Part shown: positions 1 to 64,000 of the stretch, piece after piece
Layout of the letters: each line of letters opens with the position of its first letter
How positions within the stretch are numbered: the first letter of the stretch is position 1
Assembly: GCF_988243305.1 (NCBI RefSeq)
Contig: NZ_OZ547136.1
Reading direction: 5' to 3' (one strand)
DNA: 64,000 nucleotides
Made by a program: the position numbers and the translations under genes
The notes under the pieces: generated by a model
The model's database searches: none
What the model saw: the letters and a program-made list of their open reading frames with translations, nothing else
What the model was told of the DNA's origin: nothing

Positions 1-8772: not shown

Positions 8773-9504
8773 AACTGTGTGGAGGGCAACACCACGCTTT
8801 ACGCCCTGCCGAAATCCGAGGTTGTCCTGCGCTGGCGTGAGCAGACCACAGATAATTTTCGCTTCTGTTTTAAGTTTCCGGCGACCATTTCGCATCAGGC
8901 AGCATTACGGCATTGCGATGATTTAGTAACTGAATTTTTGACTCGCATGTCACCGTTAGCGCCGCGCATTGGGCAATACTGGCTGCAACTGCCTGCCACA
9001 TTTGGCCCACGGGATCTGCCTGCGCTTTGGCATTTTCTCGACTCTCTTCCCGGCGAGTTTAATTATGGTGTGGAAGTTCGCCATCCACAGTTTTTCGCCA
9101 AAGGGGAAGAGGAACAAACACTTAATCGCGGTTTACATCAGCGCGGCGTTAATCGGGTGATTTTAGACAGCCGCCCGGTTCATGCAGCACGTCCACACAG
9201 TGAAGCTATTCGCGACGCTCAACGAAAAAAACCTAAGGTTCCGGTACATGCTGTACTGACGGCGACAAATCCGCTGATCCGTTTTATCGGTAGTGATGAT
9301 ATGACGCAAAACCGGGAATTATTTCAGGTCTGGTTACAAAAATTAGCGCAGTGGCATCAGACCACTACGCCTTATCTTTTTTTACATACGCCAGATATTG
9401 CCCAGGCCCCGGAACTGGTACATACCCTGTGGGAAGACTTACGTAAAACGCTTCCAGAGATCGGAGCAGTTCCGGCTATTCCACAGCAATCTTCTCTTTT
9501 CTGA
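8773..9504 (+). pseudogene. yecE: yecE (DUF72) 3' portion; 5' end displaced by prophage
   Basis: Translation matches YecE from about residue 30 onward (EGNTTLYALPK...) as I recall it; upstream sequence is phage. Confidence 0.7.
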
Positions 9505-9556
9505 ATTTGCCACCTATCATAGACAGGTGCCATCGGCCATTTTAAAGGGAGTTTGT

Positions 9557-11704
<2,148 letters not shown>

Positions 11705-11738
11705 AGATTAGCGCCCGTTTCCGGGCGCTTTTCACGTC

Positions 11739-14168
11739 TTATGCCTGAACAGCTGGCTGATCAAACGCCGTTAACTTCGGTGCATTGCCCGTATATTTTT
11801 CGATATACACCAGCGCAGAGTTACCGGCACAGGCATTTGCCAGCTGAGAGCTGGGGATATCCGCCGTTAACACGTTCGCACTGCCGTTTTTACACAAGCC
11901 ATTTTCCAGATCTGGCCATGCACCTTCATGCACGCATACCACGCCTTTTTTGATCCCGTCAGTCACCACCGCGCCTGTCAGAATCTGACCACGTCTGTTC
12001 CAGACACGCACCAGATCGCCATTCGCAATACCAAAGCGAGCAGCATCTTCGGTGTGAATAGTGATCGGTTCACGATCGGCAACCGCATATTTTTTACGCA
12101 GTTCCGCATAGTTAAGCTGACTGTGTAAACGGTGTGCCGGATGTGCGGTCAGAAGCTGCAACTGCTTCTCGTCGGCGGAACCTTTCCACTCATCAGGCGC
12201 AAGCCAGGTTGGGTGTGCCGGGCAATCCTTATAGCCAAATTTTTCCAGCGTTTTGGAGTAAATCTCAATTTTGCCGCTTGGCGTACCCAGCGCATTTTTC
12301 ACCGGATCGGCGCGGAAATCACCATAACGAACGTACTGTTCGTTCTTCTCGCTGCGGCGCATTTCGATCAGTTTATTTTGCTGCCAGAAAGCATTAAACA
12401 TCGGCATAGTCACGCGTTGCGCACGCGCACCTTTCTGAGCGGCATCATAGAAAAATTTCAGCCACGCCATTTCATCTCTACCTTCGGTATAGATCTCTTT
12501 TCCGCCAGGTTTGAGTAATTCAGCAAGATCGGCAAACACGTCAAAATCGTTACGCGCTTCAAATTGCGGAGCCACAGCCTGCTTCATCGGCACAATATGC
12601 TGGTTGCTGTAATCACCGGTCATCGTTAAGTCATTGCGCTCAAACGATGTGGTAATCGGTAATACGATATCTGCATGTTTAGCAGCTGCGGTCCAGTAGC
12701 ATTCAGAAACGACGATCATCTCCGGTTTCTGCCATGCTTTAATCAGACGATTAGTATCCTGGTGATGGGTAAAGTTACCGCCACCCGCCCACCAGATCAT
12801 TTTGATATTCGGATACGTTTGTTCTTTACCGTTATGCTGATATTTGCCGCCAGGATTTTCCAGCGCATCGACGATACGGGCAACAGGAATCGCCGTCATT
12901 CCGCCATCATCAGCGGCCTCACTGGCCTGTCCGGCAATCGCCGCAGACATTTCCGGCAGCACGCCGCCAACACGCGTCGGGTTGCCACCGTTTGAGTAAT
13001 GATAAGAGAAACCAAACCCGCCGCCCGGTGTACCAATCTGCCCTAACATCGCCGCCAGCGTCACCAGCATCCAGTGTTTCTGTTCACCATATTGCTGGCG
13101 CTGAATTCCCCAGCCAGCCATCAGCATTGTGCGATTCGCCGCCATCAGTTCAGCGAGTTTGATTATCTGCGCTTCCGGTACGCCAGAAATTTCCGCCGCC
13201 CAGGCCGCGCTCTTCGGCGTATTATCGCTCTTGCCTGCCAGATACTCTTCAAACTGCGGGTAGCCGGTGGTGTATTTTTCCAGGAAGGCCTTATCGTGCT
13301 TACCTTGTACCATCAAGGTGTGCGCAATCCCTAACATCAACGCCACGTCGGTGCCCATATTCGGCGCGATCCAGGTGGCATTATCGCCAAAGAATTCGAT
13401 AGTTTCGGAGCGGATAGGATCAATGGCAATCACTGGTTTGCCAGATTTTTTCAGCTGATGGAAGTATTCCAGCCCTTGCTCATCGGTACTGCTCCAGGCA
13501 ATTTTTAAGGTATTCAGCGGGTTCATCCCCCACAGCACCACAACCTGGCTGTTTTCCAGAATCAGCGGCCAGGAGGTCTGCTGTTCATACACCTCCACGG
13601 AACCCACCACATGCGGCATGATCACCTGTGCCGCACCGGTTGAATAATCGCCGCTATGCCCGGAATAACCGCCCGCAAGGTTCATATAACGTTGCAGTAA
13701 GGTTTGCGCTTTATGCAACACGCCAGAAGATCGCCAGCCGTAAGATCCGGCAAAAATGGCCGATGGTCCGTTAGCTTTACGAATACGATCGTGTTGCTCA
13801 TGAATCAGTTTTAATGCTTGTTCCCAGCTCACCTGTACATAGGTATCTTCGCCACGACCTTTCGCCGGTTGCAGTGGATTATCGAGATAGCTTTTTCTCA
13901 CCATCGGATGCTGAATACGCGCCGTGGTGTGTACCTGATCCGCCGCCGTAGACTGTAAGGAGTTCGGTATGGTTTTCGCCAACGCGCCTGTCGAAGAAAC
14001 AATCTTGCCATCCTTCACTTCTACGTTCATCGCTCCCCAACGGCCCGCGGTGAGGATTTTGCCACCCTTCTCTTCTGCCCATGCGGGTAGCGGTGCAGCC
14101 GATGTCACCACCAGCGCCCCAGCGGCAATACCGCTGTGTTTAATAAATTCACGTCTTGTTAATGTCAT
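11739..14168 (-). CDS. torZ: Molybdoenzyme TMAO/N-oxide reductase TorZ (BisZ)
   Basis: 809-aa protein with twin-arginine signal (TRREFIK); start at Met7 of longer ORF. Confidence 0.9.
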
Positions 14169-14192
14169 AACTTCCTCCCTGATCAACGAGGA

Positions 14193-15293
14193 TCACTGTT
14201 TTTCGGTAATATCTTTGGCGTTGTACTGGAAGTACCGCGTCAAAATGTCCAGTTCGTTTTCGCTCATGCTGGTTCGCGCACCCATTCCTTTGGCAATGGA
14301 CGGCCATGCATTGACGGTGTAATGGTCGGAGGCAATAGGGGCATGGCAACCAGCGCAATAGGTATCGTCAAGTTTTTCAGCGTATTGCCATAGCGGTTTA
14401 CGGTCCGCTAATGCGGGATCGGTAAGCACACCCTGTAAAGACGCCTGACGCCATTGATTGCCGTATTCGTCAGCCTGCCATTCCCCGTTTACCGTCAGCG
14501 CCTTGATACCTTCATCACTTAATGTGGCTAGCGCCAGACGTTGACCTGCCGCCAGGTAGAGCGTGCTTTCACTGCCCTGCATTTGATAACCCTGCAACAG
14601 AACGATCGGCTGTTTGCCACTGGCATCAACGACGGTGAGATCGGTACCAGGATTCACAGTGGCCAGTTCGCCTATGCGGGAAGGTTTGAAAGGATAAATA
14701 TGTGCGCCATTGGTAACTGAAGTAGCGGCCTGACTTTCCAGCTCATGCGCCGCGTTGTCATCCATTTTTATTTCTGGTGGAAAATGGGCAATGCCTTTAT
14801 GACAATCGATACAGGTTTCGCCGTCCTTTTGCACTTTGTTATGCATTTTCTGCGCAGATTCACTTTGCGAGGCAATATCCATGGCATCAAAAGAATGGCA
14901 ACTACGGCACGTTGCAGAGTCAGTGGCTTTTAATTCTTTCCATACTGTTTCGGCCATTTCCTGACGATGCGCTTCGAACTTATCGTCACTGTCTATTTTG
15001 CCGCTAACAAATTCATGATAAATATCTTTAGATGCTTTTAATTTAGCAAATAAATAATCCATCCCTGACTTTGGAATATGGCAATCGGCACATTCCGCAC
15101 GTATCCCTTTCTGGTTAGAAAAGTGGACAGTTCCCTGATATTCCTCAAAAGGTTTACTCATCGAGTGGCAGGAAAGGCAAAATGCGGTATCCGACGTTTT
15201 ATGTAAGGCTTTTTGCGCCAACAATAACCCGCCGCCACCAACCACAACCGCTATCAGCAAAAACATTAACCCAATGCGTTTTTTCCCTCGCAT
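14193..15293 (-). CDS. torY: Multiheme c-type cytochrome TorY
   Basis: 366 aa with several CxxCH motifs. Confidence 0.9.
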
Positions 15294-15595
15294 AGATTCC
15301 TCTAATTAATTCCAGAACACCGAAATCATTGTATAATTAAATATACAACGAATTGACTACTTGCTTAATTCGGCACAACACTGCCTGAAATAATCGATAA
15401 AGAATATGATTTATTACAATGTAATCATTAATTGCTAAGGAATAACCCAGTTGTTATTTAGAATATATATTTGTCAGTTTTAGTAATTTAAATTACATAA
15501 TTAATATGAATATATAAAAATTTTTAGCACAACGCTATGCGCACTGTCACGCGCTCAACTGATCACGGAAATCGTTCGTTTTTTATACTTCTCGG

Positions 15596-15632
15596 GGATA
15601 AAAAAAGGCCCCTGTTGAAATTGCAGGGGCCT
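15596..15632 (-). terminator. Rho-independent terminator downstream of cutC
   Basis: 9-bp stem AGGCCCCTG/CAGGGGCCT with T-run on the minus strand. Confidence 0.5.
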
Positions 15633-15678
15633 GGTACGAGCAAGCATCATATTGGGCGACATGATGCAACGGTAAAAA

Positions 15679-16434
<756 letters not shown>

Positions 16435-16438
16435 TTAA

Positions 16439-17005
16439 TTACGCCGACTGCTCGCTGGCAACGATCTTTTCAATGGACCACGGATGAAACTTAATAGTTG
16501 TTTTGCCATCGGTGACCGCCAGCGTCGGATTCGGTAATCGCTCATGCTCACCTTTTGGCGAACTGGTTTTCACTGAGATCCCCGGCAGGCTGAGTCCTTC
16601 ATCAGAAAGCAATGCCAGCGCACGGGCATTCAGCGTTTCTGGATCGCCCGGCAGAACGATTTCAATATGTTCCCAACCTTCGTGCGGGTAACGTTTTTCC
16701 CCGGGCCACGGTAGCTCCACAATGGAAAACTGCCAGTGCGCAACCTGTACCGGTTCATGCAATTTAAACAGACAAATCGGCCTGCCATTGATCATATTTT
16801 CTGACAAAAGCTCGCCGCACTGTTCAAACCCGCGACGCCAGCGTTCAGCGGTGACGTTTTGATGGCAACGCAAGGAAATGTGATCGGCAGTCAGCGGAGT
16901 GATATCCAACCCCAGACGGCGGGAAAGTTCATCTAATGCGTGGGTAAATCGCGGTAAATCCGATGCAATATCCTGCAGCTCGTCGATAGATTGCCAGTTC
17001 GCCAT
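16439..17005 (-). CDS. yecM: YecM
   Basis: 188-aa protein starting MANWQSIDELQ. Confidence 0.85.
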   Translation of the reverse strand: MANWQSIDELQDIASDLPRFTHALDELSRRLGLDITPLTADHISLRCHQNVTAERWRRGFEQCGELLSENMINGRPICLFKLHEPVQVAHWQFSIVELPWPGEKRYPHEGWEHIEIVLPGDPETLNARALALLSDEGLSLPGISVKTSSPKGEHERLPNPTLAVTDGKTTIKFHPWSIEKIVASEQSA

Positions 17006-17220
17006 AATCACTCTTCGTCTTTCAGTAAAAGCGTTAATTTACCCTGTTGCCCTGCGCCAACCAACCGCTGATTTCACGCCGCTTCTGATGCAATAGTGAA
17101 AACGGCAATACGCCACGCGCACGTTGCTGACGAAAACAGCCATTTGCAGTATACTCCCGCCCTAATTTCTTTAACTGGTGCGGGCAATTTTTGCTCGCTT
17201 CATCAATGTAAGGTATTCCG

Positions 17221-18954
17221 GTGAATATTCAGGCTCTTCTCTCAGTAAAAGTCCGTCAGGCCATGATTGCGGCAGGCGCGCCTGCGGATTGCGAACCGCA
17301 GGTTCGTCAGTCAGCAAAAGTTCAGTTCGGCGACTATCAGGCTAACGGCATGATGGCAGTTGCTAAAAAACTGGGTATGGCACCGCGACAATTAGCAGAG
17401 CAGGTGCTGACTCATCTGGATCTTAACGGTATCGCCAGCAAAGTTGAGATCGCCGGTCCAGGCTTTATCAACATTTTCCTTGATCCGGCATTCCTGGCTG
17501 ATCATGTTCAGCAGGCGCTGGCGTCCGATCGTCTCGGTGTTGCTACGCCAGAAAAACAGACCATTGTGGTTGACTACTCTGCGCCAAACGTGGCGAAAGA
17601 GATGCATGTCGGTCACCTGCGCTCTACCATTATTGGTGACGCAGCAGTTCGTACTCTGGAGTTCCTCGGTCACAAAGTGATTCGCGCAAACCACGTCGGC
17701 GACTGGGGTACTCAGTTCGGTATGCTGATTGCGTGGTTGGAAAAGCAGCAGCAAGAAAACGCCGGTGAAATGGAGCTGGCTGACCTTGAAGGTTTCTACC
17801 GCGATGCGAAAAAGCATTACGACGAAGATGAAGAGTTTGCCGAGCGTGCACGTAACTACGTAGTCAAACTGCAAAGCGGTGACGAATATTTCCGCGAGAT
17901 GTGGCGCAAACTGGTCGACATCACCATGACGCAGAACCAGATCACCTACGATCGTCTCAACGTGACGTTGACCCGCGATGACGTCATGGGTGAAAGTCTC
18001 TACAACCCAATGCTGCCGGGTATCGTGGCGGACCTGAAAGCAAAAGGTCTGGCAGTAGAAAGTGAAGGCGCGACCGTCGTATTCCTTGATGAGTTCAAAA
18101 ACAAGGAAGGCGAACCGATGGGCGTGATCATTCAGAAGAAAGATGGTGGCTATCTCTACACCACCACTGATATCGCCTGTGCGAAATATCGTTATGAAAC
18201 ACTGCATGCCGATCGCGTGCTGTATTACATCGACTCCCGTCAGCATCAACACCTGATGCAGGCATGGGCGATCGTCCGCAAAGCAGGCTATGTACCGGAA
18301 TCCGTACCGCTGGAACACCATATGTTCGGCATGATGCTGGGTAAAGACGGCAAACCGTTCAAAACCCGTGCTGGCGGTACGGTGAAACTGGCCGATCTGC
18401 TGGATGAAGCCCTGGAACGCGCACGCCGTCTGGTGGCAGAGAAAAACCCGGACATGCCAGCTGACGAGCTGGAAAAACTGGCTAACGCGGTTGGTATTGG
18501 TGCGGTGAAATATGCGGATCTCTCCAAAAACCGCACTACCGACTACATCTTCGACTGGGACAACATGCTGGCGTTTGAGGGTAATACCGCGCCATACATG
18601 CAGTATGCTTACACGCGTGTATTGTCCGTGTTCCGTAAAGCAGAAATTGACGAAGAGCAACTGGCTGCAGCTCCGGTTATCATCCGTGAAGATCGTGAAG
18701 CGCAACTGGCAGCTCGCCTGCTGCAGTTTGAAGAAACCCTCACCGTGGTTGCCCGTGAAGGCACGCCGCATGTGATGTGTGCTTACCTGTACGATCTGGC
18801 TGGTCTGTTCTCTGGCTTCTACGAGCACTGCCCGATCCTCAGCGCAGAAAACGAAGAAGTGCGTAACAGCCGTCTGAAACTGGCACAACTGACGGCGAAG
18901 ACGCTGAAACTGGGTCTGGATACGCTGGGTATTGAGACAGTAGAGCGTATGTAA
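17221..18954 (+). CDS. argS: Arginine--tRNA ligase
   Basis: 577-aa class I aaRS with HVGH and KMSK-like motifs; GTG start. Confidence 0.95.
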
Positions 18955-18970
18955 TCGCGTTATACGGCAA

Positions 18971-19002
18971 AAGCCGATGTCATGGCAGACATCGGCTTTT
19001 TT
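18971..19002. terminator. Bidirectional terminator between argS and flhE
   Basis: Hairpin AAGCCGATGTC...GACATCGGCTT flanked by A-run and T-run. Confidence 0.55.
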
Positions 19003-19006
19003 ATCA

Positions 19007-19402
19007 TTAACGATAATTCACAATCACTTCATTCCGTTGTACCTTTAGCGGCGGAATTAATCGCCCACCGCCAGGCACTTCCCAGATAAATCGCAACGGT
19101 TCTATCGCCGGTATACCGGAAAAGGCCACGGTGGTTCCACTTTGCCCTTCTAATTCGACACAACGAGATTGCGAACACAAGCGAACCCGCAATCCTGCAG
19201 GTGTCGGACCGATAAGCTGATAACGCCACGCCACCAGCGTCATCAATCCTGAAGCAGGTTGTCGAGTAGAAAGAGGCGCTGATGACATCGACTCACCACG
19301 GTGATTCAGCGTAACGCCCACACTACTCGCCTGCCACATCCCCTCCCCGGCGGCTTGCACCAGCAGCGGAAACAATAATATTGCTAATAAGGTTCTCATC
19401 AT
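19007..19402 (-). CDS. flhE: Flagellar protein FlhE
   Basis: 131 aa with signal peptide; last gene of flhBAE. Confidence 0.85.
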   Translation of the reverse strand: MMRTLLAILLFPLLVQAAGEGMWQASSVGVTLNHRGESMSSAPLSTRQPASGLMTLVAWRYQLIGPTPAGLRVRLCSQSRCVELEGQSGTTVAFSGIPAIEPLRFIWEVPGGGRLIPPLKVQRNEVIVNYR

Positions 19403-21477
19403 TTACCGCCAATTGTCGCCGTCATGCGGATATGTCGGTTATCAGATAGTTCCAGATTCGACAGCACCACTAACTGCGGCAAGCTGCGGCGCAGGAAGCG
19501 AGACAATAATGGTCGCAGCGCGTGGTTCACCAATAAAACTGGCGGCGCACCCAACATCTCCTGACGGGATAGCGCTTCCTGAGTTTGCGCCAGTAAACGA
19601 TCCGCCAGCCCTGGCTCCAGTCCGCCCCCGCCCTGCAACGCCTGTAGCAACAAACGTTCCAGCGGTGTATCGAGGCCAATAACATGAACTTCATCTTTGC
19701 CAGGAAACCACTGCTGGGTAATCGCCCGTCCCAACGCCACGCGCACGACGGCGGTTAATTCATGTGGATCGCTTTGGATGGGCGCATGTTCCGCCAGCGT
19801 TTCGAGAATAGTGCGCATATCGCGAATCGGCACTTTTTCATCGAGCAGATTTTGCAGCACTTTATGCAGTGTGGTGAGCGTGACGACGCCAGGAACGAGA
19901 TCTTCCGTCAGCTTTGGCATCTCCTGGGCGACGCGATCCAGCAACTGTTGCGCCTCCTGACGACCAAACAGCTCTGCGGCATGCTGGCTAATGAGGTGGT
20001 TAAGATGCGTTGCCACCACCGTGCTGGCCTCAACCACGGTGTACCCCTGAATCTGCGCCTGTTCTTTAAGCGCACTTTCAATCCAGATAGCATTCAGGCC
20101 AAATGCCGGATCGACGGTCGCCTCACCAGGTAACGTCCCGGCAGCGGTACCAGGGTTAATCGCCAACCAACGCCCCGGATAAGCATCACCACTGCCTATC
20201 TCCACGCCTTTCATCAAAATGCGATAGCGGGCAGGTTGCAGATCCATATTGTCACGAATGTGCACCACCGGCGGCAGAAACCCCATCTCCTGGGCAAATT
20301 TCTTGCGGATACTGCGTATACGGCCCAACAACTCACCATCCTGCTGGAAATCGACCATCGGGATCAGTCGATAACCCACTTCCATTCCCAGAGAATCTTC
20401 CAGTTGTACATCGTTCCACGTCGCTTCGACAACGGTATTATTCTCTGCCATTTTTACCGGTTTTGGTTCGGCAGGCGCTTTTTGTTCGCGTCCACGGATC
20501 CACCAGGCCAGCCCCAGCAATCCGGCAGTGAACAGCAAAAATACCAGGTTCGGCATTCCAGGCACCAGGCCGAGTAAACCGAGCACGGCGGCGCTTAACA
20601 ACATAACGCTCGGGTTACTGAAAAGCTGATTCACCATCTGCTCGCCAACATCCTGATCGGTGCTGACACGCGTAACGATGACCCCCGCGGCGGTAGAAAT
20701 CACCAACGCCGGAATTTGTGCCACCAGACCGTCGCCAATGGTCAATAGCGTATAACTTTCCGCCGCGTGTCCCATGCTCATGCCATGTTGCAGCACGCCG
20801 ACCAGCAACCCGCCGACAACGTTAATGACCATGATGAGGATCCCGGCGATGGCATCGCCGCGGACAAACTTACTTGCCCCGTCCATTGAGCCGTAAAAAT
20901 CGGCTTCCTGAGTCACTTCGGAGCGGCGTTTTTTCGCCTCATCTTCACCAATCAATCCGGCGTTAAGGTCGGCGTCAATCGCCATCTGCTTACCCGGCAT
21001 ACCATCGAGAACAAAGCGCGCACCCACTTCTGCGATACGCCCGGCACCTTTGGTGATAACCATAAAGTTGATGATCACGAGAATGACAAACACCACGATA
21101 CCGATAGCGAAATTGCCACCAACGAGGAAGTGACCGAACGCTTCGACCACCTTTCCAGCCGCCGCCGCGCCGGTATGCCCTTCCATCAAAATGATACGGG
21201 TTGAAGCCACGTTAAGTGCCAGACGCAACAGCGTGGTAAACAACAGGATGGTCGGAAACGCAGCAAACTCAAGCGTGCGCTGGGTAAACATCGCCACCAG
21301 CAACACCATGATCGACAAGGCAATATTGAAGGTAAACAACAGGTCGAGTATGAATGCGGGCAGTGGCAGCACCATCATCGACAAGATCAACAGGATCAAA
21401 ATCGGTCCGGCAAGGATCTGCCATTGTGTCGATTTCAGGTTTGCGGGCAGGCGCAGCATCGCGGCCAGATTACTCAT
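19399..21477 (-). CDS. flhA: Flagellar export apparatus protein FlhA
   Basis: 692 aa from internal Met (MSNLAAMLRLP) of longer ORF. Confidence 0.95.
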   Translation of the reverse strand: MSNLAAMLRLPANLKSTQWQILAGPILILLILSMMVLPLPAFILDLLFTFNIALSIMVLLVAMFTQRTLEFAAFPTILLFTTLLRLALNVASTRIILMEGHTGAAAAGKVVEAFGHFLVGGNFAIGIVVFVILVIINFMVITKGAGRIAEVGARFVLDGMPGKQMAIDADLNAGLIGEDEAKKRRSEVTQEADFYGSMDGASKFVRGDAIAGILIMVINVVGGLLVGVLQHGMSMGHAAESYTLLTIGDGLVAQIPALVISTAAGVIVTRVSTDQDVGEQMVNQLFSNPSVMLLSAAVLGLLGLVPGMPNLVFLLFTAGLLGLAWWIRGREQKAPAEPKPVKMAENNTVVEATWNDVQLEDSLGMEVGYRLIPMVDFQQDGELLGRIRSIRKKFAQEMGFLPPVVHIRDNMDLQPARYRILMKGVEIGSGDAYPGRWLAINPGTAAGTLPGEATVDPAFGLNAIWIESALKEQAQIQGYTVVEASTVVATHLNHLISQHAAELFGRQEAQQLLDRVAQEMPKLTEDLVPGVVTLTTLHKVLQNLLDEKVPIRDMRTILETLAEHAPIQSDPHELTAVVRVALGRAITQQWFPGKDEVHVIGLDTPLERLLLQALQGGGGLEPGLADRLLAQTQEALSRQEMLGAPPVLLVNHALRPLLSRFLRRSLPQLVVLSNLELSDNRHIRMTATIGGK

Positions 21478-22618
21478 GGGTCGGTTTCTCGTTAATAAAA
21501 TCCAGGGCTTCCGGCACCGGAAGATGAGTAGGTTGTACAGGGCGCTGTCCACCAGCCAGACGCCAGCGTTTCAGTTGCCAGACCCAGGCCAGCACTTCCG
21601 CCACCGCGGCGTACAGTTGACCCGGGATTTGTTGACCGATCTCCGCATGTCGATACAGCGCACGCGCCAGCGGCGGCGCTTCAAGCGTCGGGACGTTATT
21701 TTCAGCGCCAATTTCACGAATGCGCAGCGCGACCAGCCCTGCACCTTTAGCGACCACTTTCGGTGCGCTCATTTTGTTTTCGTCATACTGCAACGCTACC
21801 GAATAGTGGGTCGGGTTATTGACAATGACATCCGCTTTCGGCACATCGGCCATCATCCGACGCCGTGCAGCCGCTCGCTGCATCTGACGTATCCGCCCTT
21901 TAACATGGGGGTCGCCTTCGCTTTGTTTGAACTCATCACGAATATCCTGCCGCGACATACGCAGCTTTTTCAGGTGGCTGAAGATTTGAAAAAAGACGTC
22001 AAATCCCACCATTGGAATGACACCAAGCACCACCAGCAGTGCGCATAGCCCTACCAGATCCATCGCATTACCCATGGCGGTAATCGGAGACTCTGCCATT
22101 AAGCGCATCATTTGCGGCCAGTGGTGCCAGAGATAAAACCCCGTCACACTGCCGACCAGGATGGTTTTCAAAATTGCTTTAAGCAACTCCGCGCCAGTCT
22201 GTGCCGAGAACATCCGTTTAATCCCCGGTAGCGGGTTGAGTTTGGAAAACTTCGGCTGCAAGGATTTGCCGCTAAATACCAGCCCTCCCAGCATGACCGG
22301 AGAAATGAGCGCCACCAGCACCACGCCGCTAATCAGTGGCAGCAGCGCCAGCATGGCTTCTCTGATCAGCAGAATAATCTGCCCGAGGATCAGATTCGGG
22401 TCATTGATGATGCTGTGATCAAAATGCAATCCCGCGGAGAGCATGCCCGACAATCGACGGGCCAGCGACACACCGCCAAACCAGATAACACACACGCCCA
22501 CTAACAAAATCAGCAGTGACGTTAATTCACGTGAACGCGGGATTTGCCCCTCTTCCCGCGCTTTTTCTAGTCGGTGAGGTGTGGGGGCTTCTGTTTTGTC
22601 GTCGCTCTCGTCAGACAC
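21470..22618 (-). CDS. flhB: Flagellar export apparatus protein FlhB
   Basis: 382 aa with NPTH autocleavage motif. Confidence 0.95.
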   Translation of the reverse strand: MSDESDDKTEAPTPHRLEKAREEGQIPRSRELTSLLILLVGVCVIWFGGVSLARRLSGMLSAGLHFDHSIINDPNLILGQIILLIREAMLALLPLISGVVLVALISPVMLGGLVFSGKSLQPKFSKLNPLPGIKRMFSAQTGAELLKAILKTILVGSVTGFYLWHHWPQMMRLMAESPITAMGNAMDLVGLCALLVVLGVIPMVGFDVFFQIFSHLKKLRMSRQDIRDEFKQSEGDPHVKGRIRQMQRAAARRRMMADVPKADVIVNNPTHYSVALQYDENKMSAPKVVAKGAGLVALRIREIGAENNVPTLEAPPLARALYRHAEIGQQIPGQLYAAVAEVLAWVWQLKRWRLAGGQRPVQPTHLPVPEALDFINEKPTHE

Positions 22619-22747
22619 GTCGCCAATCCTGGAAAGAGTATTAAGCGTAAATGATGCCAGAGCGCAAAGCGTTCAATGGTTTGAGTAAGGGGCAAAACAG
22701 GCGGGATTTAGGGCTTTTGCTGCCACACATCAAGCATAGTATGCGTT

Positions 22748-22785
22748 TGTCGGATGCGGCGTCATCGCGTTATCCGACCGCCTGA
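22748..22785. repeat. REP-like palindromic element
   Basis: GTCGGATGCGGCGTCATCGCGTTATCCGACC resembles REP consensus. Confidence 0.35.
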
Positions 22786-22819
22786 TATGACGTAGTCACG
22801 CCACATCAGGCAATACAAA

Positions 22820-23464
22820 TCAAAATCCAAGACTATCCAACAAATCGTCCACCTGATCCTGACTGGCTACCACACCGGCTTTGCTGGTATCGACCTGAGG
22901 TCCATTAAGCAAACTCTGGTTTTCACGTTTTGGACGCGACTCCTGTTCCGGGATGTTTTCCAACAGCACCATCAACAACTGGCGTTCGATCTCCTGAATG
23001 ACATCCATCATCCGCTTAATAACCTGTCCGGTGAGATCCTGAAAATCCTGCGCCATCATGATTTCCAGCAGTTGCGCGTTTGTAAAGCTGGTATGCGCGG
23101 GTACATCTGCCAGAAATTGCCGCGTGTCTGTTACCAGTTCACGGGCGTCGGCAAGATCAATCGGATCGGCAAACCAGTCATCCCAACGTTGGGTTAACGC
23201 TTTTGCTGATTTCTCCATTTGATCCTGATGCGGTTGTGACGCCTCAACACTGTTCAGCGCCCGCTCCGCAGCCTGGGCGGTCATCTGCACAACATAGTAC
23301 AAACGATCGCGCGCATCGGGGATGGCTTCCGCCGCTTCAGCAATGGCCTGATCCAGCCCCAGCTCCCGCAAACTGTCGCGCAGCATACGCGTCAGGCTGC
23401 CGATGCGCGCAATGATATCGCCAGCTGAATGCTCGTCAGCAGGTTTGATTGATGGTTGCATCAT
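22820..23464 (-). CDS. cheZ: Chemotaxis phosphatase CheZ
   Basis: 214 aa from [11 protein letters not shown]. Confidence 0.95.
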
Positions 23465-23474
23465 AGTCGCATCC

Positions 23475-24928
<1,454 letters not shown>

Positions 24929-24930
24929 CG

Positions 24931-25791
24931 TTAATCCTTACTTAGCGCATACACCGTCTGACCGCGCAGCGTGAAGCGGCGCTCAAGGTGGCTAAAGTTT
25001 TCAGAGTGACCCGCAAACAGCAATCCGTCGGGTTTAAGGAGCGGAACAAAGCGGCGCAAAATCTCCTGCTGGGTAGTTTGATCGAAGTAGATCATGACGT
25101 TACGACAGAAGATCGCATCAAACGGCCCCGGCACGGTGTACTGTTTCGCCAGTAAATTCAGCGGGGCAAAATCAACATAATTCGCCAGTTCCTGACGCAC
25201 GCGTACCAGCCCTTGATGCGGTCCCGTCCCTCGCATGAAGTACCGCTGCAGTTGCTGCGGCGTCAGATTTTTCAACTCTTCATGGCGATAAATACCGCTT
25301 CTGGCTTTTTCCAGCACCTCGGTGTCGATATCGCTGGCAAACACTTTCCAGCGTCCAGGCGCGGTGCCCAATGTGTCAGCCAGCGTCATCGCAATGCTGT
25401 ACGGCTCTTCGCCGGTCGAAGCCGCCGCGCTCCATACGCGATACTCGCCAGAACGACGCCGGGCGTGATCCGCGAGCAGAGGAAAATGATGCGCCTCACG
25501 GAAAAAAGCCGTCAGATTCGTGGTCAGCGAATTGATAAACGCCTGCCACTCACCGCTGTGCTGGTTAGATTCCAGCAAGTTCAAGTAATGGCCGAAATCC
25601 GTCAGTCCCAGCGAACGCAAGCGACGAACTAATCGGTTGTAAACCATGTCGCGTTTATGGTCAGCCAGAACGATCCCGGCTCGTTGATAGATCAATTGAC
25701 TTATCCGCCGAAAATGCGCGTCGGAAAGCGCCAGGCGCTCGGTCATCTGTAACAATAAAGACGTTTGCCCACAGGGCAGAGATGAAGTCAT
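24931..25791 (-). CDS. cheR: Chemotaxis methyltransferase CheR
   Basis: 286 aa. Confidence 0.95.
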
Positions 25792-25809
25792 AGCGCCTTC
25801 TCAATCACT

Positions 25810-27411
25810 TCAGGATACCACTGGCGCAATCTGTAACTGCGCCGACTCATGTCTTGCTACTTCATGTTCTTCAAGGGTAAATGCCGCCACGCGCGACGAA
25901 AGATTGTCAGCCTGGTTCGCCAGTTGTTCCGTTGCCGCCGCCGCTTCTTCTACCAGGGAGGCGTTCTGCTGTGTCACCTGATCCATCTGGCTGACAGCCT
26001 GTGCAACTTGTTCAATCCCACGCCGTTGTTCTTCCGACGCCGAGGCAATTTCTCCCATAATGTCGTTCACGCGGGTTACTGAACTGACAATATCGGTCAT
26101 GGTCGCGGCGGCGTTATTCACCAGTTTCGAACCCTGCTGGACACGATTGACAGACTCTTCGATCAGCCCTTTGATCTCTTTTGCCGCCTGGGCGCTACGG
26201 CTGGCAAGATTGCGCACTTCACCTGCCACTACCGCAAAACCACGCCCCTGCTCTCCGGCGCGAGCCGCTTCCACTGCCGCATTCAGGGCCAGAATATTGG
26301 TCTGGAAAGCAATGCCGTCGATAACGCTGATAATGTCGCCAATTTTTTGCGAGCTGGTGGCGATTTCCTGCATGGTGTGAGTCATGGTACTGACCTGGAC
26401 ACCCCCCGCCTGCGCCGTTGTCGCGGCTTTTTTTGCCAGTTCCGAAGCCTGTCGCGCGTTATCGGCGTTTTGCCCTACCGTGGCGGTTAATTGCTCCATA
26501 CTGGCGGCCGTTTGTGACAACGATGCCGCCTGCTGTTCGGTACGACTTGAGAGATCGTTATTGCCTGCGACAATCTCCGCGATACCAATGTGCATCTCCT
26601 GGCTTCCCTTACGCACATCACTCACCGTCCCACGTAAAGCCTGCTGCATGGTCTTCAGGCTGGCAAAAATGGCGGTGATCTCATTGCGACCATATACCGC
26701 AATCGGACGCGCCAGATTACCCGCAGCAATGCTGTCAAAATGGCTACCGATGATGGCCAGTGGTTGAACAATCATCTTGCGCGTCCACCACAGCGCACTG
26801 CTGATGTAGAGCGCTGCAACAATAATCATGCTGATAAACACCAGCGCCGAAATCTGATAGTTACGCTGGCTTTGCGCACTGGCGGCTTCCAGCACATGGT
26901 TGATCTCCTGCTGCCAGGCCTCAAAGTTAACGTCAAACGCATTCTGTGATTCCTGCACCGGCGCAGTGAGGAAATCCGAAAGTTGATTACTTTCAAGCCA
27001 GGTCGCCTGATGTTCGAGATCGTTGTGCCAACGGGCAAAACTTTTCTCCGTCTCTTTTTGCAACGCCCTGACGTGCTCGTTGCCCGCAGTCATCGCCATA
27101 AAACTTTTAAACAGCGTGGTGGATTGCGTCAGACTGGCGCGCGCCGTCGTCATCAACGTTTTAATGTCATCCGCCGGATAGCTAAGCGCCGTCAGAGTGC
27201 CCGCTTTGTTCAGCGCGGTACTGGCCTGTAACATTACCGCCCGAGTTTGCGCTAATGCCGCACGTTGCTGATTGCTCTGCTCGACCTGATTCAATCGTTG
27301 CAAATCATCGCGAAATGCCCAAAAAGACATGCCGGTACTGCCAATCTGCAAGATCCCGCAGAGAATCAAAATTAAAAACAGCGTGGTCGAAATTCGAATA
27401 CGATTAAACAT
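25810..27411 (-). CDS. tap: Methyl-accepting chemotaxis protein Tap
   Basis: 533-aa MCP with conserved signalling domain. Confidence 0.9.
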   Translation of the reverse strand: MFNRIRISTTLFLILILCGILQIGSTGMSFWAFRDDLQRLNQVEQSNQQRAALAQTRAVMLQASTALNKAGTLTALSYPADDIKTLMTTARASLTQSTTLFKSFMAMTAGNEHVRALQKETEKSFARWHNDLEHQATWLESNQLSDFLTAPVQESQNAFDVNFEAWQQEINHVLEAASAQSQRNYQISALVFISMIIVAALYISSALWWTRKMIVQPLAIIGSHFDSIAAGNLARPIAVYGRNEITAIFASLKTMQQALRGTVSDVRKGSQEMHIGIAEIVAGNNDLSSRTEQQAASLSQTAASMEQLTATVGQNADNARQASELAKKAATTAQAGGVQVSTMTHTMQEIATSSQKIGDIISVIDGIAFQTNILALNAAVEAARAGEQGRGFAVVAGEVRNLASRSAQAAKEIKGLIEESVNRVQQGSKLVNNAAATMTDIVSSVTRVNDIMGEIASASEEQRRGIEQVAQAVSQMDQVTQQNASLVEEAAAATEQLANQADNLSSRVAAFTLEEHEVARHESAQLQIAPVVS

Positions 27412-27456
27412 CAACGCTCCCCATCAGGCGGCAATGACCGCGTTAGTCAATGCTCG

Positions 27457-29118
27457 TTAAAATGTTTCCCAGTTTGGATCTTGTTCAGCAATTCGCAGTC
27501 GTGGCTGTGCCGGTGGTTGCTCACTGGCAGGACGAGATGATGTTTGCGTTTTATTGGTGAGTGGGCTGGCTGCCAGATGGAACGCAGAAACCGCTTGTGT
27601 TAAACGACTGGCCTGTTCTTCCAGCGCAGCGGCGGCAGCAGCTGATTCCTGCACCAGCGATGCGTTCTGTTGCGTGACGCGATCCATTTCCGAAACCGCC
27701 AATGCGACTTGATCGATGCCGCGGCTCTGTTCATCTGATGCCGATGCAATTTCGCCCATAATGTCAGTCACGCGAGTGACAGCATTGACGATATTGTTCA
27801 TTGTTTCCCCGGCGCTTTCGACCAACACCGAACCGGTATCAACGCGCGAGACGGAGTCTTCAATGAGGGCTTTGATCTCTTTTGCCGCCTGGGCGCTGCG
27901 ACTGGCAAGATTACGCACTTCGCCCGCCACCACGGCAAAACCACGGCCTTGTTCACCCGCTCGCGCGGCTTCAACCGCGGCATTCAGCGCGAGGATATTA
28001 GTCTGGAAGGCAATACCGTCGATAACGCTGATAATGTCGGCAATTTTCTTCGAACTATCGGCGATCTCATGCATCGTTTTCACTACGCCATCCACTACTT
28101 TGCCGCCATGCTGGGCGGTGTCGGAGGCACTTTGCGCCAGTTGTGAGGCCTGGCGGGCGTTATCGGCGTTTTGCTTCACTGTCGCGGTGAGCTGCTCCAT
28201 GCTGGCGGCAGTTTCTTCCAGCGCAGATGCCTGCTGTTCAGTACGGGAGGAAAGATCGGTATTGCCCGCCGCAATTTCACGGGTACCGACATAGATGGCA
28301 TCTGAACCTTCGCGCACATGAGTGACGGTGTCAGTCAAAGAGCGTTGCATATGTGAGACGCTCTGCGCCAGATCGCCCATTTCACTGCGCCCGTCAATGG
28401 TCAGGGTATTCGCCAGGTTACCACCGGCGATTTCGCGAATATGAGCAATAATTTTTGCCAGCGGTGTAAGCAACATACGGCGAATGCCGTACCACGCCAC
28501 CAGCAGAATCATTACCACCACCAGCGCGATAACCGCCAGTTGCCACTGGGCAAATCGGTAATCATCTGCGTTGTCAGTGACGATATCGCGATACAGTTTT
28601 TCACTGCTGAGGGCGTACTGAGCAAACGCTTCGCCCATTGCATTTTGCATTCCCTGGGTTGGCTGAGCGAAATAAGCTCCAGTATTGCCATAATCAAGAT
28701 AATCAATCAGTTCAGTTAATGCTGTGTGATAGTTTTTATATTTTTCATCAATATTACGACTGGTAGCGACCATTTCAGGTAACGGCGCCATGCTTTTAAA
28801 TTTTTTATAATGTGTCGCGGCCTGGGCCAAAGTTTTCCTGGCGCTATCAAGCAATTCAACTTTGGCGTTACTTTGTTGATTGGAAGAATCCATCATCATC
28901 CGCACCGCTGATCGACTCAGGTTAATGCGCGTTTGCAGCATTAAATCCCAGGTTGACGTCAGCTCGCCCTGCTGTTCCCGTAATTGATTGGAAACCACAA
29001 AGCTCTTCTGGCTATGGTGAAGGGAAGAAAAAAACAGACTGCCGGAAATAAGCTGTAACAGTGCGAATACCCCCAGCACCATTACCAACAGCGTGACTAC
29101 GCGGATACGGTTAATCAT
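27457..29118 (-). CDS. tar: Methyl-accepting chemotaxis protein Tar
   Basis: 553 aa from [12 protein letters not shown]-terminal NWETF pentapeptide. Confidence 0.9.
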
Positions 29119-29262
29119 AAGGCACCTTCCTGAAAACAAGTTGATCTCGTTATCGGCAAGGAAGGGGGAAACTTTATTGCTGATGCCACCCGCCGCGAAA
29201 CTGAAATAAAAAACCCGATGCGCAGGTCATCGGGTTCATTGCAATTGAGGAAATCAGGAGAA

Positions 29263-29766
29263 TTACGCCACTTCTGACGCCGCGCTATCTAACAGCGCCA
29301 TCTCTTCGCTGTTCAGCAGTTTTTCGATGTTCACCAGAATCAACATGCGGTCGCCCAGTGCGCCGAGTCCAGTGAGATATTCTGTTGAAAGCGTCACGGC
29401 AAATTCCGGTGCCGGACGAATTTGCTCCGCCGTCAATGAAAGAACGTCCGAAACCCCGTCCACTACGATGCCGACGACCCGCTGCCCGAGATTCAGGACA
29501 ATAACTACTGTGTTGTCGTTATAGTCCACATCCACCTGACTGAACTTAATTCGTAAGTCGACAATCGGCACAATAACACCGCGCAGATTAGTGACACCTT
29601 TGATAAACGCTGGCGTGTTTGCAATCCGTGTCACCTGATCGTAACCACGGATCTCCTGCACTTTCAGAATATCAATACCGTACTCTTCGTCACCAAGGGT
29701 AAATACCAGGAATTCCTGGCCTGACGGCTCGCTGGCCAGCTTTGTTACATTCGTCATACCGGTCAT
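29263..29766 (-). CDS. cheW: Chemotaxis coupling protein CheW
   Basis: 167 aa. Confidence 0.95.
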
Positions 29767-29786
29767 ATTGTTACCTTTTTACTCAT

Positions 29787-32678
<2,892 letters not shown>

Positions 32679-32682
<4 letters not shown>

Positions 32683-33566
32683 GCTTCCTCGGTTGTCGTC
32701 TGTTGTTGCGGATTTTTCACCGCACGCACATGCTCTTCCAGTTCAATAAACGACGGACGTTCGCTGGAATAGAGCGTTTTGCGACCAAACTCAACGGCGA
32801 TAGGCGGTGCGTAACCGTTCAGATTAGAAAGCAGTGTGACTTTGACGCATTGCATCATTTTGCTGGTTTCGGCGCTTTTCTGACGTAAAACACTCGCTAA
32901 TGGGGAAATAAATCCGTAAGCCAATAAAATACCGAGGAAAGTCCCCACCATCGCATGTGCGATAAGCGCCCCCAGCTCGGCGGCAGGACGATCGGCTGAA
33001 CCTAACGCGTGAACGACCCCCATCACAGCCGCGACAATACCAAACGCCGGAAGTGAGTCCCCGACCAATGCCAGACTGTTCGCCGGGACTTCTGCTTCGC
33101 TTTCGTGCGTCTCAATCTCTTCATCCATCAGGGCTTCAATTTCGAAGGTATTCATGTGACCGCTGATAATCAGGCGCAGATAATCGACGATAAAATCAAG
33201 CATGACGCTATCCGCAAGGATGCGTGGGTAGCTGGCGAAGATCTCGCTCTCACGGGGATTTTCAATATCGCGTTCCAACGAAAACATCCCCATCTGCCGC
33301 GATTTCGCCATCAACCGATAAAGCAGAGCCAGCAGATCCATATACATTGCTTTGGTATATTTGGAGCGACGAAATAGCAACGGCAGCGCCTTCAGCGTGC
33401 CTTTAATCGCTTTGCCATTATTGCCGACGATAAACGACCCAATCCCTGCACCGGCAATAATCACCAGTTCAGCGGGTTGATAGAGTGCTCCAAGGCTTCC
33501 ACCGGTCATCAGATAACCGCCGAAAACTGTACCGAGAACAACCAGGTAACCTAATAAGATAAGCAC
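32679..33566 (-). CDS. motA: Flagellar motor stator protein MotA
   Basis: 295 aa, overlaps motB by 4 nt. Confidence 0.95.
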
Positions 33567-33692
33567 GACATCATCCTTCCACTGTTGACCATGACAGGAT
33601 GTTCAGTCGTCAGACGTTAACGCGCGATTGGGGGAAAAAAAAGCAGCGGTACGTCGTTACCGCTGCTGGAATGTTTCGCCACACCGTATCAG

Positions 33693-34271
33693 TTAAACAG
33701 CCTGTACTCTCTGTTCATCCAGCAGTTGTGGGATAATATCGGCAGGATTCTGGGAAAGTTTACGTCTTTTTACTGCCCGGGATGGCGGCTGACATAAGCT
33801 GCAGGCAAAGCTGCCAACAGGCTGGTGAGCGTGGGTAATAAAATTGCCGCCGCAGCAGTTGCAGCTGGAAAGTTGCAGTAATCCACTTTCAACAAACCGT
33901 ACCAATGTCCAGGCACGGGTTAATGCCAGTAGCGGTCCTTCTTCTGCTTGCGGGCACTGTTCAAGGTATAAACGGTAGGCTTTGATTACCGCATCGACGC
34001 CATTACACAAGCCGGTTTTCAGTAAAAACTGCCATGCGTTACAGAACATCGAAGCATGAACGTTTTGTTCCCAGGTCATAAACCAGTCGGTTGAGAATGG
34101 CAGCATGCCTTTCGGCGGTGGGCTTCCGCGCAGTTCTTTATAGAGTTTTATCAGGCGTCCGCGACTTAACTGTGTTTCGCTTTCCAGCATCTGCAAACGA
34201 GCGCCCAGGGTGATCAATTCCATTGCCAGCTGAATATCCCGCGCTTCCTGAACAATGCTTTTTTCACTCAT
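33693..34271 (-). CDS. flhC: Flagellar master regulator FlhC
   Basis: 192 aa with Cys cluster. Confidence 0.95.
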
Positions 34272-34273
34272 GA

Positions 34274-34624
34274 TCACGCCCTTTTCTTGCGCAGCGCTTC
34301 TTCAGGCTGATTAACATCATTCAGCAAGCGTGTTGAGAGCATGATGCCGGTATGAATTTGCTGGAGATCGTCAACGCGGGAATCTTGCGTCAACTGAGTA
34401 ATCGTCTGGTGGCTGTCAAAACGGAAGTGACAAACCAGTTGATTGGTTTCTGCCAGCTTAACCATTTGCGGAAGAGTCAGTGCCGCTAACGTTGTCGCCA
34501 TTTCTTCATTTATGCCGAGACGAAACATTGCGGACGCTTTGTCCTGAACAATCAGACGCTGTGCAAGTAGTAAATATGACAAGTTGATGTCATAAATGTG
34601 TTTCAGCAACTCGGAGGTATGCAT
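34274..34624 (-). CDS. flhD: Flagellar master regulator FlhD
   Basis: 116 aa from [17 protein letters not shown] extends to 34633. Confidence 0.9.
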
Positions 34625-35404
34625 TATTCCCACCCAGAATAACCAACTTTATTTTTATGCGGTCTCACCGCACCCCGTGATGTCGCCGGGAAGCCCCGGT
34701 AAAAAATAATTAGCATTAGAATAGTTGCGATAAGCTGCAATAGGCAGAGCCCCTTTTTTGGATTTAATAAGTCCTTACAAATAGAAGGGGTTCTTTACAC
34801 TTATCTAAGATTTTTCCTAAATCGACGCAACTTTACTCGTCACTACACTCACATACAACGGAGGGGGGCTGCGATTTTCAATAATGTGTGATGCAGATCA
34901 CACAAAACGCTCAATTACTTAACATAAATGTATAAGTCATACTTTTGTTTTGGGTGTATTTCAATCTGTTAAAAAGTTTTTCGCTACGATAGCAAGTAAA
35001 AATGAAACAGGAATAATCGAAATGGGATGTTGCGCACAGTTAAAATAACTCACCGTAAATAATCATCTGCTATAAATAATTGCTTTAATGCAATACCCGA
35101 TAAGCTATTTTTAAACAGACACTTACCGCACAACAAACTAATTAAATACAAAGAAAGGCAACAATCAACTTAATGTTAATAAAATGTTTTACATATATTA
35201 ACCACTTGTTTGATATGGAGAATCAGTACATTATTTTCTTATAATTACAGTTGAAATCATATGATCACCGAGAGTGATTGATTAATTGTATTTACTAATA
35301 ATCACACTAATATTTACCTGTTTGACTGAGTTGGGATTGCGTCGATTCTCCATTAGGAGTAAAGCTTTAATGTCACCTGAAGTTCACAGAATAAGGAACA
35401 GGTT
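34625..35404 (-). promoter_or_regulatory. flhDC promoter/regulatory region (uninterrupted)
   Basis: ~780 bp AT-rich intergenic region upstream of flhD; no ORF resembling a transposase. Confidence 0.5.
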
Positions 35405-35833
35405 ATGAGCTATAGCAATATTCTTGTCGCCGTTGCGGTTACACCGGAAAGTCAGCAACTGCTAGCAAAAGCGGTATCTATCGCCAGGCCAGTAAAGGGA
35501 CACATCAGTTTAATTACTCTCGCTTCCGACCCGGAAATGTACAATCAATTAGCCGCGCCGATGCTTGAAGATTTACGCAGCGTGATGCAGGAAGAAACGC
35601 AAAGCTTTCTTGATAAGTTAATTCAGGATGCGGGGTATCCCGTTGACGAGACGTTTATTGCCTACGGTGAGTTAAGCGAACATATTCTGGAGGTTTGTCG
35701 CAAACATCATTTCGATTTGGTGATTTGCGGTAATCACAATCACAGTTTCTTTTCGCGAGCATCCTGCTCGGCGAAAAGAGTGATTGCCTCAAGTGAGGTC
35801 GATGTGCTGTTAGTTCCACTTACGGGAGATTAA
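35405..35833 (+). CDS. uspC: Universal stress protein UspC
   Basis: 142 aa Usp-family protein. Confidence 0.85.
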   Translation: MSYSNILVAVAVTPESQQLLAKAVSIARPVKGHISLITLASDPEMYNQLAAPMLEDLRSVMQEETQSFLDKLIQDAGYPVDETFIAYGELSEHILEVCRKHHFDLVICGNHNHSFFSRASCSAKRVIASSEVDVLLVPLTGD

Positions 35834-35839
35834 CCGCAC

Positions 35840-39192
<3,353 letters not shown>

Positions 39193-39206
39193 CATACTCT
39201 CCTTAC

Positions 39207-40721
39207 TCAGGCAACTGCCTGGCTGACTTTAGGCATCGCAAGGCTTAATGCCTGACGCTCATCTGCCTGCTCGTGTAACAATTCACCGGCGATTTCGCCT
39301 TCGCGCATCACCACAATCCGGTCGGCAACGCCGAGGACTTCAGGTAAGTCGCTGGAGGCAAACAGCACCGCCACGCCCTGCGCTGCCAGCGCATAAATCA
39401 CGTTGTAAATTTCATGCTTAGCACCAACATCAATGCCGCGCGTAGGTTCATCCAGCAAAATGACCTTCATCTCTTCCGATAACCAGCGGCCCAGAATGGC
39501 TTTTTGCTGATTTCCGCCTGAAAGATTCATGATCAGTTGCTCTGCGCCCGGCGTTTTGATGTTGAGCGAACGAATGTGGTGATCGGCATTGTTTTCTTCC
39601 CAACCGTTGTTGATTACACAACCGCCGAGCACATGTTTGCGTCTGGCACTGATGTTGATATTGTCGCGAACGGAGTGCACAGGAATAATGCCTTCCGCTT
39701 TGCGATCTTCCGGGCAGAGCATCATGCCTGCGGCAATAGCGTGGCTCGGTTTACGAATATCAATCGGCCGTTGGTCGATATAAACCTGACCGGCGGTGAT
39801 TTGCGTACCGCCAAACATGCCTTTCATTAATTCGCTACGCCCTGCCCCGACCAGACCAAACAGACCGACAATTTCTCCACTGCGAACCGCCAGACTTATT
39901 GGCGTTCGCACGCCTGGTGCTTTCACAGCATCAAGACGCAGCCGCTCCTCGCCATAACTACGCGGTTGCCAGCCGTAGATATCGCCGATGTCGCGCCCGA
40001 CCATCGCCTGCACCAGCGCGTCATGATCAACCTGCTGCATATCGGTAAAGGTTTTGACATAACGCCCATCTTTAAAGACGGTGATGGCATCACTGAGGGC
40101 AAATATTTCTTCCATACGGTGAGAAACATATAAGATCACGCGCCCTTCTTTACGCAGTTCACGAATAACGCGGAAAAGATTGTCGATTTCACGGGCAGAA
40201 AGGGAACTGGTTGGCTCATCAAAGGCGATGATTTTGGCGTTACGCGCCAGCGCTTTGGCAATCTCAACCATCTGCCACTGACCAATAGAGAGATATTTCA
40301 GCGGCGTATCCGGGTCAATATCCATACCAAGATGTTTAAGTTGTAAACCCGCTTCATAATTCAGCAGTGAGCGATTCACTATGCCGCCTTTATGAGGAAG
40401 CTGGCCGAGATAGATGTTTTCCGCGACGGTCATTTCCGGCACGAGATGCAGTTCCTGATAAATAATCGCCACACCCGCGTTAAGTGCCGCGGTCGTGTCG
40501 GAAAAGGACATTTCTTGTCCATTAATCACTACAGAACCCGTGGTTGGCGCATAGTTGCCGCTGAGGATTTTTAAGAGAGTTGATTTTCCTGCGCCATTTT
40601 CACCCATCAACGCATGAACCTGACCGGCATAGCAGTCAAAACTAATATCCGTCAGCGCCTTAACGCCGGGAAACGTTTTACCGATGCCGCGAAATGAGAG
40701 ATACGGGGTAGACTGTTGCAT
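39207..40721 (-). CDS. araG: Arabinose ABC transporter ATPase AraG
   Basis: 504 aa with two Walker A motifs ([18 protein letters not shown]). Confidence 0.9.
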
Positions 40722-40790
40722 AACGTCTCCGTGAATCACTGGTCGTTCACACCCCCTCTGCATCATGCAGAGGGGAATTTTTCCGGCAAA

Positions 40791-41780
40791 TTACTTACCG
40801 CCTAAACCTTTTTTCTCCAGTTCTTCTTTAAAGTTGTCACGCGTGATCAGTACCACGTCGGTAACTTCGGTAAATTTTGGCGGTTCAACGTCTTTTGCTA
40901 CCCAGTTGTAAAGCATTTCACTGGATTTATAGCCATGTACGTCCGGGCTTGGCAGCAGGGAACCGTAGAAGCCGGTTGCCTGTGCTTTAGACAGTTCGCT
41001 TACTGCATCCACACCGTTAATACCAATACCGATGATATCGGCTGCTTTAAAGCCCTGACCTTCGGTTGCACGTACGCCGCCAAGTACGGTGCTGTCGTTC
41101 ATACCGACGATCAGCCAATGTTTAACTTCCGGATGTTGAACCAGCATTGAGTTGGCAGCGTCAAATGCCCCCGGGATGTCGTTAGATTTGGTAGGTACCT
41201 GATAAATTTGTTTTTCCGGGAATCCGGCCGCTTTCAGCGCATCCATAGATCCCGTAGTACGGCGACGTGCCGTATCCAGTTCGTTGGCGGTAATCGCCAT
41301 CACCGCGCTTTCTTTGACATCCCAGCCACGTTTCTGCATCTCTTTATACAGTTCCTGGCCCTGACGTTCGCCAATTTTAGTCGCCGCCATCATCACCAGA
41401 GGAACGGTATCCATTGGCTTACCTTTGGCGTTAACAAACTGGTCATCCACGGCAATCACTTTCATATCGTAACCACGCGCTTTCGCCACAATGGCAGAGC
41501 CGAGCTTCGGGTCCGGAGTACAAATAACGAAACCTTTTGCGCCACTGGCTGCCAGGCTATCGATCGCGTTCAATGTTTTTTCGCCATCCGGCACGGCAAT
41601 CTTAATAACCTCAAACCCTAAATCCTTCCCGGCTTTATCGGCAAACTTCCATTCGGTCTGGAACCACGGCTCTTCCGGTTGCTTCACCAGGAAACCGAGC
41701 TTCAAGTTCTCCGCCATAGCGGATTGTGACATAACGGCTGCCAGACCAATGGCTGCCAGGGCTTTAGTAAATTTGTGCAT
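40791..41780 (-). CDS. araF: Arabinose-binding periplasmic protein AraF
   Basis: 329 aa with signal peptide. Confidence 0.9.
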   Translation of the reverse strand: MHKFTKALAAIGLAAVMSQSAMAENLKLGFLVKQPEEPWFQTEWKFADKAGKDLGFEVIKIAVPDGEKTLNAIDSLAASGAKGFVICTPDPKLGSAIVAKARGYDMKVIAVDDQFVNAKGKPMDTVPLVMMAATKIGERQGQELYKEMQKRGWDVKESAVMAITANELDTARRRTTGSMDALKAAGFPEKQIYQVPTKSNDIPGAFDAANSMLVQHPEVKHWLIVGMNDSTVLGGVRATEGQGFKAADIIGIGINGVDAVSELSKAQATGFYGSLLPSPDVHGYKSSEMLYNWVAKDVEPPKFTEVTDVVLITRDNFKEELEKKGLGGK

Positions 41781-42576
41781 GGTTCTCTCCAGCTTTAGTG
41801 TCGTTTTGTGTAGGGCAAAAACGAATAACTCTCGTTAATTTAATCGGAAAACAAAGCATTACCTTTTAACTAAAAGATAAGTGACTGTGTTGACATAGTT
41901 TTAGCGAGAAATTAATTCTCCATAGGAGAGCAATATCACATCGCAGAATTACAGTGAGAACGTGCATAAATTTAGCGGGAAAAGACATAGAGAAAGACTC
42001 ATTTGTCAGACAAATCATCGAGTACACAGCAGATTAATCCATAAGATTAGCCTGGAAGTCCTTGTTGTGTTTTGTACCCATACGGAACGTCTTCTTTTTA
42101 ACCAGTCAATTGGCCACATTACCTGGCGTTGAGCTTTTGAAATGGTGTAATAACAGCAACTCAAAGATGTGGAAAATGAGCGTCATTCATTTCGCCATTA
42201 ATTATCACCGTGCTCATTAATTAACAGAACACGTATACTGAGAGCCATATCGCAAATATGAAAAAACGTTTTAAAAAATCATTGCTTCATCATGAATTCA
42301 AATCCCCCTATTAATATCAACAAGATACAAAAAGCATCATCATTAAAATTCATTGCAGTTACATTGATTTCATCAATGAAATGTAAAAATATATAAACTT
42401 GATGATTTAAGCATTTTCTTATACCCGTTCAGACGTTATTCTTATTTCAGATCATCGTCAGAATTGACTCCACGATCACATTTCGGACCGGCAGAAAGGA
42501 ATTATTCTGCAAACAGTAATTATGGTGTTTTGATTTATCTTGCACCTCTCCACTTCTGGATATAAGGATATTAGGT

Positions 42577-43080
42577 ATGGCAACCGCTGGAATGCTTCTC
42601 AAACTCAACTCTCAAATGAACCGCGAGTTTTACGCATCCAATCTCTACCTTCACCTGAGTAACTGGTGTTCTGAACAGAGTCTGAACGGCACCGCCACTT
42701 TCCTTCGCGCCCAGGCACAGAGTAATGTGACCCAAATGATGCGCATGTTTAACTTTATGAAGAGTGTCGGCGCTACCCCCATCGTTAAAGCCATTGATGT
42801 TCCCGGTGAAAAACTGAACTCTCTGGAAGAACTGTTCCAAAAAACGATGGAAGAATACGAGCAACGTTCAAGCACGCTGGCGCAGTTAGCCGATGAAGCT
42901 AAAGAACTGAATGATGATTCAACCGTCAATTTCCTGCGCGATCTGGAAAAAGAACAGCAGCATGATGGCCTGTTGCTGCAAACCATTCTTGATGAAGTGC
43001 GCAGTGCGAAACTTGCTGGTATGTGCCCTGTGCAGACCGACCAACATGTTCTGAATGTCGTGTCGCATCAGCTGCATTGA
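42577..43080 (+). CDS. ftnB: Ferritin-like protein FtnB
   Basis: 167-aa ferritin-like protein, paralogous to ftnA downstream. Confidence 0.85.
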
Positions 43081-43123
43081 TCATCATCGGCGCTAATGCA
43101 ATTGCGCCGATGAAGTTTTTGAG

Positions 43124-43161
43124 AAACCGCTGCCTCATCTTTTTGAAGCAGCGGTTTTTTT
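43124..43161. terminator. Terminator between ftnB and yecJ
   Basis: 10-bp stem AAACCGCTGC/GCAGCGGTTT followed by T-run. Confidence 0.5.
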
Positions 43162-43411
43162 AATGGGATTCGCCCTGTGGGGTAAACTTGAGTTCAATCA
43201 GCGCGATGGCTTTTTGGATTGCCCGCATGGTGACCGGGTCTGCGGCGGCGGGATGGTTAGTAAAGTCGATATTCTTCAGCTGGCTGGACATTTTTTCACG
43301 AACTTCAACGGGCGCGATTACATCGAGAACATCCAGAATTTGTTTGATAACCAACTGGCAAGCAACCACATCAGAAACCAGTTCCTGATCGGCATTCAGC
43401 GGCTGGGACAT
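43160..43411 (-). CDS. yecJ: YecJ (DUF2766)
   Basis: 83-aa ORF, conserved position. Confidence 0.8.
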
Positions 43412-43500
43412 CGTAAACTCCTGATAGCATTTTGAAAGCCGTTATAGTAGCGGCTTCACATCTTCAGCGATAGTCACATCCACCGTCATCAGGACACAAA

Positions 43501-43524
43501 AAAACCTGCCGGAGCAGGTTTTTT
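43501..43524. terminator. Terminator downstream of azuC
   Basis: Hairpin CCTGC-CGGA-GCAGG flanked by A-run and T-run. Confidence 0.5.
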
Positions 43525-43525
43525 G

Positions 43526-43612
43526 TTATCGGAACATATTGCCTGGCGGTACGTCTTTGAACGTCTTGCAATAGTTATTGAACATACTTTTCAGGATCTT
43601 GCGCAGTTTCAT
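43526..43612 (-). CDS. azuC: Small protein AzuC (28 aa), on the AzuCR/IsrB dual-function RNA
   Basis: Translation MKLRKILKSMFNNYCKTFKDVPPGNMFR; below ORF-track size cutoff; terminator immediately downstream. Confidence 0.6.
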   Translation of the reverse strand: MKLRKILKSMFNNYCKTFKDVPPGNMFR

Positions 43613-43874
43613 CGCGGCACTCCGACTATTTGTTATGCAGGTGTTATTATCTTTGCGCTTATAATATGACAACCATCACAAAAATCAATCTTTATGTGAT
43701 GTAAATCACACAAATACCTCTTTAATGTTATAAAAATGATAATCAAAAAGCAGCCCCCCCCTTTCTGACACCTACAGATGGCAAGAAATAGCGCCTGCCA
43801 GGCGTCTTTTCCGGCCATTGTCGCAGCGCTGTAACGCGTAAAATAGTGCTTTCTTTTACTCTTCTGGCTGGACC

Positions 43875-44198
43875 ATGAGACTTCTGATTCTGACTCTTTC
43901 ATTAATAACGCTGGCGGGGTGCACAGTTACTCGCCAGGCTCATGTGGGCGAAGTTGACGCGGCAACAGGTATTGTTCGGTTGGTTTATGATCAGGCTTTT
44001 TTGCAGCATGCCCATACCGATCGTTATGTCAGTCGCGGGATCGCCGATCGCGCATGCCAGCAGGAAGGCTATACCCACGCGATCCCCTTTGGTCAGCCAG
44101 TAGGCAACTGTAGCCTCTTTGCGGGTTCCTTATGTTTGAATACGGAATTCACTTTGTCATATCAGTGCCATCATTCCGCCGTCCCTGTCTTTCTCTAA
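43875..44198 (+). CDS. yecR: Lipoprotein YecR
   Basis: 107 aa with lipobox LAGC. Confidence 0.85.
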   Translation: MRLLILTLSLITLAGCTVTRQAHVGEVDAATGIVRLVYDQAFLQHAHTDRYVSRGIADRACQQEGYTHAIPFGQPVGNCSLFAGSLCLNTEFTLSYQCHHSAVPVFL

Positions 44199-44369
44199 AT
44201 ATTTTAATCAGCGAGGGGGATCTTCGCTGATTAAATAAATAGCGGTAATGCGTTTTATTCCCATTCGTATTTTTAATAAATGAAGTTTATATTTTACCTT
44301 TTGCAAATAATTAAATAACAAATTATAGTGACGCCACAGCAACAAATATAACCTTTGTGGAGCACTATC

Positions 44370-44867
44370 ATGCTGAAACCAGAAATGATTGAAAAACTTA
44401 ATGAGCAGATGAACCTGGAACTGTACTCTTCACTGCTTTATCAGCAAATGAGCGCCTGGTGCAGCTATCATACCTTCGAAGGTGCTGCCGCGTTCCTGCG
44501 CCGTCACGCCCAGGAAGAGATGATGCATATGCAGCGTCTGTTTGATTATCTGACTGATACCGGCAATTTACCGCGTATTAATACCGTTGAATCTCCGTTT
44601 GCTGAATATTCCTCACTTGATGAATTATTCCAGGAAACCTATAAACACGAACAATTAATCACGCAGAAAATTAACGAACTGGCTCATGCTGCAATGACCA
44701 ATCAGGACTACCCAACATTTAATTTCCTGCAATGGTATGTTTCTGAGCAGCATGAAGAAGAGAAACTGTTCAAATCGATTATTGATAAATTAAGTCTGGC
44801 AGGCAAAAGCGGCGAAGGTTTGTATTTTATCGACAAAGAACTCTCCACCCTCGACACACAAAACTAA
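44370..44867 (+). CDS. ftnA: Ferritin FtnA
   Basis: 165 aa from [15 protein letters not shown]. Confidence 0.9.
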
Positions 44868-44904
44868 TGTTCTCCGGCGGCAGGTTTACTGCCGCCGTTT
44901 CAAA

Positions 44905-45144
44905 TCAGTGACGGCAAATCTTACTCTGATCGGTCGAAAAACCTTCTTCCGAAGGTATAAATTTGCCTTTTGCTGCCAGAAACGCTACCAGCTCTCCCGC
45001 TGTCATCCCTTCTGCCGAGCAAGTGTGAAAACGTGCCTGTTCACCAAAACGCGCTTTAATCGCAGCTTCCAGACTGGCATGCGTATATTGCTCACCTGAT
45101 TCAATCATCATATTTAACACTTCATGACCGTGAATAGAGTCCAT
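44905..45144 (-). CDS. yecH: YecH (DUF2492)
   Basis: 79-aa ORF. Confidence 0.8.
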   Translation of the reverse strand: MDSIHGHEVLNMMIESGEQYTHASLEAAIKARFGEQARFHTCSAEGMTAGELVAFLAAKGKFIPSEEGFSTDQSKICRH

Positions 45145-45334
45145 CGTTCCTCCTCAAAAAAAAGCTAGCGTAGCGATTGCCGCTTACCAAGACTTTGCGC
45201 CAGCGCAGGACTGAACGCATTTTATTGTACATTTATATTTACACCATATGTAACGCCGGTTTGACGAAGCAGCCGTTATGCCTTAACCTGCGCCGCAGAT
45301 ATCACTCATAAAGATCGTCAGGACAGAAGAAAGC

Positions 45335-46546
45335 GTGAAAAACAGAACTCTGGGAAGTGTTTTTATCGTGGCGGGAACCACAATTGGCGCAGGCATGCTG
45401 GCAATGCCGCTGGCTGCGGCAGGTGTTGGTTTTAGCGTCACGTTAATCTTGTTGATTGGGCTTTGGGGGTTGATGTGCTACACGGCGCTATTACTACTGG
45501 AGGTGTACCAGCATGTCCCGGCAGATACCGGTCTGGGCACGCTGGCAAAACGCTATCTGGGACGCTACGGTCAGTGGCTGACGGGCTTCAGTATGATGTT
45601 CTTAATGTATGCTCTGACTGCGGCATACATCAGCGGTGCTGGTGAATTGTTGGCCTCCAGCATCAGCGACTGGACAGGTATTTCAATGTCGGCAACCGCT
45701 GGCGTGCTGTTGTTCACTTTTGTTGCCGGTGGCGTGGTTTGTGTCGGAACTTCGCTGGTCGATTTATTTAACCGTTTTCTGTTCAGCGCCAAAATTATTT
45801 TTCTGGTGGTGATGCTGGTACTGCTACTTCCGCATATTCATAAGGTGAATCTTTTAACCCTGCCGTTGCAACAGGGGCTGGCACTGTCTGCAATCCCGGT
45901 GATTTTTACGTCGTTTGGTTTTCACGGTAGCGTGCCGAGCATTGTCAGTTATATGGATGGCAATATTCGTAAGCTACGCTGGGTGTTTATAACCGGTAGT
46001 GCGATCCCTCTGGTGGCATATATTTTCTGGCAGCTGGCGACGCTTGGCAGCATTGATTCAACAACCTTTATGGGATTGCTGGCTAATCATGCCGGATTAA
46101 ACGGGCTGTTACAGGCGTTACGCGAAATGGTGGCCTCTCCGCATGTTGAGCTGGCGGTGCATTTATTTGCTGATTTAGCCCTCGCCACGTCATTTCTCGG
46201 CGTTGCGTTAGGTTTATTTGATTATCTGGCAGATTTGTTTCAGCGTTCAAATACCGTTGGTGGACGATTGCAAACTGGTGCAATTACCTTTCTGCCGCCG
46301 TTAGCGTTTGCACTGTTTTATCCACGAGGATTTGTGATGGCGCTGGGTTACGCCGGTGTGGCGCTGGCGATACTGGCATTGATTATCCCTTCGCTGTTGA
46401 CCTGGCAAAGCAGAAAGCACAATCCTCAGGCGGGTTACCGGGTGAAAGGTGGTCGTCCGGCGCTGGTGGTGGTGTTTCTCTGTGGTATTGCTGTGATTGG
46501 CGTGCAATTTTTGATTGCGGCAGGCTTGTTACCAGAAGTGGGATGA
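45335..46546 (+). CDS. tyrP: Tyrosine-specific transporter TyrP
   Basis: 403-aa polytopic membrane protein; GTG start. Confidence 0.9.
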
Positions 46547-46595
46547 TTAGATCTTATTGGGTGCCAGAATTAACGCTGACACCCAATTTGACCTC

Positions 46596-47261
46596 TTAAT
46601 GCAGGCAGCACTGCTTAAATTTCTTACCACTGCCGCACGGACAAGGATCGTTACGACCCGGTTTCTCTTCTGCTTTGATCGGTTGCTGAACAGCTTTTTC
46701 CTGCGGATGCGCCATCCAGTATGCATGTAAATCAAGCGCCGCCAGTCGAATGGCATCTACGCTCTCTTCAAACGCTTCTGGCGACATCTTCTCTACCCGC
46801 TCGAAGTTTTCCTCAGTACCGTGCAGCGCAATCGCCTCCAGCGCCGGTTTTAACGAATCGGGCAACGTTGACCAGTCAGAAAGTGCCACGCCCCGCATAT
46901 AGCCAAAGCACCATTCCTCAACAATCGTCAGCTCGCTGCCATCGACTTCTCGCAAACCGAATAACGGCTCAAACTGCTCCGGGAATTCGTTCAGACGCTC
47001 TGCGGTATCGGCCATATGTTGAAAGGCCAGGTTCATAAAGCGCGTCATCTCTTTCTCTGATGCCCAGCGCGGCACATAGTCAGCCCCACCCCACACGGCA
47101 ACCAGCCACTGTGCCGGTTCAATCTCTTGCGGAGAACTCAACACCGCCGTCAATAAACCGTCCAGCTCCGCCACATCAAGAATGGCGTGGTCAGTGTTGT
47201 ATTTGGTCAGAATATCGTCCAGCCATTCCAACTCACTTTCGTTTAACGGTCCCGTTTTCAT
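46596..47261 (-). CDS. yecA: YecA (UPF0149, SEC-C motif)
   Basis: 221 aa ending [13 protein letters not shown]. Confidence 0.85.
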
Positions 47262-47456
47262 ACGCTTTTCCTTGTGGATCTCAACTCGCCAGCACCTATC
47301 TTACATGTCGGTCCGTAACAGAGATACTTTTTGAGTGGCTTTGCCGGTGATTAAAAATTAAGGAGGGTGTAACGACAAGTTGCAGGCACAAAAAAACCAC
47401 CCGAAGGTGGTTTCACGACACTGCTTATTGCTTTGATTTTATTCTTATCTTTCCCA

Positions 47457-47543
47457 TGGTACCCGGAGCGGGACTTGAACCCGCACAGCGCGAACGCCGA
47501 GGGATTTTAAATCCCTTGTGTCTACCGATTCCACCATCCGGGC
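47457..47543 (-). tRNA. leuZ: tRNA-Leu (anticodon UAA)
   Basis: Reverse complement folds as 87-nt type II tRNA; matches E. coli tRNA-Leu as I recall it. Confidence 0.9.
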
Positions 47544-47555
47544 TCGGGAAGAAAG

Positions 47556-47629
47556 TGGAGGCGCGTTCCGGAGTCGAACCGGACTAGACGGATTTGCAAT
47601 CCGCTACATAACCGCTTTGTTAACGCGCC
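47556..47629 (-). tRNA. cysT: tRNA-Cys (anticodon GCA)
   Basis: 74-nt sequence with GCA anticodon, ends CCA. Confidence 0.9.
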
Positions 47630-47683
47630 AAATTCTTCAGGCCTTTCAGCCAGACATCCGCTTGACGCCGATGTCTTTTAAAC

Positions 47684-47759
<76 letters not shown>

Positions 47760-47910
47760 ATTCATCAAGCAATCAGTTAATCACTTGATTTTATTATCGT
47801 CTGGCAATCAGTGCCGCCGTTCGATGCGTTGCATTCTACTTACCTGGCGCGATGAGTCAACGATATTTTTCACCACTTTTGATCGTTTGCTGAAAATTGC
47901 GCCGAAACGA

Positions 47911-48459
47911 TCACTGATCAAGCAAATCTGCACGCGCAGCGCTCAAATATTGCAACATTGACCACAGAGTCAGTACCGCAGCCACAAAGAAAAGTGCAAT
48001 ACCGGCGTACTCAACCCAAATGTTCGGACGCCACAGCAGCCAGGCCAACGCCACCATCTGGGCAGTGGTTTTCACTTTCCCAATCCAGGAGACAGCCACG
48101 CTACTGCGTTTACCCAACTCCGCCATCCATTCACGTAGCGCAGAAATAATAATTTCACGGGCGATCATCGTTGCTGCCGGTAAGGTCACCCACCAGCTGT
48201 GATAATGCTCGGTTACCAGCACCATGGCGATAGCCACGAGAACTTTATCTGCCACAGGGTCAAGGAAAGCACCAAACCGGGTACTCTGGTTCCAGCGGCG
48301 TGCCAGAAAACCATCGAACCAGTCAGTCACCGCCGCGACGCAGAAAATGAGCGCGGCGGCAAACGGCGACCAGGTGACAGGCAGATAAAAGACCAATACA
48401 AAGAATGGGATAAGGATGACACGGAACAGTGTAAGCAACGTAGGGATATTAAATTGCAT
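47911..48459 (-). CDS. pgsA: CDP-diacylglycerol--glycerol-3-phosphate 3-phosphatidyltransferase PgsA
   Basis: 182 aa, CDP-alcohol phosphatidyltransferase motif. Confidence 0.9.
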
Positions 48460-48515
48460 AATGACGGGTAACTATCTGTTGTCAGTAAGATTACCCCTAT
48501 GTTGCTACAGAGACA

Positions 48516-50348
48516 TCAATGTTTCAACGACCAGAAGATCTTTTCTGCCAGACCTTGCGAAATACCCGGCACTTTTGCAATTTCCTCAACGCTGGCGTTA
48601 CGTAAACCTTGCAAACCGCCCATATATTTCAACAACATTTGCCGACGTTTTGGCCCGACGCCTTCAATGGTTTCCAGGGAACTGGTATTTTTGACCTTCG
48701 CCCGTTTCTTACGGTGCCCGCCAATCGCGTGATCGTGTGATTCATCGCGAATATGCTGGATAACATGCAGCGCGGGAGAATCTGGCGGCAAAATAAATCC
48801 CTCACCTTCCGGCTCAAAGAACAGCGTTTCCAGCCCAGCCTTACGATCTGCTCCTTTGGCAACGCCAAGAAGCAGCGGATGATTTTTATCCCATGAGACA
48901 TCCAGTTCGGCGAAGACATTTTTCGCCTGCGCAAGCTGGCCTTTGCCGCCGTCAATAAGGATCACATCCGGGATCTTACTGTCGTCGATGGCTTTACCAT
49001 AACGCCGACGCAGCACCTGATTCATCGCCGCATAATCATCGCCCGGCGTGATGCCAGTAATGTTATAGCGCCGATACTCCGCACGCAGCGGGCCGTTAGC
49101 ATCAAACACCACACAGGAAGCGACGGTTTGTTCACCCATGGTATGGCTGATGTCAAAGCACTCCATCCGCTTCACTTCCGGCAATTTCAACACGCTGGCA
49201 AGCGCGGTCAGTCGCTGGTGAACGGTAGATTGCTGCGAAAGTTTGCTGGTTAAGGCCGTCGCCGCATTGGTGCGCGCGAGTTTCAGATAACGCGCCCGAT
49301 CGCCGCGAGGTTTGGTTTGAACATTAATCTTGCGTCCCGCCAGTTCTGAAAGGGAATCGGCGAGCAGCGTTTTATCGCTAAGATTAAAATCGAGCAGGAT
49401 CTCACCCGGTAAGGTGCGCATCTGGCTGCCTTGTAAATAGAACTGACCTACGAAGGTTTCTACCACCTCGCTCAGTTCCGTACCGCCAGGCACTTTCGGG
49501 AAATAGCTGCGGCTGCCGAGCACTTTGCCCTGACGAATGAACAATACATGGACACAAGCCATTCCCGCATCGAACGCCACACCAATAACGTCGAGGTCGT
49601 CGCCGGTATTGGACACAAACTGTTTTTCGGTGACGCGTCGCACCGCCTGAATTTGGTCGCGAATACGTGCCGCTTCTTCAAACTCCAGATTCTGGCTGGC
49701 AGTTTCCATACGGCTAATGAGTTGCGTAAGCACCTGATCATCTTTGCCAGACAAAAACAGGCGCACATACTCGACCTGCTGAGCGTATTCTTCTTCACTC
49801 ACCAGTCCTTCAACGCACGGTCCCAGACAGCGCCCTATCTGATATTGCAGACACGGACGCGAGCGATTGCGATAAACACTATTTTCGCACTGGCGAATGG
49901 GGAATATCTTTTGCAGTAGCGCCAGTGTTTCACGTACGGCATAGCCATTCGGGAACGGGCCGAAATATTCACCTTTAGCATGCTTCGCACCACGATGCAT
50001 CGCCAGACGCGGATGGGTATCGCCACTCAGGAAGATAAAGGGATAAGATTTATCATCGCGTAGCAAAACGTTGTAACGCGGCTGATAGAGTTTGATGTAG
50101 TTGTGTTCCAGCAACAGCGCTTCGGTTTCTGTATGAGTAACCGTTACATCAATTTGCTGGATCTGGGCGACCAGCGCTTCGGTTTTGCGCGAAGCGAGGT
50201 TGCTACGGAAATAGCTGGAAAGCCGTTTTTTCAGGTCTTTCGCTTTGCCGACATAGATAACCGTACCACCAGCATCGTACATGCGATAAACGCCTGGCTG
50301 GCTGGTTACGGTTTTTAAAAACGCTTTTGCGTCAAACTGATCACTCAC
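48516..50348 (-). CDS. uvrC: Excinuclease ABC subunit C
   Basis: 610 aa with GIY-YIG N-terminus. Confidence 0.95.
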
Positions 50349-51001
50349 TGACTTGATAATGTCTCCGCATTACACAGACCATGGCGAATTGCCAGGTGAG
50401 TCAGCTCAACATCGCCATGAATGTTTAGTTTACTGAACATACGATAGCGGTAGCTGTTCACCGTTTTCGGACTGAGATTGAGCTGTTCTGAGATCTCATT
50501 GACCTTCTGGCCCTTGGTGATCATCAGCATAATCTGCAATTCACGTTCAGACAAACTGGCAAATGGGCTTTCTGTTTTTTCTGGTTCGATCTGGCTTAAC
50601 GCCATTTGTTGAGCGATGTCAGAAGCAATGTAACGCTGCCCTGAATAGACAGAACGGATCGCACTCACGACTTCCTGCGGAGCCGCGCCTTTGCTGAGGT
50701 AGCCAGCAGCACCGGCCTGCATGACTTTCGCTGGTAAAGGGTTTTCTGTATGGACGGTAAGCATGATGATTTTGACATCAGCTGTGGAACGCGCGATTTT
50801 ACGCGTCGCCTCAAGACCGCCAATGCCCGGCATACTCATGTCCATTAGCACCACGTCAACGGCATTTGCCCGGCACCACTTAACGGCGTCTTCACCGCAC
50901 GATGCCTCTCCGACGACTTTTATACCCTTTATATCTTCCAGAATGCGTCGTATCCCTGCGCGCACCAGTTCGTGGTCATCAACAAGTAGAACGTTGATCA
51001 A
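50345..51001 (-). CDS. uvrY: Response regulator UvrY
   Basis: 218 aa receiver plus LuxR HTH. Confidence 0.95.
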
Positions 51002-51459
51002 AGGAATATCTCCAGAAATAGGGATAACGCTACTGATAGTTAGTCATTCGTATATTAGCGGTTTTTATTGCAACTTTGAAACGTTAAAAATGGTGGGTAT
51101 TCGATTTTTCTCTCGTTTTTGTAAATTCGATTGTCCACAGTTATGGTCACGCCCGTCACCAACGGCTTCTGGGATCGTTTCACAGTAAGCCCTACGATGA
51201 AATGTGACAAAAATTGACTTTATTCAGCAAAAATGAAAATCAGCCCGCTGAATATGTAACATTAATTAACCCGAACAATACGGGCAAAAAACATTCATGA
51301 TAAAAATATTTATTGGTCATTATATTAACGTATTTTATAGCACTGCCGATATCACGCTCAAAAAACAACCACTGCTATTTTTAGCAAAGCTTATGGTATA
51401 CTCCGCCGCCTTAACATTTTTCACCGCAAATTTTCATTGCAACATGACGAGGAAAATAA

Positions 51460-51684
51460 ATGAGTACGCCTGATTTTTCTACTGCCGAGAATAATCAAGA
51501 ACTGGCAAATGAAGTCTCCTGCCTGAAAGCGATGCTGACGCTGATGCTGCAGGCGATGGGACAAGCTGACGCGGGCCGCGTGATGTTAAAGATGGAAAAA
51601 CAGCTTGCGCTGATCGAAGACGAAACCCAGGCTGCAGTATTTTCCAAAACGGTTAAGCAAATTAAACAAGCCTACCGTCAGTAA
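51460..51684 (+). CDS. yecF: YecF (DUF2594)
   Basis: 74-aa ORF. Confidence 0.8.
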
Positions 51685-51751
51685 TATAAAACCGGCTGAG
51701 AGCGTGCCTTTCAGCCGGTTTTTGCATCTGGCACGCAGAACAGAAAAGAGA

Positions 51752-52474
51752 TCAAATTAAGCCAGTAGCGGCCGCGTAACAGGCCACCTGGGTCTTATTT
51801 GGTGCATTGATTTTTTTCTGCATGTTTTTCTGATGGAAATTGACCGTATTCTCAGAGATTGACAAAATCATCGCTATCTCTGCTGATGTCTTCCCTTCCG
51901 CCGTCCATTTCAAAATTTCTTTTTCGCGCTTGCTGAAATTCATCTCTGGCGTCATCACTATTTCATCATTTAAACGCATCAGAGCCATCAGACTTTCGCG
52001 CACCAGTAACTGCATTTTTAATTGCAGTTCATCACTAAGAATGGGTATTTCGCGCGTGCTGCAACGGGAAAAGGACAAAAAGCCCAGCGCCCGATTTGGC
52101 AGCATTAAATACTGAGTGACACCGCGGCGTAAACCATGCGCGCGCGCGGCTTCCCATAACGGCTGAGCTTCGCTGAATAAGTCATCATTCCACATTAAAT
52201 GGCCCTGACTAAAGTTTTCAGGGTTCAGCACCGGATCAATTGCGAGAAAGTTTTTTGCCTGATAATAACTAACCCACGCCTCAGGGTAATTGGTGTAGAA
52301 AGCCACTTTAGGTCGCGTGAATGGTACCGGGTGGCGAACACATAACGAATAGTAGTCGTACTCCAGCTGCTGAGCCTGAAGCTCTATTTCATGGTAGACC
52401 TCTTCTGCGGCCTCCATCCTCTGAAAACGCAACAGCATCGTGCGACGCCAGCTGAAAAAATCCGTATCCTGCAT
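51752..52474 (-). CDS. sdiA: LuxR-type quorum-sensing regulator SdiA
   Basis: 240 aa from MQDTDFFSWRR. Confidence 0.9.
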   Translation of the reverse strand: MQDTDFFSWRRTMLLRFQRMEAAEEVYHEIELQAQQLEYDYYSLCVRHPVPFTRPKVAFYTNYPEAWVSYYQAKNFLAIDPVLNPENFSQGHLMWNDDLFSEAQPLWEAARAHGLRRGVTQYLMLPNRALGFLSFSRCSTREIPILSDELQLKMQLLVRESLMALMRLNDEIVMTPEMNFSKREKEILKWTAEGKTSAEIAMILSISENTVNFHQKNMQKKINAPNKTQVACYAAATGLI

Positions 52475-52519
52475 AGTAAACCGCAACGCCCCTGAGAGTG
52501 AGTATCATTTATAATGATA

Positions 52520-52699
52520 ATTCAAACTATCACATAAATAAGATTTATATATAATTTATATTATTCAGGCAATGAATTACTTTTGCAAGCCATCGCATTC
52601 TCTTATGTTATTAATGAGTTATGCTGATTTATTAAGCACTTTTATTACGCTTGAAATGGCGTCCCGCCCCGACAGGTGAATCGTCGGGGCTGATTTTTT
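52520..52699 (+). ncRNA. sdsN: Candidate sRNA (SdsN-like) in sdiA-tcyN intergenic region; 5' end not determined
   Basis: Strong +-strand intrinsic terminator with no upstream +-strand CDS; location matches my recollection of the SdsN sRNAs next to sdiA. Confidence 0.3.
52667..52699 (+). terminator. Rho-independent terminator (+ strand)
   Basis: CCCCGAC-loop-GTCGGGG then TGATTTTTT. Confidence 0.5.
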
Positions 52700-52703
52700 C
52701 TTA

Positions 52704-53456
52704 TTATTGCAGCAGAAACTTCTCGAGGAACTGGCGGGTGCGAGGCTGCTCGGGATCTGCAAATAACGCTTTTGCGGCCCCCTGCTCGACTATCCGCCCC
52801 TGGTCCATAAAGATCGCCCGGTCCGCAACATCCCGGGCAAAGCTCATTTCGTGCGTCACAATCACCATCGTGCGCTTTTCCTGCGCCAGCTGGCGGATGG
52901 TGTTCAGGACTTCGCCCACCAGCTCTGGATCCAGCGCCGACGTTGGCTCGTCAAACAAAATCACTTCAGGACGCATAGCCAGCGCTCGCGCAATCGCGAC
53001 ACGCTGCTGTTGACCGCCAGACAAACGACGTGGATAGCTGGTTTCTTTACCTGCCAGCCCAACTTTCGCCAACAGCTCGCGAGCGCGCACCGTGGCCTCT
53101 TCTTTCGGTTCGCCTTTGACGATCACCGGCCCTTCAATAATGTTCTCCAGCACCGTACGATGCGGAAACAAATTAAAGTTCTGGAAGACAAACCCGACGT
53201 GCTGACGCAACTGGCGAATCAGCGATTTTTGCTGACTTAATGAACGTGCAGTATCAATAGTGATATCGCCAACGGTGATGGTTCCCGCTTCCGGTTGTTC
53301 CAGCAGATTTATGCTGCGTAGCAACGTGGTTTTGCCGGAACCACTCGGACCGATAATTGCCACTACTTCGCCAGGCTTTACCTCGAGGTCGATACCGTGC
53401 AGCACCGTCTGACCGTGAAATTTTTTCACCAGGTTCTTAACTTCAATGGCACTCAT
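52704..53456 (-). CDS. tcyN: Cystine ABC transporter ATPase TcyN (YecC)
   Basis: 250 aa with Walker A GPSGSGKTT. Confidence 0.9.
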   Translation of the reverse strand: MSAIEVKNLVKKFHGQTVLHGIDLEVKPGEVVAIIGPSGSGKTTLLRSINLLEQPEAGTITVGDITIDTARSLSQQKSLIRQLRQHVGFVFQNFNLFPHRTVLENIIEGPVIVKGEPKEEATVRARELLAKVGLAGKETSYPRRLSGGQQQRVAIARALAMRPEVILFDEPTSALDPELVGEVLNTIRQLAQEKRTMVIVTHEMSFARDVADRAIFMDQGRIVEQGAAKALFADPEQPRTRQFLEKFLLQ

Positions 53457-54121
53457 TTTGGTTCTCTCTCCTGGCGATTAAGTTGATTCTCAAAATGGTT
53501 CTGCAACGTCGATAACACTGTCGCCATGATCCAGTAGATGAGCGAAGCCGCCAGATACATGGTGAACACCTCCAGCGTACGCGAGGTAATCAACTGCGCC
53601 TGACGGAACAGCTCCGGCACCTGGATTGTCGCGGCCAGCGACGTATCTTTTACCAGGCTGATAAAGCTGTTCGACAGCGGCGGCAACGCCACCCGCGCCG
53701 CCTGTGGCAAAATCGCGCGACGCATGGTCTGCCATGGCGTCATACCAATACTGGCAGCAGCTTCCCACTGACCTTTATCAATAGAAGAAATGGCGGCGCG
53801 CAGCGTTTCGGCAGCATAGGCGGCAGTGTTTAGCGACAGACCAATCATTGCTGACGGAATGGGATCTAGTTCGATGCCAAACTGCGGCAGGCCGTAATAG
53901 ATCATAAACAGTTGTGCGATGAGTGGCGTACCACGAAAAATAGAGATATAAAAACGCGCCAGCCAGCGCACGGGCCAGATTGGTGAAAGGCGCATCAGCG
54001 CGAGAATAAACCCTAGCAGTAAGCCAAAAAACATGCCGCCGATACTGAGTTGCAGCGTATACCCAGCCCCTTTCAGCAGGAACGGCAAGGAATCAATAAC
54101 CAGTTGTATACTTTCTTGCAT
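53453..54121 (-). CDS. tcyL: Cystine ABC transporter permease TcyL (YecS)
   Basis: 222-aa membrane protein. Confidence 0.9.
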   Translation of the reverse strand: MQESIQLVIDSLPFLLKGAGYTLQLSIGGMFFGLLLGFILALMRLSPIWPVRWLARFYISIFRGTPLIAQLFMIYYGLPQFGIELDPIPSAMIGLSLNTAAYAAETLRAAISSIDKGQWEAAASIGMTPWQTMRRAILPQAARVALPPLSNSFISLVKDTSLAATIQVPELFRQAQLITSRTLEVFTMYLAASLIYWIMATVLSTLQNHFENQLNRQEREPK

Positions 54122-54135
54122 GAGCGTTTCCGGAG

Positions 54136-55288
<1,153 letters not shown>

Positions 55289-55487
55289 GACAGGATTTCC
55301 TTGTGTATGTGGGGTGCTCTGTGGCGCTCTGAGATGTGATTTGATTGAGGGTTTTACAGCGCGGACATTTAACTTCCAGATAACTGAAGCTGGCTCGTGC
55401 CAGTAGCTTGTTACAATGTCGGCACCGTATGTTTCGATACATGGCCGCATAACCTCCTGCTTTGTTGTTGATATCTTTATCACTCAA

Positions 55488-55508
55488 TCGATCGACAAAA
55501 ACGATCGA
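55488..55508 (-). promoter_or_regulatory. Paired GATC sites upstream of com-mom
   Basis: GATC at 55490-55493 and 55503-55506, about 50-65 bp upstream of the com start. Confidence 0.35.
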
Positions 55509-55698
55509 TTTGATTTATTTAATTGATACAACAAATAACACGAAATGTCATTAGCGAAAATTTATGAGTTTGATCACTAATTTTAAACGGTGCTGTAACG
55601 CATAAGTGCTGAATGATTGTACATTTGAATACCGCAAAGCAAACAAATCAACTAATTTATAGAAGTCAATTGGTTAATTGCCAGCGTAAGAGGCTGCT

Positions 55699-55992
55699 AT
55701 GGACAATCATGTAACGACGAGAAATCGAAAAATGATTGAAAATGCGGAAATCTATAATGATTATTTTTCCGATTATTCAGATGCCTGCAAATACAGTTCG
55801 AGTGCGGGAGAGTTCATATGCTTCAACTTTTTTATTAAATCTTATGTTTTTCCTCCACAGCAAGAAGATGGAGGTGTGCCACCTCCTGAAATCACTTTGC
55901 ACCGTATAGCCTCCGTCTCAATGATGGAGCAACAGGCTAATGAGCTGTATAGCATTCTGGGAACGATTCTACAAAAGCGTGAATCGGACTAA
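55699..55992 (+). CDS. Hypothetical protein (97 aa), opposite strand, AT-rich
   Basis: ORF with AAGAGG SD; low-GC context. Confidence 0.35.
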   Translation: MDNHVTTRNRKMIENAEIYNDYFSDYSDACKYSSSAGEFICFNFFIKSYVFPPQQEDGGVPPPEITLHRIASVSMMEQQANELYSILGTILQKRESD

Positions 55993-56159
55993 TGATACCG
56001 GTTCATTTGCCTGCCCGGATGGGGAAGCAGGATTGACTGCTCCATAAGCAGCTATATTTCTGAATACGAAATACTATCCAGCGATTACATATGGCTGGAT
56101 AGCGGCAAAGATGTTTTCATTAGTGTCAAACCGGCAGAGGACACCACCGGTTTGTATTG

Positions 56160-56414
56160 TTACATCATGGTACTGTCAGTTCCGGGCTGAGCCGGGTCTG
56201 GTTGCTCTGGCTGCGCGTCGGTTTTCGGCTCATTATCAGCATCACTGGCCGCAACTGCTGGCCCAATAAGTTTTGCCAGCACTTCATCAACGTAAGTGTC
56301 GATTTGTGCCTCAAAATCCTTGCGGACCTGCGCTTTCAGCAACTTATTTACTTCACCGGAATACAGTGCCTGTTTTACCAGGTCTTCAGTGACGGTGCCT
56401 TTAATTTCTGGCAT
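56160..56414 (-). CDS. Hypothetical small protein (84 aa)
   Basis: AGGAGG SD with 6-nt spacer; acidic proline-rich C-terminus. Confidence 0.5.
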   Translation of the reverse strand: MPEIKGTVTEDLVKQALYSGEVNKLLKAQVRKDFEAQIDTYVDEVLAKLIGPAVAASDADNEPKTDAQPEQPDPAQPGTDSTMM

Positions 56415-56449
56415 GTATATCCTCCTTATGCGGGAATAAAGCCCTGCAA

Positions 56450-56632
56450 TCAGGGCTGGGTCGGGTCTTTTGGGAGCGGAGTTACCTGCGCTGTTTTACT
56501 GAGTTTTTCAGCTGCTGCGTCCTCAATTTTGCGGCGAACATAATTTCTGATGGCCTTATAACCACCACTCACCAGATATAACGCACATACTGCCGTGCAG
56601 AAATACAATAAAATAAGCTGTAAAAATGTCAT
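56450..56632 (-). CDS. Hypothetical small membrane protein (60 aa)
   Basis: ATG 56632 with GGGAGGG SD; one predicted TM helix; hairpin at 56441-56456 overlapping stop. Confidence 0.45.
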   Translation of the reverse strand: MTFLQLILLYFCTAVCALYLVSGGYKAIRNYVRRKIEDAAAEKLSKTAQVTPLPKDPTQP

Positions 56633-56776
56633 TATCCCTCCCAATTATTGACATGGTGTTGACACCGGTAATATCTGTTAGGTAAAAAGGTGCACTGCAT
56701 TTTTTGCTTTGGATATAACGATCTTTTTGCCGCCGGTTTCTTGTTTTCCCTTACCGGCGGCATTTTTTTATCCTGC

Positions 56777-58831
56777 TTACGCGTTATTCACTTCCACCAC
56801 GATACTGTCAATCAGTACCGGGTAAGTCGCATTTTTAGTGATATCGGTCACGCGCAACTTGTCTGCCGTAAACGTGCCGACCGGAGACTGCGACAGCATG
56901 AATGGTGTCCCGTCCTTACCATCAATGACCGGCGTCACCTCAATACTGTTGTTACCGGCAAAACGGAAGCCCAGCGTATGCCATTCGTTATTAAATGCGC
57001 CGAATGACCCCAGCTTCGTGTTCTGCGCCGTGTTTCCTTTGTGATACATCACGTTAAGGTCTGTGGCATCGCTCTGTACGTAGAACGATGCCAGCAGGTT
57101 ATGACCGGCATTTCCTTCCAGAGTAACCCCTTGCGGCAGGGCAGAAACCGGCCAGTACAGCGCCAGTGCGTACTGATTAGCCGTAAGCGCGCCATCGAGT
57201 TTAAAACGACAACTGACAAGACCACCTTTACCCAGCAGGTCCGCACCATTACCAGCATCATGCTCAAGGTACCAGGGGGCTCTTCCTGTTTCCTTGGTCA
57301 GTTTCATTGCCTTACCCCCGCTGGCTCCGGCATCATCCACGATTTGAGCCTTGCCACCTCCGGCAGCCCAACCCTGTGGTGTCAACCGTCCTTCAGACTC
57401 AGATGCCCGGTAAGCAAATAGCGTACTCATCGTCGTGGTGTCTGCGGGTGGCGTGGACGGTTTTGATGGTGTATCAGGTGACGGCTTCTCATCCGGTGGT
57501 GTCACGGTCTGCCCGCGCATCAGTTCAGCCGTGCGCCCTGCATGGAGCATAATAGCTGAGGCCAGACGGTCTGAAATGACGCCCCTGCGTGCCCATGAGC
57601 TGAAATGGCTGTCACGCTGTGTCGAAACAAAACTGCCCTGGGTTCGGGATGCTGCACCGTAATACCCGACAGCCACAATATCCGGGTCTTCCGCCGGAGC
57701 ATTCGTTGGCGTGCTCTGTCCATTCTCATCCGTCAGGAACGGTACAAAGAAAATTTTCTGTGCTTCCTTGCCTTTGTAGCCACCGTATACTGCCTCATAT
57801 TTATCGGTGCCAGCGTTTTTCCAGTAATACGTGGTATCACCGCAAATCCACGGCACCGTGGTGGCATTTCCACTCACGCACTGCGCAGCAAGCGGAGCCA
57901 GGTCAGTTCTGAACTGCTGAACCATGGCCGTGAATAAACTATTATGCTGCTGGCTTCCTGAGGCAAGGTCTGCCTCTCCCTGCATCCAGACCACAGCCAG
58001 AAGTTTGTTTTTCGGGTTTTTCGCCAGCGCGACTTTGGTGCGGCTTACCAGGTCCTGATACAGAGGTTTACCGGCCCCCCAGCGTGAAGAATCAGCGGAA
58101 GCACCGCTGGCCTCACTGAATGAGCCGTCGGCTCCAGTGGTGAATGCTGACCCGCCACGACAACAGGGCACCAGAAGTATCCCGGCATTCTGTGGGATAT
58201 AGGGAAGCAGTTTTTTGGCAATATGCAACCCCTGACCGACAGTCCCGTACTGGCCTTTTGCCAGATCAGCTTTCGGGTGGTTTATCCCGCTCATATCCTG
58301 AACATCATGCAGGCAGTGGTCTGCCGGAATGATGTCGTTGTATGTACACGACGTACCGTTGGGCGTTACCGCACTGCGGCGTGCCAGTTGCTTAATGCGT
58401 GGGTCCGGGCGGTCAAACGAATCCGGTAACGGCAGCCCCTCGCCGTAGGCCATGCCATTTGACTGACCCGCGAGAATGACAACAAAGTAATATTCCGGCT
58501 CTGAACTGCTGCCATTCGTGCTACCGGAAGGCCCGGCGTTATCCGGTGCATTCCAGTCGGAGGGCGTGAGCGTTCCGGCCACGTCAGATGTGATTGGAAT
58601 GATGCCAGTCACGCCTGAACTGGTGATTTCTGCACTGGGATTACCGGATACCGGCATTACCCATAATGGCTCTTTCGTGCTGAAGCGGATCACGCAGTCT
58701 GCGAAGGTGATCCCCCCTTTATTACCCGAAGGGCGGAAAGGGCTTTCAATAAATGCCACCGTGCCACCGGCAACCTTGACTGAAAACTCTCCGGGCATGG
58801 CGGAGAGCATTTTCCACTTGGAGTCTGACAT
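56777..58831 (-). CDS. Prophage cargo protein with SGNH/SASA-type esterase-like domain (684 aa)
   Basis: Motif YYFVVILAGQSNGMAYGEG (GQSN block); Ser/Thr/Pro-rich linker; C-terminal beta-rich domain; start codon uncertain. Confidence 0.55.
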   Translation of the reverse strand: MSDSKWKMLSAMPGEFSVKVAGGTVAFIESPFRPSGNKGGITFADCVIRFSTKEPLWVMPVSGNPSAEITSSGVTGIIPITSDVAGTLTPSDWNAPDNAGPSGSTNGSSSEPEYYFVVILAGQSNGMAYGEGLPLPDSFDRPDPRIKQLARRSAVTPNGTSCTYNDIIPADHCLHDVQDMSGINHPKADLAKGQYGTVGQGLHIAKKLLPYIPQNAGILLVPCCRGGSAFTTGADGSFSEASGASADSSRWGAGKPLYQDLVSRTKVALAKNPKNKLLAVVWMQGEADLASGSQQHNSLFTAMVQQFRTDLAPLAAQCVSGNATTVPWICGDTTYYWKNAGTDKYEAVYGGYKGKEAQKIFFVPFLTDENGQSTPTNAPAEDPDIVAVGYYGAASRTQGSFVSTQRDSHFSSWARRGVISDRLASAIMLHAGRTAELMRGQTVTPPDEKPSPDTPSKPSTPPADTTTMSTLFAYRASESEGRLTPQGWAAGGGKAQIVDDAGASGGKAMKLTKETGRAPWYLEHDAGNGADLLGKGGLVSCRFKLDGALTANQYALALYWPVSALPQGVTLEGNAGHNLLASFYVQSDATDLNVMYHKGNTAQNTKLGSFGAFNNEWHTLGFRFAGNNSIEVTPVIDGKDGTPFMLSQSPVGTFTADKLRVTDITKNATYPVLIDSIVVEVNNA

Positions 58832-58916
58832 CGTCTTTTCTGCCTGTTTCTGAATTAAACAGAGTCAGAATAGCGACCGCTGAAAAATATGTGTTTTGCG
58901 GAAATTCAAAAAAGCG

Positions 58917-59489
58917 TCACGGTACTTTTGGTGACGGAGCTGGTGAGGCAGGAAAATAACGATAAAGGGTGGAAAGGCCAATATCAAATATCAGTGCGAT
59001 TTGTTTACGGGACTCGCCATTAGCCAGCAAACGGGCGATTTGCTCCCGCTCTTTCTCTGTCAGTTTCTGAGGTCTGCCGCCATGACGCCCCTGAGCACGG
59101 GCAGCAGCAAGACCCGCGCGTGTACGTTCAATAATGAGTTCCCGCTCCATTTCCGCCAGCGCGCCCATTATATGGAAAAAGAAACGTCCCATGGGAGTGG
59201 ATGTATCAATATTGTCCGTAATGCTGCGGAAGTTAACGCCGCGTTGCCGGAGTTCTTCTGTTAAAAGGACAAGGTGCTGCATACTGCGTCCAAGGCGATC
59301 CAGTTTCCAGACCAGCAGGGTATCCCCTGGCCGGAGTCGCTTTAATGCGCGTTTAAGTCCGGGACGCTCCCTTGTCTTACCGCTTATTCTATCTTCGAAA
59401 AACAGCTCACATCCTGCACATTCCAGCGCATTTCTTTGTAGCGCCGTATTCTGGTCATTTGTTGACACCCTGATATACCCAATCAGCAT
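58917..59489 (-). CDS. Serine DNA invertase, Gin/Pin/Hin family
   Basis: MLIGYIRVSTNDQ...WKLDRLGRS with catalytic Ser and C-terminal HTH; adjacent to invertible segment. Confidence 0.9.
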   Translation of the reverse strand: MLIGYIRVSTNDQNTALQRNALECAGCELFFEDRISGKTRERPGLKRALKRLRPGDTLLVWKLDRLGRSMQHLVLLTEELRQRGVNFRSITDNIDTSTPMGRFFFHIMGALAEMERELIIERTRAGLAAARAQGRHGGRPQKLTEKEREQIARLLANGESRKQIALIFDIGLSTLYRYFPASPAPSPKVP

Positions 59490-59554
59490 ACGATTTCCTT
59501 ATTATAAAAAGCCGGAATTGTCGCATGAGGAATAAAACAGAGTTAATCCTGGCT

Positions 59555-59580
59555 TTCCTGAAAACCTCGGTTTACGGGAA
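59555..59580. other. Invertase crossover site (gix/hix-like), left
   Basis: TTCCTGAAAACC-TC-GGTTTACGGGAA: 12-2-12 imperfect palindrome matching Gin/Hin site half-sites. Confidence 0.55.
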
Positions 59581-59690
59581 ACGGTAAACAGGGCGGCGAA
59601 TGCCCTGCCATCGGACGGCACCGCCGTTGCCGCGAATAGACTCGCCACCCCAAGAAATATTAATGGGGTTCCCTTTGACGGGACGCAGGA
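59567..59690. repeat. Inverted repeat, left copy
   Basis: 59567-59636 is an exact reverse complement of 60816-60885; second block 59661-59690 matches 60762-60791 with 1 mismatch. Confidence 0.75.
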
Positions 59691-59928
59691 CATAAACATC
59701 ACTTCTGGTATAACACAGCAGGATGCGGATTCCCGATATATCCAGGATATCAGGCTGGGAGCAGAGAACAGGCAGGTAATGTACGGTGGGGCATATTACT
59801 CTGCGTACGGTAATGTTATGGCAGGCCTGCAGATTGACAGTAAAGTTGATGCTTCAAACGATTTTATAGCATTCAGACCCCTGCAAAAATTAGTCGGAGG
59901 TACATGGATTACGGTATCTCAGTTATAA
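59567..59928 (+). other. Promoterless alternative tail-fiber C-terminal cassette
   Basis: No start codon; reading frame continues from the inverted repeat and ends at TAA 59926-59928; encodes [23 protein letters not shown]... shared with the expressed fiber then diverges. Confidence 0.5.
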
Positions 59929-59979
59929 ATAGTCAGTAAATAATATATTTTAAAACAGATTTATTTCCAGGAGGATTTT

Positions 59980-60501
59980 ATGGAACTAAAAAATATAACC
60001 CGTTATTATCCTGAAAATATGCCATATGGTAATAATGTTCAGTATTTCCAGAGTGAAGATGGTAAGGATTTCTACGAATCCCTGCCATTATTCACCAAAA
60101 AATATAAACTTTGCATAACACCTGACAGCGGCGTTATCTGCTCAATATCACAGGACGCCTCGGCGCTGTATCCTGCGGGGTTTTCTGTGGTTGAGGTCGA
60201 TGAACTCCCTGAAGGCACGGATATTTCAGGAAACTGGAAGTTTGATAATGGCATAATCTCCCGTATTCCGGTTAACTACGCAAGAAAACTGGAAGCAATG
60301 CGCCAGTCATATCTTAATCAGGCATATGAAAAAATTAATGACTGGAGAACGGAGCTACAACTGGGCACCATCAGCGATGAAGACAGAGCAGCACTTACCC
60401 AATGGATGGCATACATCAGTCAGGTGAAGAAAATGGAACTACCCGCCATTAAAACAGAAGCTGAATTTAACGCCATTAAATGGCCTGAGCAGCCACAGTA
60501 A
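59980..60501 (+). CDS. Tail fiber assembly protein (chaperone)
   Basis: 173 aa; AGGAGG SD; resembles tail fiber assembly proteins as I recall them. Confidence 0.75.
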   Translation: MELKNITRYYPENMPYGNNVQYFQSEDGKDFYESLPLFTKKYKLCITPDSGVICSISQDASALYPAGFSVVEVDELPEGTDISGNWKFDNGIISRIPVNYARKLEAMRQSYLNQAYEKINDWRTELQLGTISDEDRAALTQWMAYISQVKKMELPAIKTEAEFNAIKWPEQPQ

Positions 60502-60505
60502 TAAA

Positions 60506-60523
60506 GAAGGCCGGAAGGCCTTC
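60506..60523. terminator. Hairpin between convergent tfa and fiber genes
   Basis: GAAGGCC-GGAA-GGCCTTC; T-rich on the minus strand. Confidence 0.4.
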
Positions 60524-60532
60524 TGAATATCA

Positions 60533-61414
60533 TTATATACTTGCAGCCGTCACCCATGCTCCATTTAACAGATACTGCAACGGCCGGTAATACACGCCGC
60601 CGACGTTATCTGCCGTATTCTTACCGACATCCTGTACTTTAATTCCGGTAAGAACATTGCCGCCCCCCAGATTCAGATCCCAGCTTTCCCATGTTCCGGG
60701 CATATGTGCGGTCACCGACCCCAGTCTTATGGCGGTTACTGTTCCTGATGAGATAGTGATATCCTGCGTCCCGTCAAAGGGAACACCATTAATTGTGTGG
60801 GCATTTGCCAGCCTGTTCGCGGCAACGGCGGTGCCGTCCGATGGCAGGGCATTCGCCGCCCTGTTTACCGTTTCCCGTAAACCGACGTTATCGATAAAAG
60901 CCCCTTTATCCGGAATGTCTGCGCCGTTCTGCTCCCTGCGCAGGTAACGGTTATCACCTTCGCTTTTGCTGTAAACATCCAGATTATTACGGGCGGTTCC
61001 CTTATTCTCCAGGTCGGCGAGATTCTGATCCTTCGCCAGGGCATTAACGTCAGCGGGACCAAGACTGTTTTTTGTGGCAAGCGTCCCCAGACCAAGATAA
61101 CCACGGGCCAGACGCTGGGCCTCCGCACCGGCATCAGCAATTTCTTTCAGGTTATTTTTCCGGGAAAAGGCATTCGCAGCGATAATGGCTTTAATGGACA
61201 GCGTAAGCTGGTTTAACTGCGCCTTATCCGGCTGAATACTGGCTTCAGCCAGAATATTCAGCAGTTCGGCCTGGAGAATATTCAGCCAGTCCTGACCAAT
61301 CCAGCTGATACCTTTTTGTCCGTCACCTTCGGTAAACCAGGTGGTGGTATTACTCTGCGCCGGTGCCAGCGCAGGCATATTCGCCACGCCGGAATTATTA
61401 TCAACATGAAACAT
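60533..61414 (-). CDS. Tail fiber protein (constant N-terminus plus currently expressed variable C-terminus)
   Basis: 293-aa ORF; crossover site lies inside the gene at 60872-60897. Confidence 0.75.
60762..60885. repeat. Inverted repeat, right copy
   Basis: Reverse complement of 59567-59690. Confidence 0.75.
60872..60897. other. Invertase crossover site (gix/hix-like), right
   Basis: TTCCCGTAAACC-GA-CGTTATCGATAA; inner half-site and central dinucleotide are the exact reverse complement of the left site. Confidence 0.5.
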
Positions 61415-61974
61415 TAAATAGTCTCCTCTTCATGGCTGTTTGCATAAACGTAAATAAACGTCTGCCATGCAGGCTTATAACGGTTCAGAATACATTCCAG
61501 CGCACCGCCTTCATAAATACGCAGCGGCGTGAGAATATCATCCAGCACATTCATATTCCGGTAGCCGGTTTCACTGTTAATCGTGACAATACTGACCCAC
61601 TGCGAATCCGGTGAGGGCTGAATGTCAATCTGATAACCAAACTCCGCCGCAAACCGGATATAAAATTCACGGTTCAGCGAGGGCTTCATCCGGTATTTAT
61701 TTCCGGCATAACGCTGTCGCTCCGTGAGGGTGGCTCCGGCCATATCACACTCGGGAAGCCCGAGATAACGCTCCCAGTCTTCCAGCAGCAGGCGCGACGT
61801 GTCAGGGAAACGCTCGGCAAGCAGCTGTTTACCCGTCCAGGATACACGCGCTGTCGAATGACTGAGGCCCAGACATAATGATGCCAGTACGGATGACGGA
61901 CGCTTGTCCCATGCCAGCCCGTCAGGCAGTAACTGCAACAGGGCGCGCTGATGCGGGGTCAGGGTTACAGCCAT
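61414..61974 (-). CDS. Tail/baseplate protein (Mu gp48-like, tail protein I-like)
   Basis: 186 aa between J-like and fiber genes. Confidence 0.55.
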
Positions 61975-63047
61975 GTGATTTCTCCTACCGTCAGCAGCTC
62001 ACTGTCTCCCGCCTGAACTGACGTCAGCGGACTGCGCACTTCAAAATCCTCCAGATTTTTCACCCCTGCCACCGCCCGCCAGAAAGACGACGGCAGAACC
62101 AGACCGCCGGGCCGGGATTCGTTATACAACAGGTCGGTCAGCGCCTGTTTTACGGCCGCCTGATTCTCCGGTGTTTTCGGGATGATCCTGATGCTGAAGG
62201 GCACCGGCTTATTGGTCAGTTTAAACACGGTCACCGTCGGCCCCAGAGGCTGTCCGACAGGCTGGCCGGTCGCCGGATCATCATGACTGCGGATATAATC
62301 CGCCACCCGCTGAACATCACCGTCACCGGGGAAAATATCCGGGTTATTATCCTGAACAAACGTTACCCCCACGCTGCCCGCCTGCGGCCATTCCGGGCGG
62401 CACCATGCCCGCGTCACGCCCGGCACTTCACGCGCCCAGCGTTCAAAATCATACTGCGTGCCGCCGGACGGTGGATTCTGCACCCGGAAAACCAGACGGG
62501 AAAGCAGCTCCGGCACGGTTTCCACATCCGCACCACCGGTGATCCCCGTTCCGGTCACCGTGGCCGTCTGGTTGATCCCCGCCTGCGGTGTGATAAATGT
62601 CAGTTTTGTCCCTGCCGGGGCATTCCCCGCACGACCGGCACTTTCGGCTTCCACACTGACATTCAGCGTACCGGCCTTACCGGTCAGGGAGGTGGTGATA
62701 CGGTAAACCACGCCATCACTTCGCTGGAGAAGCACACCTTCCTTGATCCCCGCATCCGTGGTCAGCATCAGCTGAACCGGCCCGTCCCCCCGAGAGGCAG
62801 GCTTACGCATGACGCCCCAGAATGCACAGTGTTTCAGCAGTTCGGCTTCATCGGCTTCGGTCGGGATGATCTGACGCGCAATCCAGGCCAGATGCTCATG
62901 CTCCTGAGCAGATAACCCTGCCTGAGCGTAAGCAATGGCATTCAGGGTGGTTTCATTCACACCCGGCTGCGAGCCGGGCAGGCGCTGGCTGATATCCTGC
63001 TGTGTCTGCGTGATTAACTGTGCCAGCGGTAAAGGCTGATAAGGCAT
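61965..63047 (-). CDS. Baseplate J-like protein (Mu gp47-like)
   Basis: 360 aa; position in baseplate cluster. Confidence 0.65.
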   Translation of the reverse strand: MPYQPLPLAQLITQTQQDISQRLPGSQPGVNETTLNAIAYAQAGLSAQEHEHLAWIARQIIPTEADEAELLKHCAFWGVMRKPASRGDGPVQLMLTTDAGIKEGVLLQRSDGVVYRITTSLTGKAGTLNVSVEAESAGRAGNAPAGTKLTFITPQAGINQTATVTGTGITGGADVETVPELLSRLVFRVQNPPSGGTQYDFERWAREVPGVTRAWCRPEWPQAGSVGVTFVQDNNPDIFPGDGDVQRVADYIRSHDDPATGQPVGQPLGPTVTVFKLTNKPVPFSIRIIPKTPENQAAVKQALTDLLYNESRPGGLVLPSSFWRAVAGVKNLEDFEVRSPLTSVQAGDSELLTVGEITWL

Positions 63048-63484
63048 TACTCCCCCTTAAGATCAGCATAAAAAATCATGGGCCTCACTGAACCATCAGG
63101 CAGGGTTATGCGCACCGAAAGCGCCAGCCGCGCGTGTCCCACACGTTCTGCATGACAGACCACGGATGACGCCACGCCATCCTGACTGAGCCAGCCCAGC
63201 GCCTCATCCGCGTAAGCACGGGCACGGCTTATCACCGAGGCCAGCGTTTTTTCCCGGCTGAGAAGCCACAGACGGGAGCCAATGGGGCGCGGGCGAAAAC
63301 TGTCTCCCCACCATCCCCGGCGGTCGCGCGTACCGTCAGGGATTTCATCCGATGCCAGCGCCCGGCGGTCAGTAAACAGCGAAATCAGAACGGCCGTCAG
63401 CAGACTGTCATCCGTCAGCAGGTCGGCACCGTTCAGTTGCAGCGAACCGCATCCCTGATCCCACACAATTGCAATATCAGCCAT
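63047..63484 (-). CDS. Baseplate protein (Mu gp46-like)
   Basis: Internal Met MADIAIVWDQ of longer ORF; overlaps neighbouring genes by a few nt. Confidence 0.5.
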   Translation of the reverse strand: MADIAIVWDQGCGSLQLNGADLLTDDSLLTAVLISLFTDRRALASDEIPDGTRDRRGWWGDSFRPRPIGSRLWLLSREKTLASVISRARAYADEALGWLSQDGVASSVVCHAERVGHARLALSVRITLPDGSVRPMIFYADLKGE

Positions 63485-63986
63485 TCTCCGGCACTCCTGT
63501 CTTACTGCCTTCGCCGTTATCATGATGCACATGGCCGGAATACCGTATCCCTGCAATAACGGCATCCGACATTGTGAACAGTCCCTGAGATTTCCCCGTA
63601 CCCTCAAGCGCGAAATTACCCTTAACATGCAGGTTCTTATCCACCGTCACATTGCCCGTAAAGGTGGCTTCCGGCGTATCCACCCGCATCCCCTCGTCGG
63701 CGTAAATCTCCAGCATTTTGCATGTCACAATAATGCGGCCATCCTTTGTTAACCGTATCCGGTGCCCCTCATGGTGATACACCCCCGTATCTCCGGCTGT
63801 GAGTCCGGTCGGGCGGCTGCGCCGGTCTTCCACCACAAGCACCACAGTCTGATCCCGCTGTCCGCCCAGACAGGCAAAAAAGGTTTCCGCACCCGGCAGG
63901 GGAACGCTGATCTGCCCGTACTGCTGGGGACGCTCCACATCATCAAAGGTTTCGCCGTCCATGCCGGTGAGCTGCACATTCTGCAT
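63477..63986 (-). CDS. Baseplate spike/hub protein (gpV-like, Mu gp45-like)
   Basis: 169 aa; first gene of the baseplate block in this window. Confidence 0.55.
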   Translation of the reverse strand: MQNVQLTGMDGETFDDVERPQQYGQISVPLPGAETFFACLGGQRDQTVVLVVEDRRSRPTGLTAGDTGVYHHEGHRIRLTKDGRIIVTCKMLEIYADEGMRVDTPEATFTGNVTVDKNLHVKGNFALEGTGKSQGLFTMSDAVIAGIRYSGHVHHDNGEGSKTGVPENG

Positions 63987-64000
63987 TTTCAGTTCGTCAT

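Follow-up and report, generated by a model that had tools for sequence, protein, structure and literature searches.

Wild-type flhDC control region

The flagellar master operon flhDC in the window, the 64-kb stretch of E. coli chromosome examined in the present study, is preceded by a wild-type control region that is free of insertion sequences (IS). The interval from 34625 to 35404 corresponds exactly to the divergent flhD-uspC intergenic region, 780 bp in length, and is the wild-type, IS-free flhDC-uspC control region. Viewed against what is known of K-12, the locus as a whole is almost certainly explained by such a region, in which a weak, CRP-dependent promoter and repression from upstream DNA would result in regulated motility.

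The genes on either side of the interval are intact. flhD is encoded on the minus strand at 34274–34624 (ATG at 34624–34622; 116 amino acids plus stop) and is annotated as such in 2020CK-00188, a strain carrying the identical allele. The open reading frame as listed runs further, to an upstream GTG, and the canonical start, MHTSELL, agrees with the annotated protein. flhC lies on the same strand at 33693–34271 (192 amino acids plus stop). Neither FlhD nor FlhC differs in protein sequence from its K-12 MG1655 counterpart, despite 12 nucleotide differences in the flhDC coding DNA. On the plus strand, uspC extends from an ATG at 35405 to 35833 (142 amino acids), with 10 nucleotide and three amino-acid differences from MG1655. 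Downstream of flhDC, full-length open reading frames are present throughout the interval from flhE to motA, which includes the flh, che, mot, tar and tap genes. Between argS and flhE, the window has a gap of ~50 bp (18955–19006), with yecV and yecT, which occupy ~770 bp in K-12 and 2020CK-00188, missing. This is a common presence/absence polymorphism, since 1,783 of 5,426 genomes have the same yecT-less argS-flhE junction.

Absence of insertions and deletions

The RefSeq genome of MG1655 (NC_000913.3) annotates IS1H (insA5, insB5) between flhD and uspC, and the 1,555 bp separating the two genes in that strain comprise 779 bp of intergenic sequence, 768 bp of IS1H and an 8-bp target duplication, CATAAATG. 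With IS1H and one copy of CATAAATG removed, MG1655 aligns end to end with the window, the only differences being 33 substitutions and a 1-bp insertion (34762). Ten further natural alleles, sampled over the whole range of E. coli matches from near to distant, are likewise collinear with the window and differ in length by single-base indels only, and all 12 alleles (the window, IS-less MG1655 and these ten) are 779–781 bp long. Both of the sites at which an IS might be looked for by comparison with K-12 are unoccupied: CATAAATG at 34923–34930 (−100 to −107), the MG1655 IS1H target, for which both IS1H flanks were aligned, and TTAA at 34919–34922 (−96 to −99), the IS5 hot-spot, are each present as a single copy with nothing between or around them.

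A search for direct and inverted repeats across 34625–35404 found none; no IS1 homology was detected anywhere in the 64-kb window, nor any IS1-end-like sequence in 34625–35404. IS families other than IS1 were assessed indirectly, through copy number and collinearity. Across 5,421 genomes, 34625–35404 occurs in a median of one place per genome and a maximum of two, and a segment of a multi-copy element is therefore excluded. The region shares with the IS-free wild-type flhD-uspC class its collinearity at 779–781 bp, free of terminal inverted repeats, target duplications and multi-copy segments, while the hallmark of IS-activated alleles, an IS upstream of the flhD transcription start together with a flanking target duplication, was looked for in the window and not found. 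The original prediction that no IS lies upstream of flhD is thus borne out by collinearity, by the empty single target sites and by the absence of repeats and IS1 homology, and the alignments to both IS-bearing and IS-free flhDC regions revealed neither an IS-derived segment nor a deletion.

Two ways in which an insertion might nonetheless have escaped notice bear on this result. That the region conceals a remnant of an IS, or a small deletion, is vanishingly improbable, and is refuted by the alignments: it would have to be reconciled with 12 alleles of near-constant length, with the lack of repeats and IS1 homology, and with the finding that no segment occurs in more than two places in any genome. 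It is also very improbable that the strain itself carries an IS which was lost from the sequence through assembly collapse. Mis-assembly of repeats does occur with short reads; however, an IS usually breaks a contig and seldom vanishes, the window is contiguous through two prophages, and the 780 bp are identical in three independent complete assemblies.

A genuinely uninterrupted flhDC upstream region is the E. coli default and already known as such, the IS-bearing state being peculiar to some laboratory K-12 stocks. The flhD-proximal 540 bp (+199 to −341), a query for which matches cannot be joined across an IS1, is held to at least 80% in one place in 5,301 of 5,426 complete E. coli genomes (97.7%); the count of 5,271 returned by the full 780-bp query is unreliable as a total of uninterrupted genomes, because its pieces can be joined across IS1. 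The exceptions that were inspected comprised K-12 stocks with IS1H, NCM3722 with ISEc63 and isolate E05 with an IS1-linked deletion. Given that 97.7% of complete genomes are likewise uninterrupted, the absence of an IS here is in itself almost uninformative.

Promoter and leader architecture

Control elements were placed by homology to K-12 and then read base by base in the window. The flhD transcription start was assigned in this way to the G at 34823, its K-12 equivalent lying 198 nt upstream of the ATG. This K-12 start position coincides with 1978395, at which AsflhD is annotated to end (3′) in MG1655. The corresponding flhD 5′ leader (34625–34823, minus strand) is 199 nt long as compared to 198 nt in K-12, with an extra T at 34762, and has 10 differences from MG1655.

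Upstream of the assigned start and on the same strand, TAAAGT at 34830–34835 is the probable −10 hexamer, as judged by its sequence and its position relative to the start, where K-12 and most strains have TACAGT. A 17-bp spacer separates it from TTGTAT at 34853–34858, the probable −35 hexamer on the basis of spacing, which is identical to that of MG1655. A putative CRP site, TGTGA-TGCAGA-TCACA, was recognised by sequence at 34887–34902, centred 71.5 bp upstream of the start. With a CRP palindrome at −71.5 and a sigma-70 −35/−10 pair, located ~198 nt upstream of the flhD ATG, the window has the sequence layout of the class-1 promoter flhDp. A promoter consensus scan returned sites no more commonly than in shuffled sequences and did not pick up flhDp, a weak promoter; a sigma-70-like match facing uspC at 35216–35245 is no more than expected by chance.

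Within the leader, an RcsAB-box-like motif, TAGGAAAAATCTTA (+5 to +18), and GGA motifs at +7 to +9 and +49 to +51, all on the minus strand, are conserved with MG1655, and represent a putative RcsAB site and putative CsrA sites, respectively. A hairpin predicted at leader positions +30 to +80 (34744–34794) encloses the second GGA motif, and six of the 10 leader differences fall in or beside its arms. These arms read CCCCTT/AAGGGG in the window and CCATTT/AGGTGG in K-12, and both alleles are predicted to fold. Compensatory evolution of the hairpin was considered but is not used as evidence, as covariation across ten haplotypes was no better than in shuffles: pairing of the helix was kept in 95.6% of cells, with one double change only, 255 of 500 shuffles scored as high, and the RNAalifold covariation term was −0.05.

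The DNA between the assigned start and uspC (34824–35404) is AT-rich, with a G+C content of 32.5%, and is common to the divergent uspC promoter. It spans every reported K-12 activating IS position, −96 to −476 being equivalent to 34919–35299. Repressors listed for the flhDC upstream DNA and early leader include H-NS, OmpR, LrhA, RcsAB, Fur, IHF, MatA and YjjQ (PMC5493358). A region homologous to the antisense RNA AsflhD (MG1655 annotation 1978176–1978395) was placed on the plus strand at 34603–34823 by homology only; transcription of AsflhD starts 22 nt inside flhD (PMC9600491). An Rfam scan of 33000–36000 gave no match at E ≤ 1.

Allelic variation in the intergenic region

Divergence from K-12 amounts to 4.4% in the intergenic region (33 SNPs and one indel), compared with 1.3% in the flhDC coding sequence and 2.3% in uspC. 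Among the differences are the third −10 base (SNP 34833), a spacer base (34849) and the 10 leader positions. The original prediction of an intact native control region needs qualification: it stands insofar as there is no IS or deletion and the motifs are conserved, but the region is not identical to that of K-12, and with 34 positions differing, the −10 hexamer among them, its quantitative behaviour may differ from that of the K-12 IS-free allele.

The 780-bp allele of the window was found at an identity of at least 99% in 15 genomes and at 100% in three, the natural isolates 2020CK-00188, R32_14_1F and RMDEC465. Identity to 2020CK-00188 extends over a 14.4-kb tract (27138–41558) that runs from tar to araF and takes in flhDC as well as the intergenic region. 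Outside this tract, divergence between the two sequences reaches 55 differences per kb to the left (19–25 kb) and 23 per kb to the right (41–54 kb), and 2020CK-00188, in contrast to the window, possesses yecV and yecT in the argS-flhE interval and is free of a Mu-like prophage in dcyD. This mosaic of an identical tract and divergent flanks suggests recombination.

The sequence of the putative CRP site is widely shared. A 41-mer around it occurs exactly in 4,224 of 5,387 genomes (78%), and the TGTGA half-site is present in every member of the alignment panel but MG1655. CGTGA is found in K-12, BL21 and CY34; in the other genomes with one mismatch the difference falls elsewhere in the 41-mer. 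The perfect CRP palindrome was considered as a feature special to the window and rejected, since most E. coli genomes share this form and K-12 is the exception. The K-12 laboratory reference has the less consensus-like flhDp CRP half-site, CGTGA, as compared to the window (34887). TGTGA is also present in the flhD upstream region of Enterobacter sp. L069, which was retrieved in an outgroup search by the 16-mer GTGATGCAGATCACAC and was, among the matches listed, the only one with flhD adjoining, the rest being chance matches in unrelated phyla.

The point differences could be given greater weight, in that a structurally intact region might carry lineage-specific changes that measurably alter basal flhDC expression, so that its native control would differ from that in other IS-free strains. 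Candidate changes are TAAAGT for TACAGT at −10, the spacer A at 34849 and the leader cluster from +32 to +80. We consider this unlikely, given that the third −10 position matches the consensus T in neither allele, both of which score 4/6, and that changes common to a natural lineage fit neutral polymorphism. What argues for it is that the −10/spacer 41-mer of the window (hexamer plus the 34849 SNP) is exact in only 270 of 5,387 genomes (5%), that the intergenic region is more diverged from K-12 than are the flanking genes, and that motility changes in K-12 have been associated with point mutations in this promoter, one partially motile isolate having A in place of C at −63 (PMC5100188). The minority haplotype, which combines TAAAGT at −10 and the spacer A at 34849 (~5% of genomes) with the leader changes, could represent natural cis-regulatory variation, altering the basal level of flhDC transcription and thereby motility with no IS involved, a tentative suggestion that we regard as quite improbable.

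Flanking prophages

The flagellar and chemotaxis regulon had also been predicted to sit between two prophages. Both prophages are real and do flank the locus, but what they enclose is only the flh-mot-che cluster (flagellar region II) rather than the regulon. The lambdoid prophage lies ~25 kb and the Mu-like prophage ~19 kb from flhD, with core genes between, and the two have no evident bearing on flhDC control.

The lambdoid prophage arm (1–8752) was delineated by PHROG matches and synteny, and ends in an integrase (7439–8752) adjoining yecE; Ea22-like genes and an excisionase are also among its contents. In addition to the integrase, PHROG matches were obtained for a CI-like repressor (780–1475) and a CII-like regulator (1591–2166), and the annotation of the syntenic locus in strain S4 lists genes for Rha, Ea22-like proteins, excisionase and integrase, and after them DUF72/yecE. 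Integration of this lambdoid prophage is at the 5′ end of yecE, an arrangement that, at ≥80% coverage, just 14 complete genomes share.

At the other side, the end of a Mu-like prophage (54419–64000) is inserted in dcyD, with Com/Mom at its end and then tail, baseplate and recombinase genes. Collinearity with 2020CK-00188 ends at 54420, inside the dcyD gene of that strain, and the DcyD remnant in the window is the C-terminal part only (54136–54420, ~95 codons). The junction is at ~54419–54421, with the prophage starting TGTAT, and the sequence from 54420 on is 100% identical to prophages (Mom, baseplate J, recombinase) located at other chromosomal sites in other strains. None of the complete genomes in the collection covered ≥80% of 49000–64000, and a prophage at the dcyD site was not found among them. 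The Mu-like insertion in dcyD, which encodes D-cysteine desulfhydrase, may be polar on the downstream genes tcyL and tcyN.

Proposed regulation of flhDC

Under the preferred explanation of a wild-type, IS-free region, the flagellar master operon would be driven by a weak sigma-70 promoter (TTGTAT, 17-bp spacer, TAAAGT, start at G 34823), transcription from which would need cAMP-CRP at the perfect TGTGA-N6-TCACA site centred at −71.5. H-NS and the other repressors known from K-12 would bind to the ~580 bp of AT-rich DNA that precedes the start, and the operon would thereby be kept under full environmental control, to which the 199-nt leader, with its conserved post-transcriptional elements, would add control at the post-transcriptional level. 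In K-12 stocks, an IS1 or IS5 element between −96 and −476 separates or disturbs the upstream region, with repression relieved and expression raised (PMC5100188, PMC5493358); as these targets are empty here, motility would be expected to be regulated and not constitutively high. Promoter use, factor binding and the regulated, non-hypermotile phenotype proposed here are drawn from the K-12 literature, against which the intact FlhD and FlhC, the conserved motifs and the uninterrupted spacing are observed directly in the window.

By analogy with K-12, motility of the strain should be subject to the usual regulation by CRP, H-NS and stress, and MG1655 should not be taken as a guide to its level of flhDC expression. 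We anticipate that these results will be of use mainly for annotation, in the form of a feature map of the window, together with promoter-variant frequencies for comparing natural flhDC alleles.

Comparison with IS-bearing and other known states

The statement in the original prediction that some laboratory K-12 lineages carry an IS in this region that raises motility proved correct, with MG1655 carrying IS1H and NCM3722 carrying ISEc63, and the gain in motility documented elsewhere (PMC5100188, PMC5493358). The IS-free K-12 state, represented for instance by BW25113, is poorly motile until an IS inserts (PMC5493358), and in K-12 IS5 at −96/−99 and other IS up to −476 raise both flhD expression and motility (PMC5100188, PMC5493358). 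The IS5 hot-spot position at −96/−99 is attributed to Barker et al. and Wang & Wood (PMC5100188). In the IS5-activated alleles (MC1000; Barker et al., Wang & Wood) the element is at −96/−99 (PMC5100188), whereas the window is without any. Further activating insertions in K-12 have been reported at −166, −303, −315 and −476 (PMC5100188), which convert to window positions 34989, 35126, 35138 and 35299.

Two other structural states also differ from that of the window. In K-12 NCM3722, a Tn3-like transposon, ISEc63, is located ~121 bp ahead of the flhD start (about −121), an element that the window lacks, and in the urine isolate E05 an IS1 adjoins a deletion that has taken flhDC, motAB, cheAW and part of tar, whereas the window has suffered no such loss. 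MG1655 has the same genes in the same order on the same 779/780-bp backbone as the window, with an identical −35 hexamer, RcsAB-box-like motif, GGA motifs and FlhD and FlhC proteins. Unlike the window, it carries IS1H (768 bp) and the 8-bp duplication at the equivalent of 34923–34930, and has CGTGA in the CRP site and TACAGT at −10 where the window has TGTGA and TAAAGT. The IS-free MG1655 stock NZ_AKBV01000001.1 has an uninterrupted 779-bp intergenic region, which aligns with the window allele as one piece at 95.6% identity.

Follow-up and report, generated by a model that had tools for sequence, protein, structure and literature searches.

In phage Mu (AF083977) the invertase gene gin (end at 35673) and com (start at 35768) are separated by 94 bp, which contain Pmom. 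The window analysed here, a stretch of 64,000 nucleotides, carries a Mu-like E. coli prophage in which the same gap, measured from the gin stop at 58917, is approximately 3.43 kb, as the initial annotation had seen, and holds four genes and an apparent fifth late promoter. What is this block, and is it a recent arrival? It is probably a prophage NanS-p module (sialate O-acetylesterase, DUF1378 and DUF826), which this Mu-like prophage of the Sp18 family carries at its right end as a resident late operon. The three-gene module is already known from Shiga-toxin-type lambdoid prophages, and what is found here is a new variant and not a new function. The features are collected in Table 1.

Table 1. 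Features of the block and its flanks, in window coordinates, listed in the direction of transcription of the esterase gene.
Feature	Position	Strand	Evidence or remark
gin-type DNA invertase, upper flank	58917..59489	(-)	phrog_125, E=1.9e-94; 70% DNA identity to Mu gin
Candidate C-dependent late promoter of the esterase operon	58867..58908	(-)	16-nt motif, spacer, -10-like TATTCT, no -35
NanS-p-type sialate O-acetylesterase gene, 684 aa, 72 kDa, no signal peptide	56777..58831	(-)	ORF; Pfam; phrog_143
N-terminal domain, aa 1-93	58553..58831	(-)	Specific to Mu-like prophages; takes the place of DUF1737
Disordered Ser/Gly/Pro linker, aa 94-112	58496..58552	(-)	pLDDT <50
SGNH type II (SASA) catalytic domain, aa 113-430	57542..58495	(-)	3pt5 alignment
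Thr/Pro/Ser-rich interdomain linker, aa 431-468	57428..57541	(-)	Sequence
Lectin-like jelly-roll C-terminal domain (DUF6645), aa 469-684	56780..57427	(-)	6yp6 match
Recombination tract, 88.6% DNA-identical to lambdoid nanS-p loci	56574..58501		blastn vs lambdoid locus L002
DUF1378 gene, 60-aa single-pass membrane protein, strong SD	56450..56632	(-)	phrog_494, E=1.6e-32; PGAP 'DUF1378 family protein'
DUF826 gene, 84-aa acidic helical protein, Pro-rich tail	56160..56414	(-)	phrog_311, E=4.9e-28; PGAP 'DUF826 domain-containing protein'
97-aa acidic ORF, AT-rich variable slot	55699..55992	(+)	PGAP start 55732
Inverted repeat with two GATC sites just upstream of com	55486..55510		Sequence and scan
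com, lower flank	55242-55442	(-)	phrog_1384 and phrog_6417/13819 (com and mom); PGAP
mom, lower flank	54551-55288	(-)	PGAP; 72% DNA identity to Mu mom

The right end of the prophage was mapped against four other insertions and lies at approximately 54421-54423, within dcyD. The flanking genes and their order are shared with Mu. The inverted repeat upstream of com is the mom-operon control region and marks the lower boundary of the block, and GATC sites are found at the equivalent place in Mu. Every ORF named in the initial annotation is present where it had been placed. Pseudogenes had also been considered there, but dN/dS is 0.035-0.14 across the esterase domains and the two small genes, in comparison with an 87%-identical relative, strain CI5. 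Because these values are well below 1 and each ORF has strong family matches, the block ORFs are not chance ORFs.

The esterase had been described from its GQSN motif as a NanS-p-like SGNH/SASA protein with a Ser/Thr/Pro linker and a β-rich C-terminal domain, and all of these are present. Pfam identifies SASA at residues 117-312 and DUF6645 at residues 533-650 (E=2.9e-67), and phrog_143 covers residues 71-684 (E=1e-295). The protein is identical to a protein cluster of 599 member sequences (P0010), and the whole gene has a dN/dS of 0.11 against CI5. Its catalytic domain aligns with E. coli NanS (chain 3pt5_A) over 315 residues, with 58% identity (E=1.8e-117). The key residues of NanS are Ser19, His301 and Gln18 (PMC9063846). 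They align with Ser124, His409 and Gln123 of the esterase (codons 58460-58465 for Gln123-Ser124 and 57605-57607 for His409), which are invariant across 19 homologues. SGNH blocks I, III and V are present and likewise invariant, as GQSN (122-125), a SASA-type QGE (284-286) and SH (408-409). Block V reads RDSH, as against RSSH or RASH in the NanS and NanS-p proteins described. The catalytic residues, which had been proposed as a check, are thus conserved in the 3pt5 alignment, and on this alignment the protein carries a NanS-type SGNH domain with a Ser124/His409 dyad and Gln123 as the oxyanion residue. The same dyad and oxyanion glutamine occur in chromosomal NanS (YjhS), and neither protein has the DxxH aspartate, the catalytic Asp of the canonical position. 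The catalytic geometry was judged solely from the 3pt5 alignment; a full-length AlphaFold2 model, built on an alignment of 19 sequences, had a mean pLDDT of 45 and was discarded. In contrast to the phage protein, NanS, a periplasmic or cellular enzyme belonging to the nan regulon, consists of a single domain and has no N-domain, linker, lectin domain or pair of small partners.

The interdomain linker is 100% identical to that of one lambdoid NanS-p, and the C-terminal domain is 69% identical to that of phi24B NanS-p (PDB 6yp6, E=7e-98). The aromatic residues of the proposed phi24B sugar site, Y510, Y515, Y540 and F611 (PMC10462455), are kept in the esterase as Y554, Y559, Y584 and F654. The DUF1378 protein has a pI of 9.3 and one N-terminal hydrophobic helix, and its gene has a dN/dS of 0.14; translation most likely begins at the ATG at 56632, which follows GGGAGG, and not at the TTG at 56644. 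The DUF826 protein has a pI of 4.2, and its gene follows a strong SD (AAGGAGG) and has a dN/dS of 0.085. A lambdoid prophage locus has the order esterase, DUF1378, DUF826, holin, and the same genes have been reported between nanS-p and S (PMC10462455). The two small genes, correctly recognised in the initial annotation with their strong SD sequences, are thus not independent cargo but the DUF1378 and DUF826 partners found behind nanS-p in lambdoid prophages, which makes the block a single known module. Nothing specific was found in the literature on the function of either protein.

The common ground with lambdoid NanS-p covers the catalytic domain (88% identity to one copy), the Thr/Pro linker, the DUF6645 domain (69-94%), the two downstream genes and, apparently, late-gene expression. 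The differences are in carrier, position, control and N-terminus. The carrier is a transposable Mu-like myovirus and not a lambdoid phage. The module sits between gin and com/mom, whereas its lambdoid counterpart sits between Q/stx and the holin. Q antitermination at pR' controls the lambdoid operon, whereas a promoter of the type activated by Mu C probably controls the present one.

It is at the N-terminus that the protein itself departs from its lambdoid relatives. These have an N-terminal DUF1737, which in the Mu-like copy has been swapped for an unrelated β domain of approximately 93 residues; the only carriers found for this domain are Mu-like prophages, in E. coli, Shigella and Salmonella. 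The 684-residue esterase has no Pfam match to DUF1737 (PF08410), which is absent in all relatives of 678-691 residues and present in the lambdoid ones of 640-655 residues, and the N-domain cannot be aligned with the DUF1737 N-termini of lambdoid NanS-p. The breakpoint is within the Ser/Gly/Pro linker, where nucleotide homology to lambdoid nanS-p ends at 58501. The N-domain has no match in Pfam, PHROGs, NCBIfam or PADLOC. In word-indexed protein searches, whether with the N-domain alone or with a profile of 4 sequences, all matches were fragments of the same proteins. An exhaustive phmmer search of 1.84 billion representatives gave 4 matches, these being two fragments of window-type proteins, one Salmonella copy and one apparently spurious hit. 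A scan of genome contigs gave no relative, a scan of viral contigs gave 34 loci with two sequence types only, and HMM searches found no paralogue within the 39-kb prophage. The relatives found are the E. coli and Shigella copies, together with one Salmonella Mu-like prophage at 30% identity. AlphaFold2 predicts a six-stranded, all-β structure with a pLDDT of about 80, for which fold searches gave only generic small-barrel matches. The dN/dS of 0.035 indicates strong purifying selection.

The control region of the operon was also analysed. Its motif is TGAATTTCCGCAAAAC at 58908-58893, with TATTCT at 58872-58867. The consensus TGAWRTYCCGCAAAWC, recognised by eye from three sites that include the esterase site, occurs with at most one mismatch at 4 sites in the 44-kb prophage locus, against 0.04 expected. 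Three of these are upstream of the lysozyme, protease I and esterase genes, and the fourth is inside the terminase gene. The composite of motif, 21-24 nt and TANNMT is found solely at the lysozyme, protease I and esterase sites, of which the former two are syntenic with Plys and PI of Mu. The C site of Mu is a 16-bp element centred at -43.5, in a promoter that has a -10 but no -35 (PMC2582627). The esterase motif spans about -49 to -34 and is compatible with this, and the putative late promoters of this phage resemble those of Mu in the missing -35 and in a predicted activator site around -43. The motif was not found at Pmom of this phage, nor at any recognisable PP. It is kept in CI5, a relative that has no gin, and Sp18 has a weaker version (12/16 positions) with equal spacing. 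The motif and its distance from the -10, which are like those of Plys and PI, point to C-dependent late expression of the esterase operon as a prediction from sequence. A generic scan of the block for sigma-70 promoters and terminators gave sites no more numerous than expected by chance, and found no terminator between gin and the esterase gene. There is a weak sigma-70-like site in the 3' end of gin. The late-promoter-like motif and the N-domain swap, neither of them noticed in the initial annotation, are the parts in which the module differs from described NanS-p.

The com/mom type of this prophage is present in 232 of 5426 complete E. coli genomes (about 4%), including O157:H7 Sakai. The window-type N-domain occurs in 27 complete genomes and the Sp18 type in 205, and the block count (27 + 205) equals the com/mom-type count. 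The gene order in Sakai Sp18 (ECs_4993-4995) is that of the window prophage, and the insertion sites are independent (dcyD, ypdB, elfC, xdhA and sorM). The block is a fixed feature of the whole Mu-like lineage, not a recent insertion into one prophage. Its host strains are of many serotypes and sources, and a Salmonella Mu-like prophage has a fusion of N-domain and esterase, 30% identical, at the same place. The Shigella flexneri phage SfMu does not count among the carriers, its gin-mom PCR product of 1.5 kb being too short to hold the block.

Sakai Sp18 (ECs_4993-ECs_4996) has the same architecture and position, with all of its block genes annotated as hypothetical. Identity to the window block is 59% for the N-domain, 69% for the catalytic domain, 72% for DUF1378 and 76% for DUF826. 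In Sp18 the entire cassette that runs from the tail-fibre tips to DUF826 is a different allele. Between the two Mu-like lineages, the block and the tail-fibre/G-segment region have diverged together, with 68-78% identity there and 90-97% elsewhere. Recombination with lambdoid copies is also clear. Within the tract in Table 1 the window is 88.6% identical to the lambdoid copy and 69% identical to the other Mu-like lineage. Identity to the lambdoid copy is 88% in the catalytic domain, 100% in the linker and 94% in the C-domain, whereas the N-domain, the remainder of DUF1378 and DUF826 are nearer to the Sp18-type Mu copy. The literature searched has nothing specific on NanS-p in Mu-like phages or on ECs4993. 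The papers place NanS-p in Stx and other prophages, none of them Mu-like, and the exchange of DUF1737 for the β domain, the late-promoter motif before a Mu-type esterase and the match in number between the block and the whole Sp18 family are absent from them.

Lambdoid NanS-p proteins are active esterases on Neu5,9Ac2 and de-O-acetylate mucin glycans; their expression is induced along with that of the late genes, and lysogens gain a growth advantage from them (PMC8065619, PMC8319020). By analogy, we propose that the present enzyme would strip sialic acids such as Neu5,9Ac2, free or on mucin glycans, of their 7/8/9-O-acetyl groups, so that E. coli could use them and sialidases could cleave them, with the lectin domain holding the enzyme on the glycan. 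The phage C-type activator is predicted to turn the operon on late in the lytic cycle, at the same time as the lysis and head genes. The enzyme, having no signal peptide, would be made in the lysing subpopulation and be released or carried out at lysis. More speculatively, the Mu-specific N-domain might anchor it to the Mu-type virion. DUF1737 of phi24B gp84 is reported to be a capsid-binding domain (bioRxiv 10.64898/2026.04.10.717836, a 2026 preprint), and the clean swap at the linker therefore offers a testable handle on virion display and on the fit to different capsids. The full reading, in which the N-domain is a Mu virion anchor and the esterase and lectin domains are a portable unit wired into the C-dependent late regulon, is a tentative one, and we hold it to be possible but doubtful.

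Expression need not be lytic. The esterase might instead be made constitutively at a low level, with transcription reading through from gin or starting at a sigma-70 promoter, and serve only the nutrition of the host, with no role in the particle or in lysis. The lack of a detected terminator after gin and the weak sigma-70-like site would allow this, the location beside mom at the genome end is typical of accessory genes, and a growth advantage for lysogens is the accepted view of NanS-p. However, a cytoplasmic enzyme without a signal peptide would not reach mucin glycans from an intact lysogen, the late-promoter-like motif and its spacing favour lytic expression, and lambdoid nanS-p is co-induced with late genes. 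A purely metabolic enzyme would also have no need of a lineage-specific N-domain under very strong purifying selection, since chromosomal NanS has no such domain. We consider lysogenic conversion of this kind unlikely.

Two further explanations are less probable again. The initial annotation suggested an O-antigen deacetylase or receptor-modifying enzyme, and this could be extended to capsule, for example K1 polysialic acid, or another receptor, with the esterase either aiding adsorption as a virion enzyme or changing the lysogen surface so as to block superinfection. Some other phages are known to have virion SGNH esterases that remove acetyl groups from surface polysaccharide. The co-divergence of the block with the tail-fibre/G-segment region would fit such a role, as would the fact that the polysialic acid of the K1 capsule can be O-acetylated (PMC8319020). 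Nothing specific supports it: the closest relatives, NanS (58%) and lambdoid NanS-p (88%), are characterised sialate O-acetylesterases acting on free or mucin-bound substrates, the sugar site of the lectin domain matches that of phi24B, the enzyme has no signal peptide by which a lysogen could export it, and the hosts span many serotypes and sources. It is thus improbable. The clear recombination with lambdoid loci, and the fact that prophages with the block are approximately 2 kb longer than Mu, would also be expected of a functionless passenger, captured from co-resident lambdoid prophages and hitch-hiking since. Against this stand the purifying selection on all domains and both small genes, the equal counts of block and com/mom type, the occurrence of the block in two lineages with about 30% divergence in this region, and the fusion at the same place in the Salmonella Mu-like prophage, which together make it very improbable.

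About 4% of complete E. coli genomes carry a further, overlooked nanS-p-type copy in a transposable Mu-like prophage, under the RefSeq name 'DUF6645 domain-containing protein' or 'hypothetical protein'. Where nanS-p alleles are counted per strain by DUF1737 or by the lambdoid context, this copy could be missed. A probable fifth late promoter would be added to the Mu-type regulatory scheme. Should the N-domain prove to be an anchor, the task that DUF1737 performs on the phi24B capsid would have been solved a second time by an unrelated domain, and the esterase and lectin domains would be a portable 'mucus-glycan tool' mounted via interchangeable anchor domains and used by lambdoid podo- and siphoviruses and by P2-like and Mu-like myoviruses. 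The initial annotation had taken the block as most likely to encode an uncharacterised host-interaction function; 'uncharacterised' is true of the N-domain, the two small proteins and the opposite-strand ORF, but not of the rest of the module, which is known NanS-p.

The AT-rich opposite-strand ORF of the initial annotation is present, in DNA of 35-39% GC, and has no match in Pfam, PHROGs, NCBIfam or PADLOC. A role in defence for this ORF or the small genes was considered and rejected, there being no weighty PADLOC match, no Pfam match and no plasmid homologue. The ORF is kept in CI5 with 80% amino-acid identity and a dN/dS of 0.36. Unrelated ORFs occupy the slot in FORC_069 and in Sakai Sp18, where ECs_4996 is an opposite-strand ORF of 154 residues that is Zn-ribbon-like.

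The last 9.6 kb of the window, on the minus strand, holds the right end of a Mu-like prophage. Going down in coordinates, the baseplate and tail-fibre genes come first, then an invertible G-type segment, gin, a block of extra genes, com and mom. The boundary lies within the host gene dcyD, beyond which are tcyL, tcyN and sdiA of the host. Strain FORC_069 has a complete, nearly identical prophage of about 39 kb, with transposase A/B, Gam, Mor/C-type regulators, lysis, head, tail and baseplate genes in the Mu order. In Mu, gin ends at 35673 and com starts at 35768, with Pmom inside the 94 bp between them, whereas here the two genes are about 3.43 kb apart. The initial annotation had pointed out this insertion, and described in it a large GQSN esterase with a linker and a β-rich C-terminus, two small genes with strong Shine-Dalgarno sequences (one membrane, one acidic) and an AT-rich opposite-strand ORF. 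All of these are present.

Features of the prophage right end (window coordinates)
Feature	Coordinates	Remarks
Divergent cassette	about 56130-61400	tail-fibre C-terminus to DUF826
gin	58917-59489
Late-promoter motif	58908-58893	TGAATTTCCGCAAAAC
Hexamer TATTCT	58872-58867
Esterase gene	56777-58831 (-)	684 aa; GQSN at aa 122-125
Hairpin	56729-56761	directly after esterase stop
DUF1378 gene	probable start ATG 56632 rather than TTG 56644	60 aa, basic, one hydrophobic helix; phrog_494
DUF826 gene		84 aa, acidic, pI 4.2; phrog_311
Opposite-strand ORF		97 aa; in 35-39% GC DNA
Variable slot	55488-56159	between DUF826 and com
com	55242-55442
mom	54551-55288
Chimeric ORF	54136-54558	140 aa; prophage right end into 3' part of dcyD
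Prophage boundary	~54421-54423	within dcyD

The insertion breaks dcyD, the gene for D-cysteine desulfhydrase, and a chimeric ORF spans the junction. Prophages with the block exceed Mu in length by about 2 kb (approximately 39.1 kb for L044 and 38,759 bp for L047, two relatives, against 36,717 bp). A Mu-type headful packager normally includes 0.5–3 kb of flanking host DNA on the right, and the extra length may shorten or abolish this packaged flank. In the part of the prophage outside the window, RefSeq annotates a 'tRNA-OTHER' (L044:22013-22092) between the head-morphogenesis and G-like genes, on the strand opposite the late genes. L044 also encodes the phage's C-family protein (14128-14550) and gpT, the major head protein (23908-24855).

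The 684-residue protein contains a SASA domain (aa 117–312) and a DUF6645 domain (aa 533–650) according to Pfam. [quoted passage not shown] After a Thr/Pro/Ser-rich stretch (aa 431–468), the β-rich residues 469–683 match the C-terminal domain of NanS-p from the Stx phage phi24B (6yp6; 69% identity, E=7e-98). Catalysis in NanS relies on the dyad Ser19-His301, Gln18 sits in the oxyanion hole, and there is no catalytic Asp (PMC9063846); the aligned residues Ser124, His409 and Gln123 do not vary across 19 homologues. The lectin-like domain of phi24B has a proposed sugar site of four aromatic residues (PMC10462455), and these are likewise kept, as Y554, Y559, Y584 and F654. The likeness to prophage NanS-p put forward in the initial annotation is thus borne out, and homology with NanS-p enzymes of tested activity predicts that the protein is a sialate O-acetylesterase. 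RefSeq names it only 'DUF6645 domain-containing protein' or 'hypothetical protein', and no paper linking NanS-p to Mu-like phages, or naming ECs_4993 (the esterase of Sp18, a Mu-like prophage of E. coli O157:H7 Sakai), was found in the searched literature. Although homologous to NanS-p, it departs from the family as described in two features, namely the DUF1737 N-terminal domain and the location in a lambdoid late region. A NanS-p-like gene also adjoins the lysis genes of the P2-like phages vB_EcoM-569R5 (Peduoviridae, L043), 705R2 and P88, and one of these genes is annotated as resembling a DUF1737 protein; at least three phage types have therefore taken up the esterase.

The N-terminus is where the two kinds of protein part. 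Homology to the lambdoid copies, in both DNA and protein, ends at the first linker (window 58501, approximately aa 110). Lambdoid NanS-p proteins of 640–655 residues start with DUF1737 (PF08410), while the 678–691-residue proteins that cover our query from end to end have SASA and DUF6645 but never PF08410, and the two N-termini cannot be aligned with each other. The Mu-type N-terminal β domain of about 93 residues (here the N-domain), modelled with six strands, is rare. When 1.84 billion representative proteins were searched exhaustively, the only matches were fragments of this E. coli/Shigella protein and one copy from Salmonella enterica, 30% identical, fused to a NanS-like domain and encoded immediately downstream of gin, again in a Mu-like prophage. 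A second allele, 59–62% identical, occurs in Sp18-type Mu-like phages, including Sakai Sp18 itself (ECs_4993), some of which are copies transposed into Stx phages.

In phi24B, the NanS-p protein gp84 is a capsid decoration protein, whose DUF1737 hexamer binds in hexon pores and whose enzyme part is later cleaved off (bioRxiv 10.64898/2026.04.10.717836). DUF1737 is exactly swapped at the linker, and its replacement is strongly constrained and restricted to Mu-like phages. For these reasons we consider it possible, if somewhat unlikely, that the N-domain is an equivalent anchor for the Mu-type particle. The AlphaFold database also holds a 777-residue Salmonella Montevideo 'sialate O-acetylesterase' (A0A730Z4A0) with a Mu-type N-domain at 37% identity. 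In addition, it holds A0A633DL65 and about 20 other stand-alone uncharacterised proteins of ~76–83 residues with the same predicted fold as the N-domain (TM about 0.7 on target, E 0.005–0.05). These come from Salmonella, Citrobacter, Morganella and Pantoea, and one is named 'phage tail protein'. On the basis of these models, this family is a possible source of the N-domain.

Downstream of the esterase, the two small genes follow a known pattern. The order in one lambdoid prophage is Q, tRNAs, SASA esterase, DUF1378, DUF826, holin and lysozyme, and DUF1378 and DUF826 have been placed between nanS-p and S (PMC10462455). The block, initially described as cargo, is therefore a single known module and not assorted unrelated cargo. 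The searched literature gave no function for DUF1378 or DUF826. Residues 111–684 of the esterase are 88–100% identical to one lambdoid NanS-p, and the N-domain, most of DUF1378, and DUF826 are nearest to the Sp18 allele. Such a mosaic indicates that lambdoid and Mu-like prophages residing in the same host have undergone gene conversion, which stops at the linker.

The 85-bp gap between gin and the esterase contains TGAATTTCCGCAAAAC, followed 20 bp further on by TATTCT, and has no −35. The motif was first recognised by inspection; as TGAWRTYCCGCAAAWC with at most one mismatch, it occurs four times on the coding strand of the complete prophage, against 0.04 expected. The copies lie upstream of the lysozyme gene, of protease gene I and of the esterase, and inside the terminase gene; the lysozyme and protease positions are those of the Mu late promoters Plys and PI. 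Across 44 kb, a composite of the motif, 21–24 nt and a TANNMT hexamer is confined to the lysozyme, protease and esterase sites. With the hexamer set at −12 to −7, which would place the transcription start near 58860, the motif falls at about −49 to −34. This agrees with Mu late promoters, which have a −10, no −35 and a 16-bp element centred at −43.5 that binds the late activator C (PMC2582627). Sp18 has the same motif at Plys and PI and a weaker version (12/16) upstream of ECs_4993, at equal spacing from TATGAT, and strain CI5, whose block is 87% identical, has kept the motif despite losing gin. The motif is not recognisable at this phage's Pmom or where Mu has PP. From the motif, its spacing and its likeness to Plys and PI, we infer a candidate C-dependent late promoter for the esterase operon. 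The terminase copy (L044:18870-18885, TGGTATCCCGCAAATC) lies some 220 nt upstream of the portal gene and lacks a −10-like hexamer at the usual distance; it could be an internal regulatory site or a chance occurrence.

Among 5426 complete E. coli genomes, the window-type N-domain is present in 27, the Sp18 type in 205, and com/mom of this type in 232; this agreement in number suggests that all family members may have the block. Insertion sites vary (dcyD here, and ypdB, elfC, xdhA and sorM), as expected of a transposing phage. Measured against the CI5 copy, dN/dS is lowest in the N-domain (0.035), the most constrained part; the catalytic and lectin domains have 0.09 and 0.12, DUF1378 and DUF826 have 0.14 and 0.085, and the opposite-strand ORF has 0.36. 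None of these is a silent pseudogene, a possibility raised at the outset. The idea that the block is a functionless passenger is contradicted by this purifying selection and by fixation in the lineage.

NanS-p enzymes that have been tested act on Neu5,9Ac2 and on mucin sialic acids bearing one, two or three O-acetyl groups. They are induced along with the late genes and confer an advantage in growth on Neu5,9Ac2 (PMC8065619; PMC8319020). We hypothesise that the esterase would be made late in lytic growth, as the promoter evidence suggests, and, lacking a signal peptide, would be let out, or carried out, as a fraction of the lysogenic population lyses; the lectin-like domain would direct it to glycan. 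It is also possible that the esterase serves purely in host nutrition, through constitutive expression in the lysogen that read-through from gin could supply, but this would account for neither the N-domain nor the promoter motif. Nor is there specific support for a deacetylase acting on the bacterial surface (O-antigen or capsule), which the initial annotation had offered as an O-antigen or receptor-modifying alternative.

Two Mu-like lineages, represented by L044 and L047, are 90–97% identical over most of the genome and only 68–78% identical in one contiguous cassette, comprising the tail-fibre C-terminus with the G segment, gin, the esterase, DUF1378 and DUF826. The esterase is thus in the same divergent cassette as the host-range genes, and the two appear to be exchanged together. 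Both CI5, where gin is deleted (L005:7365-7668), and DLI.5a, where gin is frameshifted (L001:9434-10005) and a large internal deletion joins the early genes to the sheath gene, retain the esterase block intact.

The hairpin after the esterase stop has a 9-bp G+C-rich stem (GCCGCCGGT, 15 nt, ACCGGCGGC) and was passed over by a terminator scan limited to loops of ≤8 nt. It has a 3' T-run on the plus strand only, and so would terminate antisense transcription and not the esterase operon. The opposite-strand ORF had no match in Pfam, PHROGs, NCBIfam, PADLOC or plasmids. It lies in the slot between DUF826 and com, which is AT-rich (38–41% GC) and holds unrelated ORFs in different relatives (L045:6384-7000; L004:3182-4032; L003:7648-8220): an acidic ORF of 97–100 aa in the window and CI5, the 154-aa ECs_4996 with a Cys-rich, Zn-ribbon-like C-terminus in Sakai Sp18, and a truncated ECs_4996-like ORF plus a 66-aa ORF in FORC_069. 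All except the 66-aa ORF are on the strand opposite the late genes, and none has a PADLOC or Pfam match. The slot resembles a hot spot for morons or possibly for defence genes. In a Mu-like phage inside the Stx2c phage LC727881 (L003:8420-9472), com is followed by a 350-aa C5 cytosine DNA methyltransferase with no mom, and another Sp18-family match is arranged likewise; in some members of this family, a different DNA-modification enzyme is swapped in behind the same translational regulator.

Follow-up and report, generated by a model that had tools for sequence, protein, structure and literature searches.

Two hairpins lie between the convergent genes ORF97 and DUF826, near the right end of an E. 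coli prophage of the Sp18-like Mu type. Their folding, and the conservation of hairpin 2 among sister prophages, indicate that they are probably transcript 3'-end elements between two convergent units, with hairpin 2 derived from the phage backbone and hairpin 1 from the ORF97 cargo. Hairpin 2 also marks a mosaic (acquisition) boundary, because conserved sequence ends with it and a slot follows in which small orphan genes are exchanged. The arrangement is an ordinary moron-style boundary; the hairpin pair matters little alone, and its importance is as the edge of a cargo slot in a family of Mu-like prophages that is widespread in E. coli.

The window, that is, the whole 64,000-nt stretch of DNA that was analyzed, contains the right part of the Mu-like prophage from ~54.4 kb to the window end, and the forward direction of the phage corresponds to the minus strand of the window. 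Gene context was taken from identical copies in RefSeq E. coli genomes, in which the genes are annotated as gin, DUF6645, DUF1378, DUF826, hypothetical, Com, and Mom, and from Pfam matches. The order at the prophage right end is gin, the gene for a NanS-p-like esterase, DUF1378, DUF826, the hairpins, ORF97, the GATC/mom control region, com, and mom (Table 1). This Sp18-like right end was present in 461 of 5426 complete genomes. Stx phages carry the same esterase, DUF1378, and DUF826 gene families in their stx-to-holin region (PMC10462455). In phage Mu, gin ends within the GATC cluster and com lies ~95 nt further on (AF083977); because gin directly abuts the GATC region there, Mu lacks the whole esterase-DUF1378-DUF826/slot block. 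The GATC cluster and the com-mom arrangement are homologous to those of the Mu gin-com junction, as is the ATCAATTAA motif at the slot's left edge, which can be aligned with the final codons of Mu gin, but Mu has no equivalent of the hairpins.

Table 1. Coordinates of features at the right end of the prophage, listed in the forward direction of the phage
Feature	Position	Strand	Remarks
Serine recombinase gene gin	58917-59489	-	RefSeq annotation; preceded by tail fiber/invertible segment
NanS-p-like sialate O-acetylesterase gene	56777-58831	-	SASA and DUF6645 domains (Pfam)
DUF1378 gene	56450-56632	-	RefSeq annotation and Pfam
DUF826 gene	56160-56414	-	Last gene of the conserved esterase-DUF1378-DUF826 block; stop codon TAA at 56162-56160
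Hairpin 2, CAAACCGG/CCGGTTTG	56127-56154	-	8 perfect pairs on either strand
Variable cargo slot, allele A	55538-56120		GC 0.32-0.46, compared with ~0.5 in flanks; right edge approximate
Hairpin 1, CTATCCAGC-n11-GCTGGATAG	56074-56102		9 perfect pairs plus 2 inner pairs, leaving a 5-nt loop
Weak 5-bp hairpin CTGCT-n5-AGCAG, then CTATATTTCT	56037-56051	+	In ORF97 3' UTR; dG -4.2, tail score 2.61
ORF97, cargo gene of slot allele A	55699-55992	+	97 aa; stop codon TAA at 55990-55992
Two GATC palindromes, AATCGATCG-n7-CGATCGATT	55486-55510		Mom control region; conserved left flank of slot
com	55242-55442	-	66-aa zinc-ribbon protein, intact in the window
mom	54551-55258	-	Coordinates corrected for a 1-nt indel relative to locus L001

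The mom control region (55443-55537) has only two GATC palindromes, located ~45 nt from the com ATG, whereas Mu has three GATC sites and a distance of ~95 nt. Because the number and spacing of the GATC sites are unlike those of Mu, this control region must have another arrangement of the late promoter and of the C and OxyR sites. Within com, a G-tract at ~55283-55286 (minus strand) varies in length: the window has GGGG and encodes an intact Com protein, and an otherwise identical copy in JE86-ST05 has GGG and is annotated as frameshifted. The JE86-ST05 genome (NZ_AP022815.1) contains three copies of the spacer/right-end sequence at separate chromosomal sites, as could result from replicative transposition of the Mu-like prophage in a single genome. 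The probable right end of the prophage in the window lies at ~54419-54520, where ...GCGCTATATACA meets ACAGG at ~54419 and repeated TTTGATACC-type motifs resemble transposase R-end binding sites.

On the other side of the esterase block, the 3' end of gin (58901-58935, minus strand) contains the inverted repeat GTCAC-n10-GTGAC, the 3' arm of which overlaps the gin stop codon and is followed by GC and T6. This terminator-like sequence suggests that the esterase block is a transcription unit apart from gin. Just past gin, at 59562-59573, is an exact gix-like core, AAACCTCGGTTT, for which no second copy with one mismatch or fewer was found; it is presumably the right inverted repeat of the invertible tail-fiber segment. 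Hairpin 2 was considered as a Gin/gix site and rejected, since its AAACC and GGTTT halves are 18 nt apart, not 2, and the gix-like core just described is the only exact one in the window.

The motifs and spacings given for the two inverted repeats in the preliminary description matched the sequence, and the pair does lie between the stop codons of convergent genes, as had been stated. The positions of hairpin 2 were exact; those of hairpin 1 (56071-56100) were 3 nt too low. From reading of the sequence and the inverted-repeat count, the arms of hairpin 1 are CTATCCAGC at 56074-56082 and GCTGGATAG at 56094-56102, separated by an 11-nt spacer. Hairpin 2 has a core composed of AAACCGG (56128-56134), a 12-nt spacer, and CCGGTTT (56147-56153), with one more pair outward. 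In minus-strand RNA it begins 5 nt after the DUF826 stop codon and forms 11 pairs, including two G.U pairs, around a 6-nt loop.

The frequency of such repeats was compared with that in dinucleotide shuffles. The 64-kb window contained 22 perfect 9-mer inverted repeats with loops of 3-12 nt, compared with 3.0 in the shuffles, and 40 perfect 8-mer repeats, compared with 11.2; for a 168-nt spacer the shuffles predict ~0.008 and ~0.03 repeats, respectively. Because hairpins are common in real intergenic DNA, the pair found here is non-random and yet not unusual. Both hairpins fold on both strands between the convergent stop codons. Hairpin 1 folded about equally well on the two strands, at -15.3 to -17.6 kcal/mol in context; other estimates were -15.3 kcal/mol as a single hairpin (z -4.0 to -4.6) and -12.5 to -15.5 kcal/mol for the 9 (+2) pairs. 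For hairpin 2, the values were -15.6 to -16.7 kcal/mol on the minus strand (z -3.55 for -16.7) and -9.8 to -11.7 kcal/mol, with 8 pairs, on the plus strand, where folding was weak (z -0.37 for -11.7). The hairpin 2 helix of the window allele thus has a clear strand preference for minus-strand RNA. For the 191-nt spacer as a whole, z was -4.77 (minus strand) and -2.77 (plus strand).

Hairpin 2 was compared among sister prophages. There were eight distinct variants, and in each one a helix was present in the same register relative to the DUF826 stop codon; all of them came from E. coli or Shigella, and the diversity is small (n = 8). A second scan of viral contigs, with a DUF826 alignment, recovered 33 loci that were already known and added no further hairpin 2 variants, and DNA and protein searches of a phage collection for Mu-type DUF826 yielded only two Stx phage records, which contain an inserted Mu-like element. 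In the alignment of the variants, 87.4% of the cells were paired, compared with 16-48% when the partners were slid by 1-3 columns. Two pairs had changes on both sides, one from A-U to C-G and the other occurring as G-C, G.U, and A-U, and three pairs shifted to wobble among the variants. In the B allele, hairpin 2 has a shorter stem of different sequence, CCGGCAGG/CCTGCCGG, capped by a tetraloop, and is located between convergent stop codons that are 38 nt apart.

The sequences following the helix differ among the alleles on the minus strand. The C alleles have (U)AUUUUCAU right after the helix, which gives tail scores of 3.15-3.73, and the helix plus U tract is predicted to be a textbook, canonical intrinsic terminator in the phage direction. 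Nine bases of this U tract are recognizable yet eroded in the A alleles, reading AUUCUAAUG in CI5 and ACACUAAUG in the window; in minus-strand RNA of the window, hairpin 2 lacks a U tract and its tail scores 1.63. The plus-strand tail overlaps the DUF826 stop codon and for this reason reads UAUUGUUACAU in every allele; its score of 3.43 is close to the 95th percentile for random 15-mers (3.40). Over all alleles the strand bias of the helix is weak: by count from the alignment, seven internal wobble cells favor the minus strand and five terminal C.A cells favor the plus strand. In our view, the backbone unit has in hairpin 2 a conserved 3'-end element, which is probably able to work in both directions.

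The spacer sequence next to hairpin 2 is not shared by most of these prophages. When a 241-nt query across the spacer was used, 232 E. coli genomes were matched, only 16 of them over the full length. For the other ~217 genomes the match began at query positions 167-172, which correspond to window positions 56126-56131, the outer base of hairpin 2, and the two Stx-phage records with the inserted Mu-like element had the same breakpoint. Past hairpin 2, the alleles lose their homology over the next few to ~10 nt. On the com side, similarity stops at window position 55537, as determined by search plus alignment by eye. Because homology is lost at 55537 and just past hairpin 2, the sequence from 55538 to ~56120 constitutes a variable cargo slot. 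The proposal that the hairpins mark an acquisition boundary is therefore upheld for hairpin 2, at which the breakpoints fall and beyond which small genes are swapped between copies, whereas hairpin 1 lies inside a cargo allele. The comparison with related prophages gave the same picture, with different small genes between hairpin 2 and 55537.

A census of the slot was made with the window and 59 other loci; seven of these 60 sequences were left out, both anchors not being found. The slot ranges from 359 to 831 nt and has at least five alleles; lengths of 359, ~515, 616-618, ~750, and ~830 nt occurred in the 53 remaining sequences, none of which had an empty slot. Prophages of the O103/O157 (Sp18) type contain a plus-strand ORF of 154 aa; Sp18 of O157:H7 Sakai and EDL933 has this allele, B. 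In FORC_069 and HCP4S3_I4, the slot has a truncated form of the 154-aa ORF plus a convergent pair of 68-aa and 66-aa ORFs, and deletion derivatives are also found among the sister-prophage slots. In the window, the GC content is 0.32-0.37 over 55400-55900, compared with ~0.5 in the flanks. A slot at this location, next to the mom operon in Sp18-type Mu prophages, has apparently not been described previously. In two loci the members of the convergent pair (L003, 2588-2957; L004, ~2573-2960), encoding 68 aa (+) and 66 aa (-), overlap at their 3' ends by ~35 nt, a layout that recalls small toxin-antitoxin or antisense-regulated pairs; neither ORF had a Pfam or PADLOC match, and the 66-aa ORF also had no PHROGs match.

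In the window the cargo gene is ORF97. Its ATG at 55699 is preceded by a good Shine-Dalgarno sequence (AAGAGG); the RefSeq start is at 55732, giving a product of 86 aa. The reading frame is open in CI5 (100 aa), and the dN/dS ratio was 0.36, compared with 0.08 for DUF826 and 0.94 for an out-of-frame control. Word-indexed and exhaustive HMMER searches of 1.84 billion representative proteins identified only near-identical E. coli and Shigella proteins as relatives. ORF97 matched no Pfam, PHROGs, or PADLOC family; the same was true of the other slot ORFs, except that the B-allele ORF matched phrog_26524 (unknown function). An AlphaFold2 prediction from a seven-sequence alignment had a pLDDT of 49 and gave an unusable model. 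For ORF97, the only sigma-70 promoter matches were of 9/12 and overlapped the start codon, and none was convincing. The ORF97 3' UTR is far less conserved than the ORF in the comparison of the window with CI5. In one viral sequence (L013/L051, IMGVR_UViG_2617270947_000010), ORF97 of allele A is broken by an IS1 insertion and the hairpins are intact.

Hairpin 1 is confined to cargo allele A, and the spacer sequence was found only in the 16 allele-A genomes; lysogens with allele A include JE86-ST05, DLI.5a, and JKHS016. Among five close variants, all 18 stem positions were invariant and 3 of the 11 loop positions varied, a difference that is marginal (Fisher p ~0.045). In the CI5 copy, which is 86% identical, the inner stem is lost and a 6-bp outer helix is left, in which one outer pair is compensated (C-G to T-A). 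Exact matches to the half-site occurred only at its own two arms in 64 kb, and the palindrome was not repeated in 64 kb in the manner of REP/BIME-type elements; an operator or repeat was therefore rejected. The evidence for a function of hairpin 1 is weak.

Neither hairpin is a canonical strong intrinsic terminator in the window allele. A simple terminator scan called neither of them, and its sole terminator-like match on the plus strand was the weak hairpin in the ORF97 3' UTR (Table 1). Moderately U-rich tails follow hairpin 1 on the minus strand (UAUUUCGU; UAUUUCGUAUUC; score 3.55, compared with 3.40 for the 95th percentile of random 15-mers) and hairpin 2 on the plus strand (UAUUGUU; UAUUGUUA); the plus-strand tail of hairpin 1 scored 1.52. 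A nearby terminator used for reference (56730-56771), with a T7 tail, had a score of 5.34, far above those of both hairpin tails. In single-molecule and SEnd-seq experiments, 3' ends between convergent E. coli genes were reportedly fixed by stem-loops, including ones that lack classical terminator features (bioRxiv 10.1101/2022.10.23.513370). It is plausible that the hairpins end both transcription units, which is what the preliminary description had suggested from the sequence.

The two hairpins probably operate as follows. Hairpin 2 would serve as a terminator, pause site, or 3' stabilizer for the esterase-DUF1378-DUF826 transcript, and would probably be bidirectional, serving also whatever cargo converges on it. 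Hairpin 1 would have arrived with the ORF97 cargo allele. In allele A, in which the U tract after hairpin 2 is eroded, hairpin 1 would provide the only U-rich tail in the phage (minus) direction. Because the tails face outward, we infer that the transcript of each strand may pass the near hairpin and end after the far one, producing a 3' overlap of ~80 nt; in this likeliest layout, minus-strand transcripts would end after hairpin 1 and plus-strand ORF97 transcripts after hairpin 2. Untimely expression of mom is harmful, and its control involves C, Dam/OxyR, and Com. With mom under such tight control, extra genes located between gin and the mom control region would be expected to need an end signal, and hairpin 2 would keep transcription of the esterase block from running antisense through the cargo gene into com-mom.

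Other roles for hairpin 2 as RNA have to be weighed against its proposed role as an element that ends transcription. It might be a 3' stem-loop that shields the DUF826 mRNA from 3'-5' exonucleases, or an RNase processing site, with Rho ending transcription further on, at the untranslated ORF97 antisense. This possibility, which we consider unlikely overall but plausible for the window allele, would fit a helix that is conserved when the U tract is not, that begins so close to the DUF826 stop codon, and that has no U tract on the minus strand in the window. It does not explain the canonical U tract right after the C-allele helix or the remnants of that tract in the A alleles, which together suggest that hairpin 2 was ancestrally an intrinsic terminator. 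The spacer (55993-56160) might also encode a small regulatory RNA, such as a 3'-UTR-derived sRNA of ORF97 or DUF826. The z scores of the 191-nt spacer are in keeping with this idea, and the CI5 spacer is structured as well (z = -3.5 and -2.7) despite its divergent sequence. However, a Rfam 15 scan of 54000-58000 with E values up to 10 found no match in the spacer, no promoter-like site is present inside it, the window and CI5 share little conserved sequence apart from hairpin 2 and a 19-nt patch, and there is no U-rich 3' end of the Hfq type, unlike that of the candidate RNA at 56650-56771 described below. We regard an sRNA as very improbable.

Two further explanations deny the hairpins a role in RNA. 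Hairpin 1, and possibly both, could be functionless palindromes that arose by chance or hitchhiked in fast-evolving noncoding cargo DNA. Hairpin 1 is present in allele A only, its inner stem is destroyed in CI5, the ORF97 3' UTR around it shows much weaker conservation than the ORF, no further copy of the half-site GCTGGATAG occurs in the prophage, and the conservation statistics are marginal, all of which fit this explanation. Chance is nevertheless a doubtful account, given that a perfect 9-bp stem is so rarely expected in 168 nt of shuffled sequence and that the substitutions among close variants of hairpin 1 fell in the loop and none in the stem; for hairpin 2 it leaves unexplained the pairing that is kept across alleles by double-sided changes. 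Alternatively, the inverted repeats might act as DNA, either as binding sites for dimeric regulators or as recombination sites for cargo exchange, since hairpin 2 is at the homology breakpoint in all alleles and the arms are perfect palindromes. The sequence of hairpin 2 drifts while its pairing is kept, however, and the G.U intermediates would be mismatches in duplex DNA. In addition, no matching repeat was found at the left edge of the slot, the half-site of hairpin 1 is unique, and the flanking conserved genes suffice for exchange by homologous recombination, so that a role as DNA sites is extremely improbable.

The location of ORF97 was compared with that of phage morons as defined by Hendrix and Juhala, which are autonomous extra genes inserted into the backbone that typically bring a promoter and a factor-independent terminator of their own. 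ORF97 resembles them in being an extra, low-GC, orphan gene that lies between conserved backbone elements, is followed by stem-loops, is absent from Mu, and is replaced by other genes in sister prophages; absence from related phages, conserved backbone flanks, and deviant nucleotide composition are thus all found. It differs in being transcribed opposite to the backbone and in having no convincing promoter, and the best-conserved hairpin belongs to the backbone, not to the insert. A stem-loop pair of this kind at the edge of a slot could help in annotating moron boundaries.

The hairpins were also compared with two classes of terminators. Like the bidirectional, collision-assisted E. coli terminators of the SEnd-seq class (bioRxiv 10.1101/2022.10.23.513370), they are stem-loops in a short convergent spacer that fold on both strands and have no strong U tracts, and the B allele, with its single hairpin between closely spaced stop codons, is especially similar. 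They differ in that there are two separate hairpins with outward U-rich tails in place of one shared hairpin. Rho-independent terminators share with them the GC-containing stems of 8-11 bp with energies of -12 to -16 kcal/mol and, in the C alleles, the UAUUUUCAU that follows hairpin 2. In the window, however, the tails have 5 U in 8 (hairpin 1 minus, hairpin 2 plus) or are absent, hairpin 1 has an 11-nt loop, which shrinks to 5 nt if a mismatch is accepted, and a standard scan calls neither hairpin. The alleles of hairpin 2 constitute a natural terminator series, with the U tract present, eroded, or absent, for testing hairpin-only ends of convergent transcription.

A broader and quite speculative proposal, which we put forward with considerable doubt, is that the DUF826-com interval is a dedicated hotspot for cargo exchange. 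The hairpin 2 RNA element would insulate the lethal C/Dam/OxyR-controlled com-mom operon from the lysogenically expressed esterase block, and the slot orphans (ORF97, the 154-aa ORF, and the convergent 66/68-aa pair) would owe their expression to the divergent side of the mom control region and might have host-interaction or anti-defense roles.

Two other sequences near the hairpins were noted. On the minus strand a mini-ORF of 11 codons (56118-56083, MKTSLPLSSHM*) starts 6 nt past hairpin 2 and ends in the hairpin 1 loop. CI5 retains its first five codons (MKTSLLFF*), and the B and C alleles have an ATG at a similar place after hairpin 2. It has no Shine-Dalgarno sequence and has another end in CI5; it was rejected as a gene and is probably due to chance.

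A candidate antisense small RNA gene is located on the plus strand between the esterase and DUF1378 genes (56650-56771). A weak Rfam match to Esr41 at 56689-56771 (22 bits, compared with a gathering threshold of 102) was rejected as to identity, because Esr41 maps to OI-43 (z1181-z1182) and the match is essentially to the terminator. The candidate has tandem TTGACA boxes (56650 and 56661), followed by ~75 nt that end in a strong plus-strand intrinsic terminator, CCGCCGG-n15-CCGGCGG then T7, which is the source of the 5.34 tail score. Sister prophages retain the TTGACA box and the terminator; the body of the candidate RNA differs in the O103/O157 type.

Follow-up and report, generated by a model that had tools for sequence, protein, structure and literature searches.

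A Mu-type invertible tail fibre cassette with a single tail fibre assembly gene in an Sp18-type prophage of Escherichia coli

Among Mu-, P1- and P2-type phages and tailocins there is wide exchange of fibre tips of the kind described here, which also serve to retarget engineered phages and pyocins; as a rule, every tip is accompanied by a chaperone of its own. In the P1 C segment (invertase Cin) and the e14 P segment (Pin), as at the locus that we analysed, an invertase drives the exchange of fibre C-termini; e14 carries both tfaP and tfaE (PMC12529663). For carotovoricin Er, a tailocin of Pectobacterium, two papers cite a swap of the fibre C-terminus by the Ein invertase that alters the target range (PMC13195805, PMC4272514). 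A Mu-type inversion that has been confirmed by long reads (Milman et al., 2023; CP066032) has the classical form with two tail fibre assembly (tfa) genes and is no precedent for the layout considered here, and in the literature that we searched no paper discussing a single-chaperone layout was found. The Sp18-type family of prophages has already been reported to have “an invertible host-specificity region.”

The locus corresponds to the Mu G segment and belongs to a Mu-like transposable prophage of E. coli, of the Sp18 type. The window, i.e., the whole stretch of 64,000 nucleotides that was analysed, holds only the right-hand 9.6 kb of this prophage, which is inserted in dcyD. Its relatives are found in flgL, in a fimbrial usher gene, in sorM and in an rhs region, and the sister copies are complete prophages that keep the gene order of Mu (transposases A and B, a Mor/C-type activator, head and tail genes); in Sp18-type prophages gin and then com-mom are located at the right end. 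The family is present in roughly 4% of the complete E. coli genomes, including O157:H7, and a synthetic query in which tfa was joined to the constant part of the fibre gene matched O157:H7 strains at ca. 84% DNA identity. The reading that we favour, with a probability of roughly 0.6, is that the locus is a working Mu-type host-range switch in which both states are functional and one generalist, separately transcribed Tfa serves both fibre tips.

Recombination sites and invertase

Two gix-like sites of 26 bp are found in inverted orientation, correctly placed as a first-pass annotation of this DNA had proposed. The one next to the invertase gene (59555–59580, core TC at 59567–59568) reads TTCCTGAAAACC-TC-GGTTTACGGGAA, and the one inside the fibre gene (60872–60897, core GA at 60884–60885, the last two bases of the Val177 codon GTC) reads TTATCGATAACG-TC-GGTTTACGGGAA as its reverse complement. 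Each is made up of two imperfect 12-bp half-sites around a 2-bp core, and the cores are identical. Compared with Mu gix, as read from NC_000929, they agree at 21 and 22 of the 26 positions, respectively, and both fall at the homologous point of the Mu fibre gene. A scan of the window for the Mu gix consensus with up to three mismatches gave no match, because the real sites deviate at four to five positions, and the sites were then compared directly. The inner half-site GGTTTACGGGAA has exactly two copies in the 64 kb, one per strand (chance expectation with up to one mismatch, 0.31 matches).

Inward from the core the copies agree without a mismatch over exactly 70 nt (59567–59636 and 60816–60885), while the outer half-sites agree at only 7 of 12 positions, which places the start of the homology at the central dinucleotide, as had been noted in the first pass. 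The whole inverted repeat extends over 86 nt at 94% identity, followed by 50 nt more at 84%. The segment delimited in this way (59567–60885) measures 1,319 bp, and flipping exactly this interval yields the known opposite allele. The invertase-proximal site is conserved in all the family members examined, and the core dinucleotide covaries between the sites, being TC at both of them in the window and in nine other two-site loci and TT at both of them in Sakai Sp18.

The gene at 58917–59489 (minus strand) codes for a Gin-family serine DNA invertase of 190 amino acids, with 74% identity to Mu Gin across 184 aa. The protein aligns with two crystal structures of Gin, 4m6f and 3uj3 (E 1e-88), with Ser9 in the MLIGYIRVSTNDQ motif, and has matches to the Pfam families Resolvase (E 4e-51) and HTH_7 (E 1e-14). 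It is identical to that of the clone represented by FORC_029 and NCCP 13983, for which inversion is documented below. The proposal that this is an invertible fibre cassette of the Gin type is supported. In Mu, a recombinational enhancer bound by Fis is located in cis, inside the 5′ end of gin. The nucleotide identity of the window gene to Mu gin peaks in the first 60 nt (82%), and the identity at third codon positions is 0.57 over nt 1–90, 0.27–0.47 in the five bins of 90 nt that follow (up to nt 540) and 0.50 in the last bin, which comprises just four codons. The raised third-position identity at the 5′ end hints at an additional constraint at the DNA level.

Two fibre tips and one assembly gene

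The tail fibre gene (60533–61414, minus strand) codes for 293 amino acids. Its constant N-terminal part, residues 1–177 (60886–61414, minus strand), matches the structures 5yvq_A and 8ju3_A (E 1e-46), and fibre residues 1–198 are 47% identical to residues 1–191 of Mu S. The expressed C-terminus, tip A1 (60533–60885, minus strand), is located within the invertible segment and shares 52% identity with the tip of a P1-like S protein and 45% with that of a P2-like H protein, with dN/dS values of 0.13–0.15 against diverged alleles. The alternative C-terminus, tip B1, is a cassette of 119 codons on the opposite strand (59569–59928, plus strand), which is in frame, lacks its own start codon and shares 36% identity with the C-terminal tip of Mu S. 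Tips A1 and B1 are also only 36% identical to each other, a divergence compatible with different receptors, and every tip ends in the common motif YYRPxQ...NGxWxT. No NCBIfam model matched the fibre, the cassette or tfa, and Pfam gave no domain in the fibre. Inversion in silico fuses the cassette to the fibre to give a protein of 296 aa, followed by a co-oriented tfa. Both fused proteins are present in RefSeq (WP_000469166.1 and WP_032184567.1), the second being a naturally inverted allele in which cassette B1 is joined to the fibre. The proposal that inversion swaps the fibre C-terminus for the cassette at 59567–59928 and brings tfa into the sense orientation is borne out by this fusion and by the natural allele.

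The only tfa gene (59980–60501, plus strand, 173 aa) is preceded by an AT-rich spacer of 51 nt (59929–59979, plus strand), which in relatives measures 79–121 nt. Between the convergent stop codons of tfa and the fibre gene there is a GC-rich, terminator-like hairpin (60505–60524), whose structure is kept in other family members with a different sequence. The product matches Pfam Caudo_TAP (PF02413, E 6e-19), PHROG 136 (E 5e-56) and Mu U in structure 5yvq_B (E 4e-16) and is 28–32% identical to Mu U and U′, all of which places it in the Caudo_TAP/Mu U family of predicted tail fibre assembly proteins. The annotation of a whole sister prophage contains no second tfa, and there is only one in all 10 parsed loci and in Sp18, in every IMG/VR short-fibre (Sp18-type) relative whose contig extends beyond the fibre, and in L062, a more distant relative with three sites. 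The single, oppositely oriented chaperone gene of the first-pass annotation is therefore real, with two such genes in Mu and in a P1-like phage. The layout is a variant of the known Mu-type switch, and its single-chaperone form is conserved across the family.

Under the favoured reading, the invertase would pair the two sites, one inside the fibre gene after codon 177 and the other adjoining its own gene, exchange strands at the identical 2-bp core and flip the 1,319 bp. The last ca. 117 residues of the fibre would thus change from tip A1 to tip B1 and presumably to another receptor. The tfa gene follows tip B head-to-tail and faces tip A tail-to-tail, with the hairpin between tfa and tip A. 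Both orientations would give functional fibres, with a generalist Tfa folding either tip through the common C-terminal motif, and transcription of tfa would not depend on the fibre operon. In the state of the window tfa and the silent cassette would form a transcription unit of their own, and in the opposite state tfa could be covered by the late fibre transcript as well. We infer an action of Tfa on tip A, a sufficient supply of the protein in lytic growth and a host range that differs between the two tips.

The conservation of Tfa is consistent with such a generalist. Residues 20–100, homologous to the fibre-binding domain of Mu U (PMC9608196), are at least 91% identical across the tip pairs B1/A1, B3/A1, B2/A2 and B3/A2, and nearly the same Tfa is paired with five tip types. 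That a nearly invariant Tfa goes with five types of tip and works from the opposite strand points to a chaperone of broad use and to a switch pared down to 1.3 kb, which, if confirmed, would allow a simpler design of switchable or retargeted fibres.

Evidence for separate transcription comes from E. coli O157 Sakai, whose reference genome has the orientation of the window. In a published time course ECs4990 (tfa) and ECs4991 (cassette) rise together on entry into stationary phase and ECs4989 (fibre) is nearly flat (PMC2241611); ECs4988 and ECs4992 are absent from the supplementary file searched (PMC2241611). In this strain the “silent” cassette and tfa are thus co-transcribed, separately from the fibre gene, as seen in an old microarray with modest changes, for a homologue ca. 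84% identical in DNA and in a lysogen, not in lytic growth, in a culture that may have been in either orientation. The cassette had been called promoterless, which holds for translation and probably does not for transcription, since in Sakai it is transcribed with tfa independently of the fibre. A sigma-70 promoter scan gave nothing on the tfa strand, and a weight-matrix scan upstream of tfa and of the cassette gave only unconserved or mediocre candidates, among them TTGACA-17-AACGAT inside the window cassette and ATGATA-17-TATAAT in junction DNA of a lineage that has lost the invertase. Nothing clear was found in the intergenic region of the invertase-proximal site. The presumed late promoters Plys and PI of a sister prophage share the box CCGCAAAWCCTGCCC-N14-TTAYGCT, which we did not find near tfa. 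These negative scans count against the favoured reading.

The lineage just mentioned bears on the question of whether tip A needs the chaperone. It has lost the invertase and one site through one deletion junction common to all eight loci parsed in detail, and every copy examined is in a single orientation, that of the window. In strain M3 the element is a complete prophage, newly inserted in flgL and free of annotated pseudogenes. Throughout the lineage tfa is intact, with dN/dS values of 0.11–0.23, and the 86-nt spacer upstream of it is kept at 92–100% identity. The lineage carries two tip types and recombination has therefore occurred in it, so that some of the selection seen on tfa could stem from alleles acquired in this way from relatives that can switch.

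A possible but clearly less probable alternative is that tip A folds without a chaperone and Tfa serves tip B only, inversion switching both the tip and the use of the chaperone. This would fit the location of tfa, directly downstream of tip B only, the hairpin after the stop codon of tip A and the empty promoter scans, as well as the report that in Mu Tfa stays on the mature fibre and contributes to receptor recognition (PMC9608196). However, the invertase-less lineage can never use tip B and has nevertheless kept both tfa and its spacer. Tip A1 is homologous, at the 45–52% identity given above, to tips of P1-like and P2-like phages, and in these, as in Mu, a tfa follows each of the homologous tips. 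Tfa does not change in step with the type of tip B, and in Sakai cassette and tfa are transcribed in the very state in which they are antisense to the fibre. The chaperone-independent present state that the first pass had considered is made less likely by these results. A further possibility follows from the persistence of Mu Tfa on the fibre tip, as a chaperone-free tip A could mean an alternation of bare and Tfa-capped tips. That inversion toggles the chaperone in this way, with a bare tip (little or no Tfa) in the window and a capped one in the other state, seems to us doubtful. If true, one flip would toggle two layers of receptor specificity, and in tip A a family of otherwise chaperone-dependent tips would have a natural member that needs no chaperone, useful for engineering fibres and tailocins.

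Inversion in public genomes

The clearest case of inversion is that of FORC_029 and NCCP 13983, which are one E. coli clone with the same insertion site and genomes of 5,189,944 and 5,189,943 bp. They show 819 differences in 20,601 bp, all within the invertible segment, and flipping FORC_029 in silico at the cores converts it into NCCP 13983 with 0 mismatches in 20,601 nt. The window itself, flipped at 59567–60885, becomes the NCCP 13983 allele with nine mismatches in 2,601 nt. The arms of the repeat in the clone pair diverge from the 18th base inward, so that the crossover must lie within 19 bp around the core (the counterpart of 59567–59585 in the window). In addition, strains DLI.5a and TOE17 have two copies each, one per orientation, and copies at least 99.5% identical are found in both orientations. 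These comparisons point to a precise, conservative inversion with crossover at the core. Both orientations are present in public genomes, even within one clone that differs by this inversion only, and the refuting condition set in the first pass, an inverted orientation that never turns up, does not hold. Contigs of IMG/VR that end inside the repeat were excluded as evidence of mixed populations, since an inverted repeat can by itself break an assembly. The switch accounts for the recurrent “partial tail protein” pseudogene calls and contig breaks at the locus.

The orientation of the window is found in 208 genome assemblies and the opposite in 33, numbers that are no proof of an infective state because the genomes are not independent and an assembly gives only the majority orientation of its culture. 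They nonetheless run against the improbable idea, raised in the first pass, that the state of the window is an OFF state in which a fibre without a co-transcribed chaperone misfolds and the particles are non-infective, an idea whose one argument is the absence of a co-oriented tfa. The tips found in this position show dN/dS values of 0.07–0.15 at dS 0.34–1.6, as do the other tips and tfa, and are under purifying selection. Complete prophages are fixed in the window orientation at new insertion sites, as in strain M3 of the invertase-less lineage in flgL. Sp18, for which the reference genome shows this same state, undergoes spontaneous induction and packaging, with particles that can be seen (PMC2669165).

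The two orientations could also have been produced by general homologous recombination, with the invertase irrelevant or inactive, given that inverted repeats of 86–150 bp are long enough for RecA-dependent inversion. We consider this very unlikely, as the crossover of the clone pair falls within 19 bp including the core although the repeat reaches much further, and the two bases of the core covary between the sites. The similarity of the sites to gix and an intact invertase so close to Gin argue in the same direction, and the lineage without invertase and one site has been seen in a single orientation only. Least likely of all is that the window holds a fixed remnant in which switching has ceased, which has no support in the sequence beyond the fact that a single assembly shows one orientation, and against which stand the invertase identical to that of the inverting clone, the matching cores, the perfect 70-bp repeat and the nearly identical copies in either orientation.

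Comparison with known systems

Carotovoricin Er differs from the present system in being a tailocin and not a phage, and its 790-bp segment reportedly consists of two C-termini only, with no chaperone (Nguyen et al., 2001). The P1-like record that we compared has two tfa genes, one per tip. Sakai Sp18 has an identical layout, where ECs_4989 is the fibre gene, ECs_4990 a tfa on the opposite strand, ECs_4991 the cassette and ECs_4992 the invertase, with an esterase-like gene, com and mom beyond it. Sp18 differs from the window in its core, TT instead of TC, and O157-type loci have the tips A2/B2 instead of A1/B1 and a different C-terminal half of Tfa.

With the Mu G segment the locus shares its position in the genome, after the baseplate genes gp45–48 and before gin, com and mom, as well as the crossover at the homologous point of the fibre gene, sites that agree with gix at 21–22 of 26 positions and a Tfa of the same family. 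However, the segment is 1.3 kb long here and 3 kb in Mu, and the variable part of the fibre ca. 117 aa instead of ca. 320–335 aa. A spacer of 51–121 nt separates the tip from tfa, whereas fibre and tfa genes abut or overlap in Mu and in P1-like and P2-like phages, and between gin and com there are here genes for a SASA/DUF6645 esterase-like protein, DUF1378 and DUF826. Finally, where Mu has two chaperone genes, one for each fibre (S-U and U′-S′), this family has a single tfa.

A fibre-tip switch at the end of a Mu-like prophage

From position 54423 to the right edge at 64000, a stretch of 9.6 kb, the window contains one end of a Mu-like prophage that is read on the minus strand. The reading that we prefer, with a probability of roughly 0.6, is a switch of the Gin type in which two minimal tips share a single generalist tail fibre assembly chaperone (Tfa), transcribed independently of the fibre operon. 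The invertase flips a segment to put one of the two tips on the fibre, and the single Tfa, expressed apart from that operon, would serve both. Homologues of the Mu baseplate genes gp45-48 (63477-63986, 63047-~63484, 61965-63047 and 61414-61974) precede the tail fibre gene (60533-61414, minus strand, 293 aa). On the plus strand, opposite to the fibre, lie tfa (59980-60501, 173 aa) and a fibre C-terminus without a start codon (59569-59928). Then come the invertase (58917-59489, minus, 190 aa), an esterase-like gene (56777-58831, minus, 684 aa) with a sialate-acetylesterase (SASA) domain and DUF6645, and the small DUF1378 and DUF826 genes (56450-56644 and 56160-56414). The right end of the prophage carries a com-like ORF with the zinc-finger motif CRHCNKLL...CPRCK (55242-55487) and a mom-like ORF (54551-55483), both on the minus strand. 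The mom ORF as listed has an upstream GTG start and is longer than the 235-245-aa annotated versions of sister copies. The prophage ends at 54423, splitting dcyD: of D-cysteine desulfhydrase, the ORF to its left (54136-54558) retains just the C-terminal third. Farther out come tcyL, tcyN and sdiA.

The left recombination site (59555-59580) is TTCCTGAAAACC TC GGTTTACGGGAA and the reverse complement of the right one (60872-60897) is TTATCGATAACG TC GGTTTACGGGAA. When the copies were aligned, identity began at the core, confirming to the base what the first-pass annotation had described; it is perfect over exactly 70 nt inward of TC, and only 7/12 positions match in the outer half-sites. In full, the inverted repeat is 94% identical over 86 nt and 84% over a further 50 nt. 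The inner 12-nt half-site has just these two occurrences in 64 kb (0.31 expected by chance, with up to one mismatch allowed). Mu gix (from NC_000929) is TTATCCAAAACC TC GGTTTACAGGAA, then ACGGTAAAC; the window sites match it at 21/26 and 22/26 positions and continue with the same ACGGTAAAC, indicating that the crossover point is homologous to that of Mu, at codons for ...GL(R/Q)ETVN... Both cores read TC in the window, as they do in the nine further two-site loci parsed, and both read TT in prophage Sp18 of O157 Sakai (L094 33324-33349 and 34684-34709); the 2-bp core thus covaries between sites.

The invertase, with Resolvase and HTH_7 domains, is 74% identical to Mu Gin; it also matches crystal structures of Gin (E 1e-88), the catalytic Ser9 being aligned. 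Over its residues 1-198 the fibre shares 47% identity with residues 1-191 of Mu S, and each of the two alternative tips is a short homologue of the tip domain found at the extreme C-terminus of Mu S and S', P1 S and P2 H. Tip A, the C-terminus now expressed, is 52% identical to the tip of a P1-like phage and 45% to that of a P2-like one; tip B, the start-less cassette, has 36% to the Mu S tip and also 36% to tip A. The tfa gene encodes a protein of the Caudo_TAP family, with a match to the Mu U chain of the S-U co-crystal 5yvq.

One chaperone gene, two tips

The annotation of a whole sister prophage contains just one tfa. One tfa lies between two cassettes in 10/10 loci parsed in detail, and there is also one in Sp18 and in every short-fibre (Sp18) type IMG/VR relative whose contig reaches past the fibre. 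The single, oppositely oriented chaperone gene remarked on at first reading is a genuine, conserved architectural variant. The tips of the family are mosaic (A1 and A2 convergent with tfa, B1-B3 upstream of it) and all share the terminal motif YYRPxQ...NGxWxT. A more distant IMG/VR relative (L062 4819-7223; fibre N-terminus 74% identical) combines three gix-like sites and longer tips with, once more, a single tfa that converges on the fibre gene; another IMG/VR locus (L057) has the classical two-tfa layout.

An alternative, with a probability of about one in four, is that tip A is truly chaperone-independent, with Tfa used in the other state only. As Mu Tfa is reported to remain on the fibre tip (PMC9608196), the tip would then be bare in one state and capped in the other. 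The first-pass annotation had offered such independence for one of the two states; four observations (tfa retention, no covariation of Tfa with tip, the spacer, and transcription) favour a shared chaperone instead. The first comes from a lineage that has lost invertase and upstream cassette and is locked with fibre and tfa convergent. It comprises strains M1, M3, M18 and CI5 and seven contigs from IMG/VR (among its loci are L002/L093 from E. coli M3, L021, L022 and L024-L028), and one deletion junction is common to 8/8 copies parsed in detail. The lineage can never place tfa behind a fibre, and tfa is intact in every copy, with dN/dS of 0.11-0.23 at dS up to 0.43; its 86-nt spacer upstream of tfa has 92-100% identity, at least the conservation of coding sequence. 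Secondly, in elements with tip pairs B1/A1, B3/A1, B2/A2 and B3/A2 the Tfa proteins share at least 91% identity over residues 20-100, the counterpart of the Mu U domain that binds the fibre (PMC9608196), indicating that Tfa does not covary with tip type. Thirdly, an AT-rich spacer of 51-121 nt precedes tfa in the Sp18-type family, whereas fibre and tfa abut or overlap in Mu, P1-like and P2-like phages.

The fourth is a ten-point growth time course of O157 Sakai, whose reference genome is in the window state, on strand-specific 70-mer arrays (PMC2241611). Entering stationary phase, ECs4990 (tfa, -0.19 to 1.31) and ECs4991 (the "silent" cassette, -0.38 to 1.06) rose jointly, and ECs4989 (fibre, other strand) drifted by less than 1 unit; ECs4988 and ECs4992 have no entry in the supplementary file searched. 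The joint rise without ECs4989 suggests that cassette and tfa form their own transcription unit in the window state, with a promoter entering the segment from the invertase side or inside the cassette. A search for this promoter found none, the main gap of the model. A common CCGCAAAWCCTGCCC-N14-TTAYGCT upstream of the lysozyme and protease/scaffold genes (L093 21368-21382 and 29556-29570, minus strand) may be the late-promoter element of Sp18-type phages; a search of the window, the surroundings of tfa included, found no such box.

The convergent state and natural inversion

That the present state is an OFF state, or non-infective as had also been proposed, is improbable. Tips in the convergent position have dN/dS of 0.07-0.15 at dS 0.34-1.6, indistinguishable from upstream tips (0.09-0.32) and tfa (0.08-0.22). 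Furthermore, the lineage fixed in this state includes the complete M3 prophage, with no annotated pseudogenes, which interrupts flgL, a mark of fairly recent transposition. The evidence says that the state without a co-oriented chaperone is not defective. Assemblies show a strong bias, with tfa antisense to the fibre in 208 E. coli genomes versus 33, and at ~25 IMG/VR loci versus 8; these counts carry little weight, as the samples are clonal and an assembly shows whichever orientation dominates its culture. Of the IMG/VR contigs, about ten break off within the inverted repeat.

We searched 5,426 complete E. coli genomes for the 2.6-kb region in both forms, the inverted one made in silico. The window orientation was found in 17 records at ≥98.7% identity and the exact inverted form in four at ≥99.6%; strains DLI.5a and TOE17 each have two prophage copies, one per orientation. 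Judging from these assemblies the region does invert, and the decisive case is FORC_029 versus NCCP 13983, with genome sizes 1 bp apart and one shared prophage insertion, in a fimbrial usher gene adjacent to ssuEAD. Over 20,601 bp, 819 positions differ between the two assemblies, all of them between the recombination sites, and none does once the interval between the core dinucleotides is inverted in silico. Inversion by homologous recombination between the arms is very unlikely: in this clone the arms are non-identical from the 18th base inward and their polymorphisms moved with the segment, confining the crossover to 19 bp including the core (equivalent to window 59567-59585), which argues for a site-specific event. 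Least probable of all is a frozen window copy; the invertase protein of the clone is identical to that of the window.

Relation to Mu and Sp18

In the annotation of phage Mu the order is the same (gp45-48, S, U, U', S', gin, com, mom) without the esterase block; the SASA/DUF6645, DUF1378 and DUF826 genes between invertase and com-mom have no counterpart there. This block is similar to the nanS-p region of Stx and lambdoid phages. Sister copies of the prophage are complete and Mu-like, ~38 kb long, and encode a repressor, transposases A and B and a Mor/C-type activator along with lysis, head and tail proteins. They are inserted in flgL (M3), sorM (O157 Sakai), a fimbrial usher gene (FORC_029) and an rhs region (JE86), each splitting a host gene, and these differing sites indicate that the family transposes actively. 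Sp18 of O157:H7 Sakai has an identical layout (ECs_4989 fibre, ECs_4990 tfa on the other strand, ECs_4991 cassette, ECs_4992 invertase). It was predicted to be intact, and was spontaneously induced and efficiently packaged, with visible particles (Asadulghani et al. 2009, PMC2669165). An invertible host-specificity region had been reported for this family, so that the existence of the switch is already on record; no published anatomy of an Sp18-type switch was found in the literature searched. The single-chaperone variant apparently works and is of moderate interest for phage biologists and fibre engineers. Both the kind of system (the Mu G segment) and the prophage family (Sp18) were known before, and the class is not new. 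Two tfa genes are present in Mu and in a P1-like phage, versus one here.
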